Source of the DNA: Stegostoma tigrinum
Taxonomy: Eukaryota
Direction: 5' to 3'
Length of the DNA: 64,000 bases
NCBI RefSeq assembly: GCF_030684315.1
Contig: NC_081355.1
Span: 21,787,316 to 21,851,315, forward strand
Notes under the pieces: generated by a model
Databases searched by the model: none
The model's input: the letters and a program-made list of their open reading frames with translations, nothing else
Told to the model about the DNA's origin: nothing
Shown here: in pieces, positions 1 through 64,000 of the stretch
How positions within the stretch are numbered: the stretch's first letter is position 1
How the letters are laid out: every line of letters begins with the position of its first letter
Position numbers and translations under genes: made by a program

Positions 1-2125
1 TTGGGGGGGGGGAGAAGGGTGTTGGGGGGGGGGAGAAGGGTGTTGGGGGGGGGGAGAAGGGTGTTGGGGGGGGGAGAAGGGTGTTGGGGGGGGGAAGAAG
101 GGTGTTGGGGGGGGGTTGGGGAAGAGGGTGTTGGGGGGGGGGGGAAGAAGGGTGTTGGGGGGGGGGAAGAAGGGTGTTGGGGGGGGGGAAGAAGGGTGTT
201 GGGGGGGGGGAAGAAGGGTGTTGGGGGGGGGGAAGAAGGGTGTTGGGGGGGGAGAGGTTGTTGGGGGGTGGGGAAGGGTTGTTGGGGGGGGGAAGGGTGT
301 TGGGGGGGGGGGGAAGAAGGGTGTTGGGGGGGGAAGAGGGTGTTGGGGGGGGGAGGGTGTTGGGGGGGGAAGAGGGTGTTGGGGGGGGGAAGAGGGTGTT
401 GGGGGGGGGGAAGAAGGGTGTTGGGGGGGGGGGGAAGAGGGTTGTTGGGGGGGGGGAAGGGTTGTTGGGGGGGGAGAAGGGTGTTGGGGGGGGGAAGGGT
501 TGTTGGGGGGGGGAAGAGGGTGTTGGGGGGGGGAAGAGGGTGTTGGGGGGGGGGGAGAAGGTGTTGGTGGGGGAGAGGTGTGGTGGGAGGGAGGGGGGAG
601 GGGGTGTTGGTGGGAAAGTGGGGTGGGGGTTGTTGGTGGGAAGTGGGGGGTGGGGGTGTTGGGGAATGTGGGGGGGGGGGGTGTTGGTGGGATGTGGGGA
701 GGGGGGTGTTGGTGGGAGGGGGGGGGGTTGGGTGGGAAGGGGGGGGGTGTTGGTGGGAGGAGGGGGGGGTGGTGTGGTGGGAAGGGTGGGGGGGGTTGGT
801 GGGAAGGGGGGGGGTTGTGGTGGGAGGGGGGGGGGTGTGGTGGGGGGGGGGGTTGTGGGGGGAACGGTTGGTGGGGAGGGGGGGGGTGTGGGGGGGAACG
901 CTTTGGTGGGAAGGGGGGGTCGGGAAGGGGGGGGGGGTCGGGAGGGGGGGGGGGTAGGGGGGAAGGGGGGGGGTCGGGAAGGGGGGGGGGTAGGGAAGGG
1001 GGGGGGGTCGGGAGGGGGGGGGGTCGGGAAGGGGGGGGGGGGGGCGGTGGGAATACATTGTGGGGGGGGGGGTGGAGGTGGGGGGAATGCATTGTGGGGG
1101 GGGTGGGGGGGAATGCATTGTGGGGGGGGGGAATGCGTTGGTGGGAAGGGGGGGGAAATGTGGGGGGTGGGGGAAACGTGTTGGTGGGAAGGGGGTGGGG
1201 AAGGGGGGGGTGGGGGAAAGGGGGGGGTGGGGGGAAGGGGGGGGGTGGGGGGAAAGGGGGGGGTGGGGGAAGAGGGGGGTGGGGGAAAGGGGGGGGTGGG
1301 GGAAAGGGGGGGTGGGGGAAAGGGGGGGGTGGTGAATGAAGGGGGGGGTGGTGGAAAGGGGGGGTGGTGGCAAAGGGGGGGTGGTGGAAAGGGGGGGTGG
1401 TGGAAGGGGGGGGTGGTGGAAAGGGGGGGGGGGAGAAGGGTGGTGGGGTGGGGGGGGGGGAAGGGTGGTGGTGGGGGGGGGGGGAAGGGTGGTGGTGGGG
1501 GGGGGGGGAAGGGTGGTGGTGGGGGGGGGGGGGAAGGGTGGTGGTGGGGGGGGGGGGGAAGGGTGGTGGTGGGGGGGGGAAGGGTGGTGGTTGGGGGGGG
1601 GGAGAGGGGAAGGGTGGTGGTTGGGGGGGGGAAGGGGATGGGTGGTGGTTGGGGGGGGGGGAAGGGTGGGTGGGTTGGGGGGGGGGGAGGGGTGGTGGTG
1701 GGGGGGGGGAAGGGTGGTGGTGGGGGGGGGGAAGGGTGGTGGTGGGGGGGGGGGGGAAGGGTGGTGGTGGGGGGGGGAGGGTGGTGGTGGGGGGGGGGAG
1801 AAGGGTGGTGGGGGGGGGGGGGGGGAAGGGTGGTGGTGGTGGGGGGGGGGGGAAGGGTTGGTGGTGGTGGGGGGGGGGGGCGAAGGGTGGTGGTGGTGGG
1901 GGGGGGGCGAAGGGTGGTGGTGGTGGGGGGGGGGAAGGGTGGTGGTGGGGGGGGGAAGGGGGTGGTGTGGGGGGGGGGGAAGGGTGGTGGTGGGGGGGGG
2001 GGGAAGGGTGGTGGTGGGGGGGGGGAGGGTGGTGGTGGTGGGGGGGGGGGGTGGGGGAAGGGTGGTGGTGGGAAGGGGGGGTGGGGGAAACGTTGTGGTG
2101 GGAAGGGGGGTGGAGGGGGGAAAGA
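1..2125. repeat. G-rich low-complexity tandem repeat (units such as G8-11-AAGAAGGGTGTT, later G8-11-AAGGGTGGTGGT), within MTURN intron 1
   Basis: Directly visible: long G runs separated by short A/T spacers, almost no C. The Gly-rich ORFs here are by-products. Confidence 0.95.
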
Positions 2126-2449
2126 ATGAGCAATCTCACTATGGGAGAGGAAAACAAATGCAGTCAGTTCTGACGCTCAGGTCTTTTGTTTGGCACCATT
2201 ACCCGAGGAGCAATGAGCCCAACCACTGCTCCCTGCGCGTGGACCTTATCGGGGGGGGCGGGGGAGGGGAAAGCAAACCCTCAGGAAAGGAGGGAGGGGT
2301 GTGGAGGAGCCATAGGTGGGTTTCTGTCAACGATGGTGGGCGAAGTAGGAATTAGACTATGGGGCCCAGCGGGGGCTCCCTCGGTTGTGGATTTCTGACA
2401 GGATAGGAAGGAGGGAAAAAGATGGGGAATCCAGGCGACGGTCAGAGGG

Positions 2450-3200
2450 ACCCGATAGCCCGGACTAGTGGCGTGGGGAACTGGCCACCGCTGTGTCGCA
2501 GCAAGGACGAGCTCGAATCCCTACTGGGAGGAGCGCGGAGGAACTGAAGGAGGATTCAGCAGCCCCCTCGAGTGGGGGAGGGGGTGAGGGTGCAGGGGTT
2601 ATCGCTCTGTGGTCACTCACGAAATTATCCCTGAAGTCGCTGTCCGGGCACAGGACGTAGAAGGAAACGCCGGGGTCCGCGTAGAAATCCAGTCGGCTCT
2701 CGGCCTCTTCAGTGGCGATCAGCTCGAACGGGGTGTTGTAGCACCACTTGTCCGCGATGTCGACGAACTGCTGGAATTCCATGGCCGCCCGCCGCCTCCG
2801 GCTCCTCCTCTCCGGTGTGGCTGGCCGGCGGGCGGAGGTGTTAGATGCGGTGGCGGGTGTTTACGAGTCAGTCCGGTCCGTTAGCGTCAGGCGCGATCTC
2901 TGCCGCCGCATCGGCCTCAGAGGAGAGCGCGGCTGATGGCGCGCGCCGCTCTTTGTTTTCGCTGTTGGGGGAGGGAAGGGACGGGAGTGGTCGCTGCTTT
3001 GCTTGTGGAACGGACGGTGTGCACCTCTATCACTGTAATGCGCCGCCGCACTGTGCGGCTCGCGCTCCTGCTCGCCACCAACCAATGCGAATGGCAGCGG
3101 CGCTGGGTGGGCGGGCAGTCCCACCCACACCGACGGCGGTATTGCTGCACGTGTATATTCTTGGATTAACATATGGTATCCGCCTACGTTGCTCATTTGT
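2450..3200 (-). promoter_or_regulatory. CpG island / MTURN promoter and 5' UTR
   Basis: GC- and CpG-rich segment around exon 1; CCAAT at ~3082-3086 and a GGGCGG box at ~3109-3114. Confidence 0.75.
2621..2782 (-). CDS. MTURN: Maturin (neural progenitor differentiation regulator), coding exon 1
   Basis: 162 nt = MEFQQFVDIADKWCYNTPFELIATEEAESRLDFYADPGVSFYVLCPDSDFRDNF, closely matching the recalled human MTURN N-terminus (MDFQQLADVAEKWCSNTPFELIATEETERRMDFYADPGVSFYVLCPD). Strong Kozak GCGGCC-ATG-G, followed by a GTGAGT donor at 2620-2615. Confidence 0.95.
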
Positions 3201-4139
3201 AAAGTCAGTCGTCTTTTGCGTTCTTAAAGACTGCACGTTTTGTCTTAAGAAACAAATAAACTAAGTTTAAACTTAAAAAAAGTACTTTAATTTATATAAT
3301 ACCTTTCTGGACCACAAGATGTTCGAAACAACTTTAAAGCAGATTACTGTATCTTTCACCTGCATTCCGACTGTAACTTCAGTGTGCATTACTCTACTAA
3401 CAATTCAAAACTAGGGGGCATATTTTGAACCCTCTAGCCATAGGGAAAATGCCCTTGTGCTTCACCTTATCTATGTTGTAAGATCACCCATCAACCCATG
3501 CTCCAGTGAAAATTGTCCTAGCCTATTCAAACCCTCCATTCCTGGCAAATCTACAATTTTCTTTTCAAAATTGCATAAATATAAACTGGATATTTGATTA
3601 ATTTAATTTGACTGAATAAAACTGTTTTGTATCCAGAATATAAGCATGAGGGTTGTGATGTGTGACCTTTATCAATTTTAAATTTGCAGACAGTTAAAAA
3701 AAATGAAGACAAATCATGTAGTTACCCATTAAGCAGTTGATGTAGTAGCTTACAACATATGTTCTTAGTAATGCTGAATGATATATTCTAACAAAAGAGA
3801 TTTTTGTCAATGATTTTTCTCTTGCACTCATCAGGACAATTTACAAGAATTAGCGATTTGAGGTAAGGCAACGTTAATACTATATGCCATACATTGGTTA
3901 TACTGCATCCACTGTACCCGGTGCGGCTTCCTCTACATTGGGGAAACCAAGCGGAGGCTTGGGGACCGCTTTGCAGAACACCTCCGCTCAGTTCACAACA
4001 AACAACTGCACCTCCCAGTCGCAAACCATTTCCACTCCCCCTCCCATTCTCTAGATGACATGTCCATCATGGGCCTCCTGCAGTGCCACAATGATGCCAC
4101 CCGAAGGTTGCAGGAACAGCAACTCATATTCCGCCTGGA

Positions 4140-5460
4140 AAAAAAATCCCACTTCCTACAGACTAAGGGGGTGGCCATGGGCACCCGCATGGGCCCCAGC
4201 TATGCCTGCCTCTTTGTAGGTTACATGGAACAGTCCCTCTTCCGCACCTACACAGGCCCCAAACCCCACCTCTTCCTCCGGTACATTGATGACGGTATCG
4301 GCGCCGCCTCTTGCTCCCCAGAGGAGCTCAAACAGTTCATCCACTTCACCAACACCTTCCACCCCAACCTTCAGTTCACCTGGGCCATCTCCAGCACATC
4401 CCTCACCTTCCTGGACCTCTCAGTTTCCATCTCAGGCAACCAGCTTGTTACTGATGTCCATTTCAAGCCCACCGACTCCCACAGCTACCTAGAATACACC
4501 TCCTCCCACCCACCCTCCTGCAAAAATTCCATCCCCTATTCCCAATTCCTCCGCCTCCGCGGCATCTGCTCCCACGATAAGACATTCCACTCCCGCACAT
4601 CCCAGATGTCCAAGTTCTTTAAGGACCGCAACTTTCCCCCCACAGTGATTGAGAACGCCCTTGACCGCATCTCCCGTATTTCCCGCAACACATCCCTCAC
4701 ACCCCGCCCCCAGAGGATCCCCCTCGTTCTCACACACCACCCTACCAACCTCCTGATACAACGCATTATCCTCCGACACTTCCGCCATTTACAATCCGAC
4801 CCCACCACCCAAGACATTTTTCCATCCCCTCCCCTGTCAGCTTTCCGGAGAGACCACTCTCTCCGTGACTCCCTTGTTCGCTCCACACTGCCCTTCAACC
4901 CCACCACACCCGGCACCTTCCCCTGCAACCGCAGGAAATGCTACACTTGTCCCCACACCTCCTCCCTCACTCCCATCCCAGGCCCCAAGATGACATTCCA
5001 CATTAAGCAGAGGTTCACCTGCACATCTGCCAATGTGGTATACTGCATCCACTGTACCCGGTGCGGCTTCCTCTACATTGGGGAAACCAAGCGGAGGCTT
5101 GGGGACCACTTTGCAGAACACCTCCGCTCAGTTCGCAACCAACAACTGCACCTCCCAGTCGCAAACCATTTCCACTCCCCCTCCCATTCTCTAGATGACA
5201 TGTCCATCATGGGCCTCCTGCAGTGCCACAATGATGTCACCCGAAGGTTGCAGGAACAGCAACTCATATACCGCCTGGGAACCCTGCAGCCATATGGTAT
5301 CAATGTGGACTTCACCAGTTTCAAAATCTCCCCTTCCCCTACTGCATCCCTAAACCAGCCCAGTTCGTCCCCTCCCCCCACTGCACCACACAACCAGCCC
5401 AGCTCTTCCCCCCCACCCACTGCATCCCAAAACCAGTCCAACCTGTCTCTGCCTCCCTAA
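4140..5460 (+). pseudogene. Open but N-truncated PLE ORF (C-terminal half of RT + thumb + GIY-YIG endonuclease)
   Basis: Uninterrupted frame in the ORF track; N-terminal RT motifs are missing. The first ~27 aa of the 4060 ORF derive from a duplicated endonuclease segment. Confidence 0.85.
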
Positions 5461-5684
5461 CCGGTTCTTCCTCTCACCCATCCCTTCCTCCCGCCCCAAG
5501 CCGCACCCCCAGCTACCTACTAACCTCATCCCACCTCCTTGACCTGTCCGTCTTCCCTGGACTGACCTATCCCCTCCCTACCTCCCCACCTACACTCTCT
5601 CCACCTATCTTCTTTACTCTCCATCTTCGGTCCGCCTCCCCCTCTCTCCCTATTTATTCCAGCTCCCTCTCCCCATCCCCCTCT

Positions 5685-5712
5685 CTGATGAAGGGTCTAG
5701 GCCCGAAACGTC
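5685..5712 (+). ncRNA. Minimal type I hammerhead ribozyme motif in PLE pLTR
   Basis: CTGATGA-A-GGGT(CTAG)GCCC-GAAAC-GTC: intact CUGANGA and GAAA boxes, 4-bp helix II, palindromic ACGT helix III, GUC cleavage triplet. Confidence 0.8.
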
Positions 5713-5778
5713 AGCTTTTGTGCTCCTGAGATGCTGCTTGGCCTGCTGTGTTCATCCAGCCTCACATTTTATTATCTT

Positions 5779-6055
5779 GGCATATTTTTAATGTTAGGAG
5801 GAAGGTTTATAAAGGACATGATGGGCAACTTTTTTCTCCCCTCACACAGAGTGGTTCATATGTGGAATGAACTGCCAGAGGAAGTGGTGGATGTAGATTA
5901 ACTTCCAACATTTAAAAGATGTTTGGATAAGTCCATGAATAGGAAAGGTTTGGAAGGATATAGGTCAAATGCAGGCAAGACGTATTTAGTTTGGGAAATA
6001 GTTGGTATGTACTAGATGAACTGAAGGATCTGTTTCCATGCTGTATGACTATAAG
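5779..6055 (+). mobile_element. CR1 LINE 3' end fragment
   Basis: Similar to the CR1 3' ends at 40250-40530 and 58220-58525 (…TGGAATGAACTGCCAGAGGAAGTGGTGG…GCTGTATGACT). Confidence 0.8.
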
Positions 6056-6127
6056 AGATTAACATTCTTTAAAGCTGTAGAGTATAAAAGATGCTCTAAA
6101 TGTCTGAATAAGATACTGTAAAGACAG

Positions 6128-6256
6128 AGATAATGGGAACTGCAGATGCTGGAGAATTCCAAGATAATAAAATGTGAGGCTGGATGAACACAGCAGGCCC
6201 AGCAGCATCTCAGGAGCACACAAGCTGACGTTTCGGGCCTAGACCCTCCATCAGAG
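6128..6256 (-). mobile_element. Solo PLE terminus (same family as 3895-5778) with 12-bp TSD
   Basis: Reverse complement of the 5680-5780 terminus plus a ~35-nt tail; flanked by CTGTAAAGACAG at 6116-6127 and 6257-6268. Hammerhead box mutated to CTGATGG. Confidence 0.9.
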
Positions 6257-6350
6257 CTGTAAAGACAGCTTCTGTTTACCTGCAGCCCAATGAAGACCTA
6301 ACAGTCAGGCATATAATTAAACCTAGAATTAAAAGAATAAACCTACTCAA

Positions 6351-7351
6351 CGATAGTAGGAACTGCAGATGCTGGAGAATCTGAGACAACAAGGTGTAGA
6401 GCTGGATGAACACAGCAGCCAAGCAGCATTAAAGGAAGAGGAAAGCTGATGTTTCGGGCCTAGGCCCTTTTTCAGAAGTGGGGGAGGGAATGGGGGCTCT
6501 GAAATAAATAGGGAGGTGGATACAATACGGATAGAAGATAGGTGGAAAGGAGACAGGTAGGTCAAAGAGGCAAGGATGGAGCCAGTAAAGGTGAGTGTAG
6601 GTGGGGAAGTAGGGAGAAAGGTCAGTGCAGGGAGGACGGACAGGTCAAGGGGATGGGATGGGGTTAGTAGGTAAGAGAAGGGGGTGGGGCTTGAGGTGGG
6701 AGGAGTGGATAGGTGGGAGGCAGGGACGAGTCGGGCTGGTTTTGGGATGCTGTAGGGGGAGGGTAGATTATGAAGCCTGTGAAGTCCACAACTGCACCTC
6801 CCAGTTGCGAACCATTTCAACACCACCGCCCATTCCTCAGATGACATGTCCATCCTGGGCCTCGTGCAGTGCCACAATGATGCTACCCGAAAGTTAAAGG
6901 AACAGCAACTCATATTCCGCTTGGGAACCCTGCAGCCCAATGATATCAATGTGGACTTCACAAGCTTCATAATCTCCCCTCCCCCTAATGAATCCCAAAA
7001 CTAGCCCAGTTCGTCCCTGCCTCCCTAACCTGTCCTTCCTCCCACCTCAAGCCCCACCCCTATCTCCTACCTACAACCTCTTCCCACCCCCTTGACCTGT
7101 CCGTCCTCCCTGAACTGACCTATCTCTCCGTACCTCCCCACCTACACTCACCTTTACTGGTTCCATCCCTGCCTCTTTGACCTGTTGGTCTCCTCTCCAC
7201 CTGTCTTCTCTTTTATCCATCTTCTATCCGCCTCCCCCTCTGTCTCTATTTATTTCAGAACCCCCTTCCCTCCCCCTTTTCTGAAGAAGTGTCTAGACCC
7301 AAAACGTCAGCTTTCCTGCTCCTCTGATGCTGCTTGGCCTGCTGTGTTCAT
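6351..7351 (+). mobile_element. PLE fragment with inverted 5' segment (~400-bp inverted arms)
   Basis: 6388-6790 is the diverged reverse complement of ~6950-7350; the centre encodes the GIY-YIG C-terminus. TSD AAACCTA(C/T)TCAA at 6339-6350 and 7352-7363. Confidence 0.88.
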
Positions 7352-7535
7352 CCAGCTCACCACCTTATCTCAAACCTATTCAAACTTTAGTTTTCAACCT
7401 GATACAGATACTTCCTTCATTTTAGTGTAACCCTCACTGTGTCTGGTGAAACTAAGAAATAAACACAATAAATTTAGATAAACCATGCTTCTTAGCCCCC
7501 TTGATCTCATCCTGAGTTAATATTTTAAATACTAG

Positions 7536-7573
7536 ATAACACTGTGTGAAGCTGAATGAACACAGCGGGCCAC
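7536..7573 (-). mobile_element. 38-bp PLE 3'-end insertion with 12-bp TSD
   Basis: ATAACACTGTGTGAAGCTGAATGAACACAGCGGGCCAC matches the PLE terminus; TTTAAATACTAG at 7524-7535 and 7574-7585. Confidence 0.8.
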
Positions 7574-8428
7574 TTTAAATACTAGTCCAGTCTAAGTGAT
7601 AGAAATTAACATGCATTTACCACCGGTACTAACTATATGTTTAAAATTTTAAATGAACAAAAGAATCATGGGTGAATATACATAAATTTGTGAATCCATG
7701 CAAAGCTGAGGCAAAAATGGTACAAGATTATATTGGCAAATCTAAAGTTGTTGATCAGTTCCTTCAACAGAGTTATCCATGGTAGAGGTCCTCTGATTAC
7801 TGGAATAGTATTATTACATTTGAGAAGGTAGAGAAACACTCATTATCAGAAACTTACTGATAAAAGAAAATAAGTTTAATCTCTCCAGAAAAGGGAAGTC
7901 TGTAGAGTCCAGATGACACAGTGGAAGTGTGATTAAATTCTCCTCCTGAAGGGCAATACAAACATAGAATAAGTTAAAAGAAAAACAGCTCTGAAATAGT
8001 CATCATAAACAGGTTCAAGGGATGATTTGACATGGAAAGGGAGAAAAAGAGGACCACGTGAGAGATAGGGGAAAACACAAAGGTGAATGGAGAACAACAG
8101 AGAAATCTTGGTCCCAACTTTTCAGTGATGAGAAAATAAGGTTATTCCTTCCAAAAGTCATTTCATTTTAAAATTACTATTTAGTAAAGCATAATGCATC
8201 TTGCAAAATTTCACATTAATAGTTATGCCATTCCATTCACAGCTTCTTGGTTTGGCACACTAAGGCTTTCGGTATCTGACTTACAAGTTTTACAGAATAA
8301 TGTTAAAAACAGTAAATATGAATTACTTAAAGAAAATATTGCTGCATGCTTTGACTGCTTCCACATTGAAAGGACATAACCACAAAAGTCTGGAAAACAA
8401 TACACCATTTTAAAGCAGTGCATGGCAC

Positions 8429-8434
8429 TTTATT
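8429..8434 (-). terminator. Candidate EAF1 polyadenylation signal (AATAAA), implying a ~1.2-kb 3' UTR
   Basis: TTTATT on the + strand at the end of a repeat-free AT-rich stretch downstream of the stop codon; inference only. Confidence 0.4.
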
Positions 8435-9661
8435 TGTCTCATCTGGAAATCCTGAGTGATATTCATGGACAAATCATATATCCTGCAGATGACGTTCTTA
8501 GCTTAGATGAGTTGTTCAGAGGAAGTGGTGCAAAAACAGTAAAATGAGTCACCAAAAGCACCCCTTTCCCCCGACACAGTTTCCAATGACTGGTTGTTCA
8601 GTGTTACTGGCAGAGATCTGGGAACAGATCTCTCACCCATTCATTAATATTACGAATGATACTATGATCGTGAATAGGGAGAAGAAAAATCAGACATAAA
8701 CAATAATGTTCTCTACTTTATGCACACAAAATTAGAAAAATTCAAATGAGAGAAATTCAAAAACAAAAAAAAATTATGGATGTAGATTACAGAATTTTTC
8801 ACTAAACTGCTTAAATAGTAAGAACTGTCTATTTTATATAGAAACATAAACATTCCAGGATAGCCTCAATTAACATAGCATTTAATTTTCCATTAAATGC
8901 TAAGACACCAATGCTGTTCCAGACGGATTTCGTTCACATTGTTGTTTTATGTTCGGATCACTGTGCCCAAAAGGCGTTTTTGGAAACTAAAACCCAGCCT
9001 AGCACCTTTTACAGTTACTTCTAAAAAATGAGCAATACTGCTACTGATTAATAAAGTCTTCAGTGCAAATTGTAGTCCTTACTAAAGACTTCAGCGACAG
9101 AATTCAAATTAGTATCCATTAAAGATTCATATCAATAACCAATATAAACTACCAACTTAATATCAGTCAGTTTATGAACACCTCGGTAGTTGTAGGACAC
9201 GGCCCTCCCAGAGAATTGTTTGTTTTCTTCTATGTGTGATATCTAATACATATATAAACCTGTACGATTCATAGTAATACGCAAGGTAAATAATGCCTTT
9301 ATACATAATCAAAATGTTTATACTTAGCTGTCTGTTCAATTCTGGATATGTAAGTTTGACATATATTCCACTGAAAATATATTTGATCAATAAGTTTTCA
9401 GAAAAAAATTAGAACAGCTGACAAAATATACAAATAAACCAAAATGCTCTAGCTTAACTTAGGAAAACCCAGCTAAATATATATTCAAGTTTAAAAGCAG
9501 TACATTAATTATCCAACACTCACATCTGACATTAAAATTGCAGAAAGGACATGCGTTATTACAGAAAAATAACTAATCTAGCTAATGGTTCAGCAAATTT
9601 CTACAGCGATGTCATCTCTGTGGTAGGTCATCGTGGAGGTAGTGGTCTATTTTCTTAAACT

Positions 9662-9708
9662 TCAATCATCACTGTCGCTTCCAGATTCACTCAATTGTAA
9701 GTCATTTC
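9662..9708 (-). CDS. EAF1: ELL-associated factor 1, coding exon 6 (last)
   Basis: (R)NDLQLSESGSDSDD*, identical to the recalled EAF1 C-terminus; TTTAG acceptor; phase consistent. Confidence 0.95.
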
Positions 9709-9902
9709 CTAAAGATAAAAAAGTTACGGGCATGTTACGGACAAAAAGCAACATTTATGTAACTATTCACATTATTTTTATTCTACAGCCAATCCTCCTC
9801 TATAGGGAAATATTAAGTTCTGGCTAGGCAATGTGCCCATGAGGTGCAGTTAGAAACTTAATCCACTTTAACAAACAAGCTTCATTAGGAATCTACCAGC
9901 CG

Positions 9903-9977
9903 CTGGGCCTGCTGTGTTCATCCAGCCTCACATTTTATTATCTTGGATTCTCCAGCATCTGCAGTTCCCATTATCAC
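9903..9977 (+). mobile_element. PLE terminus fragment with tail
   Basis: GGCCTGCTGTGTTCATCCAGCCTCACATTTTATTATCTTGGATTCTCCAGCATCTGCAGTTCCCATTATC, near-identical to the copies at 5740-5780 and 6128-6200. Confidence 0.85.
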
Positions 9978-11587
9978 AGAAAAAAAATGATTTGGTCCTA
10001 CAAAGGCCTGAAGCTCAGAGCTCAGCTGTGACGTTGCTGTGAAGGGCCCCTGGAGAGATTTTCCGAAGAGAAGTGGAGTCTATGGTGGTAGAGCTCAAAT
10101 TGTCCATGTGGAATTCACCGAACTACTCCAATAATAAGCTATCCCATAATTAAAAGGAAAAAAAAACTTAACCAATGGAATATTTCATTTCCTTTATATT
10201 TTATGGACAATAGTATTCAAGAATAAGAAGGAAACTTGTGAACCAATCCATGCTGTAAGCATTCTATTGACTGTTACAAGAAAGGCCTCTGAACAACTTA
10301 TATGCAGCTGCTTAGTAGTCTACAAGTTTCAGGGGGTCTATCAAAAATAAAATTCTAGTTATAATGCCCTCTGTCCACCACTGCTTATTGCAGACTGCGA
10401 GCAATGTCCTTTGCAAGCTATTTTTAGTGAAAAAGGATGAAACAGTGGGAAAACAATTTAACCTAACCAATTAGAATTAGGAATCCAGAGCTTATCACGA
10501 ATATCATAATCTGCTACAACAGCACTCATATGCTAGTTTGCACAGTCTGAGCCCAGGCTGTCCTCAACAATGCCACATGACCACAACCTAGAAACAGCAT
10601 TCATGCACCTTTCACACGTGGAGATGGATGTGGGGTGTTACAGCCCCCCCTACATTAAGTGTGACAATGCAGAAATTGAAATGTTGAGTAAAATGCCAAA
10701 TCAAACTAGATACTGACTGTAGTTGAGATGCAAATGCACAGGAACCATTCTAGAATTTGTAGCAATCAAACCAGCTGCAGGAAATTATTAATACTGACGG
10801 TCGGGTTGGACAAATAGACCAGAGGAAGACTAACCTTAATATTTGTACTCCATGCATGTTGTTTTCACTGTTGTTTTATTGCATCAACTACTGAAAATCA
10901 AAATAACTCTAAGTAACTGCAGTAGAAACTGCATTTATTGGCCTGGGACTAAGCTGGCTGGCATCTTATATTATATCTGGACCTCTTCCAAGATCTATTG
11001 GTTGCAACATTTCTAGCGATTCAAGAATTAATAAACCATTACTTCTTAAAAATGTAAAGCAAGTTCTGCATAGATTTCAAAATATTTGGGTGTTAATTTA
11101 TAATTTCATGAAGGAAGCTGGGGCAAATGCAGCAACATGCAACATCAGCAATAGTCAGCGTACCAGAATTAAAGGGAGTTAATAGGAGTCTACTTTTTAA
11201 CTATACAGGAGGGGAACTCATGAGAACATTTGGTACAAGACATGAAAATTTGATAGAAGTTCATTTCATTCTCAAATATTCTCAAACAGAAAACAAATTT
11301 CTGCCTTCTATATGGACAGGAAATATCTACAGCCTTTTGGGACATCCTTGAAAACTATGTAATCATAGCGGACAGAGTGTAATATTTTGTGCATGAACTA
11401 GCAGGTTTGGGCATCTTTGCCAGAAAAATAAACATGCTCATGTTATCAGCAGGTGCTTTTCTTTAGCTTATTATTGAATTATTCAGTGCAATGCATCTAA
11501 TTACAACTATCTAGCACAGAGAATAAACATAAATTTGTACCTTGTACAATAGAAAATTAAGAATTCAGTTAAGCATTGCCTACTTAC

Positions 11588-11872
11588 TCAGTGTGCTCAT
11601 AAGTTGATTGCTTCCTGGTCTGCTGGTGCCATTTGTAGCAGCATTTCTGTTACTGTACTGCTGGTATGGCTGTTGCGGTTGCTGTTGGGGCTGGGTTTGG
11701 GATTGGGAGGGAGGTTGCTGTTGAGGTTGCATCTGTGGTGGTGTTGAGGACGGGTGAGCTTCATTTTCCACATCACTGCTGGAACTATCATCACTGCCAG
11801 AGGAACTTCCTGAATCTGAAGAACTACTACTGCTGCTCATCTGTTCAATAATATCAACTTCAGCTCTCAATT
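11588..11872 (-). CDS. EAF1: EAF1 coding exon 5 (Ser/Asp-rich activation region)
   Basis: 285 nt, ELRAEVDIIEQMSSSSSSSDSGSSSGSDD…NGTSRPGSNQLMSTL; AG/GT boundaries; phase 1-1. Confidence 0.95.
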
Positions 11873-13909
11873 CTAGAAGGACAGGGGAGAAAATTAACAA
11901 CACAGAACATAAGCTCTAAATTCACTAGCTTTCTTTCAAGAAATGTGGCTATTCCTTTCTTAACATTTATTTCTGCAAACATTTTTTCTCTGTAGAGGAT
12001 GGAACGCAGTAAAAGAAAATAAAGGCAACAATATGAAACTATATTAATGATCAAATTCTTTTGAAAATCTGTCCTTTTTCCCTTTCAACGCCTCACACCT
12101 TAGAGCACCATACTGCTAAAATCCATAAACCGTAGCTTTATCAACATTAGCTAATTCTGATTGATTGTAGAGTAAATAGAACAAGACCATACACTTTCGT
12201 GAAGAAAAAGTGCTCTGTGGTTGTTAAGAGCTATCAACGGGAGGAAAAAGAAAATATCCATTTGTGAAAATAAATTGAGACTCAAACATACACACAGCTA
12301 TTTCTTTACCTTCTTTTTGAGAATAAAGGGATTCGATATTTCTAGTATCACAAAAACATGTGCAGATCAACAGATAAACTGAACCCAAGACTTCATTTGT
12401 AGGTGACAATGCATAATGATGACAATTGCAAATTATGTAAGAGAAATAACGCAAGTTTAAAAAAAGCTCCATCATCACATGAAGAAATGGTCACACTTGA
12501 AGGTCAATGTCCCATGAATATAGTATTAACTTAAATCTTATTGTAGTGCAAACAAGGTGCTATCATGTTGACACAAAGGTAGTAGCGATACGGCTCATTT
12601 CCCCCCCCCAAAAAAAGTCTAGAGATTAGGTCATTCAAAAAATTTAACATTTTTTATTCTAAAGCTTTTATTTATTAAAAATATTAAGTGATGTAGAAGC
12701 AAGTTTAGTAAATGGAGTTCAGATGCAGATCAGCCACAAAGTTTTGATACACGCAAAACTGTGTATATACACTGCAGAAACAGTGTGAGGAACAGTGAAA
12801 GAAGAAAAAGTTGGCTAGTATTTGCTTTTCAATCTAGAGAGGTCTAAATGGTATTATACTGCTAGGTGGTGATTGAGTCAGAGTTTAAGAGATCGGAAAG
12901 ATGCTTCTCATGCAGTACTTGCTCCTTTTAATGGGCAATCCAGAAATCACTGTCTGTCTAATTCTCCCTCTCAAGAACCACATATCTCACTCAGTTTTAA
13001 ATGGCTACTGCCATCTTTTGAGAAAGAAAAGTCTGCCTCAGCTACTTTCTACAGTAAAAACAGGGCAAACTCTCACAACTCTTGCTTCATTCAGTGATAA
13101 TTTTTATTAATTACCCCTCATTACAGGATATTGTCAAACTTCTTCATAAAGTAAAAAACCGACTAAAATCTATACTTCTTCAACTCTGTCCTAAAAGCAG
13201 CTGTCCAGGTATTTCCCCATCACTTTGACTTCTCGTTCTTGGTTTCATCTTGGTAGATCCATACAGCATGCCTCTTTGGCACCAATACCTTAATATATTA
13301 GGGTCCAAAAAATTGTACAGTGTCGAACTACAGCTCAACCAATGACCTGTAACCATTTATCCTTAATGCTATGTCCCAATTTATAAAACTCAAAAAGTGA
13401 TACCAATCTGTTCAACTACCATTTTCTTATATTTGTACAAAGAAACTATTGAAAGATATGTTTTTTAAACTAAACACACTTCTCCAGTATAACGTGTATC
13501 AGCCAAATGCCAGCCTCACTTAACCTAACCAAGAGCTCTTTAAGTTTTTGACAACTGCCTCCCTTCCCACCAAACTCTTTACTTGTATTGATCTAAGGGA
13601 CACATTACTTTTAAGGCTTCTGGTATCGCATGCACTCCTAGTAACCCGCACTTTGTTTATTCTTAGTCAATCGATTTTCTGTCAATGCTGGTTAACTCCA
13701 TCTACGTCAATTTTGAAATTTTGCAAGAAGTCACTTACAAATTACCTCATCAATTGCCACTTGAAATTTCTTCAGTATAGTCATTATATCCCACATATCC
13801 AAGATGGTCACTTCTCTAATTTTTTTTAAATACATACATACGAAGGACCTAAACCATTGTCTGTCAAAATCTAATGATGACCCAGGAATAGGAAAATAAG
13901 TTTATCAAA

Positions 13910-14270
13910 TTTAGAACCAGAGTAGGCCCTTTGGCCCTTCAAGCCTGCTCCACCATTCATCAAGATCATGGCTGATCTGCCCCAAGCCTCAATTCCTCTC
14001 TTGTGCCAGCTTATCATAGTCCTCCACTCCCCAACATTTCAAAAATCTAACTACCTCCTCTTTAAATACTTTTATTGATTATAGCCTCCACAACTGTCTG
14101 GAATTTCAAAACCTTCACTACCTCCTGCGAGAATAAAGTCCATCACATCTCAGTTTTCAACAAGTGCAACCTTATTCAGTAACTACGTCCCCCAGTTCAA
14201 AATTTCCCCACTACAAGAAACATATCCTCAACATCTACTCTTTCACAGTGTCCCTCTAAACTGTCTAAGT
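13910..14270 (-). mobile_element. CR1 LINE 3' end, degenerate
   Basis: Starts with the typical tail GTAGGCCCTTTGGCCCTTCAAGCCTGCTCCACCATTC…ATCATGGCTGATC, also seen at 17055 and 45860. Confidence 0.7.
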
Positions 14271-14399
14271 TTATGCTCTCACAGTCAGCATACAATACAC
14301 TGACTTTTAGTTCCAGATGCCACAGCCACACAATGACCTGCAATGTTCACGCCATAGGAAACAAAAGACAGGGGACACTGCTTATTAAGCCCACTCAGA

Positions 14400-14595
14400 A
14401 TGGTGCACATGTTGAACCAGATGGGTTTTCTTTTGTAAATGACAAACAAAAATGGTCATCATTAGATTTTTAATTCCAGATTTTGTACCGTATTCAAATT
14501 CCAACATCTGCCATGGTGTGATTTAAATATCCAGGTCCTCAGACCATTAGGTGGGTCCCTAGATGACTAGTGCAGAAACAATACCGCCATACCAT
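14400..14595 (-). mobile_element. tRNA-derived SINE fragment (family of 41555-41920)
   Basis: Contains ATTCAAATTCCAACATCTGCCATGG, the reverse complement of the 41620-41650 motif. Confidence 0.6.
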
Positions 14596-14830
14596 TTCCT
14601 CGTTGTCTTTTGTCAATTTTGAAAATACTGTAAACAACTACAGGAAGTCAAACAAATAAACAGGCAAAGCATACAGATAAACTGTAGAGCAATATATGGT
14701 TTTGGAAAAGGAGGAGGACAGAAAATACAGACTAAATAGTAAGAGGTTGCTGGGGTTTGATTCATCAAGTGGCTTTTCCTGCTTTTAAAAGTGTCATGTT
14801 TCCATTTACACAGATTTTTCGTTGGTATAC

Positions 14831-14997
14831 CTCTTTTTATGTCATCCAGTTGTGGTTCAGGTGATGGGTTGTCCTTTGTTGGAGATGTTTTTGGTCCAGG
14901 ACATGGCTTATTTGGTGCTCTAAACTGAGAGGAAGGCTGAGATCTTCGCACTGCCTGTGATTCCAGTTGAGCCTGGATTTTACTGCTCCCTTCAGCT
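14831..14997 (-). CDS. EAF1: EAF1 coding exon 4
   Basis: 167 nt, AEGSSKIQAQLESQAVRRSQPSSQFRAPNKPCPGPKTSPTKDNPSPEPQLDDIKR; TTTCAG/GTATAC boundaries. Confidence 0.95.
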
Positions 14998-15966
14998 CTG
15001 AAACAATAATTTGTAATCGAACATCAAGGGAGAGTCAGCGATGAATCATTTCATAGGAATAAGAAACTATATAACATTATCAATGCAAAAATTTCCTTAA
15101 AATTACACTGTTAAAGTCTAGAAAAAGAAAATCTCGATGAAGAAAAGTGTCCTCACTTCTTATATATTATGCTTCCATCTTGTGAAGATACTATCACTGG
15201 ATGGGACATAGCTTCATAGTAGCCATTTTTATCTCTGAGCTTATGCACTTGAGTGCCAGGAGACCAAGTAGTTCTGAAAGTCTTAACACAAAGACTGCTT
15301 GTTTCATCACCCAATGTTCACAAATCAATATTTTCCAAGAATAACTCAAGAGTGGTGTTCAGCAATAAAACAAGTACTTCCATGTGAAAACCCTGCCTCC
15401 CCCCCACAACCAGGCACGAGAAAGCTTTTCTGGCATCATTTCTGTAAGATTTCCCAGGATAAAACTATATTTTAAAAGGTTAGAATAAAAACACTGATAG
15501 TATACAAGGAAGAAATTTTAACCAGAGGAGATTTCAGGATTTGTATGAATATTGAAGGGTATAACATTGTCAAGACTCAAAATGCTACAAATCAGGCCGC
15601 TGCAGGTATATATGATTTATAATTTTGAGGAGGTGATCACCAGCCAATTGTTTCAACAAGTACTTAAGAACAAAAGGTTAATGTTAGGAGAATATAAAAA
15701 AATTTAAGAGTTTGGGGATTGAGTAGAGGAACAAGAATAATTTTTGAGAGTTGGCAGAGGCACAATTTGTTCAATGGGCTATTTCTCTTCAATAAAATTC
15801 AATGATTAAATATTTACTACACTGTTGATATATTTAGACTATGACTTTTTATACAACGTAAAATCAGACAAAAAATTAACAAGCCACTGCACAGTATGGT
15901 CGGAAATGCTATAGAAAAGTTACAAAAATATATTTTAAAAGCATTTGAATAATTATGTATCTTTAC

Positions 15967-16103
15967 CTGGTTTTCTTCACCTGTATACTGCTACTGAGCT
16001 TTTCAAGCACAAACTCCCCAGTATCATGGTTAATAATAAGTACGCAGTCCTTCTGATATGGTCTTTTATTACCTTTGAAGACAGTCATTGGTGGAGTAGA
16101 CCC
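15967..16103 (-). CDS. EAF1: EAF1 coding exon 3
   Basis: 137 nt, [45 protein letters not shown]; CACCAG/GTAAAG boundaries. Confidence 0.96.
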
Positions 16104-17039
16104 CTGGTGACCAAGAAACATGATATTATTGCTTTACCTTGTTTCGACTGGTGTCAAGAATTCAAACTGGCAAAACAATACCACAGTAGTCATTAACTAT
16201 TCTACCATATTTCAGCAAAGCTCCTGTGTAATTATTCACACAGCAAATACGACATACAAGGAAAGGTAAAGACAAATATTAAAAGTTGATTTCAGCAAGT
16301 GTATTCCTGAAAATATCAACTTTTTTTCGTATTGAATTATCCAATTATCTAAATCAACTAATGCCAATAACAAAGTTAGAACTTAATCCAATAAAATGAC
16401 AATTTTTTGTTCCCTAATTGAAATGAAGAGTATACTGCACTGATTCTCAAAATTACTGTCTCTTCAGTACTTAAATATAGTGGGATGAAATATTTGCTGG
16501 TTGGGGTGGGTGACAAGTCTTGCTAAAGTAACAATAAGAATTAAGCACTTACTTCAAATCAAATAGATTTGCACAAAACGACATTAATGACACTGATTAT
16601 TAAGGTTTACGGTAAATAACAAAATACATGTGACATACTGGAATTACTTTCTTCACAAAATTTCACTCATCATACAGTAATATAACTTGTCAATGTTCAA
16701 GAATCACTTTCACTAAACATTCAGGATGCTGATTCAAGATGTGATGAGACCACAGATCCCCACTTGTTAAATTCTCGATTTCAATTTCAATTCTCAATTT
16801 GTCAGTTGCTAAGTGGAGGCTATGCATTTCCCCAATTCAGGTGATAGATCTGTTAGTTTCTGAATGAACATTCACACCATAGTTCTAGTAGTCCTCTAAT
16901 TTTCTCCTTGAAATTGTTATTACCAAAGCATCCCATCTTTAACAGCTATGAAGCATTATGCTAAATCCAAACTTTAGTTGCATAACACAATCAAGAAATT
17001 AAATGCTCAGAAAAAAATCTCCTTAGGTGACCTGAGGCC

Positions 17040-17610
17040 ATAGAAAAAGAGAATTGGAGCAAGAATATGCCATTCAGCTCTATACGCTTACTTCTCTATT
17101 CAATATGATCATGGCTGATCATCCAGCTCAGTGCCATATTTCCACTTTCTCCCCATTTTCTTTGATTTCTTTAGCCCAAAGAATTATGTCAAACTCCTTC
17201 TTGAGAACATATGATGTTTTGGCCTTGGCTGCTTTCAGTGGCGGAGAATTCCAAAGATTCACCACCCTGAACAAATTTTGCTGCATCTAAGCAGTAAATG
17301 ACTAAGTAGTATTAGACTCCCCTGTCATCAGGAACTTCCTGCATTTACCTGGTCTAGTCCTGCTAAAATGTAATGGATTTCTAGAAGAATTCCTCCCTCT
17401 CCGGTTTAGTGGATATAGTCCTAACCAAATCATTCTCCATTCATATGTCAGTTTTGCCAATCCAGGAATCAATCTGATCGATTTTCATTGTACTCCATCC
17501 ATAGCCAGAACATCCTTTCTCAAAAAAAAGAGACCAATACTGCACACAATACCCAGCTGTGTGTCCTTCAAGGGCCTGTAAGATTTCAGTAAAACATCCC
17601 TGCTACTGTG
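17040..17610 (-). mobile_element. CR1 LINE 3' fragment
   Basis: CR1 tail motif and degenerate RT C-terminus (GAGACCAATACTGCACACAATAC = reverse complement of the YCVQFWSP region). Confidence 0.7.
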
Positions 17611-17616
17611 CTCAAA

Positions 17617-17973
17617 TCATAGAATCCCTACAGCGTGGAAACAGGCCATTCGGCAAAACAAGTCGACACTGCCCTACAGAAGAACATCCCACCCAGACCC
17701 ACCCCCTACCCATTCCTGGTAACCCTACATTTCCCATGTCTAATCCAGTTAAGTTACACACCCCTGGACATGACGGGCAACTTAGCACGGCCAATCCACC
17801 TAACCTGCACATTTTTGGAGTGTGGGAGGAAACCGGAGCACCCGGAAGAAACCTATGCAGACACGGGGAGAAAGTGCAAACTCCACGGAAATAGTCACCT
17901 GAGGGTGGAATCGAACCCGGGTTCCTGGTGCTGTGAGGCAGCAGTGCTAACCATTGAGCCACCGTGCTACCCC
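17617..17973 (-). mobile_element. Full-length tRNA-derived SINE with CR1-type tail (HE1-like shark SINE)
   Basis: Minus strand reads GCACGGTGGCTCAATGGTTAGCACTGCTGCCTCACAGCACCAGGAACCCGGGTTCGATTCC (A and B boxes), then a conserved core and a CR1 3' tail (GGCCTGTTTCCACGCTGTAGGGATTCTATGA). Confidence 0.88.
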
Positions 17974-18948
17974 TAAGTGCTATCAAATTTCTTCTTCAAA
18001 CGCCAGAAGCTTTGCAATTCAAAAATCACACAAATGAAGGCATCCTATGTGGCTCAAGTTGAAACTTCCCCTATTTTTATTGGTTGTGGTGTTGCACCTC
18101 CTGGCTGCTAAACAGTTTAAATTTTGAATTATTAAAGACAGAACTAAGCTTCAAACAATTAATCCTGTGTCAAAATAATTTCAGCTCCAATTAGAATTAA
18201 CTGCTTCTGCTATACCTCATGAACACTCCCGAGAGGCCTATCAATATTTTTGCAATTTCTCCAGAAACATCTTCATTACATACCAAGTTCCACTCACCAC
18301 AATTTCAACTTTTTCAGGCGCCAGTACCCACAAACTGTCCTGCTCTTAACTTTGCTTGCTCATGGCCCCATTTTTGCCAGTTTCCATTGGCTCCCTGTTT
18401 CCTAAATTATGATCCTTCCTTATAAATACTTTGATGGCTTTGCTCCACACGAGCTCTGTAACTGGCAATCCCATTGTATTTGCATTTATACTGATTTTTT
18501 CAAACTTAGGAAAACATTTTAAAGCTGTTTCACAGGCAATGTTAGAAGTGGCAACAAGGAGATCTATTACTTTGACAGAATTTTGAAGAATATTTTTAAA
18601 AGGAGAGAAAAGAAGCAAGGTAGGGAGGCACTAACCCATATGTACAGTGACATACTTGATTCACCTTTCTCAATTTCTCGTTTGTGTGGCATACAGCCTG
18701 AACTTGAAAAACAACTCAAGATATTGAAAGACAACTTTCTCCCAAATAACCTGTCCAAAAATGACCTTCTGAAGGAAGCCTTACTACAATTTCAGTGAGG
18801 GTAGGGATTCTACTGAAATAACAAGCCAAAGGAAGGATCTGGTACACTTGCACATTAATTTTCTTTTTCCCTGCAATTTGAAAAGAAATCAAAAACCAAG
18901 AGAGGATGTTTGACATATTAAGATTCAAAAAAGATCAAATTAAAATGT

Positions 18949-19046
18949 GTTCTGAAGAAGGGTCACTGGATCTGAAATGTTGACTCTGCTTTCTCTCCAG
19001 ATGCTGCTAGACCTGCTAAGTTTCTCCAGCAATTTTTGATTTTATT
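18949..19046 (+). mobile_element. Older PLE-type terminus (family 3) with degenerate hammerhead
   Basis: TTCTGAAGAAGGGTCACTGGATCTGAAATGTTGACTCTG…AGATGCTGCTAGACCTGCT…TCCAGCAA; related copies at ~23757, 33485, 37300, 49150, 50030, 58630, 58845 and 63505. Confidence 0.7.
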
Positions 19047-19300
19047 CAATATAAATGTTGCCTTGGACACCTGACTTGACAGTATTCTTGTTGAAGCTGC
19101 AGATCATGAATCTGGACTTTGTTACAGTCTCTTAAAATTGGTACAGTCAAAAAGGAGTTGGAAGGATTAGGTGCTGGAGGAATCAATAAGTGAGCTGTGT
19201 TTTGATAAATATTATTTGATTTACAAAACCTATTAAGAGATTAAACAATTTCAATTAAAAAAGAATATAAACAGGATTTATGAGAAGTCTGAAAACTTAC

Positions 19301-19395
19301 TGGGATGTGTGGTAAAGTTATGGTGACTTGATCCCCTTTGCCAACCTGTAGCTCACCCTCACAAGAGGTGTCAATGGAGGCTGGTTTAAAGTCAT
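19301..19395 (-). CDS. EAF1: EAF1 coding exon 2
   Basis: 95 nt, (Y)[31 protein letters not shown]; TTCAG/GTAAGT boundaries. Confidence 0.96.
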
Positions 19396-21059
19396 CTGAA
19401 GGGAAAAAGCGCATAGATCAGATACCAAAAACAGAACATTTTAACAGACCAAATATGGTTACATCTAGCCAATAAAATCACCTCATTTGCTTTGTAGATG
19501 GTTGCTTCTTAAATTGTGCCACTACTCCTTTTTAGAAAGACTTATATAAACATTTTGCTTAGCCACTTTGACGATATTTCAGTTTAAACTCCTATAGAAA
19601 ACAGTATACACAGCACAGAACACAACAATACTCGGACGAAAATTCAAAACTCATTGAGTAATGGCCTTGCATTAAATAATTGTGACATTTTAAATATCCA
19701 CGAACTAGTAAACAACTTTAATTCTTCAAGGTTAGTTCGGAACATGGGGTTTTATTGGGATAAATTTGTTTGTAAGTGTAGCCAGTTGTGAAAACACTTT
19801 GGGCAGAGGGGCTCTATTACAAACATACAAATATGTCCTTATGAGTCATAGAATTGTACAGCATGAAGACAAACCCTTCGATCCAACTCATCCATGCCAG
19901 CCAGACATCCTAATCAATCTAGTCCCATATGGCTTGGCCAGCATTTGGCTTGTAGCCCTCCAAACCCTTCCTATGCACATACCAGATGCCTTTTAAATGT
20001 TGTAACAGTACCAGTCTTCAAAGGGATTTGCAGTACAAGGCAGACTTGTGGTGCAACGAAAATACAATAGTTAGACGAAATGAAGGCAAAGTTGGAGTAC
20101 TAGGGAAATAAGTTTTGGTGGGCTCTCCATCAATTATATTCACATTTATTTGCACTCTCCTACTTTTTGTATATGAAGATGGGCAATGAGTATCTACAAA
20201 CAATGAGCATCTATAAACACACATAGCCCTGTCATCACCCAGCTTTCCGTATACACCATTTGTCTATCAATGTCATTCAACAGCAATTGCAAACAACGTT
20301 CCCAGTCGATTTAGGACTAAGAGGGTCCTCAACACCTTTGAAATTAAGGTCCAACAGGTAGCCAATGCATCAGTATAGGAAAGGAATGTAGAAAATAGGG
20401 AGAAAAAACAAGAGCTCCAGTGCTCAGACAAATCAAGCCTGCACAAGATAGGTTGCAACTAAGGTGGAAAACACACTCAATCAGTCTGAAATACAGTCTA
20501 CAATGCTCCCTGTAAGATAGATCATGAGAAACACTTACGGTAGAAGAATTACTGCAGTGTTCTGGCCAGATATTAGCATACTACGAACATAGGTCAGGAG
20601 TATGCCATTCAGCCTTGAGTTTACTCTCTGTCATTGAAACAAATCATCTGTTTCAATCTCTACTTAACCAATTATATTCCCTAAACCAAGATTACTAATA
20701 TATTAACCTCGGTCTAAAATTTGTACATTGTACTTTGAAAGGAAGACTTTCAAATTTCTGCAACTTTTTTAAAGAAAGACTTCTAATTTCTATTCCAAAA
20801 ATCCTTAGTCATAATTTTAAGATTGTAAATTTTACACTGAACGAGTTCCAAGAAAAGAAAACTTTGCGGTAACCACCCAATCAACACCCTAATAAACACA
20901 ATCAATCAGATCAATGTTGGCCATGGCTCAGTAATCATTTGTGGAAGACTGCGCTCAAGCCAACAGAGCACAAATTTAGACTGGCAGTTCAATGTAGTAT
21001 TTAAAAAACGTGTGTTATATTTTATGTTTAATATTTACAATTCTATCTGTCAGCTGGGG

Positions 21060-22200
21060 ACTTGAAACTGCATGCATCTCAGGTAGATGGCAGGAAGCAG
21101 ATGGTAATGATCAAAGGGTATTTTTCTGACTGGAAGCCCACGTCCTGTGGAGTACCACATGGTCCAGTTCTGGACCCTGTTATTTGTTGTGTATATTAAT
21201 GATCTAGACATGAATCTAGGAGGTATGATCAGTAAATTCACAGATGAAACAAAATTGGTGGTGTGGCAAATCGTGAGGAGCTTAGGCTACGTAGTCAGGC
21301 TGGTCCGATGGTCTTGACAATGGAAAATTCGTTCTTGAAAAGTATGAGGTGATGCATTTTGGGAGAACTAACAAGGCAAGCACGTACATGTCAAATGGTA
21401 GGACTCAAGGAAAAACAGAGGACCCAAGGGACCATGATGTGCATGTCCATTGCTTCTTGAAGGCAGCAGGACAGTGGATATGCTGGGTAAGAAGGTACAT
21501 GGACTATTTGCCTCTATTGGTCAAGGCACTGAATACAAGGCCATGTAGGTTATGATGAAGCTGTAAATAACATTTGTTAGGGCACAGCTGGAATACTTTG
21601 TGCAGTTCTGGTCACCATACTATAGGAAGGATGTGACTGTACTGGAAGAGAACAGTTTCAACTGAACAGGAGCGAAACTGCTGGAAAGCGACAAGATATA
21701 ATAGAGATAAGAGCTCTGAAGAAGGGTCTAGGCCCGGAACGTCAGCTTTTGTGCTCCTGAGATGCTGCTTGGCCTGCTGCGTTCATCCAGCTACACACTT
21801 TGTTATCTAAGCTATAAGAGAATTGTTTTGCTTACAGCAAAGAGGGCCGCGATTGAGGTATATAAGCTTAAGTTTGATAGACATATCGGTAGTTAGACAG
21901 AAACCTTTCCCCGTACAGGAGTCAATAATCAGGGAGCACAATTCTAAGATAGGGAAAAAGAGAGGTTTAGAGGGGATTTCAGGGATTATTTTATCCCCCA
22001 GGAGGTCGAGGGTATCTCGAATTCTCTGCGGGAACTCCGAAGGCATTAAAGGACTATTCAGATGAATACTTGAAAGGCTATAGCATACAAGGTATGGGCC
22101 AAGAGCTGGAAAATGGAATTAGAACAGACGTTCGATCGCCGGCACAGACGTGATGGGGCGAAGGACCTTTTCCGTGTTGTATAAACTCTATCTCCGGTGC
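21060..22200 (+). mobile_element. CR1 LINE 3' ~1.1 kb, degenerate, interrupted by a PLE terminus at ~21712-21807
   Basis: RT C-terminal remnants (MHFGRTNK; YFVQFWSPYYRKD) and CR1 tail. The inserted PLE terminus has CTGAAGA…GGAAC (mutated GAAA box). Confidence 0.8.
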
Positions 22201-22871
22201 TATAATGAAGAACAGGGAGAAGCCACAATATTTTATCCCACGACAGGGGAGTCACAAAAAAACTGAAAAGCAGAATACTGCGGATGCTCGATGTTATTAC
22301 ATTGCCAACGATGAGATATTGCTGTGTGCGCTAGTTTGCCGGATTTGTAGCCCTGCAAAGCGCTTTGGGACATCCCGAGGCCGTGGGAAGCGCTTTAGCA
22401 AAGCAAGTCTACGCTTGGATGGCCCACCAATCGTGCAAACGTGAAATCGGGGTATCATTTACTACTTCAATCCTTGCGCGTTTACAGTTGCCGTGGGTGG
22501 GAGGGGGAAGAGAAAGAGGGAGTCAGAGGAGGCAGTGTTTTTGTTTCGGAGGGCTTCGCGGAGGGCCGGGTACAACTTTTGCGGTGAATCCCAGAGCGAC
22601 ATCGTGCCTTGAGGTCGTGGTAGGCAGCCAGGAGTTCTCAGAGCAGCCTGGTAAACACGGGAGTGAAGAGGGCCAGTTCCCTTCATTTTCGGAACCAGAA
22701 CACACTCACTCACATGCTCTCTCTCTTCCGCCCCCCTTTCTGTTTTGTTTTCCCTGCCCTATGTCACAGCCAGAGGATGCGGCCTGGAGTTGAGAGCCGG
22801 GGCGCAGGCACGCTCCCAAGGCCCGCCTCTCCGGCCTACCTTCCCGTTGCCCCCGCCTCGGCTTCACTCAC

Positions 22872-22974
22872 AGCGGATGGTGTGGAACGAGCTCTTGGGC
22901 CGTTTCTCGAAGCTCTCGCCCAGTTTGAGCACGTGCTCTTCCTTGCCCAGCGCCGGCTGCGCGGTACCATTCAT
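22872..22974 (-). CDS. EAF1: EAF1 coding exon 1
   Basis: 103 nt, [34 protein letters not shown]; GTGAGT donor. The six exons total 834 nt = 277 aa + stop, in frame. Confidence 0.96.
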
Positions 22975-23159
22975 CGCCGAACGCTTCAAACATCAATTCT
23001 TCTCCTTTTTCTCCGCCCTCCGAACCAGCCGACCTTCCTTGCGGTCTCTCTCCGCTTTCGGATGTTTCGAAAGCAAAAACGCGACCGACCGACCCGCGTG
23101 CGGCGGCCGTTAAATTCAAACAGTGATGGTGCTGAGCTCGCGAGCAGCGCCCGCGCGCA

Positions 23160-23243
23160 CCGATAGCGACGCGAGTGGAGACTGGGGACGCGATCTGTCC
23201 GCTGTGGGTCACTGGGGTACGGAGGGATGGTCCTGTCTGCTCG
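23160..23243 (+). other. METTL6: Candidate METTL6 5' UTR exon 1 (start approximate)
   Basis: Donor TCG|GTAAGA at 23243/23244 inside the CpG island; exon 2 has an acceptor 21 nt upstream of its first ATG, so an upstream exon is required. Alternative donor CAG|GTAAAT at 23446/23447. Confidence 0.5.
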
Positions 23244-23899
23244 GTAAGAAATATTCAGGCTCGGAGATTTTTTTAACCTTGACGTTTGTGTTTTGTTTTC
23301 CTGTGGGTGGGTTTGTGTCCCGCCCTGCTGCTCCGGTTGAATCAGACCCGCTCAAGTCGCGCGCCCCACAACAACGTGCATTTACATAGCGCTCTGGTTT
23401 TGGTTCGAAGTTCTTAAAATGGCTCAAGGCCTAGCGAGGGTGGCAGGTAAATGGTTTGATAAATAGTAATCTCTGCGATACGCGGACTCGTAACCGCGTC
23501 GTTGAAACCCAAGGAAGTTAGGGAGAGGGACAAAAATCCGTATAACATGTTGGAAATACTCAGCAATTCTAGCAGCTTGTGTGGAAATGGGAACCAGGAT
23601 AATTGTTTCAGCGCTGTGACCTTTGTTTAGAATGGTTCTGCTAGACCCTCTAGCGTTTATTTTAAATTTCAAATTTTCAGAATCTGTAATATTTTAGTTT
23701 TGTTTAGTGTAGTGATAATGGAAGAGCGTAACCACGAGGGAGAAGGATTTCTTAACTTCTGAAGAATGGTCACTTGGCCTGAAAGTTAACTCTGATTTCT
23801 TTCCACAGAAGCTGCCAATGCTGCTGAGTTTTTCCAGCAATTTCTGTTTTTGTTCCTGATTTCCAGTGTCTGAGTTATTTCAGTTTTTAGTTGGAAGAG

Positions 23900-24970
23900 T
23901 TTCTGAAGTGTGGTCAAGAGAATTTTCTTGATCAATGTGTGCGAGCCCAACAAAGAAAGGAGCATTCATTGTAAAATCTAGTTTTGTGGAAAATAGTTGG
24001 CCATCTAGCTCAGGGGAATGTTAAGTAGACAGTGATCAAAACAGCATGAAGTTTAAGTTATCCTTAAAAACAGGACAAGGAATGATTTAGAATAAAAGTA
24101 CTCAATAGGAGAAGAAACAGTTTTATTGGGGTGGGAATGGATTGTCCAGGTAAATTGAGTTCAAAGATTAGTAGGTGAAATTATAATGGACTGTCCGTAA
24201 AAAGAAGCTTTGGATGATGACGAGATATAGAATAAGATGAAGCAGAAAGATAATACACAAGAACCAGGTTGAATATAGAAAGTTCAGAGGAATGTGCAAA
24301 GAACATAATTGAAGCAAAGATGTGATAATCTGATAGACAGCAAAATATACATTTTTTTTATGAAAACCTTCTGTAGGAATGTCATATTAAAAGGGTGGGA
24401 AAAGGACAAATTGGCCCGATTTTATGGAGTTAAAAAGGAATCTGCATGGAGACAGGGGACTTGTTGGATGTACTAAATTAAAACTTTTCGTCAGTCTTTA
24501 TCATGTAGGAAGATGCTGCTGATGTCATATGGAAGAAGAAGTAATTGATACACCAGATGAGCTATTCTTAAAGTTGTTAAATCACCAGGACTGGAAGGGC
24601 TGCACAGGACAAGGAAGGAAATTGCAGAGGTAATGGTTGTAATCTTCCAATCACCCATTGCTACATTTGTGGTGCCAGAGAACTGCAAATGTTGCAGACT
24701 TGCTCAGACAGAATGTGAGAATAGCCCCTGTAACTAAAGGCCAATCTAACTTCTATGGTAGGGAGGCTTTTAGAAATAATAATCTGGGACGAAATTGCCT
24801 GTCATTTGGACAAGGGTGGATTAATTAAGGAACTGTTTAAGGCAAGCTATGTTCAACAAACTTGATTTAGTTTTTGGTAAAGAATGAGGTGGATACATGG
24901 TTGATAATGTGCCACACAACGGACTTGTCAGAAAAATCTACTGCCAATGCAATAACAGAAACAATGACAG
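23900..24970 (+). mobile_element. Highly degenerate CR1 ORF2 fragment
   Basis: Remnant motifs (GACAGTGATCA; GGTGCCAGAGAACTGCAAATGTT; TTTAAGGCAAG…ACAAACTTGATT). Confidence 0.55.
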
Positions 24971-25049
24971 TTTCAGAGTTGACTGGTACTTCTCAAGGTT
25001 CTTGAATTGGTGTATATATCTAATCTAAGTTTCTGCCATATCCAAGAGT

Positions 25050-26160
25050 TGGAATGATGACTGCCTGATACACAAGGATCTTAGTATCATTAGGGACATC
25101 ATAGTCGAAGGCACCCAAGGATGCGAGCCTAAAGTCGGCCCTCACAGATTGGATGTGATGTCAAGTCTCCACATTGATGTCAGTGTTAGATGATATTTAG
25201 GTGGATTTCTTAATGGAGAGATGGATGAAAACTTGACCTGCGACAGGATGGTAAGGGACTTGAATCTTGTTGATGCCTACTGTATTTTCCACGAATTATG
25301 TCAGTGTCATTTTCTTCTTGGATTTCAGCTGGTTGAAGTTGGAAAGTTTTCTGTCCATCCTGTAGACAATGTCTAGATGGCTGGGAAGCTTGTTCTAGAC
25401 ATGATGAGAAATGCTGGTGATGAAGATGGAGAAAAGGGTGGGAGTGATGATACGTCCATGTCTTGACCTCAAATATTCTGTCATTACCACTGATGAGGAC
25501 ATTGCTAACATTTTGTCTTGGAGGATTTTGAGAATTTCACTGGATTTTGACAGGATCTTTCATGGCACTTCCTGACTGAGTCAAAACCCTTGATCAGGTT
25601 GATGAAGGCCACGTAGATGGATTAGTTTTGTTCCTGGCAAGACGCTTGAGAAGTATCGTGAACATTGTTTGAGACAGATTCTCCACATCATCTGGGAGGA
25701 CAGACATATTAACATTCAGCATCCTTGAAGCAAACTAACAGCACCAGCATAAAGACCATGATAATCTGAAACCAACTCTGTTGTGCTGGCCATGTGCTTA
25801 GGATGCACAAACCGAAGTAAATCTTCACCCAGCTCAAGGAAGACAGTTGAATGAGAGGACGGCAAACAACGTGTTTTGAGGACTTCTGAAGGATTTTCTC
25901 AAGAAATGCAACAAAGATGTCAACGTGTGAGAGACCCTTGTTCAGAAGAAAACAAATTGAAGGAAAGTCTTGTGTGAAGTGAACACCTGATGGCAAGAGG
26001 AAGTATGGAAAAGGAGCCAGAGAAAAGAATGCCAAAGATCTCCAGGCAGAGGATCAGTCCCACTTCCTGTAAAATCCTGCCGAATATAAGGTAGAAATGC
26101 AGCCATGCAAGGACCCACCGAACACATGAACGGTGACACAGAATTTCCTAGGTGGGCAAT
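25050..26160. mobile_element. RTE-clade LINE remnant, 5' part inverted (minus ~25050-25705, plus ~25710-26160)
   Basis: Minus part carries RT remnants (LYVAFINLIK, ITPTLFSIFI). The plus part resembles the RTE C-terminus seen at 63150-63465. Confidence 0.5.
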
Positions 26161-26169
26161 CATATTTGT

Positions 26170-26945
26170 TAGCGAGTGATTTCCAACAACAAAGTTGACA
26201 AATGCAAAGGAGTTTGAAGTAATGCACTTCGGTAGGAAGGACAAAGAAAGACATTTATTAAAATAAATACAGTTCAAATGGAGTGCAAAACCAGAGAGGC
26301 TGGGGCCTTTATGTGCATAAATAATGGGTTACGGGGATCATTGAAAAAAAAACAATTATTTGAGAATGCAGATCATAAGTTTTTATAAATAAAGACATAT
26401 AACACAAAAGCCATGAGGTTATGATATTTTAAAACACACTTTCAGGCTCAGTTAAGTATTATGTTTGATTTGGGACACCTCACTTTTTAGAGAGCAGGGG
26501 TAGAAAACATTTACAAAAAAATTCCAGGGATGAGGCGTTTCAATTCTGTGGATAAGTTGAAAAGGCTGAGGTTGGTTTCTGTCGGGTGTTTAAAAAAAAG
26601 CGCTGGAGCCGTTCAGAAGTTTGAGGGGCCTAGACAAAGTAGATGTAGGAAATTGTTCCCATTGACGGAAGTTTTGAGAGCTAGAGCATGCCATTCAACA
26701 TGATTAACAAAAGGAGCAAAGGGAACATGTGGAGATCTTTTTTGTACAATTAATGATTAAGACCTGGAATGTCTTCACTTGAGTTCTTGAGGCAGATACA
26801 ATTATGCCTTTCAGAAGGGCATTAGGTTAGCATTTGAAAAGCGAATTTGCTCGGCTATGGGTAAAGGGACAAGGTGATTCTGGGGTACAGCGGTTACTTT
26901 TGCATGGACAACCTGCTAAATGATCTCATGTTGTAACCATTATAG
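26170..26945 (+). mobile_element. CR1 LINE 3' fragment, degenerate
   Basis: TTTGAAGTAATGCACTTCGGTAGGAAG (EVMHFGR) through to the tail. Confidence 0.65.
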
Positions 26946-27549
26946 GATTCTAGACCTGGACCAGTAACTGGCATTCTCTGAGATATGTGGACTGATAACT
27001 GGAGCTCTTTGAAATATACACTGATCTGCAGGTACCTTAAATGACACTGTCTTGGAGTATCCTTATATATAATAAGGGCCTCTGTGGTTGAATGTTTTGG
27101 GAAAATGATGTAGGAAGGTTTTGAGGAAGAATCTCCTATAGACAGTGAGTGGTGATGGTAGGGGGAGGGGCTTGGATTAGTTCACAGGTCGGCGCAACAT
27201 TGAGGGCCAAAGGGCCTGTTCTACGCTGTATTGTTCTATGTTCTATAACTGTTCCCCTTGATAACTTTGGCTCCCTCTTGGATATACAGCCTAAAGAATA
27301 TCTTGGTCTGAGGTACATACCACATACAATGGAACACCCCAAGATAGCTGCAACAAAATGTGTAGCATGTGCACTGCAAGGCTATATGTTCACAACTTTA
27401 TTAAAAAAAAGTAAACCGTTTTGTATTATCTTTAAATGCAATGCTAACCTGGGGAGAAGCTTTCAATTGCTTTGTACTGTCTTGAAATTTAAATAACAAT
27501 CTGAAGTTTATTTTTCTTTTGCATTAAGACCATCTGGAATACTGCAAAC

Positions 27550-27888
27550 ATGGGAGATAACATGGAAATAAATCCTTTTTGTGATATCCAGCCATATCAA
27601 ACCGAAGGGATAAACAACTGGTCTTTAAGCAATAAGATAGTAACCGTAACACCCTCCAGATCAGAAATGCCTTCTCAAATCAGAGGGCAGAAGGGAAGGA
27701 TCCTTACCCCTGAAGAAGCAGAAAAGCTCATGAAAGATCAGACCTTAGTGTCAGATTTTAAGCAACAGAAGCTTGAAAGAGATGCACAGAAGAACTGGGA
27801 TTTATTTTACAAAAGAAACAGTACAAATTTCTTCAAAGACAGGCATTGGACAACCCGAGAATTTGAAGAATTGAAAGCATGTAGAGAA
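27550..27888 (+). CDS. METTL6: tRNA N3-methylcytidine (m3C32) methyltransferase METTL6, first coding exon (exon starts 27529)
   Basis: …GRILTPEEAEKLMKDQTLVSDFKQQKLERDAQKNWDLFYKRNSTNFFKDRHWTTREFEELKACRE, matching recalled METTL6; GTAAGT donor. The start codon could be 27550, 27562 or 27667. Confidence 0.95.
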
Positions 27889-28114
27889 GTAAGTGATATT
27901 GAATGAAGAAAACCCAGACTTGTGATTTTAATGAACTGCCATTGCTGTAGTAAGTCCAGTGAAAACTGCAATGAGCATACTGGTTTTTTTTCTTAAATGA
28001 AGGGGTGTAAATGTGGCCAGTCACTCCATAAATCTTGCCTTGATGATTTCCAGGGAAGTACTTCACTTGGTATAATTTCGATCTGAACAGTGTAACCATC
28101 TCATCCTCAGAAAT

Positions 28115-28333
28115 AAGAGATAACAAGGTGTAGAGCTGGATGAACACAGCAGGACAAGCAGCATCAGAGGAGCAGGAAAGCTGACATTTCGGGTCTAGAC
28201 CCAGATTATCTGAAGAAACATCTAGACCCAAAACATCAGCTTTCATGCTCCTCTGATATTCTTGGCCTGCTGTGTTCATCCAGCCCTACAACTTGTTACC
28301 TCAGATTCTCCAGCATCGGCAGTTCCTACTATC
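28115..28333 (+). mobile_element. Fold-back pair of PLE termini (inverted) with degenerate hammerheads
   Basis: 28118-28202 is the inverse of 28210-28300; tail on the right arm only; imperfect TSD ATCTCATC(C/T)TCAG(A/G)AAT at 28098-28114 and 28331-28347. Confidence 0.85.
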
Positions 28334-28795
28334 TCATCTTCAGGAATGACTTCTTTCACCCCCCTTCCAATACTTGTTGTAATCCCAAGTATATTCTAAG
28401 GTCCTGTCTTTGCCAATGCCTTTGTTCATATGCTACCAACAAAAACATTATCTACAGACTTGGGATCCGTTTCAACATATGTGCTAGTCCTCCAGCTTTA
28501 TCTCTAAACAATCAATAATGTCATTCCCGTCTTTTAGCAGAACATCCACCAAATATCAATAGGTACATCAGGCTAAATTTGCTCTACAGTAGTATGTTGA
28601 GAAAACTGAATCCATTTCGTGGGACTTCCAATACTGCACCCCGCACTACAATACTATCACATTCCCAGTTGTTTACTTAGTGGGTGCTAAAGTTCATTGT
28701 TCTGCTACTTTGTTAAACTTAAAACTCCATTCCTTATCCACTGTCATGATTGCCTACTTCCACCTGTAGAGCATTGTCTATCTCTACTGACAGTG

Positions 28796-28975
28796 TCAAA
28801 AATCACACAACACCAGGTTCTAGTCCAACAGGTTTATTTGACAACACAAGCTTTAGGAGCCTCGGTCCTTCTTCTCCAAAAGCTTGTGTTGTCAAATAAA
28901 CCTGTTGGACTATAACCTGGTTTGTGTGATTTTTGATCTTGTTCACTGCAGTCCAACACCGGCACCTCCACATCA
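28796..28975 (+). mobile_element. Fold-back PLE terminus (family 2) with 13-bp TSD
   Basis: CCAGGTTCTAGTCCAACAGGTTTATTTGACAACACAAGCTTT is inverted against AAAGCTTGTGTTGTCAAATAAACCTGTTGGACTATAACCTGG; TSD TCTACTGAC(A/G)GTG at 28783-28795 and 28976-28988. Confidence 0.85.
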
Positions 28976-29354
28976 TCTACTGACGGTGCACGTCTTCTCT
29001 ATGTTTTTGTGATTGAAAGATTTGACTCCTTAATGGTTCATTCAAGCTCATTCAACATGGTGTTGCCATATCCTGTCCGATTGCTCGTTACTTCATATTT
29101 GTTGACCTCCAATAGTGCCTTGTCTCCAAAATAACTTAAGCTCAAAATCTATTTAAAACCCATTCTCAGTCTTGCCCCATTCTTGCTTCCAACCTTGCAT
29201 TCCACTCTGCATCCTTTGATTTTCTAATTTTTTTTTCCCCCCAGTGCATCTCTATCAGTTGACAGACCCTTCTTCCTCAGGTGACAGACCCTTCACCTGT
29301 CTGAATATTCTCATGAAACCACTCCTTTCTATCAGTTTCTCCAATCTGCCCAGG

Positions 29355-29680
29355 AGATGGCAAGGACTGCGAATGCTGGAAGTCAGAGTTGATAAAATGA
29401 TGATAGCATCAGAGGAGTAGGAAAGTCAAAAAGTCAAGTCAGAACTGGGGAGGGGGCAGGAAAGTCAGAAATAAATGGGGCTGTGTGGGGCTGACGAATC
29501 TCTACAACCCCTACCTTCCCCCAGGCTCACTTTTTTTCCCCAGCCCCATTTGTTTCAAAGTTTCCTTACCCCTCCCCAGCCCTGATGAAGAGTCCCAATC
29601 TGAAGCATCAACTTGCCTGCTCCTCTGCCCTCTGACATGCTGTGCTCCTCCAGCTCCACATTTTATGTATTCTCCAACCT
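29355..29680. mobile_element. Old inverted PLE termini
   Basis: GGACTGCGAATGCTGGAAGTC tail on the left; CCTGATGAAGAGTC…TGCTGTGCTCCTCCAGCTCCACATTTT on the right. Confidence 0.6.
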
Positions 29681-29815
29681 GACCATCCTCGTCATCTCTA
29701 TTCTTGCTGAATATATCCACTTTTTAGACATGCAGTGCAGTTAATCATTTTACAATATTAAGTGTTCTGTAAAAGTTCATTTCTTTAAAAAATATTGCTT
29801 GTTTGCTTCTTACAG

Positions 29816-29950
29816 TTTGAGAATCAAAAACTAATTGTCTTGGAAGCTGGCTGTGGAGTTGGAAACTGCTTATTCCCTCTTTTAGAGGATGATCTAAATG
29901 TCTTCATTTATGCGTGTGATTTCTCTCCTCGAGCAATAGAATTTGTGAAG
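29816..29950 (+). CDS. METTL6: METTL6 coding exon 2 (SAM-binding motif I)
   Basis: 135 nt, FENQKLIVLEAGCGVGNCLFPLLEDDLNVFIYACDFSPRAIEFVK; TACAG/GTACAC boundaries. Confidence 0.96.
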
Positions 29951-30126
29951 GTACACATAGGATTGTTTGTAATTGGCTTTAATGTGTTTCTTGATTTGAA
30001 TTTACATCTTTGAAGTATTTAGGGTAGAGCAGATGGTACGCGTACAGTAGAAATACTTTAAGTAGTAAAGGTGGTTTGCACAGAAAATGTATGATACAAC
30101 TAGTTCTCAACAGCATTTATCTGAAT

Positions 30127-30239
30127 AGAAAGCGGGACATAACACCAGCGCTTCGTCGGAGGCTCACTGATGATGTTACCTAGAATGGTGACGAAACGTC
30201 TGAAAACTAACCTTCCAGCTCAGCGAGCAAACTCACATC
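30127..30239 (+). mobile_element. 113-bp PLE-type 3' end insertion (distinct family) with perfect 13-bp TSD
   Basis: CATTTATCTGAAT at 30114-30126 and 30240-30252; CpG-rich insert in an AT-rich intron; carries a hammerhead motif. Confidence 0.85.
30167..30200 (+). ncRNA. Minimal type I hammerhead ribozyme motif, sense to METTL6 intron
   Basis: CTGATGA-T-GTTACC(TAGAAT)GGTGAC-GAAAC-GTC: intact core, 6-bp helix II, ACGT palindromic helix III, GUC site, CA/TG 2-bp helix I. Confidence 0.82.
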
Positions 30240-30464
30240 CATTTATCTGAATGTAGAATCTTGAAAGAAAAATAAACTTGTGTCTGACCTTGCAAAACCT
30301 TAGGTAGCCCCAAAGTTCTTTGCAACCAATTAAATAGTTGAAATGTAGGGCAGAATCTTGTAGGGATCTTGAGCAATGTGGACTATGGCAGGATTTGTGG
30401 CAGAGTCAGACAAGAAGTCCAGCAAGGCCAATCTCTGCATCAGAATCATTTCCCTCTATCTTTT

Positions 30465-30580
30465 TGATATGCTTAGTCAACTTATTTAGGCATGTAATGA
30501 TGTATCTCTGGAGCGGCTGTGACTTGAACTCAGGCCTTTGGCCCTTAGATAGGGATACTGCTACTACACCTCAAGAGCCC
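30465..30580 (-). mobile_element. Short tRNA-derived SINE, degenerate
   Basis: Inverse of the element at 45117-45230 (GGTTCAAG B-box region followed by …GTTGA(C/T)TA(A/G)…). Confidence 0.5.
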
Positions 30581-31839
30581 TCCATTCTTTATGCTTTTGA
30601 CAAGAAGCATAGCAGATTCCTTGCTAGACACCAGCAAGTAGTTATTAAGAGAGATTACTGCATGTTAAACTCCTTGATGCTATCCAGTTCTCCGCGTTTA
30701 ATATTTGGTTTTCTATTTTTTCAAGCTTGCTAAACAAGCTAGATGTCAAGAAAACGAGACATTGAAACCGCAGCAAGTACTTAATGAGTTCAGTTTGCCA
30801 CTTGATCTGAAAGACATCTATTTTGGTCACCTGGCACCAGCATTTCCAGGCATGCATCATGGGCATTGGCCACACGTGCCCTGTGGCCCAGACATCGGCA
30901 TCTGATTTGTGTCAGCCTTTAACAGTCCTCGTGGCACATCTGTCAGTTATTTACAATATGCTTCTGCACTTCAGTGTTGCATTGGCAACTAGCATTGTAA
31001 TGCTACAGAAAGGACACTGCTCCTGGACTGGTCCCATCTCTGGGCTCTTAACATGCTATCACAGCATCCACTCACTCTGAGCATTGCTGAATGCTGATAG
31101 CATCCCTGCCTTGTCTTGCCGTTTTGCACTTTACACCGCCCTCAGCCAGAGATAGTAGTCTCGCCTTACTTTTGTCTTACTTTGCTGTTGAACCCAGACA
31201 CAAGTAAGTCTGTTGTGGTTGGCAGTAGGCCTCAGTCAAGTTAAGGGAGCTAGCCGTCGCTCAGGGGTCTGGCACAGTAAATAAAGGGCATCCTTTGATA
31301 CTTGGTCAGAGGCTTGGAAACAGTCATTTGGCAGTCAACCAGTACACTGTCCACTTAAGGGGTGAGGAGCTGAATGTCAGGCAGCATGTCACCCTTCTAG
31401 AGTCTTTCCTCCTTGAAAGTGAGGATATGTTAAGAGAGACAAAGGTGAGTGATTCAGCTGTTACTTTTTGTGTAGGTGGGGTTGTGCCCCAAGTGAGTGA
31501 TTAGGCAGCACAGACGACATGTCAGGTTACTGCTCTTGGGGTTTGGACTTGACAGTAGGTGAGGGAAGATGTGGCATGAAATAGTGAGATTGGTTTGGCT
31601 TGAGAATTGGTGGGAAGTGGGTATAATAAGAGGTCATAGGTGTAAGGTACCAGAGAGAAGTACTTGTGTTGCCAAGTTTAACAACTTCTTCAAATGCTCC
31701 TATTAATTCATGTCCTATTTAGAATATCAGTTGAATGTTTAAAAAAAAAATTGTTGGAACTAATCATATTTTCAAGTGCAATTGATAGGAACATTCTGTA
31801 CACATTCCTTATCCACTCTTATGTTTGTTTCTTTTAAAG

Positions 31840-32010
31840 CAAAATCACTTATATAATGCTGAACGATGTAAAGCCTTTCAGTGTGATCTAACTAAGGACA
31901 ATTTACTGGAGAATGTACCAGCAGACTCCGTCGATGTTGTAACACTGATCTTCGTGCTTTCTGCTATTCATCCTGACAAGATGCTGCTGGCATTAGAAAA
32001 TATATATAAA
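31840..32010 (+). CDS. METTL6: METTL6 coding exon 3
   Basis: 171 nt, QNHLYNAERCKAFQCDLTKDNLLENVPADSVDVVTLIFVLSAIHPDKMLLALENIYK; AAAG/GTTAGT boundaries. Confidence 0.96.
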
Positions 32011-32493
32011 GTTAGTAGTCAATGGTAGACATGTTGTCATCTTATTCATGGTGATTTAATTAGGGAACATTCAGAGAGATTAGATAAATATTTTCTGTCA
32101 AAGTGGTGAGGTTGAACTTGAATTAAATTAATATATGCTATGTTAGCTTTGCTATCTGCTCTCAGAAACATGTACATTTTATAACTTAAAAATAGTCAAC
32201 ATGATATCTAAAAGAATTTTTTTTAATTGGAAGGAGACTCCATTGGAGAGCGATGGGCATGTCAGAAATTTATCTTGTAAATGGAGAAAAATAAAAATTA
32301 GTAGAGTTGTTTGAATACTTTGCTATAAATAGGCTTGTTTATAAAGCTGTATGCATCCATATCTTATGACTTCATGTTGGCTTTTGCTAATTCACCTGAG
32401 AATGTGACTAATACAGATGAATTATTCCTGTAGGCCCACTTTGTACATTGTTGTGAAAGAATTGTGACTCTGCTTCTTGTGTGCCTGTGACAG

Positions 32494-32635
32494 ATACTGA
32501 AACCTGGTGGAAGTGTCTTATTCAGAGATTATGGACAGTATGATCACACAATGCTTCGATTTAAAAATGGCCACAAACTTGGGCCAAATTTTTACGTTCG
32601 TCAAGATGGAACAAGATCTTTCTTCTTTTCGGATG
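32494..32635 (+). CDS. METTL6: METTL6 coding exon 4 (not in ORF track)
   Basis: 142 nt, ILKPGGSVLFRDYGQYDHTMLRFKNGHKLGPNFYVRQDGTRSFFFSD; GACAG/GTGAGA boundaries. Confidence 0.96.
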
Positions 32636-33111
32636 GTGAGATTTGTTACTTAAAACTTATTTGCTGCTTCTAGTTGACTAGTTGGTTATGGTGGTTATAA
32701 GTGCAGTACTTGCTTATGTGAAGCTATACTTGAAGATTTCTTGAACATTTTTCTTCATGAAGTTGATGTCTCAGAGTGGACTACTATCACTTGAGTATCA
32801 GCAGGCTCTGGTGCAGATCTATTTATCATTTGGGAATGTGCACAAGCTGTAGGATGGTTTAATTAAAAACCAGCTTAAGTAGTAAAAGACACCACATGTT
32901 ACTATTGTTCTTGTGTTATCCGGAATAGTTTAAATTTTTATTGTATGCAATCATTCTTCAGCATAGAAAGCAAGGTACAAGCAGAGCCAATATGGCATAA
33001 TTGAATGTATGTAAATAGTCATCTCCAATATATAAAAAAAGCTAATAGTTATATGCTGATTTTTCACTGATTTTGTTTTGCTACCTGTTCTTGATTGCTT
33101 CTTTTACCACT

Positions 33112-33916
33112 TAATTGTGGATAGAATTTCCTGAGTCAATACCAATTACCTGTTGGCCTACAGCACATGTGTTGGTCACAAGGAGGCCCCAGCGAGATTT
33201 TTTTTCCCCATTTCAGCTGGTTCTGGATTTCAGCTGGTTTTGAACTAGAGAAAAACCTGAGTATTGGTTTGTGGTATTCATTTTCAACTAAGTTGGCCAA
33301 TCAAATTAACATTCATATTAAATCTGTAATGATTTAATGTGCTCCATAAGATGTGTGTACTCAGAACTAGGTTCATTTTAATTTGCCAAAATCTCATGAC
33401 ATTGCAAATTGTCCATCTTCCTTCTGACATAAGATTGCAGCTTTGTCAGCTATTGCAAATCTGTAAACAACTTAATATTTCCTGCAGCAAAACTGGAAGT
33501 TGCTGGAAAAGCTCAGTAGGTCTGGCAGCATGTACGATGAGAAATCGGAGTTAAAGTTTTGAGTCTGGTGACCCTTCCTCACTGTTCTGAAGGACCTGAT
33601 GAGCTTTTCCAGCAACATCTGTTTTTGTTTCTGATTTACAGCATCCACCGTTCTGTTGGTTTTTAATTAATATTACCTGTTGGCTATTGTCATTATTGTG
33701 CTGCTGCCTAAGACTAATTTCTAATGTTTTTAGTGCTATTTTTCAGTTTCCAACTCATGTCAAAAATTGTAATAGCAGTATTGTATGTAGTTTTCCATGG
33801 TACACACATTTACTTACTGAATGACATATTGTGTTCAATAGCTGTTACATTGGAGCAGTATAAAACATTAACTTTGCACTGCCATACAGGAAAATAAAAT
33901 TGTATCAGTGATAATG
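33112..33916 (+). repeat. 805-bp segment duplicated at 42137-42941 (copy 1, in last METTL6 intron)
   Basis: Constant offset of 9025 bp; identical ORFs 33339-33554 and 42364-42579; only one mismatch noticed (GGCCCC vs GGCCCT). Confidence 0.95.
33485..33666. mobile_element. Fold-back PLE-type termini (family 3) with 13-bp TSD; also present in the duplicate
   Basis: GTTGCTGGAAAAGCTCA inverted against TGAGCTTTTCCAGCAAC; TSD TTAATATT(T/A)CCTG at 33472-33484 and 33667-33679. Confidence 0.8.
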
Positions 33917-34869
33917 ATTGATTGCTTCTTTTACCACATAATGCCTGATACGGTGGTGCCTTTCTTAATTCTAAGTGAAATTCAGTATGTGCTTATCTGC
34001 ACTGATAATTTGCTATACCTCGACAACTTTTCTGTTGTTGCAACTTTGTCAACCTTGAACATTGTAGCTGACAGTACTGGTTTCATCTTGTTTCCTGGCT
34101 AACCTTTAACCTGCAATCTCTCTCTCTCCCGATTTTCCAATCTTATGTATCAACATGCTTCATCCTTTTTTGTAATGAAGTATATTGTATTCTTCTTTAC
34201 ATTTTAATTTACTTCCTCAGTGTCTTTGCTATCTAAATCTTTTGTCTTCTATATTCCTTCATTAATCTTCTCATACAGTATAACACAGTGATTAGAATCA
34301 CGGGTGCTGTCACTTGTGCAATCATAGGTGCCATCCAAAGTAACCTAAACCATGGGTATAATTCGATATAAGTCACCACATCCACCTTCAAGATTTCTTG
34401 GTTTGTCTGTTGTGTTTGCTTATTGTCTTGTAAAATGTGCGTCGTAACATTTTTGTGAATTTCTTGTTCAGTGTTCATGGATTTCAGCTCCATTTCAAGG
34501 AATGGTGCTATTTAGTGTCCAATGAGAAAAATCAAGCAATTTTGCACATTTTCAGGGAAGTCTCAATTATGGCTGGGTCACATTATAATCATGCTGCAGT
34601 ACCGCTGTCTTCTCACTGTTTTGGGTCATTTCACTTGGAAACATGTGCAATTGATGTTCCTACCATTTTGGTTCTTAATTATTAATAACTTTCTTCACAT
34701 AATCCCGTTAATACATTCAAGTTCATTTTTAACACAACTGGCACTATTTGACAACAGATATTGCTTGATTTAACTACTTCTAGCCTTGATATTTTGAATT
34801 TTATCCATGAATGCACTTTTGCTTCTTTGACCACTCAATTTCCTCTTATTATGTTTTGAAGTATTTTCT

Positions 34870-35960
34870 TCACATGTTACAATGTATTTTAATATTGTTA
34901 ACAGATCTTTGTCCTCTTCAAACCTTCAAGCATCACTCTTCCAACACTTCCCCGCCATCCTTGAAATCCACCATCCTTTCCCTTTTCCTTTTCAGAGTGC
35001 TTGAATTTGTGGTGATCTTAAAAATTCATGCCTGTCTTTCATTGTATGTCTGATTCCCTCAAATCAGGTTTCCACCCCTGCCAAAAGCATTCTTTATCAA
35101 AAGTTACAAATGAACTCAGTATACGACAGTGACAAAGTTAAACTTTCTTTTCTCATCCTCTTCAATCTGTCTGCAAACTTTGTATGCTTGACCACACCAT
35201 TCTTCTCTGTCATCACTTCGTACTCCTCCAGCTGGGTGGAGTTGTTTGTATGGTTGCACTGTATCCTCCTAATCATAACAGAAAATCACTTGCAATGGCT
35301 TTTCTTTTCCATGTCCCACACAATTGCCTCTGGTCTCCAAGGATTAATCCTTGGCTTTCTTCTATTTCAAACCTACATGCTGTGCCATCATGAACATCAT
35401 CTAAAGCATGAAGAGAATTTTCACATGTATTAACAGTATCCAGCTCTAGCTCACCACCACCTTCCTCAATAGCTTCATTGTCTCTAAATTATCAAACTGC
35501 TGGTCTGACATCCACCATTGGATGAGCAGAATTTCCTGTCAATAAAATTTTGGAAGAAATGTTAGCATTATGTTTTAGGCCACACTAAAAAAAACTCCAT
35601 CCTTTAGTGACTCCATCCCTTTCTTTGCGTACCATTTTGAAGCTTTGCTCGTTAAGACCACCTTGTTGAAACATCACCTGACTACACCGCTGCTTTAGGT
35701 CGTCTGCTGCTGAAATCCTCAAATGCACGTTTATTACCTCTAGATTTGACTGTTCCAATACACACTAGCCAGGCTTCCAGATTATAACCTCTGTAAGCTT
35801 CATGTTATTTCAAAACTCTGCTTGCCCATGCCAAGATCGTATTCACCCATCTTTTCTATACTTGTTGACCTACATTAACTTCTGGTTTAAATAGTATCTT
35901 GCTCATAAAGTCCTCACCTTTGTATTCAGGTTCCCCTGTGGCCTCCCTATGTCTTTGAAA
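34870..35960 (+). mobile_element. L2-type LINE remnant
   Basis: Degenerate RT motifs (LILFNLSANFV..DHTILL; SGLQGLILG..LF; H.Y.DSIQL; FITSRFDCSN). Confidence 0.6.
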
Positions 35961-37613
35961 TAACCTTTATTTCCTTAAATCTGAGTCGAGTTGCTCGGAC
36001 AAATGGCCTATTTCTGCTCCTATGTCTATGGCCTCTTGTAACATCTTTGCTGTAAAATGTGAGCCATTGGTAGCCTTTTTTGGAAAACGCTATCAATAGA
36101 ACTTTGCTCCCACTAAATCTTTGCTATAGTAAGATTATTTTCACAGGCTTGAAACTTTACCTAAAGGATAACTGTTATCAATAACAATGGAGATAAACTG
36201 ATGCCATTGTTGTGTTTGTTTGTTTTTTGCTGTGCACAGTGGACCCATACAATCAATTTACATTATTTCTCATGAATCATTATTTAGATGGAAGATGCCC
36301 ATTGAAACCTTTCATTTTATGTGGACAGGATTTATTTGGGCACAAATCAAATTAGAAGCCTAGGTGATGCAGAATATCCTGACACATCGGTACCAGTAAT
36401 ACCTGTAACATATCAATCACCTGAGAAATGGATAGAACCTGTCCACTCCATGTTTGTATACTTTTGACATGTTCTGAGATGGAGAGGAGTAACCCATGTG
36501 TTCTGAGACAGAGGAATAACCCACATCAGGTGGGGTCATTCTTATGATGCTAAATTCTTTAATATCAGCTAAGTGACTCCTTAATTGATACAAAATAGAG
36601 TGCAGATCCCTCCTGTGATATATTATGTAGCCTCTTTGGCTGTTACTATATCAGGTCAATATGCTGGTGAGTTTTAAAATCAGACAGGGTATGATTTTAT
36701 CAGACTGACACTAGTGGTTGTGTGGCGATTGCTTCCAATGGACTCCCTTTTATTACTGTTTATCTGGTAAATTGATCAGTAATGTTATTAATTACCAACG
36801 TATGTAGACTCCTAGGAATTTTTTGATAGTCAGAAAGCACTCTGTCCTATCCGTTAGGTCCAATGTGAATGACTTATAATTTTCCTTAATTGAAATACAT
36901 TTGCCAGTTTTGTCTATTTCCTTAATTTATTAGTATATCTTTGTAATTTTATGCCTTAATCAACATTGCTTACATTGATATAGACATAATGCTTTGTAAA
37001 TGCACAAATTGATTTACACTAAGAACACAACTTTAAAACAAATTTTTTAAAGCTGTAATCCAATTAAGACAAAAGTATTTCAAATAATTCAAATTGATTT
37101 TTGATAAGACACTATAGCAACCATGACTTTAAGATTGAATCTTCTGTTTAGTAAAACAATCCATTCTGTGCTTTTTGCAGTTGCATAAGTAAATTATAGT
37201 CAAAATAAATCTATGCTGACATCTTTAACTTACAGATTATCCCAGATTCTAGGTGAATCTTAACTTTTTCTGCATTTTAGCAGCATTAAACCACTCGCAT
37301 TTCTACCTTTCTTCAGTTCTTAAGTCATTTTCAACACAAAATGTTTTTGTCTCCACCATTGCTGCAGGACCTCCTGAGTACGTCAAGGACTTTGTTTTTG
37401 TTGCAGATTTCCAACATTTGTAGTGTTTGCTTTTACCATTCTAATAGATTTGACGATCCTTGACATAGAAAAACATTTATTTACAGGGATGTCCATACAA
37501 TATAGAAAATTATTAATCGTTTAATGCTGGAGCTGGCAAGTTGCATTCCTGTGGAAGTTTGTTTCTGTCTCTATTTAAAAACCTTTTCCTCATTTTCTGT
37601 ATTTTTATTGTAG

Positions 37614-37768
37614 AATACATGGCACAGCTCCTGGCGGCTGCTGAATATGAAGTGCTTGTGAATGAATATGTGTTCCGTGAAACTGTTAATAAGAAGGAAG
37701 GTCTTTGTGTTCCAAGAGTTTTTCTTCAATGCAAGTTTAAGAAGCCAGAGAGAAATCGATACAATTAA
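37614..37768 (+). CDS. METTL6: METTL6 coding exon 5 (last)
   Basis: 155 nt, EYMAQLLAAAEYEVLVNEYVFRETVNKKEGLCVPRVFLQCKFKKPERNRYN*; TTGTAG acceptor. Exons total 942 nt = 313 aa from ATG 27550. Confidence 0.95.
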
Positions 37769-38331
37769 CCTGTTGAACAGTTACTGCTGCTCTCTTTTTT
37801 TGAAGTTAAGTTATAATGTTTGACACTTCCATCTTGTACTTGGAACCCAGCAGAAAGTGCAGGCGGAGGAACCAACTCCTGGCACTCCGCCAAGATTGCG
37901 ACATGAAAAGAGTCTTAAAAATCTGAGGTAGGAGTAAGGGATGAGTTGGTGATCTCAGCTATTCTGCTGCCTGGGTGAGAATTGTTGAGTGGAGGCTCAA
38001 TATATCACTACAGAGGTGCAGGAAAGTTGGAAGGGAGAGGAGCTCCAGGGTTACTCTTGTGGTCTTGTTGATGACTGACTGAGCAGCACTGATTTAAATA
38101 CATATGAACAGACGATGTGCGAAAAATTTCACTTGAGCCCAAGCAGGCCAGAGAACACATGAATTAAAATTAGAGATCTCTTACATTTGCAAATAAAACA
38201 CAAAATTATTGTATTGCATGATGTCTGATTGGAATTTTTGGAAGTGCTACATCTTTTCTAAACTATTTAACATTTTATAAGGTATGTGATAATGGAAGTT
38301 TTATAAACTCTTGAAATTTGCTGTTCATTTT

Positions 38332-38337
38332 AATAAA
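38332..38337 (+). terminator. Candidate METTL6 polyadenylation signal
   Basis: AATAAA followed by T-rich sequence; an alternative lies at 38192-38197. Confidence 0.45.
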
Positions 38338-39339
38338 ATACTGTTTTTAAACAGACATCTGGAGTCTGAAATATTTCTGAACATTACTAGTAACTTCTGG
38401 ATGTTTTTGAATTTACAGGTTACTGGTTTATAGATTTTCTATATTATTTTTCAATTTATAATGTCTAGTACCTGTACACTTCAATCTGCCTAAAAATTTG
38501 CATTCAATTGTGTTATTTTTAGGCGGACTAATGAGTTTCACTGCATCTGTGCACGCATGCATTTTAAGTTATATAGTACCAGTTAACCTGGTGTAAATAT
38601 TGCTTTACCTGAATTAAACAGCGTTGGAAAAGAAAGTAGAATTCTGTAAATGATTAAGCAGACAGCATCACTCAGAACTCTGTTCTTTGGTTGTTCAAAT
38701 GCAGAGTTGGATTTCAGTTAACTGGATTAACGTGGTGTGTTACTCCTTATGTTACAATGTCATTTCTCCATCTTTCATTGTTTCTAACAGTCAGCTGTCA
38801 CAATTACCTTTATCTCCAACTCCACCCTTTTACACAGATGAAGAAAAACTACATCTCGAGAATGACCAGGGGTTTCAGTTGTTATTCCATGCAGAGAGAA
38901 GGAATTGTATTCATCAGTAGGCTCTACGTAATTGTAAGCTTATTTTTTGTTCATTGACAACTGTGTGTCAATGTTAAGTCCAACATTTATTGTTCATTTT
39001 TAACCATCCTTGAGATGTTGGTAGTCACCCATTTTTTTGAACTCTTGCAGGCCATGTGATATTGGTGCATCCAAGATGATGCTAGGGAGGGAGTTCCATT
39101 ATCTTAGCTCATTAATGAAGAAAGAGTGATATAATTCCAAGCCAGAATATTCTGTGACTTCGTTGAGAGCTTGAGGGTTTTGATGTTCCCATGCATCATG
39201 CTTTCCTAGGCAATAGAAGCTGAGGATTTGGCACAGCTGTCGAAGAGTTGGTGGGTTGCTGCACTGCATCCTTTAGATGTCAGAAAACTACTGTCTGTCT
39301 TGAAGTAAGATACAAATAAACTTCCCAGAAATACCTAGT

Positions 39340-40532
39340 AACCAAAGGACTGGTGAGAATGAATTGCTGTAGTGTATATGGATTTTAACAAGACATTTGA
39401 TAAGATTCCCCATGGTAGGCTCATTCAGAAAGTAAGGAGGTATGGGATTCGGGGAAATTTGGCTGTCTGGATACAAAACTAGCTGTCCAAAAGAAGACTG
39501 AGGGTGGTAGTAGATGGAAAGTATTCAACCTGGAGCTCGGTATCCAGTGATGTTCTGCAGGGATCTGTTCTGAGACCTCTGCTCTTAGTGAGCTTTATAA
39601 ATTACTTGGATGAGGAAGTGGAAGGGTGAGTTAGTAAGTTTGCCGATGACACAAAGGTTGGTGGAGTTGTGGCTAGCATGGAGGGCTGTTGGAGGCTGCA
39701 ATGGGACACTGACAGGATGCAGAGCAGGGCAAAGAAGTTGCAGATGGAATTCAACCCAGAAAAGTGTGAAGTGATTCATTTTGGAAGGTCGAATTTGAGT
39801 GCAGATTATAGGGTTAGTGGCAGGATTCTTGGCAGGGTGGAGGAACAGAACGATTTTGGGGTCCAAGTCTTTGGATCCCTCAAAGTTGCCACCCATGTTG
39901 ATAGGGTTGTTAAGAAGGCATATGGCGTGTTGGCTTTCATTGGCAGGGGAATTGAGTTTAAGAGTCGCAAGGTTGCACTGCAGCTTTATAAAACCCTGGT
40001 TAGACCACATTTGGAATATTGTGTTCAGTTCTGGTTGCCTCATTATAGGAAGGATGTGAAAGCTTTAGGAAGGGTGCAGAGGAGATTTACCAGGATGCTG
40101 CCTGGACTGGAGGGCAGTTCTTATGAAGAAAGTTTGAGGGAACTTGGGTTTTTTCTCATTTGAGTGAAGAAGGATGAGAGGTGACTTGCTGGAGGTCTAC
40201 AAGATGATGAGAGGCATAGAAAGGGTGGATTGCCAGAAACTTTGTCCCAGGGCAGAAATGACTATCACAAAAGGGCATAATTTTGAGGTGGTTGGAAGAA
40301 GGTCTAGGGGAGATGTCAGAGTTGGGTTCTTTGCACAAAGTGGTGGGCGTGTGGAATGCGCTGCCAGCAGTCATAGTGGAATCAGATATTTTAGAGACCT
40401 TTTAAGTGACTCTTGGATAGGCACATGGATGTTAGTATAATGGTAGGGTATACAGGGTAGATTGATCTTAGTAGGATAATAGGTTGGCACAACATCATTA
40501 GCCAAAGGGCCTGTACTGTTCTATGTTCTATG
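39340..40532 (+). mobile_element. CR1 LINE (HER1-like) 3' 1.2 kb, relatively young
   Basis: ORF 39669-40163 = CR1 RT C-terminus (QMEFNPEKCEVIHFGR…LYKTLVRPHLEYCVQFW); SKFADDTK upstream; tail GGGCCTGTACTGTTCTATGTTCTATG. Confidence 0.92.
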
Positions 40533-40559
40533 ACACAAATTAGTATTAATAAAATAAAA

Positions 40560-41990
40560 ACCTACTATGGAGAAATTAATTGGACAGAAAGCTGGTAGAT
40601 TGTAGATTATTTATGTTCCATAATGTTGAAAGATGTGTCTGTAGAGTTAGTGGATGCATTTGTGATCATCTTCCAAAATTCTATAGATTCTGGAAACATT
40701 CTTGCAAGCTAGAAGATAGAAAAAAATAACCATGTTATTTAGGAAAGTAGAGCACAAATGGGGGAACTACAGACCGGTTGGTCTAATGTCAGTAAATTCT
40801 GCAAGAGAATATAAAGAATATCATAACAGGACACTTAAAAGTAGCATGAAGCAAAGCCAACATAGATTTATCACATGGAACTCATTTACAAAATGATTTG
40901 AGGATACAACGAACTGAATACCTCAGAGGCAATAGTGACTGTGTTCTGTTTTGAGTTTCAGAAGGCTTTTGATAAAAGTACACATGATGCTAAACAAAAT
41001 TTAAAACGTGTGATTCGAGGATGACTTGCACGGATTGAGAATTAACTGGTAGGGAACTGAGTGTGAGTTAAAGGTTCTTTCTCCTGTCAGCAGATTGTGA
41101 CTAGTAGGGTTCTGCGAGAATCAGTACAGTACATCGGGGATTCACATCCAAGACCAAGTAATATTTTCAGTTTTAGTGATGACAACTTGTTGGGTATAGG
41201 CATTATGAAGAGGATGCAAAGACAACTTCAAGGAGATTTAGACAGTTTAATGTATGGGCAGTAGCATAGCAGTTTGAATATAATGTGGAAAATGTGTGGT
41301 TGTCCATGTTGGGAAGCAAAATAAAAATGCAGATTATTTCCAAAGGGACCTGGGTGTCCTTGTTCACGAGTTACTGAAAGTGATTAGAAAGTAATTAGGC
41401 TAATATTATGTTGGCCTATATTTGTAAAAGATTGAGTTCTAAAGTATAAGTGCCTTGTTGAATTTATATAGTGCCTTGCTGAGATGACATCAGGAATATT
41501 GTTTACAATTTCGGTCTCCCTACCATAACGAAGGATATACTTGCGCTAGAGGGGAGGTGATTGCTGGACTGTTAATCCAGAGACCCAGATAATGTTCTGG
41601 GGACCTTGGTTCAAATCCCACCATGGCAGATGGTGGAATTTGAATTCAATAAATATCTGGAAATAAGAGTCTGATGATGAGATCAAATCATCATCTAATA
41701 ATGACCGTGAATCCATTGTTGATTGTTGGGGAAAAACCCATCAGATTTACTAATATTCATTGAGGGAAGGAAACTGCCACCCTTACCTGGCCTGGCCTAT
41801 GAGTGATCCCAGACCCACAGCCATGTGGTTGACTCTTATCTGCCCTCTAGGCAATTAGGGATGGGTAATAAACGCTGCCTAGCCAGCGACGCCCTCATCC
41901 TGTGAATAATTTTAAAAAACTAATGTTCACCTGACTGATTCCAGACTTGGTGGCATTGCCATATGCGGAGAGATTGAATTTGATAGACTT
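40560..41990 (+). mobile_element. Old CR1 RT fragment interrupted by a SINE
   Basis: GNYRPVGLMS, FQKAFDK, FSDD and EYCLQFRSP remnants. Confidence 0.7.
41553..41920 (+). mobile_element. tRNA-derived SINE (second family)
   Basis: B-box GGTTCAAATCCC, then CATGGCAGATGGTGGAATTTGAATTC; related copies at 45410-45712 (+) and 62205-62535 (-). Confidence 0.75.
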
Positions 41991-42136
41991 ACCAAGACCT
42001 CATCCCAAGACCATCCCTGCCAACTTGAGCTGTCCATCTTCTCTCCCACCTTACTGACCAATCCCCACCACTATCTACCTGCTATATCTGCCCCCCCAGC
42101 CCTATTTATTTCAGAGCCCCCTCATTCGAGATGGAA

Positions 42137-42941
42137 TAATTGTGGATAGAATTTCCTGAGTCAATACCAATTACCTGTTGGCCTACAGCACATGTGTTGG
42201 TCACAAGGAGGCCCTAGCGAGATTTTTTTTCCCCATTTCAGCTGGTTCTGGATTTCAGCTGGTTTTGAACTAGAGAAAAACCTGAGTATTGGTTTGTGGT
42301 ATTCATTTTCAACTAAGTTGGCCAATCAAATTAACATTCATATTAAATCTGTAATGATTTAATGTGCTCCATAAGATGTGTGTACTCAGAACTAGGTTCA
42401 TTTTAATTTGCCAAAATCTCATGACATTGCAAATTGTCCATCTTCCTTCTGACATAAGATTGCAGCTTTGTCAGCTATTGCAAATCTGTAAACAACTTAA
42501 TATTTCCTGCAGCAAAACTGGAAGTTGCTGGAAAAGCTCAGTAGGTCTGGCAGCATGTACGATGAGAAATCGGAGTTAAAGTTTTGAGTCTGGTGACCCT
42601 TCCTCACTGTTCTGAAGGACCTGATGAGCTTTTCCAGCAACATCTGTTTTTGTTTCTGATTTACAGCATCCACCGTTCTGTTGGTTTTTAATTAATATTA
42701 CCTGTTGGCTATTGTCATTATTGTGCTGCTGCCTAAGACTAATTTCTAATGTTTTTAGTGCTATTTTTCAGTTTCCAACTCATGTCAAAAATTGTAATAG
42801 CAGTATTGTATGTAGTTTTCCATGGTACACACATTTACTTACTGAATGACATATTGTGTTCAATAGCTGTTACATTGGAGCAGTATAAAACATTAACTTT
42901 GCACTGCCATACAGGAAAATAAAATTGTATCAGTGATAATG
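42137..42941 (+). repeat. 805-bp duplicate of 33112-33916 (copy 2)
   Basis: Direct comparison of both copies; breakpoints TAATTGTGG… and …GTGATAATG. Confidence 0.95.
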
Positions 42942-43115
42942 GGAACTGCAGATGCTGGAGAATCCAAGGTAACAAAGTGTGAAGCTGGATGAACACAGCA
43001 GGCCAAGGGTCTAGGCCTGAAACGTCAGCTTTTGTGCTCCTGAGAAACGTCAGCTTTTGTGCTCCTGAGATGCTGCTTGGCCTGCTGTGTTCATCCAGCT
43101 TCACACTTTGTTATC
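42933..43115 (+). mobile_element. Young fold-back PLE termini abutting the duplicate, with internal 25-bp tandem duplication
   Basis: 42933-43005 is an inverted terminus with tail; 43006-43115 is a forward terminus; GAAACGTCAGCTTTTGTGCTCCTGA occurs at 43019-43043 and 43044-43068. Confidence 0.9.
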
Positions 43116-45116
43116 AGGAAAATAAAACATTGGTCATAAATGCTGTTTATATGTCTGAAGTCAGCATTTCCAAAATATGTATCTGTGGTGACTACTTCTC
43201 AATTATATGGTGACATATACCTATGTCATGAGTTCTTGCTGTGGCCTTCATGTCAATGAACAGGCCCATTGTTGACCCACACATCCTTGGGCACATGGAG
43301 GCAAGATGTCTCACAAGGTAGTGGGATCTGGAGTGTAAGGAATCTGGAGAATTTGTTTGTTGCATTTTGATAGACAAATTGTCATCATTTTGAATGCTTC
43401 GAACTATTCATTTCAATCCTGCATGCTTTAAGGAGAGCTTCAGGATATCTTTGAAGTGTTTCTTTGTAAATTACCAACATTCCAGGAGTGAACAATTTGA
43501 GAAAGAGGAGGGAAGATGCTTTTTAGCCATTTGGCAGTGCTCTGAGTACTCTTGGAGTAGCTTCAAGATGTTGGCTAATTTTTGTTTTATAGTCCTCCTG
43601 TTGAAACTGGAAGATGCAGCAGTGGAATGCTAATGGACTTTCTTGAGCCCTGTTTTTTTGTCACTAATACATAGCCAAGGTATCACCGTAGTGCAGGAGT
43701 ATGGTAATACAAACTGTTTTGCTAGTCAGACTTTTGTTATCGAATACTAACTGCCATACTTTGTAGAAGGCTGAGGATCGTACACTACTCATTCACTATT
43801 GCATTTACTCATCAATTTTGAGAGCAGCAGTTATTTAGATCACTAGATCAAAGATCCAAGTGATGTACGTATCACTTGCCTGTAGATCAGATCACAGACT
43901 TGGTCAATCAGTAATGAACATTCACCTTGCACTAAGTCATCAAAAGAACTAGAAGTCCAAGAAAGAAATCAGTAGCTCATGATCGATCTGGAAAATTTTC
44001 ACATATACACCTTGTCAAATCAAATTTATACCAGTCAGTGAGACGGAAGCCAAGACACCTTTCTTTTGTGGATGGAGTTTATTAATTGCTGACAGCTTAT
44101 TCCACACGCTAGGCGCACTTGCATTCTCCCTTCATATCAACCCGATTAAATAATCAATTAGCTCAATTTACTACTTGCTATATTAACATAACCAAATTCC
44201 AGAACAGTGAGTTCGAATGCAGGAAAGTATAATGTTTTCTGTAATGGCAAATGCTGCCTGTAAACCTTACTAATATTTTCATATCTCCAAAGTATTACAC
44301 AAAGCTTGTTAGACATCTCCGACAAACTGAATATCCAATGGGACTCCATGGGGATCTCTGTAACTTCAAGTTGTGAATCACCTGTCCAGCCACTTGGTGA
44401 TGCTTTAGTTTATAGAATTGCTAGGAAAGCTCACTTTGGAGTGTCATTGATATTTAATATCATGAAAAATAACTATGCACCTTTAAGTGCAAATTGCCAA
44501 TGACAGAATGAAGCAAACAATTTAGAGGTGCCGACTGCTTCAGTGGTAGTGTCTTTCAGATGCAGGCTTAAGTCCCTTCTGCCCCAAAGGTGCGCTATAA
44601 CATGTCCAAACAAGTTGATTAAAATTAACTTTCTCAAAAAGACATTGAACAAGAAAGATTCGTTATCGGACGTAGCTAAGAAATAACAGCCACCAATGAG
44701 AACACAAACAAGCCAAGATTATTTGTTACCAGGACTGAGGAGAGGCTTTGAACACAACACCATGTTAAAGAATTCACAAAGGTCACCTTCAATGATTTGC
44801 AATTATTTTTCTCCCAGAAAGAATTTCAGTACTGTATAAGTAAGTACTGATAAGATAATCAGGCAGTGCGGTGACTCTCCAAAATAATAAAGGTCTCCAT
44901 GATACAACTTGTACTATTCAACACTGTATCTATTTACCCTTGGAGTTCTTCATCGATAACTTTTCTGCATTAGTAAAGAATACACATTATCATAAGATAG
45001 CTTCAGATGAAAAGGAGTTTTCAGCCTGTTGTCTCTCATCTTCACAAAATACCCAATTCAATCATTCACTTGTTAAAACATCTAGGTGTTTATTTAATAA
45101 ATTTTATTTATGTTAG

Positions 45117-45230
45117 GGGGCACTTATAGGTTGGTAGCACCATTTCCTTTGAGACCAGGAGGCCCGGGTTCAAGACTCATCTGGTCGAGAGGTATGTAAT
45201 ACTGTCTCTGAACAGGTTGATTAGAAAATA
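45117..45230 (+). mobile_element. Short tRNA-derived SINE
   Basis: TGGTAGCACC…GGAGGCCCGGGTTCAAG A/B-box-like head. Confidence 0.55.
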
Positions 45231-45849
45231 CCTACCCTTCTTGTTTTAGTTTCTCATCAGATCCTTTGGAAAGAAGTAATTTCTCATATCAGTCCTAAAG
45301 TTGTCCTTCCTGAATGTGAAGGTTTACATTTGTTAATGTCTTCCTTTTTTCTTTGTATTTTTTCTCCTGAATCCCCAGAAGGGTTACAACAAAATAAAAA
45401 AAAATGTTGCTATACTCTTAATCCAGAAACCCAGGTTCAAATCCAGCATTGGCAGCTGGTGGAATTTGAATTCAGTTTTTGGGAAATGTAGAATTATGAT
45501 TCTAATGACGCTGAAACCACTGTTAATTGTTGGAAAATTTTCATCTGATTCACTAATGTTCTTTACAGAAGGAAGGAAACTGCTATCCTTACCTTATCTG
45601 GTATGCACATGACTCATAGCAACGTGGTTAATGTTTATCTGCCCTCTGGAAGTTAGGAATGGGCAATACATGCTGGCCCAGCCAGCAACACTGGCATCCC
45701 ATGATTAAAAAAGGCATGGTGACACTGAATTTAATACAATAACTCTGCAATGGGACAAAATGCTGACACTAACAGGGGCACTGAATGTACGGATTTTGCA
45801 CAAGTGTACAGAGAACATTATTGTAGTGTCAGCACATATTCTGTTTTAT

Positions 45850-48800
45850 GAAACAGAGAGTACGAGTAGGCCATTTAGCCCTTTGAGCGTACTTCACCAT
45901 TCATTGCAATCATGGCTGATTATCCAACTCAATAGTCTTCCTGCTTTTCTCTGTATCCTTTGATCCTTTTAGCCCCAAGTTTATATATAACTCCTTCTTG
46001 AAATCATACAATGTTTGGTCTCCTTTGCTTTCTGTGGTTGTGAATTCTACAGGCTCACCACTCTGGTGAAGAAATGGTCTACTGTACATCATTAGACTCT
46101 GATTCCAAGCCATTAGGAACACTCTTACTGCCTTCCCCAATCTAATCCTGTTAGAATCTTATGGATTTCTATGAAATACACCATTCCCATCATCCCAGGA
46201 ATTGGTGTGGTAAATTTTCTCTGCACCCCCTCAATAGCAATAACATCCTTGCACAGATAAGGAGATCAAAACTACACACAGTATTCCAGATGTGGTATCA
46301 TAAAGCTCCTGTACAATTGCAGCAAGACATCCCTTCTCCACTCAAAATCCTCTCGCTATGAAGGATAACATACTATTTGCCTACTTTAACACTTGCTGCA
46401 TTTGCGTAGTTATCTTCAGCAACTAGTGTACCACGCCACCCAGGTCTCATTGCACATTCCCCTGTCTCAATTTATAGCCATTCAGATAATAATCTGCCTT
46501 CCTGTTTTGTTACCAAAGCAGATTACCTCATGTTTGTCCACATTACATTGCATCGGCCATGCATTTGCACACTCACTCAACTTGTCCAAGTCTTACTGAA
46601 GCATCTCTGCATCTTCCTCACAGCTCACCCTGCCACCTAAATTCATGTCATCTGCAAATTTGAAAATATTACATTTAGTTCCCCCATCCAAATCATGAAT
46701 ATACATTGTGAATAACTGGGGTCCTGGTACAGATCCATGCAGTACACCATGAGTCACTTGCTGCCATTTGAAAAAGGACCTATTGAAACTCTCTGTTTCC
46801 GACCTGCCAACAGTTTCCTATCCATCTCAATACACTATGCCTAATCCCAAACACTTTCATTTTACACACTGATCTTTTTGGGACTTGTTGAAAGCCTTTC
46901 TAAATCCAAATAAACCACATCCACTGCTTGCCCCCCATCAACTCTACCAGTTACATCCTCAAACAAATCCATTGGATTTGTCAAGTTTGATTTTGCTCTT
47001 GTAAATCCACGTCGGCACAACATCGAGGGCCGAAGGGCCTGTACTGTGCTGTAATGTTCTATGTTGACTGTGTGATCTCGCCACTATGTTCTAAATGCTC
47101 AATTATAATTATTTTCTAGTGGACTCCGATATTTTCTCCACTACTAATGTTGGGCTGACTGGTCTATCATTCCGAGTTTTCTGTCTGCCAACCTTCTTAA
47201 AAAGAGGAATTGCATTTGCTACCCTCCAATCTATGGAACTGTTCCAGAGTCAGTAGAATCTTGGAAGATGTCCACTATTTCTAGGCCCAATTCCTTCAGT
47301 ACTCAGGCACGTAGATTATTGGGGCCTGGGGATTTGTTGGCCTTCACTTCCATCAATTACCCCAATACCTCTTCCCTGCCAACACTGATTTTCTTCAGTT
47401 TCTCTATTTCCTTGTTCCCCATCATTTCTGGTACGTCATTTGTAACCTCCTTTATGAACACACAACCAAAGGATCTATTTAGTTCATCACGCATTTCTTG
47501 GTTTCCCCATTTATAAATTCTCATGTTTTGACTGTAAGGGGCCTGCGTTTGCCTTCACCAATCGTTTTCTCTCCAAATATCTACAGAAACTTGCATCGTC
47601 AGTTTTTATGCTCCCCACAAGTTTCCTCGTTTGTCTATTTTCCATTTATTAATCAATTCTTTTGTCCTCCTTTGCTGGAAGAGTGGCATAGTGGTTAGCA
47701 CTGCTGCCTCACAGTGCCAGGGACCCAGGTTTGATTCGGGCCTTGACTGGCTGACTGTGTGAAGTTTGTACATCCTCCCCACGTCAGCGTGTGTTTCCTT
47801 CTGCACTCCAAGAATGTGCAGGTTAGGTGGATTGGTCATGCTAAATTGCCCGGTAGTGTACATGGAAATGCAGGCTAGGTGGATTAGCCATGGTAAATAT
47901 GGGGATAGGATAGGGGGCTGGGTTTGGGTGGGGTGCTGTTCAGAGGGTTGGTGCAGACTTAATGGGCCAAACAGCCTCTTTCTCTATTGTTTAGTTTCTA
48001 TGAATTCTAAACTATTCCCAACCTCAGGTCTATTGTTTTTCCTCTCTCTCTGGCCACTTTGAATGCCTTTTCCTTAGATCTAATATTACCTTTAATTTGC
48101 CCTGTAAACCATGGTTTGGCCATCTTTTCCATTGTCCTTTTACACCAGACAGGAATGAACAAATGTTGAATTCACCCATGTTCTCCTTAAATGGTTACCT
48201 TGGCTTTCCCACCATCATTCCTATAAGTAATATCTCCCAATCTATCGTAGTTTCCTCTATTTAGATTCAGGACCCTCGTCTCAGAAGTAACTATGTCACT
48301 CTGCACTTTGATAATGAATTCTATTATATTATTGTTCATCCTCAAGGGACACAACTAGATTGCCAACTGCTTCTTTCTCATTACAAAATACCCAGCCTCG
48401 ATGTACTGGTCCTCAAAACCATCGCATGTATGCTCCAGAAATTACTGTGAAAGAAGAATGTCACTAATATGATTTGCTCAAACTATATGCAGATTAAAGT
48501 TGCTCATAATTACAGATATTCCTTAATTACATGTATGTCTAGTTTCCTGTTTAATGCAGTTATCAACATCACCCTGATATAACTCAGCTCTACCTGTACA
48601 TATTCCACATGGTTGGAGTTAGCGTCCTTCCTCACTGTTGCTTTAATTTCGTCTTTACCCGGTAATAGAATTCCATTGTTATTTTCTTTTGTCTGTCCTT
48701 CTGAATACCCCTGGTTATTCGGTTCCCAGCCTTGGTCACGTTCTAGCCATGTCTCCATAATCCTGATTATATCGTATCTGTACCCATCTATTTACAAAAT

Positions 48801-49150
48801 TAATTCAATTACTTTATCACAAATGCTACACGCATTAAGACACAAATGTTTGTTTTTGGCATTTCTTGTCCAGTTCCCATTATTTTTCTGTTTTGTCCCT
48901 TGATTTCTCTGCCTATCACTTTTCTTACTTCTCTCAGTGTCTTTTGTTCTTGTCTTCGATTCCCTTCCTTTGACTCCTTGCATAGGTTTCCATCCCTATG
49001 CAATTTTAGTAAAACCTCCACAGCCACGCTAGCAAGTATTTTTCAAACATTAGTCGCAGTCCTGTCCATGATTTGCCCATCTAATTTGTATTGATCTGAC
49101 CTCCACCAAAACTAGTCCCAATAGCCTAGGAATCAGAACCGCTCTCCTCA
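45850..49150 (-). mobile_element. Long degenerate CR1 ORF2 (endonuclease to tail) with nested SINE
   Basis: Tail at ~45860; KFADD at ~46645-46660; APE-endonuclease remnants in ORFs 48510-48758 (METWLERDQGWE) and 48792-48983 (CLNACSICDK). Confidence 0.8.
47683..48008 (+). mobile_element. HE1-like tRNA SINE nested in CR1
   Basis: AGTGGTTAGCACTGCTGCCTCACAGTGCCAGGGACCCAGGTTTGATTC; homologous to 17617-17973. Confidence 0.85.
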
Positions 49151-52100
49151 CACCATCTGGCAACATCTATGAGAGAAAAAACAAAGTTAACATTTCAGGG
49201 TCAGTGACCATTCCTCACAACTTTTGTTTTTGTTCTGAGAAAGGGTCACCAGACCTGAAACATTAACTCTGTTTTTTCCATCACAGATGCTGCCAGGCCA
49301 GCAGAGCTTTTCTGGCAACTTTGTTATGTTCCTGATTTACAGCATCCACGGTTATTTCGGTTTTTCCTCACATAATCTCTTTGTTATATCAGTTTTGCCA
49401 CAGGGGCTCCTGCACAGTCTGCTTAATCCTCTTGGTCTGCCTGGTGGTCTTCCAATTCCTTTCTTCCTGTGGAATCTTAGCGAACAGTGTGACCGCTTCA
49501 CTGTATGCACTATCCACTTTTTTTAAAATCAGTCTATCCACCAATACTGTATCTCCAAAACCCCACCCCTCCCCATTCCTGGCTCCTGACAAAGTCCAGT
49601 TCCCACACAGGGTGCTCCATGTTAATACAATTAAGCTTTCATTGCCTATGTGTGTTAACTTCTCCCACCATTATGAATTTGTAGTTGTTCACACTATAAT
49701 GACGTCTGTCATTCATCGACTCCTCGATCTACAGTCTGGCCCAGATGTTTGAAGTTTATTCCTGTGTTGTAATCCTTCTTTCCCAGTTAGGTACATTGCA
49801 TTATTCCATGTGTGACCTAACAAATGTGCAGCACAGTGTGACCAGTGAGTATAATTGCCATTATAAGCCGGCATTCAATTTATTTTCTTTATTACTACTT
49901 CACAACTTTTGAATATGGTGAATTAATTTGTACATCTTGGACTTTTCTGAAACTTGTAAGTTCTGACATTTTCTTGAAGTACATGAGCCTCCTGTACTTG
50001 CTCCCAACATGCAAATGTCTTGTTTTGAATTCTGAAGAAGGACCAATGGACTCTAAAACATAAACTCTGCTTTCTTGCCACAGCTGCTGCCAGACCTACT
50101 ACATTTCTCCAGCATTTTCTGTTTTTGCTTAAGATCTCCAGCATCCACAGTTTTTTGCTTTGTTTATGTAGTACCGCCCACTTATTCATAGTGTATGTCA
50201 CTTGCTGACTAAACAACCCAGGTACATACACTGCTGTAATGATCCTGTTTAGTTTGATAATGTTTAAAGAGAATTCACAGCATTCTGTAACTAAGTGACA
50301 GATAATGCCGCAAGGTTTCATATTTTTAAGCAAAAACATAATTTAGTATATGAAAAATAACTAAACCAAGGAAGCACTATTGACTTAATTGTTTATAATT
50401 AGTTCAACTAATTGTAACAAAGAACAACAAACAATACAGCACAGGAACCGACGCTTAGCCCACCAAATCTGTGCTGATTTCTAGTCCTTATTTAGACCCG
50501 CTACTTATTGCCCATACATGATTTCCATCCCTCTGTTTCCCTCCCATTCACCTGTCTTATCAAGAAATGCCTTAGAAGTTGCTAACGTGGCTGCTTCCAC
50601 CACCTCCACTGGCAGTGTGTTTCAGGCACCCACCACCCTCTGTGTGAAAAATTTTCCCTGCACTTCTCCCCTCAACTTTCTCACTTTCACAGTGAACCTA
50701 TGCTCTCTTGTAGTTGACCTTTCCTTCCTGGGAAAAAAGCCTCTGATTATCCACCCTAACTATACCTCTCATAATTTTGTGGACCTCTATCAGATCGTCC
50801 CCTCAGCCTTTGTCTTTCCAGTCAAAACAATCTGATTTTAACCAGCCACTCCTTATACCAAAAACTCTCCAGGCTGGGCAACATCCTGGTAAACCTTCTC
50901 TGCACCATCTCCAAAGCTTTCACGTCCTTCTACTAGTGTAGTGACAAGAAATGCTCGCAATATTCCAAATGTGGCCTAACTAAAGGTTTATACAGTTGTA
51001 ACACCACTTTCCAGCTTTTGTATTTGATGCCCCAGCTGTTAAAGGCAGTGTGCTGTATACCTTCTTGAACACCTTATCCTTCTGTGTTGCCACTTTCAGG
51101 AATCTGTTGACCTGTACTCCCAGATCTGAATGTATGTCAATGCACGTAAGGGTTATGCCATATGTTGTACAATTCGCAACTGAATTTGATCTTGCAAAGT
51201 GCATCACCTTGCATTTGTCCAGATTAAACTCCGAGGGCCATTTTTTTGCCAATATTTGCAATCTATATCCTGTTGACAATCTTCCTCACTGTCTGCAACT
51301 CAGCCAATTTTGGTGCTATCCTCAAACTTACTAATCAGACCAACTACATTTTCCTCCAGATCATTTACATATATTACAAACAACAAAGGTGCCAGCGCTG
51401 ATCCCTGTTACTACTTACTGATCTCCATTCTGAAAAATACCCTTCCACGTTACTTTCTGTCTGCTATGACCAAGCTAGTTTGGCAACCATCCAGCCAGTT
51501 CACTCCGGATCCCGTGACACTACCTTTTGTACCAGCCTGGCATGAGGTACCTTATGAAATTTTTTTTTAAGAGTCTGTGTAGTCAACATCCACTGCCCTT
51601 CCCTCATCAATCATTCATGTCTCCTTCTCAAAAAACTCAATTAACTTGGCAAAACATGAACTTCCCTGCACAAATCCATGCTGCCTATCACCAACAAGTC
51701 AATTCGCTTCCCAATGTGAATAAATCCTGCCTCAGTATGTTCTCCAGTAGGTTCCCCGCCACTGACGTCAGGATCACCAGTCTGAAATTACTTGGATTAT
51801 CTCCGTTTCCCTTTTTAAACAAGGGAACAACATTGGCCATTCTCCAGTGCTCTAGAACCTCTCGAGGCCAAAGAGGGTGCAAAGATACTTGTTAAGATCC
51901 CAGCTATTTCCTGTCTTGACTCCCATAGTAGCTGGGATAGACCACATCTGGCCCATTGGACTTGTCTACCTAAATGCATTTCAAGATGACTGATACTTCT
52001 TCCTTCATTATGCTGACCTGCCCGAGAGTGTTCACACACATTTCCCGTACCTCAACATCCTTTGTGTCCTTCTCTGATGAATGCCAATGTAAAGAACTGG

Positions 52101-53092
52101 TTAAAGATCAGTCCCATTTCCTCTAGCTCCACACATAACGTCCGTCATTTAGCCTTGAGTGGGTCTACTTTTGCCCTTGCTACCCTCATGTAAGTATAAA
52201 ATTCATTTAGGATTCTCCTTAAACATTCTAGTTAAGGGCATTTCATGGCCCCTTTAGTCTTTTTAATTCTCCATTTGAGCTCCTTCATACTATCTTTATA
52301 TTTTTAAAAGATTTGGTCCTTTTTTGTTGCCTAAATGTTAGGTATGCTTCCTCTTTTTTGAATAAGCTGATATTTTCCCCTGTCATCCAAGGTTTCCAAA
52401 TCCTGCCATTCCTGCCCTTCATTTTCACAGGAAAATGCCTCTCCTGCACCGTAGCCAGCTAGTCTTTAAAAGACCTCCACATGTCAGATGTGGATTTATC
52501 CTTAAACAGCCACTCCAAATCAGCATTCTTCAATTCTTGCCTAATTTGGTTATAGTTGGCTTTTGCCCAATTAAACATCTCTATCCAAGGACCACTCTTG
52601 TCCTTATCCATAAGAATGTGAAAAGTTACAGAATTACGATCACTATTTCCAAAATTCTCTCCCATTGAAACTTTGATCAGCTGGCTGCGTTCATTTTCCA
52701 ATATATGGCCCCTTCCCTTGTTGGACTATCCACATACTGTTTCAAAAAACCCTCCTGGACTCACCTAATAAATTGCTCCTGTCCAAACCCCTGGCACTAA
52801 GGGAATCCCAGTCAATATAGGGGAAGTTAAAATCATCCACTACAGCAACCCTGTTATTTTCAGATCTTTCCAGAATCTGACTACGTATTTCTTCTTCTAT
52901 CTCCCACAAGCAGCTGGGAGATCTGTAGTACAATCCCAGCATTGTGATTGCACCCTTCCTATTCCTGAGCTCTATCCATAATATCTCACTGCAAGATCCC
53001 GTGAGATTGTCCTTCCCCTACACAGCTGTGATATGCTCCCTAACCAGTAATGCAGTGCCACCACCTCTCTTGCTTCCTCCATTGTCTCATCT

Positions 53093-54433
53093 AAGGTCAG
53101 AAATCGCATGACACCAGGTTATAGTCCAACAAGTTTATTTGAAAACACAAGCTTTCAGAGTCTTATTCCTTCTTCAGGTGTTAGTGAGAGAGGTAGTGTC
53201 AGACACAGAATTTATATGTAAAAGATCAAAGGGTTACATCATTGATGAGTATGTATAAAAAAACCTAAAATGCTGTTAAAACTTTAGTCAATAGAAGGTT
53301 TTAATTGATCAATATGTATATGTAAATCCCTGAATTCCTTTCAAGCCCCTGTCCTGAGAGATCTAAAAGTTTTATCAGTATAAAGGAGAGGTGAGATTTT
53401 AGGTCAGACAATACATATTAGGTGTGAGGCCTTGTTTGGAATATGGTTGTGTTTTGGTTTGGAGTCAGACTGGTTTTATTTCTAATGTAAGAATTTATAA
53501 AACACCACATTGACTGACTGTCTATAAATTGTGCACTTTCGAACCAAATAGAATGTATCTGCAAATAAAAATTCACCCCATAGATTTGTGTGTGTGTGAG
53601 AGAGAGATTAAAAAAAGTATGTGTGCGTGCACGCTGAGAGAGAGAAAGTATGTGTGTGTGGGAGAGTGTATGTGCATGTGTGTGTGACATTGTGTTTATG
53701 AGAGAGGATCTGTGTGAGACTGTGTGTGTATGTGTGTGTGACATTGTGTTTATGAGAGAGGATCTGTGTAGGACTGTGTGTGTATGTGTGTGTGACATTG
53801 TGTTTATGAGAGAGGATCTGTGTGAGACTGTGTGTGTGTATGTGTGTGTGACATTGTGTGTATGAGAGAGGATCTGTGTGAGAGTGTGTGTGTGATCGCG
53901 CGAAAGAGAGAGAGAGAGTGTAAGTGTGGTGTATCACCTGTAGTGCAACATGAACTCAAGGTCCCAGTTGAGGCTGTCCTCATGGGTGCTGAAATTGGCA
54001 ATCAGTCTCTGCTCGAGGACTCTGTTGTGTACTCCAAATGATGTTTACCCAAAAATCTGAGGCCAATTGTCCTTAACCACTGAAGTGTTCCCCCACTGGG
54101 AGGGAACATCCCTGTCTAGTGATTGTTGCGCAGTGTCCATTCATCCATTATCATAGCATCTGAATTGTTTTGCCAATATACCATGCCTTGGGACATCCCT
54201 GCTTGCAGTGTATCAGGTCGACAACGTTGGCCGAGCTACATGAGTATCTGCCGTGTATGTGGTGGGTGTGTTCCCAAGTGTGATGGTAGTATCCATGTTG
54301 AAGATCTGACATGTCTTGCACAGGTTGCCATGGCAGCGTTGTGTGGTGTTGTGATCGATGTTATCCTGAAGTCTGGGTAATTTGCTGCTTTCTGACCTTG
54401 TCCACACCAGTCTAACACTGGCACCTCCACATC
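53093..54433 (-). mobile_element. PLE (family 2) with GIY-YIG remnant, internal (CA)n-rich tract and inverted tail
   Basis: Terminus shared with 28796-28975; Cys-linker remnant CHGNLCKTCQ (ORF 54213-54407); tail GTCCACACCAGTCTAACACTGGCACCTCCACATC at the right end. Confidence 0.8.
53660..53920. repeat. Minisatellite, ~4 x 54-56 bp, built on (GT)n/(GA)n
   Basis: GACATTGTGT(T/G)TATGAGAGAGGATCTGTGT… starting at 53686, 53740, 53794 and 53850. Confidence 0.9.
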
Positions 54434-55674
54434 ACATCTCGTCGAAAACATCAATATCCTGGAACGATAAGCTGCCAATCCTGTCCCACTTTCAAACATG
54501 TCTCTATGATAGCAACAATATCATAATTGTATGCATTAACAAGGCTCTAAGTTCATCTTTCTTACCTGTTATACTTCTTGCACTGAAGCAAATACAGTCT
54601 AAGCCTTCAGTTCTGCTAATTACTAATTTATCTCCCTGTGGACCTTGTTGAGCATGAGTTCGCTCGGTAACAGGCAATGGCCTGCCTGGCTGGAATTCAT
54701 CACCTGAGCCCTGTACAAAGCAGACTCAGGGATGGGTCTGTAGAATTGTCTGCCCCAGACTGGGACGAGTCTAAGTAAACCATTAGCAGTTGCTCTGTTT
54801 TGGTGTTCAACAATAAATCTGGTTTCTTTCCTGTTGGGTTTCTTGCAGGAACTCTAGAACCACACCAGCTTATGAAACACTTTATTTCCATTCAGCTTTT
54901 ACTTCTGATAGAAAGAGAAAAGAATCTACAGTGTCCCTTTCATGCCTTAGGATGTACAAAACGAATTTTAATCAATAAAGTACTTTTGAAGTACCATGCA
55001 AGCTCCTGTAACAGAAAATGAAGCAAATGAGCAGATAATTTGTTTTGAGAATTGGTTGGCTGATTATTAATAGGCCAGAATTTATGTTTGTTGAGGGTGA
55101 GTCATGTGAAACAGAAACTGAGTGCTGTGTCAACTGCCACTTCCCACTCCTGCCATATCAGCTTGTCCAATCCACCATTGTATGGCTGATTAGTGGTCAC
55201 CCAGCAGGGAAGGACCCAATCAGAGACCAAAAGAACAGGGCTCCACTTTCAGTTGATGATGTAGGAGGCAGAGGGGCAATGCGACCTGTTTAAAGGTCCC
55301 TTGCTCTCTGAGTCTTTCTTAATTTCTATGGCAAGCGCTAAATGTCAAGAAATGACATTGAGATTCGGATGTCACCAGCAGAATCCGCTGCTGCATTTGT
55401 CCACAGTCCCAGATTATTTCCAGAGCATCATCACTCACATTGACTTCTCACTAAAACATTCAAAATGTAACTAGTGCTGAGAAGCTGATGTATAGAGTTT
55501 CATTAATGAGTGAATGATGTCTGGGGGAAAAGATGTGTCACGATTCTTGGACTATTCTGACATTAAAACCAAAAATATCGACTCACCCAAGAGCTCAACT
55601 TGGGAGTGTTTGATTGAAACCAGCATTATAATTGGTTTCTCTATCATTGTTCTTTCACATATTGTAGTAAAGAA

Positions 55675-56090
55675 GAATTGCACTCACATAGCACCTTTTA
55701 TGATCTTGAGTTTTCCACAGTATTTTATGGCGTGATTACTCCTGTACTGTAAGGAAGTACAGTAGTCAATTTGTACAGAGAAAGCTCCCATAGGCAGCAA
55801 TGGGGTAATGACCAGTAACGCTAGACCAGTGGTGTAGATTGTGTGTTAAATGTTGGCCATTGTCGAACAGCATCCCTGCTCTTTGAAAAGGGGGATGTAT
55901 AATGCCCAGCAATGTGTGCAAACAAAACGTTGGCTTAAAACCCTACTTAATGTATAGCTCCTGTGACTGTACAGGACTGCCTCAAGCGCTAATGTCCCAG
56001 CTTGAAATATGTGATCAAGTTTCAGCAGTGAGTCTGTAGCCCATGATCTTCTGATTCAGAGGCAAGAATGACAACACTGAACTAAGGCTG
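55675..56090 (-). mobile_element. Ancient SINE, probably Deu-domain type (SacSINE1/AmnSINE1-like)
   Basis: Degenerate tRNA-like head at the right (TTCTGATTCAGAGGCAAGAATG…ACTGAAC), body motifs GCTCCCA…CAGCAATG…ATGACCAG and CCCTGCTCTT; family assigned from recall. Confidence 0.5.
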
Positions 56091-57734
56091 GAGAAAAGAA
56101 ACAATCAGAAAAGTTACTGTTTGTATTCAATGAAAAACATTTTAAACATTTTTGTAGAATATCGATAGATTCCTGCTCAATAATTCCAGTACAATGGGCT
56201 TTATTCGTGAGTAGAAAGGAATGTTTTAAACCCAGAACGGCAGGGGAAATAAAATGAAACACTTGTGTAAAAATACACCCAACACCAAGTACATTTCCGA
56301 GATAGCTACACAATGAAGGCCATTTTCTCAAGAAGTACGTACAATAGGGTCAGTGTACTTGAATAGATAAGAACTAATACTGTAAGAACCATAGTAATCT
56401 ACTTTGTAAATTTCTGAGAAAGTAAACTTTAGTGGCAAGTTGTTGTTACATTGACCTTAAAATAATACCAGGGATTATAGCCTCTGAAACAAATATTAAT
56501 TGGTCACACAAAGTCAGCTAAATACATTATTTTCACAGAGTCTTGCATGATTCAAACTCGTGAGGACAGTCTAGTTTTGAAACCAAACTTTTTAACATCT
56601 ATTTTTAATTTCTATTAGTTTATTTCCTTTCTGAAATTTTTGTCCCCTATTGCCCTTCTAAGTAACTTGTTCTCAGTGTCAATCAAACTGCACTCTCGAG
56701 CTGAACCTAGGAGTTATTGGAGAATGCTTTAGTTTGCTCAGAACTTTCCTTTCAAAAGTAGTCTGATTGTCTGCAAGCTGCGTAACACTGCACTGTACAT
56801 ATTGGTGTCAAAGCATAGTCTAGGTACAGAATAATAGAGATTCCTCATGATTTGTACTGGATACTATTTTTTTTTGCAGATGTGTCTCCCCCTGAACACA
56901 GGCTGAGCTTCTTTAAGACACCTTCAAATTTGAGTATAAAGTTAATTTACTTCACAGTAATGTGCAGATGTGTGCCTAGTGTCACTTAGTTCACTTGGTA
57001 CAACTAATGAGCATAATCACATGAAATAAGGAGCAGGCTTTGCTACTTCCATATGGATAGGCTATTTTAGTTGAATAAAGAGGCTAATCACTCAGCATCA
57101 TGCCCAACTGCTCAGAACAGAACCTCTCATGCTGTAGTTGACCATCCTTGAAGAACTTACTTGAATCTCTTCATTGCCTGACCTACCTGTGTCTGCTTTT
57201 AATAAAGGGTTAATGACTGAGAATGTACTGTGGAAGCAATGTCATTGATGATGCTACAACCATTGAAGAGAAACTCAGGAAGAGAAGTGAAGGAGCATTC
57301 CCAGAAGGAAAATACCCTCCCCTCAGCCCACACCCCTTCCTCTATTTAGTTCTGGGGTCACCCCCCCCACCCCTCCTCAGTCCTAACAAAACGTTTCAGC
57401 CAGAAATGATGACTTTCCTGCTCCTGGATGCTGTCTCACCTGCTGTGCTTTTCCAGCTCCACATTTATTAACTTTAGCTTAAGCATCTGCAGTCCTTACT
57501 ATCTCCAAGCTACTAGTCTGAGCTACCTTATTTACCTGAAATAAATGACCAATACGACATTCGTTTCCAATTATTATTTACTGTTTTATTACTCTCTTGG
57601 AGCAAGCTTAGACTTTGTGTAGAGTGCAAAGTTTATAGTAAGAACTCTGCTTATTAATGTTTGGATTTTTAAAATGCACATTCAGATTATATCACATTTT
57701 TAATCGTTTCTCACATTTTGATCTGACAAGTCTC

Positions 57735-58525
57735 GGGTGATGTATTCTGGGAGGTCAACTGCAACAGAAAAGGACACAGCAAGTGGCAGGACCCTTAGGA
57801 GGATTGATATACAGAGGGATCTTGGGTTGCAAGTCCATAGCTCCCTGCAAGTGGCAACACAGGTGGATAAGGGTAAAGCAGGCATATGGCATGCTTGCCT
57901 CCATCAGTTGGCACATTGAATACCAGAGTTGGCAAGTAACATTACAGCTGTGTAAAACTTTAGTTAGGCCACATTTGGAGCATTTTGAACAGCTCTGTTC
58001 GCCACACTGGATGAAGGATGTGGAGGCATTGGAAAGGGTGCAAAAGAAGTTTACCAGGTCATTGCCTGGATTGGAGTGTATTAGCTATAAGGAGTGGTTG
58101 GACTAACTTGGATTGTTTTCATTAGAACATCCGACGCTAAGAGGTTACCTTAGAGAATTATATAAAATTATGAGAGGCATGGATAGAGTGGTTAGTTGGA
58201 GTCTTTTTCCTAAGGTAGAAATGTTAAATACTAGGGTCTATCGTTTTAAGAAAAGAGGGGGAAAGATTAAAGGAGATGTGTGAGGCAAGGTTTTTGCATG
58301 GTGGGTGATATATACCGGAACATGCTTTCAGGGGCGGTAGTAGAAGCACTTCCAATAGCAATGTCTAGGACGCATTTAAACAGAATCATGAACAGGAAGG
58401 GAATAGAGAGAGACAGACCATCTGCAGGCAATGGGCTTAGTTTAGACTGGCATCCTGGCCGGCGCAGTCATGGTGGGCTGAAGGGCCTGTTCCTGTGCTG
58501 TACACTGTATGTTCCATGTTCTATA
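57735..58525 (+). mobile_element. CR1 LINE 3' 0.8 kb
   Basis: ORFs 57737-57919 and 57783-58106 (QRDLGLQVHSSL; KTLVRPHLEH…ALERVQKKFTR); tail GGGCCTGTTCCTGTGCTGTAC…TTCTAT. Confidence 0.9.
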
Positions 58526-58618
58526 ATTTTTTTAAAAAATCCAAGGTTCTAACTATATCTTTACCTTGCAGCGAGACCATCTAGAACCCAAACTCAACAA
58601 CAGTAGAATTTTGTTTAA

Positions 58619-58803
58619 CAACAACAACAACAAAAACAAAGTTGCTGTAAGAGCTCAGTGGGTCCAGCAGAATCTGTGAAGGAAAAATTACATTACTCAT
58701 TCCTTTTTCCTTCACAGCTGCAGCCTAGACCTGCAGACCTTTTCCAGCAACTTTGTTTTTGTTCCTGATTTACAGCATCCGCAGTTCTTTCGGCTTTTAT
58801 TTG
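58619..58803. mobile_element. Fold-back PLE-type termini (family 3) with 13-bp TSD; a further copy follows at ~58845-58960
   Basis: GAATTTTGTTTAA at 58606-58618 and 58804-58816; AAAACAAAGTTGCTG inverted against CAGCAACTTTGTTTT. Confidence 0.75.
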
Positions 58804-60449
58804 GAATTTTGTTTAAACAAGCTGACTACGAAAAGTCAAACAAGACTCAAAATGTTAACTCTGTTTCTCTTTCCACAGATGCTGCCAGATCTGCTGAGTT
58901 TCTCCTGCATTTTCTGTGTTTGTTTCAGATTTCCAGCATCAGTGGTATTTTGTCTTTATTCCAATAACAACTTTTTCTCCAAACCAAATGCCACCATCTC
59001 CCAAAGGAAAGAGTTCACCAACCTAATTTTGGCTAAGAACCCTTATGAGTTCCCTTGAATACAATAGGTATGCTCTAGAATAGTCTGAGAAACATGTAAA
59101 TTATCTTTTGTCATTTCAAGGACACTGGCTTTGGACAAACCATCTAAATAGTGATTACAACTATTAGCTGTCTTGTGAATTTAATCTCCTTAAAGTAAGA
59201 TTCAACTCAAAAATATATTTTAACATCATGCATTTCTGAACCCTCCCATGCTCTAAACATTCAAAAAATGTGACAATAATGAAGGACGCATGACCCTAAA
59301 ACAAAACAAAAGATAAAACAACATTGAACCTAAAGATGATTGCAATTAAAGTATTGAAATATAAAGAACTTGTCAGAAATTTAAATTTTCCTAAAAATCC
59401 TCAAAAGTGCTTTAAACATGAATCTGGTTCTTGCGTATCTGAAAATGAAAACACAAGTGAATTTCCCATACAGATGCAATGCATCAGATAAGATTCCGAC
59501 AGATTCGACCTGAGATAGTAGTCAATCTTTTCTTTGTTCAGGTGCACACAAATGTTTGTGTTTTCTAGCATGTTTTGTGTTTATCTTGTAATTACAAAAA
59601 TTTTACTGTTTTATTTTCATTTGTAGAAACCAGTGACGCTTTCAAGAATTTTGATATTTCCTGTCCTTTTGCATTAGTCATCAAAATGTCTCCCTTCAAA
59701 AATCAAAGTACTATCCACTGTAGAGAATACATCTAATAAATGAATTTAATCACTCACATTCCCCATTTATTTCACCTCAGTGCTGATACTTGAGTGAAAG
59801 GATCTTCAGAATAAACAGAAGTACCCGTGGTGAAAATTTATTCTGCACATGTTTTTTGAATACTTACAGCAGAGGCTCAATGAGTTGGTAGCACACTTGC
59901 CTCTGAGTCAGTATGAAATCCGGCTGACATTCATTCCATACACTTTTAGATGAGATGCTCTTTCTTTCAGTCTATCTTTAGCCACTGAGTGAGTGTGGCC
60001 ACTTTTCTAAAATGCTCAGTACGCATCAAATAATTTTTGGTTGAAATGAGCTATTTAAAAATAACTTGTGCAAAAGAAAATTACTGTATAACGGATTTGT
60101 CTCAGCAGCAGCAAGTACAAAGTTCAGTAATGGAAATACTCAGTGTGATGTCTAGTATTATAACATTGTTCATTTCATCTTTGAGGGAAATATCACATTG
60201 TATCGACTCTCAGAACATGGTATTTCGCACAACAATAGCAAGAATTTCTGTGGATTAGCTCCAGAAAAGAAAAATGGACTGATGGATGTCTTAAGATAAT
60301 TAAAGGGTTTAAGAAAGTAGATGTAGAAAAGGTAGTCTATTCTTGTGGGATAGAGCAAAACGAAAGCACACAAATATAATTAAATCACTAATACTTCCAT
60401 AAAAGAATTCATGCGAAATTTCTTTACCTAGAGAGTGGTATGAATGTGG

Positions 60450-61065
60450 ACCACACTACCATAATTTCTTCTCATTGCTCGGGCAGTCTATCAGGACTAC
60501 CACTCTGAGTTGTGGATCTTGAGGTGACAAAACAGCCCAATGTTGGATCTGAGGACAGCTGGGACAGGTAGTGTTTGATGGGTGAATGGGAGTTTGAGTT
60601 TTCACATACGCCTTCTCTTGTTTGTGCTTGACCTCGACGAAGGCCTGCTGAAAATGGTTGCCATCTTCACAGATGCTTCCTCTCTTGAGCAATCGATTCC
60701 CACATGTCAGTGGTGATATTGCATTTGCTCCATGTGCATACTGGAGTCATTCAAGTCTGTGTCATTGCATCGTATTCCTCACTACAACACTCCACCTCAT
60801 ATCCCTGAAGCTTCATGCTGAAATGGAGCTGCTCCACAGTTTGAGCTAGAAAATGTTCAACCTGCATCACCTCCAGTCCAAAACTAAAACCCACTTCTAC
60901 CACGTCATTGAGCTGCAGATTGCTGATGATATTTGCCTGTGTGTACACTAAAAAGCCAAGCTCCATCGTCAATGTAGGCATAGTGGCATATGACAGAAGC
61001 GGTCTTAGTTTAAACACCCAGGAGACAAAGGATCTCTACCAGCCATAGGACACTACACTGCAACT
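60450..61065. mobile_element. RTE-clade LINE RT remnant with internal inversion
   Basis: Minus: AFVEVK..EK.YVKTQTPI; plus: VIELQIADDI(C) RT motif at ~60905-60935. Confidence 0.45.
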
Positions 61066-61274
61066 ATTAATGTTGCAAACTCCACACTGACAGTGGCTTG
61101 ACTGTGGAATTGAAACCAGATCCCTGGCACTGTGCGGCAGCGGAGCTAAGTACTGAGCCATCATATGGGATTGCTTTTGTTATTATGAGCATTCATAAGT
61201 TGTGCGTTCATAAATCAAGAATGCCTGTAATGAAGCTTTAGATTCATAGCTTGGATTGCCATGTCTAGTATTAT

Positions 61275-63150
61275 TTAAGAACAAAGAACAATACAGCACA
61301 GGAACCAGGGCCTTTGGCCCTCCAAGTCTAGGCCAATACATTTTACCCTTCCATATTAAAACTGTGTTCACTTACATGATCTATTCATGTATTCGTCCAG
61401 GTGCTTCTTGAACACTGCTATTGGGTCTGCTTCCACCATCTCCTCTGGCAGAGTTCCTGGTTCTCACCACCCTTTGTGTGAAAAACCTGCCTCGCACATG
61501 GCTTTTAAACTCCCCTCGCACCTTGAACCTGTGTCCCCTTGTAATTGTTCACTCCACCCTTGGAGAACACCTCATACTTTCCATTCTATCCATGCATTCG
61601 CTACTCTATCAGGTCGCCCTTCTAACTCCTGCATTCCAGTGAAAACTGACCCAGTCTATCTGATCTTTCTCCATAACTAAAATCCCCCATACCAGGCAAC
61701 ATCATGGTAAATTTTTTCTGTACTCTCTGCAAAGGATCCACAACCTTCTGGCAATGTGGTGACCAGAACTTTACACAATATTCCAAGAGTGGCCTAGCTA
61801 AAGTTCTATAAAGCTGCGGCACAACATGTCTATTGCTATACTCGATGCCTCCTTCAATGAAAGCAAGCATGCCATAGGCCTTTTTTACTACATTATCTAC
61901 CTGTACTGCCACCTTCAGTGATCTGTGGACCTGCACACCCAAATCCCTCTGCATATCAATACCCTGAAGGGTTCTGTCATTCACTGTATAATTTCCACTT
62001 GTACTTGACCTTCCAAAATGCATCACCTCACATTTGTCCAGATTAAACATCACCTGCCATTTTTCTGCCCATGCCTCCAACTGATCACTATCCTGCTGTA
62101 TCCTCTGATAATCCTCTTCGCTATCCACAACTCCATCAATCATTTTATCGTCTGCAAACTTGCTAATTAGACCAGCTACGTTTACATCCACATCATTTAC
62201 GTGGATCCTTTATTCATTCACAGGATGAGGGTGTCGCTTTTTTGGTGGCACTTATTGCTCATCTCCCAGTTGCTCAGAGAGTCAACCACATTGCTGTGGG
62301 TGTGGAGTCACATGTAGGCCAGACCAGGCAAGGACAGCAATCCCCCTCCCCAAAGGACACCAGCGAACCAGATGGGCCCTTCCAACAATCGACAACAGCT
62401 TCATGGTCATCACTAGATCCATAATTCCAGATAATTTTTCATTTATTTCAAATTCCATTATCTGCCTTAGCCGGACTTGAACCTAGAATGTTATCTTGGT
62501 CTCAGCAACAGTACCACTAGGCCATTGCCTCCCCTGATCATAAGATCATGAACAGTAGAGGTTCCAGCATTGATCCCTGTGGAACACCACTAGTCACAAC
62601 CCTCCATTCCGAAAAGCGTCCTTCCACCGCTTTCCTCTGTCTCCTATGACTAAGCCAGTTCTGTACCCATATTGCCAGCTCACCCTTGATACTATGTGAC
62701 TTTACATTTTGTACCAGTCAGCCATGAGGAACTTCATCAAAGGTTTTATTGAAATCCATGTAGACACCAACTGCTTCTCCCTCACAATCATCTTTGTCAC
62801 CTCCAAAAAAATCTCAATCAAGTTAGTGATGCACAACCTCCCTTGCACAAAACCATGCTGTTTATTGTTAATCAGTCTATCTGTTTCTAAATTGCTTATA
62901 GACCGGTCCCTAAGAATCTGAACCAATTATTTCACTCCCACTGATGTGAGGCTCACAGGCCTGTAATTCCTGGATTATCGCTGTTATCCTTTTTAAACAA
63001 TGGGAGAACATTAGCTATTCTCCAGTCCTCTGGGACCTCAGCTGTGACCAAAGAGGATACAAAGATGTCTGTCAATGCTCCAGCAATTTATTATCTTGTC
63101 TCCCTCAAAATTTTGGGATTGATCCCATCAAGACCCAGGGATTTATCTTA
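61275..63150 (-). mobile_element. CR1 LINE RT + tail, with nested SINE at 62205-62535
   Basis: ORF 61622-62191 (ISKFADD…FNLDKCEVMHFGR…YCVKFWSP) and 62702-62926 (KQHGFVQGRLCITNLIE). Confidence 0.92.
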
Positions 63151-63465
63151 CACATTGGCTACAAGAGCAGGTTGAAACTGCTGGGAGGAAAGATACACCA
63201 ACACCAATGAGGTTGACCGGGCCAACACTGAAGCATTGACCACCCTTGATCAGCTACAATGGGCCTGGTATGTCCTCCACATGACTAACATGAGATTCCC
63301 CAAGCAGGAGCTCCTGCTTCGAAATAGCAGGCGAGCCCCAGGTGGACAGAGAAATCACTTCAGGGACACCCTCAAGGCTTCATTGGTGAAGTGCAGCATT
63401 CCTACAGACACCTGGGATTTACTGGCCAAAGACCTCCCAAAGTGGAGAAGAAGCATCTGGAAGCT
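63150..63465 (+). mobile_element. RTE-clade LINE C-terminal remnant
   Basis: QLQWAWYVLHM…RFPKQ.L…RAPGGQRNHFRDTLKASL..CSI….W..LAKD..KWR, typical of the RTE C-terminus. Confidence 0.7.
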
Positions 63466-63504
63466 GCAACATGACTTGCCAATCTTTACATTCAATGCCA
63501 ACAA

Positions 63505-63610
63505 CGTTCTGAGGAAGGGTCACCGGACCCGAAACATTAACTCGTGATTTTTCCTTCACAGATGCTGCCAGATGTGCTGAGCTTTTCCAGCAACTTTGGT
63601 TTTGTTCCTT
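63505..63610 (+). mobile_element. PLE-type terminus (family 3) with near-intact hammerhead motif at 63509-63539
   Basis: CTGAGGA-A-GGGTC(ACCG)GACCC-GAAAC-ATTA; core boxes intact but helix III palindrome broken. Confidence 0.7.
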
Positions 63611-63920
63611 TATATTCAATGCCCTGACTGATGAAGGCAAGCATGCCATACAGCTTCTTTACCAACTTATCTACTCGCATAGCCACTTTCAGGGAGCTAT
63701 GCACATGGACCCCAAAATCCTTCAATGCCTCTAATGGTCCAGCTATTTACTGTATACTTCCTTTTTCCATTTAACCTCCCTAAATACATCATCCCATTCT
63801 TGCCTGGACTAAATTCCACCTGCCATTTCTGTGCTTAATTTTCTAATTGATTCAATTCCTGCTGTATCCTCTGACAGCCTCCCTCAACCATCACAACTCC
63901 AGCAATGTTACTATATTCTG
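63610..63920 (-). mobile_element. CR1 fragment
   Basis: DFGVHVHSSLKVAMRVDKLVKKLYGMLAFISQGIEYK (ORF 63537-63725). Confidence 0.85.
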
Positions 63921-64000
63921 ATTAGTATTACTTTTCAGAGTAATCCTGAAAACAGTCGTTGTCTTTGCCTTCCCCTTAACCAGTCAAGTCTTGTATCTGA

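Follow-up and report, generated by a model that had tools for sequence, protein, structure and literature searches.

Reversal of the host flank beside a new retroelement copy has already been described for human L1, in tumours and cell culture. The available text of Mendez-Dorantes et al. (bioRxiv 10.1101/2024.12.14.628481) reports inversion or inverted duplication of the upstream target end in cell clones and tumours, with a preserved target-site duplication and priming from 2-bp hairpins. The 'snap-back' 5' junctions of R2 PRINT insertions contain an antisense copy of nearby target DNA, placed between host and insert before 5' joining. In the parts of PMC11371274 consulted, these junctions are assigned to priming by cDNA ends, come from the rDNA of cultured human cells and are described without an arm deletion. 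For Penelope elements, the available portions of PMC3846280, PMC8557442 and PMC11167929 document inverted 5' copies, tails and captured host DNA, and in the last of these a Penelope protein is shown to cut both strands in vitro and to extend them. Outside retroelements, a short inverted repeat beside a double-strand break in yeast can prime intra-strand copying, giving fold-back inverted duplications (PMC11724301, PMC10622511, in part).

Here, we describe a young Neptune/Nematis-type Penelope insertion (3899-5780) with ~470 bp of inverted host DNA on its left, a genuine structure within the window (the whole 64-kb stretch of DNA analysed). The net product looks like an inversion, with a target duplication sitting 470 bp away from the element, and we regard it as a real, well-preserved case of germline flank remodelling coupled to a Penelope-like insertion. 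The anatomy of the junctions and their coinciding breakpoints point to inversion and integration as the same event, and the readings that couple the two are, taken together, very probable. As in the L1 class (available text of the same report), hundreds of flank bases are reversed between the upstream host DNA and the 5' end of the element, the duplication is kept, priming appears to involve a small hairpin with few bases of homology, and there are deletions at the site. Unlike L1, the element is Penelope-like, with a GIY-YIG nuclease and no poly-A, and the change is an inherited one, present in the germline and in two samples. Small-hairpin priming would moreover be combined with loss of the forward arm, so that the duplication copy stays direct at 470 bp from the element. 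By analogy, the locus may work like the L1 inverted-duplication class plus a deletion.

The insertion also has much in common with canonical Penelope insertions as these appear in the consulted parts of the papers above, namely 5' truncation, a partial tandem, tailed and tail-less 3' ends, a short duplication and use of both target strands. In contrast to these, its inverted 5' arm is host flank from the target site, with at most 7 nt of inverted element, whereas the captured DNA in the same portions of PMC3846280, PMC8557442 and PMC11167929 lies between pseudo-LTRs and originates elsewhere. The yeast fold-backs resemble the locus in their priming by a short inverted repeat and differ in that no retroelement is involved and that, in the sections of PMC11724301 and PMC10622511 consulted, the local duplications are mostly 5-34 bp or else chromosome-scale. 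In the literature searched, mostly open-access articles without their supplements, we found no report of fold-back inversion of the target flank at a Penelope insertion, and the available parts of PMC12910113, PMC9977147 and PMC6278893 contain nothing on local flank inversion at such insertions; the supplements of the L1 and R2 papers may contain closer cases.

Anatomy of the insertion and of the interrupted CR1

The features of the locus are listed in Table 1. The start of the element, originally predicted at ~3895, is corrected to 3899, where a duplicated endonuclease fragment begins that differs from its second copy at 5 of 240 bases (2.1%). This 5' piece matches the GIY-YIG family PF01541 (E 1.6e-07, 32 bits against a cut-off of 22.6). 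Its eight-A join to the body is a candidate internal template jump or deletion junction. The open frame of the body (4147-5457) encodes RT motifs followed by GIY-YIG; its Pfam matches to RVT_1 and GIY-YIG are weak, below the curated cut-offs, the former because the RT is 5'-truncated. A CX4CxxC linker precedes the GIY-YIG motif. The available text of PMC8557442 places a zinc-finger-like CX2-5CxxC linker between RT and EN in EN+ Penelope-like elements of the Neptune/Nematis type, and by this mark, used in place of a tree and thus without separating one from the other, the element belongs to that type. A motif scan found a hammerhead-like core in the pseudo-LTR (5685-5708; free fold z 0.14), and Rfam over 3000-7600 gave no hammerhead family, its single match (E 2.8) being at chance level. 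A 30-nt element pattern had 0 matches in metagenome contigs.

Table 1. Features of the rearranged locus in window coordinates
Feature	Position	Strand	Basis or remark
First coding exon, MTURN-like gene	2603..2782	-	Pfam PF15167 DUF4581, E 6e-21
Unrearranged upstream host flank	3130..3407	.	Colinear with organism A contig record 25 except for two skips
TTCAAAA, hairpin 5' arm	3404..3410	+	Read as remnant of deleted forward arm
Left target-site duplication copy	3417..3426	+	11 bp with the extra T of short-read contigs
Inverted 5' part of older, 5'-truncated CR1 3' end	3423..3560	-	Colinear with window CR1 copies once reversed
Inverted non-CR1 host DNA	3561..3890	-	No CR1 similarity in either orientation
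ACATTGG	3891..3897	-	Reverse complement of element bases 5030-5036
5' Penelope fragment, GIY-YIG coding piece	3899..4138	+	Second copy of 5039-5278
Eight A bases, endonuclease fragment to mid-RT	4139..4146	+	Sequence
5'-truncated Neptune/Nematis-type Penelope body	4147..5780	+	RT end, CX4CxxC linker, GIY-YIG, 3' UTR, pseudo-LTR
Right target-site duplication copy	5779..5789	+	Word match; comparison with other family loci
Remainder of interrupted CR1 3' end	5789..6060	+ (original orientation)	Alignments to CR1 copies
CR1-like copies spanning both joins	50763-50502, 61659-61381, 58204-58502, 40215-40534		BLAST, >100 bases

The 3' ends of the family either carry a 30-40 bp tail or stop short of it. 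Among 13 ends in the window, five lie at the tail and three at TTATC(T), the others being degraded or cut short; the end of the focal copy lies 1-3 nt past the tail-less TTATC(T) class, represented by copies at 21808, 28118 and 43115. At ten other family loci, adjacent duplications of 12, 12 and 13 bp were found in three, weaker matches of 7-8 bases in two and none that we trusted in five, so that a duplication of 10-11 bp is within the range of the family. The only one of these ten copies with displaced 10-base matches was L9899; its two matches, one of which is an A-run, were judged to be chance. An apparent small fold-back to the left of the element at 42935 was dropped, the same flank being found at 33.9 kb. 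As a separate observation, a second copy of host DNA joined to the family's tail lies at 33112-33916, within the same 64 kb.

The 10-bp repeat that had been noted as bracketing the locus like a target-site duplication is indeed the target duplication of the Penelope insertion. As assessed by a word search of the whole 64 kb, GGCATATTTT occurs at 3417 and 5779 only, and a direct match of at least 10 bases in duplication geometry arose in 28 of 5000 random placements. The duplication is preserved between the primary and reciprocal ends (3417-3426 and 5779-5789, 10-11 bp); the first GG of its left copy is common to the end of the element. Short-read contigs from two samples (X14 and X15, see below) carry an extra T after 3422, which brings the duplication to 11 bp, probably its actual length, and the loop of the adjacent hairpin to 13 nt.

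The predicted hairpin junction is likewise present in the letters, TTCAAAA (3404-3410) facing TTTTGAA (3423-3429), and is crossed by the contigs of X14 and X15. A stem of at least 7 over this fixed point occurred in 33 of 3000 random placements. In a fold-back reading the microhomology would be the AAAA/TTTT pairing, giving the 7-bp stem of the final product. The AAAA used is the nearest among nine AAAA starts in the reconstructed overhang, and the 4-bp fold-back alone is unstable (+0.8 kcal/mol). Only 7 bases are left of the forward arm of an inverted duplication, so both arms are not present. The alignment with organism A stops at 3407 and the inverted CR1 piece also ends in TTCA, and we infer a deletion junction with TTCA microhomology at 3404-3407.

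The original prediction also held that three pieces around the element rebuild one colinear CR1 3' end. This stands across both joins: the reverse complement of 3423-3560 followed by 3411-3426 and 5789-6060 aligns across them to four of the six other CR1-like copies in the window, the remaining two being too short to reach the joins. In a multiple alignment, the first join is gap-free in all four copies and the gap after the second is at most 2 nt. The part that did not stand is the comparator at 58 kb for the inverted piece alone, which scored 34 against it, below a shuffle score of 40. Taken by itself, this piece exceeded 100 shuffles with only one of five copies tested (61350-62000: score 53, shuffle maximum 37). 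The window copies are only 50-60% identical to the rebuilt CR1 end; identities of the inverted and right pieces to the same copies are compatible (50-53% and 54-60%, respectively). This colinearity polarises the rearrangement.

The inverted CR1 piece starts with the 3' arm of the hairpin, 3423-3429, and in alignment the window lacks 22 bases inside it that other copies have. Contigs of X14, X15 and X5 each carry 22 otherwise unplaced gap letters. A longer palindrome hidden at the hairpin was considered as their source and rejected, the 22-base CR1 gap falling inside the inverted piece and the organism A piece 3461-3680 likewise having 22 gap letters, whose placement we infer. The inverted DNA is not confined to CR1, since 3561-3890 has no similarity to it. 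CR1 twin priming, which cannot produce these ~330 bases, is therefore ruled out as their source. Within the window 3551-3890 is single-copy; it includes a remnant of a high-copy old repeat (~3793-3852), in whose minus strand a motif scan picked out a hammerhead-like core, and depth over 3790-3839 is in the thousands in all four runs compared.

Short-read comparison of three organisms

Twenty sequencing runs were listed: four of organism C hold 85-87% of the sampled words, 12 of organism A and one of organism B hold 5-14%, and three were included by label. Four of the 20 (X5, X13, X14 and X15) were compared over 2440-3930, the left side of the insertion only. X14 and X15 (organism C, samples S8 and S9), which come from one study and either of which may be the source of the window, gave one contig each, which covers 2440-3849 and has 25 gap letters, the extra T after 3422 among them. 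Because both contigs cross the hairpin junction with 0 substitutions over their whole length, the junction is not an assembly artefact. The window differs from the short-read contigs by small indels. That the contigs are unbroken suggests that both samples are homozygous, with the proviso that contigs drop variants. X13 (organism B) had no contig cover over 2990-3239 and 3390-3789, which we took, like the uncovered 3850-3899 in X14 and X15, as a coverage gap and not as evidence of absence. Contig joints at 3548-3822, 3834-3901 and 3837-3903, with sides of 21-24 letters, were taken as other loci.

Organism A departs from the window at the hairpin. Its contig is colinear to 3407 and continues with 160 letters without a listed placement on the window. 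The pieces of X5 (2440-2645, 2805-3124, 3302-3407, 3461-3680 and 3697-3885) differ from the window at 85 of 1041 letters (8.2%). The last two are orthologous to the inverted block, the distal one ending at 3885 with 29 unlaid letters; no listed piece crosses 3408-3460, and the hairpin junction (3404-3429) is absent from the organism A contigs. Breaks in these contigs leave the site unbridged, so the pieces give sequence for 3461-3885 and not its orientation relative to the flanks. The empty allele originally predicted, with CAAT joined to the reverse complement of 3427-3892, was not seen: the 160 letters do not lie at 3740-3789, where the depth of X5 is 8.05, fully explained by one other contig, against the 19.3 that these letters would give as a reversed far end. 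Most simply, organism C has probably lost ~150 or more bases of host DNA that lay between its flank and the inverted block; the 160 letters could also be an insertion specific to organism A at that very point.

Over 3890-3930, which includes the first 32 bases of the element, summed depth (not a copy number) was 807868 in X14, 591471 in X15, 382 in X5 and 0 in X13. This shows that the Penelope family expanded in the lineage of organism C and that organism A is nearly without it. The departure of organism A at 3407 together with this contrast in depth makes both the family and the junction younger than the split from organism A. Set against the 8.2% between the species, the 2.1% that separates the endonuclease copies would put the insertion roughly within the last quarter of the time since that split.

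A model for the rearrangement and its alternatives

The original prediction was that the cut target end folded back during Penelope integration. Its core survives as our best reading, to which we had to add a deletion of one arm: after folding back, the upstream target end was extended along its own flank and then primed on element RNA, and the forward arm was deleted (probability of about 0.6). The fold-back is favoured by a fold-back point lying precisely where the left duplication copy ends, by a duplication length that fits the Penelope family (12-13 bp at three other window copies), by an element end 1-3 nt from the family's tail-less 3' end and by a rearrangement and a family that are both younger than the split from organism A. 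On the other side, the second step is required, there is one locus only, and the test of the inverted element snippet described below was post hoc.

The duplication, the inverted copy, the junction letters and the lineage-specific timing are given by the sequences; the order of steps, the fold-back, the route of the deletion and the enzyme are reconstructed around them. In brief, a young Penelope-like element would have entered an old CR1 copy in one aberrant integration. Its nuclease would have made a staggered cut with an overhang of ~11 nt, the length given by the duplication, and the bottom strand would have primed reverse transcription at the usual tail-less start, which the 3' end marks to within 1-3 nt. 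The upstream end may then have been resected, its 3' T-run pairing with the nearest AAAA, 13 nt back, and a polymerase would have copied ~465 nt of flank backwards into an inverted duplication, the inverted copy of which is seen. To judge from 3891-3897, the new end may have paired with the element's RNA, or served briefly as a primer on it, 2 nt from the cDNA stop before joining. Since fold-back copying alone gives an inverted duplication, a further step is needed, in which the forward arm of the palindrome and, by comparison with organism A, ~150 or more host bases would have been removed via the TTCA microhomology, at fill-in or later.

At the far junction, CAAT (3401-3404) and its inverted counterpart ATTG (3893-3896) had been proposed to mark the old host junction. 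We rejected this evidence, as such matches are at chance level (5862 of 10000 random tries for the exact 4-base match, 933 of 10000 for the gapped extension). The letters ATTG are better read as part of the 7-nt inverted Penelope snippet ACATTGG. The element bases that it mirrors (5030-5036) sit 2 nt upstream of the 5' truncation point (3899 = 5039), and an equally placed exact 7-mer was found in 46 of 20000 random host 15-mers. Looser tests gave 242 of 20000 (anywhere), 255 of 10000 (either strand) and 249 of 10000 (gapped), i.e. 1.2-2.6%. The snippet, found after looking, is moderate evidence for a twin-priming-like event or an annealing site, and its geometry would correspond to twin priming with a short internal deletion, as described in the available text of 10.1101/2024.08.27.596794. 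It links the truncation point of the element with the distal end of the copied host DNA, and suggests that this end came into contact with the element's RNA, so that the copying would fall within the integration event. For this host-element junction (3890-3899) the window is the sole source of sequence, the contigs of X14 and X15 stopping at 3849 in a repeat.

The snippet also bears on a variant of the same integration in which the 3' end of the cDNA invaded the flank ~470 bp upstream, copied towards the cut and joined the overhang via AAAA/TTTT. The final sequence would be identical, no real hairpin would form and loss of the forward arm would again be needed. Such a route dispenses with the unstable 4-bp hairpin, and in R2-mediated insertions cDNA ends do prime on nearby target DNA before 5' joining (PMC11371274, in part). 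However, the 7-nt inverted snippet with its 2-nt gap has the geometry of twin priming, which needs the end of the host copy as primer (10.1101/2024.08.27.596794, available text), and target-templated snap-back is the less frequent kind for R2 in the portion of PMC11371274 consulted. We consider cDNA invasion unlikely.

We are also distinctly sceptical of a normal insertion whose flank was flipped and trimmed later, by unrelated repair or a replication template switch. Host cells in general can fold broken ends back at short inverted repeats (PMC11724301, PMC10622511, in part) and our data bound both events only to the time after the organism A split, but a later break must hit the ~11-bp duplication and then rejoin at the truncation point, beside an inverted snippet of the element. 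Quite improbable is a true inversion coupled to integration via a large hairpin, of the kind that makes up the L1 'inversion' class, after which the 13-nt loop flanked by AAAA and TTTT would have flipped separately. With the extra T counted, the letters at 3411-3426 come out the same, the flip returning the duplication copy to direct orientation; yet this route takes two rare events plus a chance 7-bp stem (33/3000), no long self-annealing homology is visible, and the CAAT/ATTG match is at chance level. That the inversion predates the element, as a product of CR1 twin priming or of some ancient rearrangement, or that it is an error of assembly, is scarcely credible: organism A contigs give no direct orientation and the window has its small indels, but ~330 of the inverted bases fall outside CR1, the contigs of X14 and X15 run through the hairpin without a substitution, and organism A departs at 3407 with no listed piece over 3408-3460.

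Returning to the fold-back with arm deletion, we put forward as a tentative and rather doubtful idea that flank copying and priming on element RNA are a built-in branch of Penelope integration, possibly carried out by the telomerase-related RT itself, since Penelope proteins cut and extend both target strands.

Wider meaning and gene context

The weight of a single non-coding locus is modest in itself. If our reading is right, insertion-coupled flank inversion extends from somatic human L1 to an unrelated class of retroelement in the vertebrate germline, and the locus shows in which order the steps followed one another at the Penelope 5' junction, itself poorly understood, with host-templated copying before or during priming on RNA. 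It also supplies a searchable signature, consisting of a displaced duplication, a fold-back stem at its end, an inverted flank and a tiny inverted element snippet, whose occurrences can be tallied over a very abundant family; annotation can overlook the duplications of such elements. Were the built-in branch true, a very high-copy family would routinely give rise, in the germline, to sub-kilobase inversions, deletions and copies of host DNA, and its duplications would lie out of sight, hundreds of bases away from the element.

The rearrangement lies upstream of an MTURN-like gene, PF15167 being the family that we take to be maturin/MTURN. The start codon is at 2782, and the rearrangement junction is ~620 bp upstream of it. 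The DNA is CpG-rich to ~3400 and its GC content drops after ~3200, which places the junction beyond the GC-rich part of the promoter, in a region that consists partly of old repeats.

Duplicated host DNA beside a two-armed Penelope insertion

Host DNA of 805 bp is present twice in the window, in direct orientation and with a single difference between the copies. A 20-bp direct repeat brackets the copy at 33 kb, which marks it as the inserted one of the pair. The duplicated stretch runs on into the two-armed Penelope insertion near 43 kb and stops after 7 bases of its tail, or after 17 if 42925-42934 is also counted as tail. The 33-kb copy has the appearance of flank DNA carried 9 kb from its origin in a very young, Penelope-linked transduction. 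The outward-facing 3' ends of the three two-armed insertions are the usual both-strand pattern.

Coordinates of the features in the window
Feature	Position
Two-armed Penelope insertion, 3' ends outward-facing	6352-7360
Two-armed Penelope insertion, 3' ends outward-facing	28118-28333
Two-armed Penelope insertion, 3' ends outward-facing	42935-43115
805-bp host DNA, 33-kb copy	33112-33916
805-bp host DNA, 42-kb copy	42137-42941
20-bp direct repeat	33091-33110, 33918-33937
Repeat remnant	3793-3852
A-run joint	4139-4146
Open frame	3862-5457
1-base indels	2475, 3225, 3422
Replaced upstream flank	3230-3301
Minisatellite-like array	1-2100

Focal element and inverted block

In the focal Penelope element, 8 A bases lie between the endonuclease fragment and mid-RT, and an open frame continues uninterrupted through this joint. 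Within the inverted block of host DNA to its left, a different high-copy repeat has left a remnant whose minus strand carries a hammerhead-like core. This repeat predates the focal Penelope family, since it is abundant in all four short-read runs compared.

Differences near the MTURN-like gene

Three 1-base indels separate the window from both organism C contigs, relative to which the CR1 piece of the inverted block probably also has a 22-base gap at about 3472; the differences from these contigs reflect either assembly errors or a different haplotype. In organism A, a relative, 18 different letters replace 72 of the window's upstream flank, which is an unrelated indel. Within the MTURN-like gene, intron 1 holds a long minisatellite-like array that is G-rich and strongly skewed, its units measuring about 17-25 nt.

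What the first reader, a model, noticed from the sequence alone, without database searches (positions are those of the whole stretch)
30114..30252. Intact sense-strand hammerhead core freshly inserted in a METTL6 intron
Seen: a 113-bp insert with a perfect 13-bp TSD and undecayed CpGs, ~180 nt downstream of the exon donor at 29950. It consists almost only of a hammerhead with all core nucleotides and a 6-bp helix II, and is the only copy of its family in the window. It is transcribed as part of METTL6 pre-mRNA. Inference: helices I and III are too short for efficient monomer cleavage, but trans-dimerisation with transcripts of the same family through the ACGU palindrome could cut the intron, letting element expression influence host pre-mRNA.
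Basis: partly seen in the sequence, partly recalled or inferred. Interest (0 to 1): 0.7.

Follow-up and report, generated by a model that had tools for sequence, protein, structure and literature searches.

The report
Penelope stub in shark METTL6 intron
This is a young 113-base scrap of a common jumping gene (over 6,000 copies with the same ribozyme core in this genome) in a METTL6 intron; its tiny self-cutting RNA motif is intact and likely does cut in the jumping gene's own RNA, but this lone copy is probably idle and I found no good sign that it controls the host gene.

Summary
In detail: a 113-bp insert with a perfect 13-bp TSD, 7 CpGs and a complete sense-strand hammerhead core, 177 nt into a METTL6 intron; a relative has the empty site. 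It is the 5'-truncated 3' end of a Penelope-like retroelement (RT + GIY-YIG) carrying the published minimal hammerhead; the 39-nt core occurs 6,285 times exactly. Host regulation is not supported: intact motifs in 800 kb of kinase-gene regions are 18 sense to 21 antisense; the active dimer is predicted 9-15 kcal/mol worse than two monomers; two same-species samples show no empty allele. The exon after this intron is often skipped in two RNA-like runs, but it has weak splice sites and the same skip is annotated in five other vertebrates. Side result: in 31 tiny fold-back copies of this family, 26 of 62 arms start exactly at the predicted cut (at most 6 elsewhere), suggesting cleavage inside the element's own RNP. 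The scan noted such footprints and similar intronic cases before, on other DNA. Verdict: ordinary insertion, new member of a known kind.

The parts
30114..30126 (+). Target-site duplication, left copy (13 nt; last 3 nt also match the element)
   Evidence: single copy at the empty site in organism B
30127..30239 (+). Inserted 5'-truncated 3' end of a Penelope-like element; runs from -73 to +39 relative to C17; ends at the first of the family's two 3'-end clusters
   Evidence: 0 of 113 differences from the majority of 55 copies
30240..30252 (+). Target-site duplication, right copy
30167..30200 (+). Minimal type I hammerhead core with unpaired U at 30174, 6-bp helix II (30175-30192) and C17 at 30200; predicted cut 30200/30201
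   Evidence: matches the min-HHR description in PMC4209133
30158..30216 (+). Helix I: 3 proximal pairs (30164-30166/30201-30203) and 5 possible distal pairs (30158-30162/30212-30216) across an asymmetric loop
   Evidence: predicted; distal pairs 0.5-0.8 in a 76-nt fragment, under 0.1 in the whole insert
30196..30199 (+). ACGU palindrome in place of helix III
   Evidence: sequence
30124..30183 (+). Last 19 codons and stop (in loop II) of the element's RT + GIY-YIG ORF
30173..30239 (+). Start of the element's ORF: AUG = A9, the unpaired U and G10.1; overlaps the ORF end by 11 nt in another frame
   Evidence: frame open from this AUG into the RT-side sequence in L085, L094; L194; L192 from a few codons later
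30115..30123 (-). 9 nt of the target that are the reverse complement of the element just 5' of the truncation point (singleton)
29816..29950 (+). METTL6 exon before the intron
29951..31839 (+). METTL6 intron (1,889 nt, GT..AG) holding the insert
   Evidence: joint
31840..32010 (+). METTL6 exon after the intron (171 nt, in frame; AAG acceptor, A|GTTAGT donor); alternatively skipped

Best explanation
The insert is a short, young 3'-end fragment of a very abundant Penelope-like retroelement that landed in a METTL6 intron, and its intact minimal hammerhead is likely an idle passenger there. Shown: it matches the family's 3' end letter for letter, has a TSD and an empty site in a relative, and ends at one of the family's two 3'-end clusters. 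Inferred mechanism: the GIY-YIG domain nicked both strands 13 nt apart; RT started internally about 40 nt past the ribozyme cut site on a tandem or read-through RNA, copied about 113 nt and jumped to the target over a 3-nt microhomology. The core is intact because the copy is young, not because the host keeps it. The ribozyme's job is likely in the element's own cycle: it sits on the ORF stop/start overlap and probably cuts some element RNA when the element protein is bound, as recorded by tiny copies that begin at the cut. The intronic copy has no partner in cis and keeps only 67 nt of the ORF start, so it probably lacks the protein-binding region and is spliced out uncut nearly always.
For: 6,285 exact copies of the 39-nt core, reversed control 0. 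Upstream of the core, longer copies carry RT motifs and a GIY-YIG with CxxC (RVT_1 44.4 bits over the 29.6 cut-off). 3' ends of 70 arms: 35 at +40..+50 and 31 at +73..+82, inverted pairs usually using one of each, as for the two RT start sites of PAc (PMC11167929). Insert equals the family majority at 113 of 113; 7 of 55 copies do too; 19 of 55 keep all five CpGs outside the core. Empty site in organism B. Intact motifs in 80 gene-oriented regions: 18 sense, 21 antisense; with ACGU intact 15/13; this family 13/7; about one sense-strand intact motif per 44 kb, so the METTL6 case is common. Active dimer predicted 9.2 (76-nt) to 14.9 (113-nt) kcal/mol above two monomer ensembles. Normal GT..AG splicing across the intron in run X17. 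26 of 62 arms of tiny fold-back copies start at C17+1, p about 1e-10 against a uniform spread over 8 positions, 1e-7 after moving 4 ambiguous arms.
Against: Exon skipping right behind the intron is high in the two RNA-like runs of this species (X13: skip joint depth 46.6, no inclusion joint listed; X17: 92.5 skip vs 77.4 inclusion) and absent from one run of organism C; species, tissue and library are confounded and contig depth is a poor measure. The strand test is small, cannot exclude a mild bias and had no positive control (a CR1-like repeat was 22/20). Nearest-neighbour energies ignore tertiary contacts. GIY-YIG scored under Pfam's cut-off (18.9 vs 22.6). Simple genome-wide counts of arms starting at +1 (60) were not above +3 (157) or -2 (50), though these counts mix junctions with mutations. 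That the protein-binding site is missing is by analogy with PAc only.
Confidence: 0.85

Rival explanations
1. The intronic hammerhead is cut in trans (dimer with family transcripts, or helped by the element protein), and the cut affects METTL6 pre-mRNA, for instance by promoting loss of the next exon.
For: Core identical to the family majority; family-matching RNA-like contigs are abundant in X13 and X17 (summed over all loci); the family's motif probably cuts in vivo; skipping of the next exon is frequent in this species and not seen in one run of organism C; conserved intronic hammerheads of amniotes have been proposed as splicing regulators (PMC6155905, passages).
Against: No sense depletion; dimer predicted unfavourable; low in vitro activity of linked dimers (PMC4209133); hammerhead-cut introns still splice (PMC2995048, passages); the same exon skip is in proteins of Scyliorhinus torazame, a gecko, a godwit and two rodents; the exon has weak splice sites; insert is lineage-specific.
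Confidence: 0.05
2. The insert shifts METTL6 splicing without catalysis, for example as a decoy branch point and AG (a CTAAC-like motif followed by CAG at 30207-30218) or by slowing definition of the next exon.
For: Sequence shows the motif; skipping is frequent in this species.
Against: No joint into the insert is listed (6 rows hidden); spacing of branch motif and AG is much shorter than usual (own knowledge); the skip exists in species far from this insertion.
Confidence: 0.06
3. The 113-bp unit is its own non-autonomous SINE-like or retrozyme family rather than a truncation product.
For: 5' ends show some clustering at -72..-94 and -50.
Against: 5' ends run continuously from -45 to -1555 into the ORF; no tandem monomers here; the exact 5' junction is not shared by other copies; identity to ORF-bearing copies up to 99%.
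Confidence: 0.03

Closest known systems
Minimal hammerheads (min-HHR) of metazoan Penelope-like elements (Cervera and De la Pena 2014, PMC4209133; read parts 1-2 of 4 of the text, no supplements)
   Same: Type I, no helix III, palindromic 15.2-16.2, one unpaired base between 9 and 10.1, G10.1-C11.1 pair, long helix II, short helix I; thousands of solo copies from truncated elements; copies in opposite orientation close together.
   Different: Helix I proximal part only 3 bp; a shark family (searches 'Stegostoma + Penelope': 0 papers; 'shark + hammerhead ribozyme + Penelope': one review using 'shark' only for the shape). That paper had no in vivo evidence of cutting; here copy ends mark the cut.
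Poseidon element PAc of Anolis carolinensis (Frangieh et al. 2024, PMC11167929; read parts 1-2 of 4, no supplements)
   Same: RT + C-terminal GIY-YIG; ORF starts at the base of stem II with the cut about 26-27 nt downstream; two internal RT start sites giving a 30-40 nt optional tail; AT-rich target.
   Different: RT start sites lie about 70 and 104 nt into the ORF here (upper site 111-118 in PAc); the ORF stop also lies inside the ribozyme; PAc RNA-seq showed no ends at the cut, whereas this family's tiny fold-backs start there.
Conserved intronic hammerheads of amniotes (RECK, C10orf118/CTCL, DTNB; PMC6155905 and PMC10761166, passages)
   Same: Sense-strand type I hammerhead in an intron of a host gene.
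   Different: Those are canonical, active as single motifs and conserved across amniotes; this one is minimal, lineage-specific and identical to thousands of selfish copies.
Non-LTR retrozymes (bioRxiv 10.64898/2026.07.22.740005; read part 1 of 5 and passages)
   Same: PLE-derived, hammerhead-bearing, non-coding; over 40% of Xenopus copies overlap introns though depleted there per base.
   Different: Retrozymes are tandem units with two or more ribozymes; this is a single truncated end with a TSD.

Membership tests
EN+ Penelope-like element | Single ORF with RT and C-terminal GIY-YIG endonuclease | tested here: met
   RVT_1 over cut-off; GIY-YIG E 0.0018 but under cut-off; order RT then EN in L189-L191, copies 98-99% identical to the insert at their 3' end
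EN+ Penelope-like element | [quoted passage not shown] | tested here: met
   IIY/VIY..CxxC..YIG followed by histidines in translations; read by eye
EN+ Penelope-like element | 5' truncation, inverted 5'-truncated partner, optional 30-40 nt tail, TSD | tested here: met
   two 3'-end clusters about 35 nt apart; 47 of 71 arms had a neighbouring extra segment, mostly inverted; TSDs of 8-14 nt in 13 of 24 solo copies (window copy included)
EN+ Penelope-like element | RT phylogeny sister to telomerase RT | not tested
   No tree built; homologues are unnamed shark and flatworm RT proteins
Penelope/Poseidon clade | [quoted passage not shown] | tested here: inconclusive
   No CxxC-like cluster seen by eye in the linker; no reference alignment or tree
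Minimal hammerhead (min-HHR) | All core nucleotides, G10.1-C11.1, unpaired base between 9 and 10.1 | tested here: met
   descriptor gives 0 hits on reversed sequence of 800 kb
Minimal hammerhead (min-HHR) | No helix III; palindromic 15.2-16.2 | tested here: met
   ACGU at 30196-30199
Minimal hammerhead (min-HHR) | Self-cleavage at C17 | not testable with these tools
   Indirect only: 26 of 62 fold-back arms of the family start at C17+1; nothing for this copy
Domesticated intronic hammerhead (RECK type) | Orthologous conservation across species | tested here: not met
   Empty site in organism B
Domesticated intronic hammerhead (RECK type) | Canonical three helices, active as monomer | tested here: not met
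   No helix III; helix I probability about 0.2 in context
Non-LTR retrozyme | Tandem units with at least two complete hammerheads | tested here: not met
   Single motif, no second family copy in the window

The most novel reading that the evidence does not exclude
This Penelope family's minimal hammerhead really cuts in vivo, and the many sense-strand intronic copies are latent cut sites that element RNA or protein can switch on; at METTL6 the cut, or the insert itself, drives skipping of the next exon and so loss of the methyltransferase core. This would be a genome-wide, transposon-gated way to change host splicing.
Probability: 0.05. Interest if true: 0.75.

Novelty: new member of a known kind. 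Interest (0 to 1): 0.28.

Why it matters
The locus itself is ordinary: about one intact sense-strand minimal hammerhead per 44 kb of gene region in this genome, with no sign of being purged, which argues these motifs are nearly harmless in host pre-mRNA. What has value is the family evidence: whether PLE minimal hammerheads cut in vivo is open in the papers read (PMC4209133: no in vivo evidence; PMC11167929: no RNA-seq ends at the site), and the pile-up of copy ends at C17+1 makes that testable. If the host-splicing reading were true, tens of thousands of introns would carry transposon-gated cut sites.

Tried and rejected
DNA search of the genome with the 113-mer found nothing, not even itself, because common words are skipped; a pattern search replaced it. 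Rfam: no hammerhead match at gathering or E<=10. Whole-insert folding z-scores were not significant (-0.6; -1.6 for 76 nt). Idea that annealing of element RNA to the target overhang sets the truncation point (9-nt reverse complement in the TSD): the other 12 of 13 solo copies with TSD >=8 nt show 3-6 nt, equal to the permutation mean 3.67, and the genome holds only this one case at this junction: singleton, not a rule. Flank T/A skew as a proxy for gene direction around 23 single-motif copies: mean 0.003 +- 0.010, but left and right flanks did not correlate (-0.09), so uninformative. Genome-wide counts of arms starting at +1, +3, -2 (60, 157, 50) showed no peak but mix junctions with mutations and an A-run; 5 of 30 inspected +1 hits were mutated cores and at least 3 more were internal deletions. 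No RNA holder was listed as such for the stretch; X13 and X17 are taken as RNA-like only from exon-only cover and GT..AG joints. Bisulfite run X21 (1% read) gave no usable cover of the unique flanks. Density of intact motifs in gene regions (39 in 800 kb) versus unanchored flanks (21 in 300 kb) does not differ (p 0.19). Fong 2009 (PMC2755206) was not held; cited only through PMC2995048. A search on METTL6 isoforms (listing only) showed no paper on this skip. I did not check whether the other species with the exon skip have any insert in this intron.

Full report
1. Observation. The window shows two identical 13-nt copies at 30114-30126 and 30240-30252 around 113 bp. The insert has 7 CpGs, observed/expected 1.01 against 0.29 in the rest of the window. 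It holds a full hammerhead core on the + strand: C3-A9 at 30167-30173, an extra U, a 6-bp helix II, G12-A14, ACGU and C17 at 30200. Helix II is predicted at 0.98 or more in three contexts; proximal helix I (3 bp) at about 0.5 in a 76-nt piece and 0.2 in the insert or intron context. There is no helix III. Rfam has no match. The host is METTL6 on the + strand; its upstream exon is 100% identical to proteins labelled Stegostoma tigrinum. The insert begins 177 nt after the donor at 29950, in a 1,889-nt intron.

2. Empty site and age. A contig of organism B (run X5) aligns over 29640-30126 and continues in the sequence behind the second TSD: one TSD copy, no insert; its flank differs by about 5%. 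A depth-3.8 contig of organism C probably bridges the empty site too (inferred from record 8 and indels of the same depth; the joint row was not shown). In two samples of the same species (X1, X2) single contigs run unbroken through each TSD into the insert and no empty joint is listed (15 of 26 joints shown), so both look homozygous for the insert; one may be the assembled individual. The insert equals the majority of 55 copies spanning it at 113 of 113 positions; 7 of the 55 do likewise, median 2 differences (copies were selected for an exact core, so they skew young). It is young but not exceptional.

3. What it is. The 39-nt core occurs 6,285 times exactly (3,178 +, 3,107 -; control 0). 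In 70 copies examined (the first ones on contig C1) similarity extends 45 to 1,555 nt upstream into an ORF with RT motifs and a GIY-YIG carrying CxxC. Near-unit copies are about 2.5 kb; RVT_1 passes its cut-off, GIY-YIG does not. The ORF ends with a stop in loop II, and starts at an AUG made of A9, the unpaired U and G10.1, so the ribozyme straddles an 11-nt stop/start overlap. 3' ends fall in two clusters, +40..+50 (35 of 70) and +73..+82 (31 of 70) from C17; inverted pairs mostly use one of each. This is the anatomy of EN+ Penelope-like elements (PMC8557442, introduction and passages) and of PAc, whose RT starts at two internal sites and whose ORF starts at stem II (PMC11167929). The motif is the min-HHR of PMC4209133. 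The window copy runs from -73 to +39, with 3-nt and 2-nt microhomologies.

4. Does the family's ribozyme cut? Earlier notes of this scan gave the lead that copy ends mark the cut. I tested it for this family. Plain counts of arms starting at +1, +3 and -2 were 60, 157 and 50 and are confounded. A search for tiny fold-backs, anchored at +6 on both arms with a free gap of 0-30, found 31 loci. All 31 were fetched: 26 of 62 arms begin at C17+1, at most 6 at any other position; 19 of 31 loci have such an arm; 4 are perfect +1/+1 palindromes; the TSDs differ between loci, so these are separate events. Against a uniform spread over 8 positions p is about 1e-10, 1e-7 after moving 4 arms with a shared T, and 0.002-7e-6 per locus. 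Best reading: a minority of element RNAs are cut at C17 and the 3' product is copied (inference, about 0.65). An RT stall or junction hot spot at the same base is not excluded. Such copies are rare against thousands of uncut ones, in line with PAc, where uncut RNA is the main substrate.

5. Does this copy act on METTL6? (a) Strand bias. From 139 kinase-domain matches I picked by hand 80 regions of 10 kb at or between exons of multi-exon genes, dropping whole-domain matches. Orientation is supported by T>A skew in 80% of them. Intact motifs: 18 sense, 21 antisense (95% interval 30-63% sense); ACGU intact 15/13; this family, all hits, 13/7; solo copies 5/0; a second family 74/64; a CR1-like control 22/20. 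Strong sense depletion is excluded, a mild one is not, some regions may run beyond genes, and no repeat served as a positive control. (b) Energetics. The double hammerhead is predicted 9.2-14.9 kcal/mol above two monomer ensembles (tertiary contacts not modelled). (c) Literature. A single min-HHR showed no activity and linked dimers little (PMC4209133); the PAc ribozyme cut only with protein, and its minimal RNA template needed the first 172 nt of the ORF (PMC11167929); this copy keeps 67 nt. Introns cut by a hammerhead were still spliced, unlike with a fast HDV ribozyme (PMC2995048, passages citing Dye 2006 and Fong 2009, not read directly). (d) RNA. Runs X13 and X17, RNA-like by their exon-only cover, show the joint 29950 to 32494, skipping the 171-nt exon after the intron (depth 46.6 and 92.5; inclusion joint none listed and 77.4); X14 of organism C shows inclusion only. 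Against: the exon has an AAG acceptor and an A|GTTAGT donor, and the same in-frame skip is in 5 of 120 listed METTL6 proteins (this species, a gecko, a godwit, two rodents) and in 2 of 53 cartilaginous-fish proteins (this species and Scyliorhinus torazame). The higher level here stays unexplained; both runs are one study and contig depth is a poor measure.

6. Mechanism, committed. Shown: TSD, empty site, identity to the family 3' end, end at the first 3' cluster. Inferred: two nicks 13 nt apart, internal RT initiation about 40 nt past C17, early jump to the target over 3 nt of microhomology. A 9-nt complementarity between target and element just 5' of the truncation may have helped in this event, but it is a singleton. 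The ribozyme is a passenger that is probably removed uncut with the intron (0.85).

7. Novelty. New member of a known kind. No paper on this species' Penelope elements was found, nor one reporting copy ends at the cut (listings and the papers named above); subscription journals and supplements were not seen. The scan has noted the same kind of footprint and similar intronic cases on other DNA; those notes are leads, not support. Interest 0.28: low for the locus, raised by the family-level cut footprint tested here.

Noticed in passing
window 31840-32010: In-frame METTL6 exon is skipped at about half or more of contig depth in two RNA-like runs; the skip removes the middle of the methyltransferase domain and is annotated as an isoform here and in other vertebrates. 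X13 also has a contig running from this exon into the next intron (31947-32110).
   Followed up: partly
L225-L255 (G000, 31 loci): Tiny fold-back copies of the family begin at the predicted ribozyme cut in 26 of 62 arms.
   Followed up: yes
window 30173-30183; L085, L094, L194: The conserved unpaired base between A9 and G10.1 is the U of the element's start codon, and the previous unit's stop codon lies in loop II: ORF end, ORF start and ribozyme overlap.
   Followed up: partly
   Followed up: partly
L006, L007, L030, L048, L062, L063: 5' ends cluster at -50/-51 from C17, about 30 nt behind a TATA-like stretch; may be the element's transcription start.
   Followed up: no
window 30115-30123: Target holds a 9-nt reverse complement of the element directly 5' of the truncation point; unique in the genome.
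   Followed up: yes
window 5685, 63509 (+), degenerate at 18952, 23759: Minimal hammerheads of other Penelope-like families; the family of 5685 is the commonest intact one in gene regions.
   Followed up: partly
window 33112-33916 and 42137-42941: An 805-bp direct duplicate at 99.9% identity, one copy in the last METTL6 coding intron.
   Followed up: no
window 8001-28000 versus 28001-56000: T/A skew flips sign near the METTL6 start, consistent with a divergently transcribed neighbour on the minus strand (not identified).
   Followed up: no
window 1-2200: G-rich, strongly skewed simple repeat.
   Followed up: no
L109-L188: None of five other repeats tested shows orientation bias in these shark gene regions (e.g. 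CR1-like 22/20), unlike the antisense bias recalled for mammalian LINEs.
   Followed up: no
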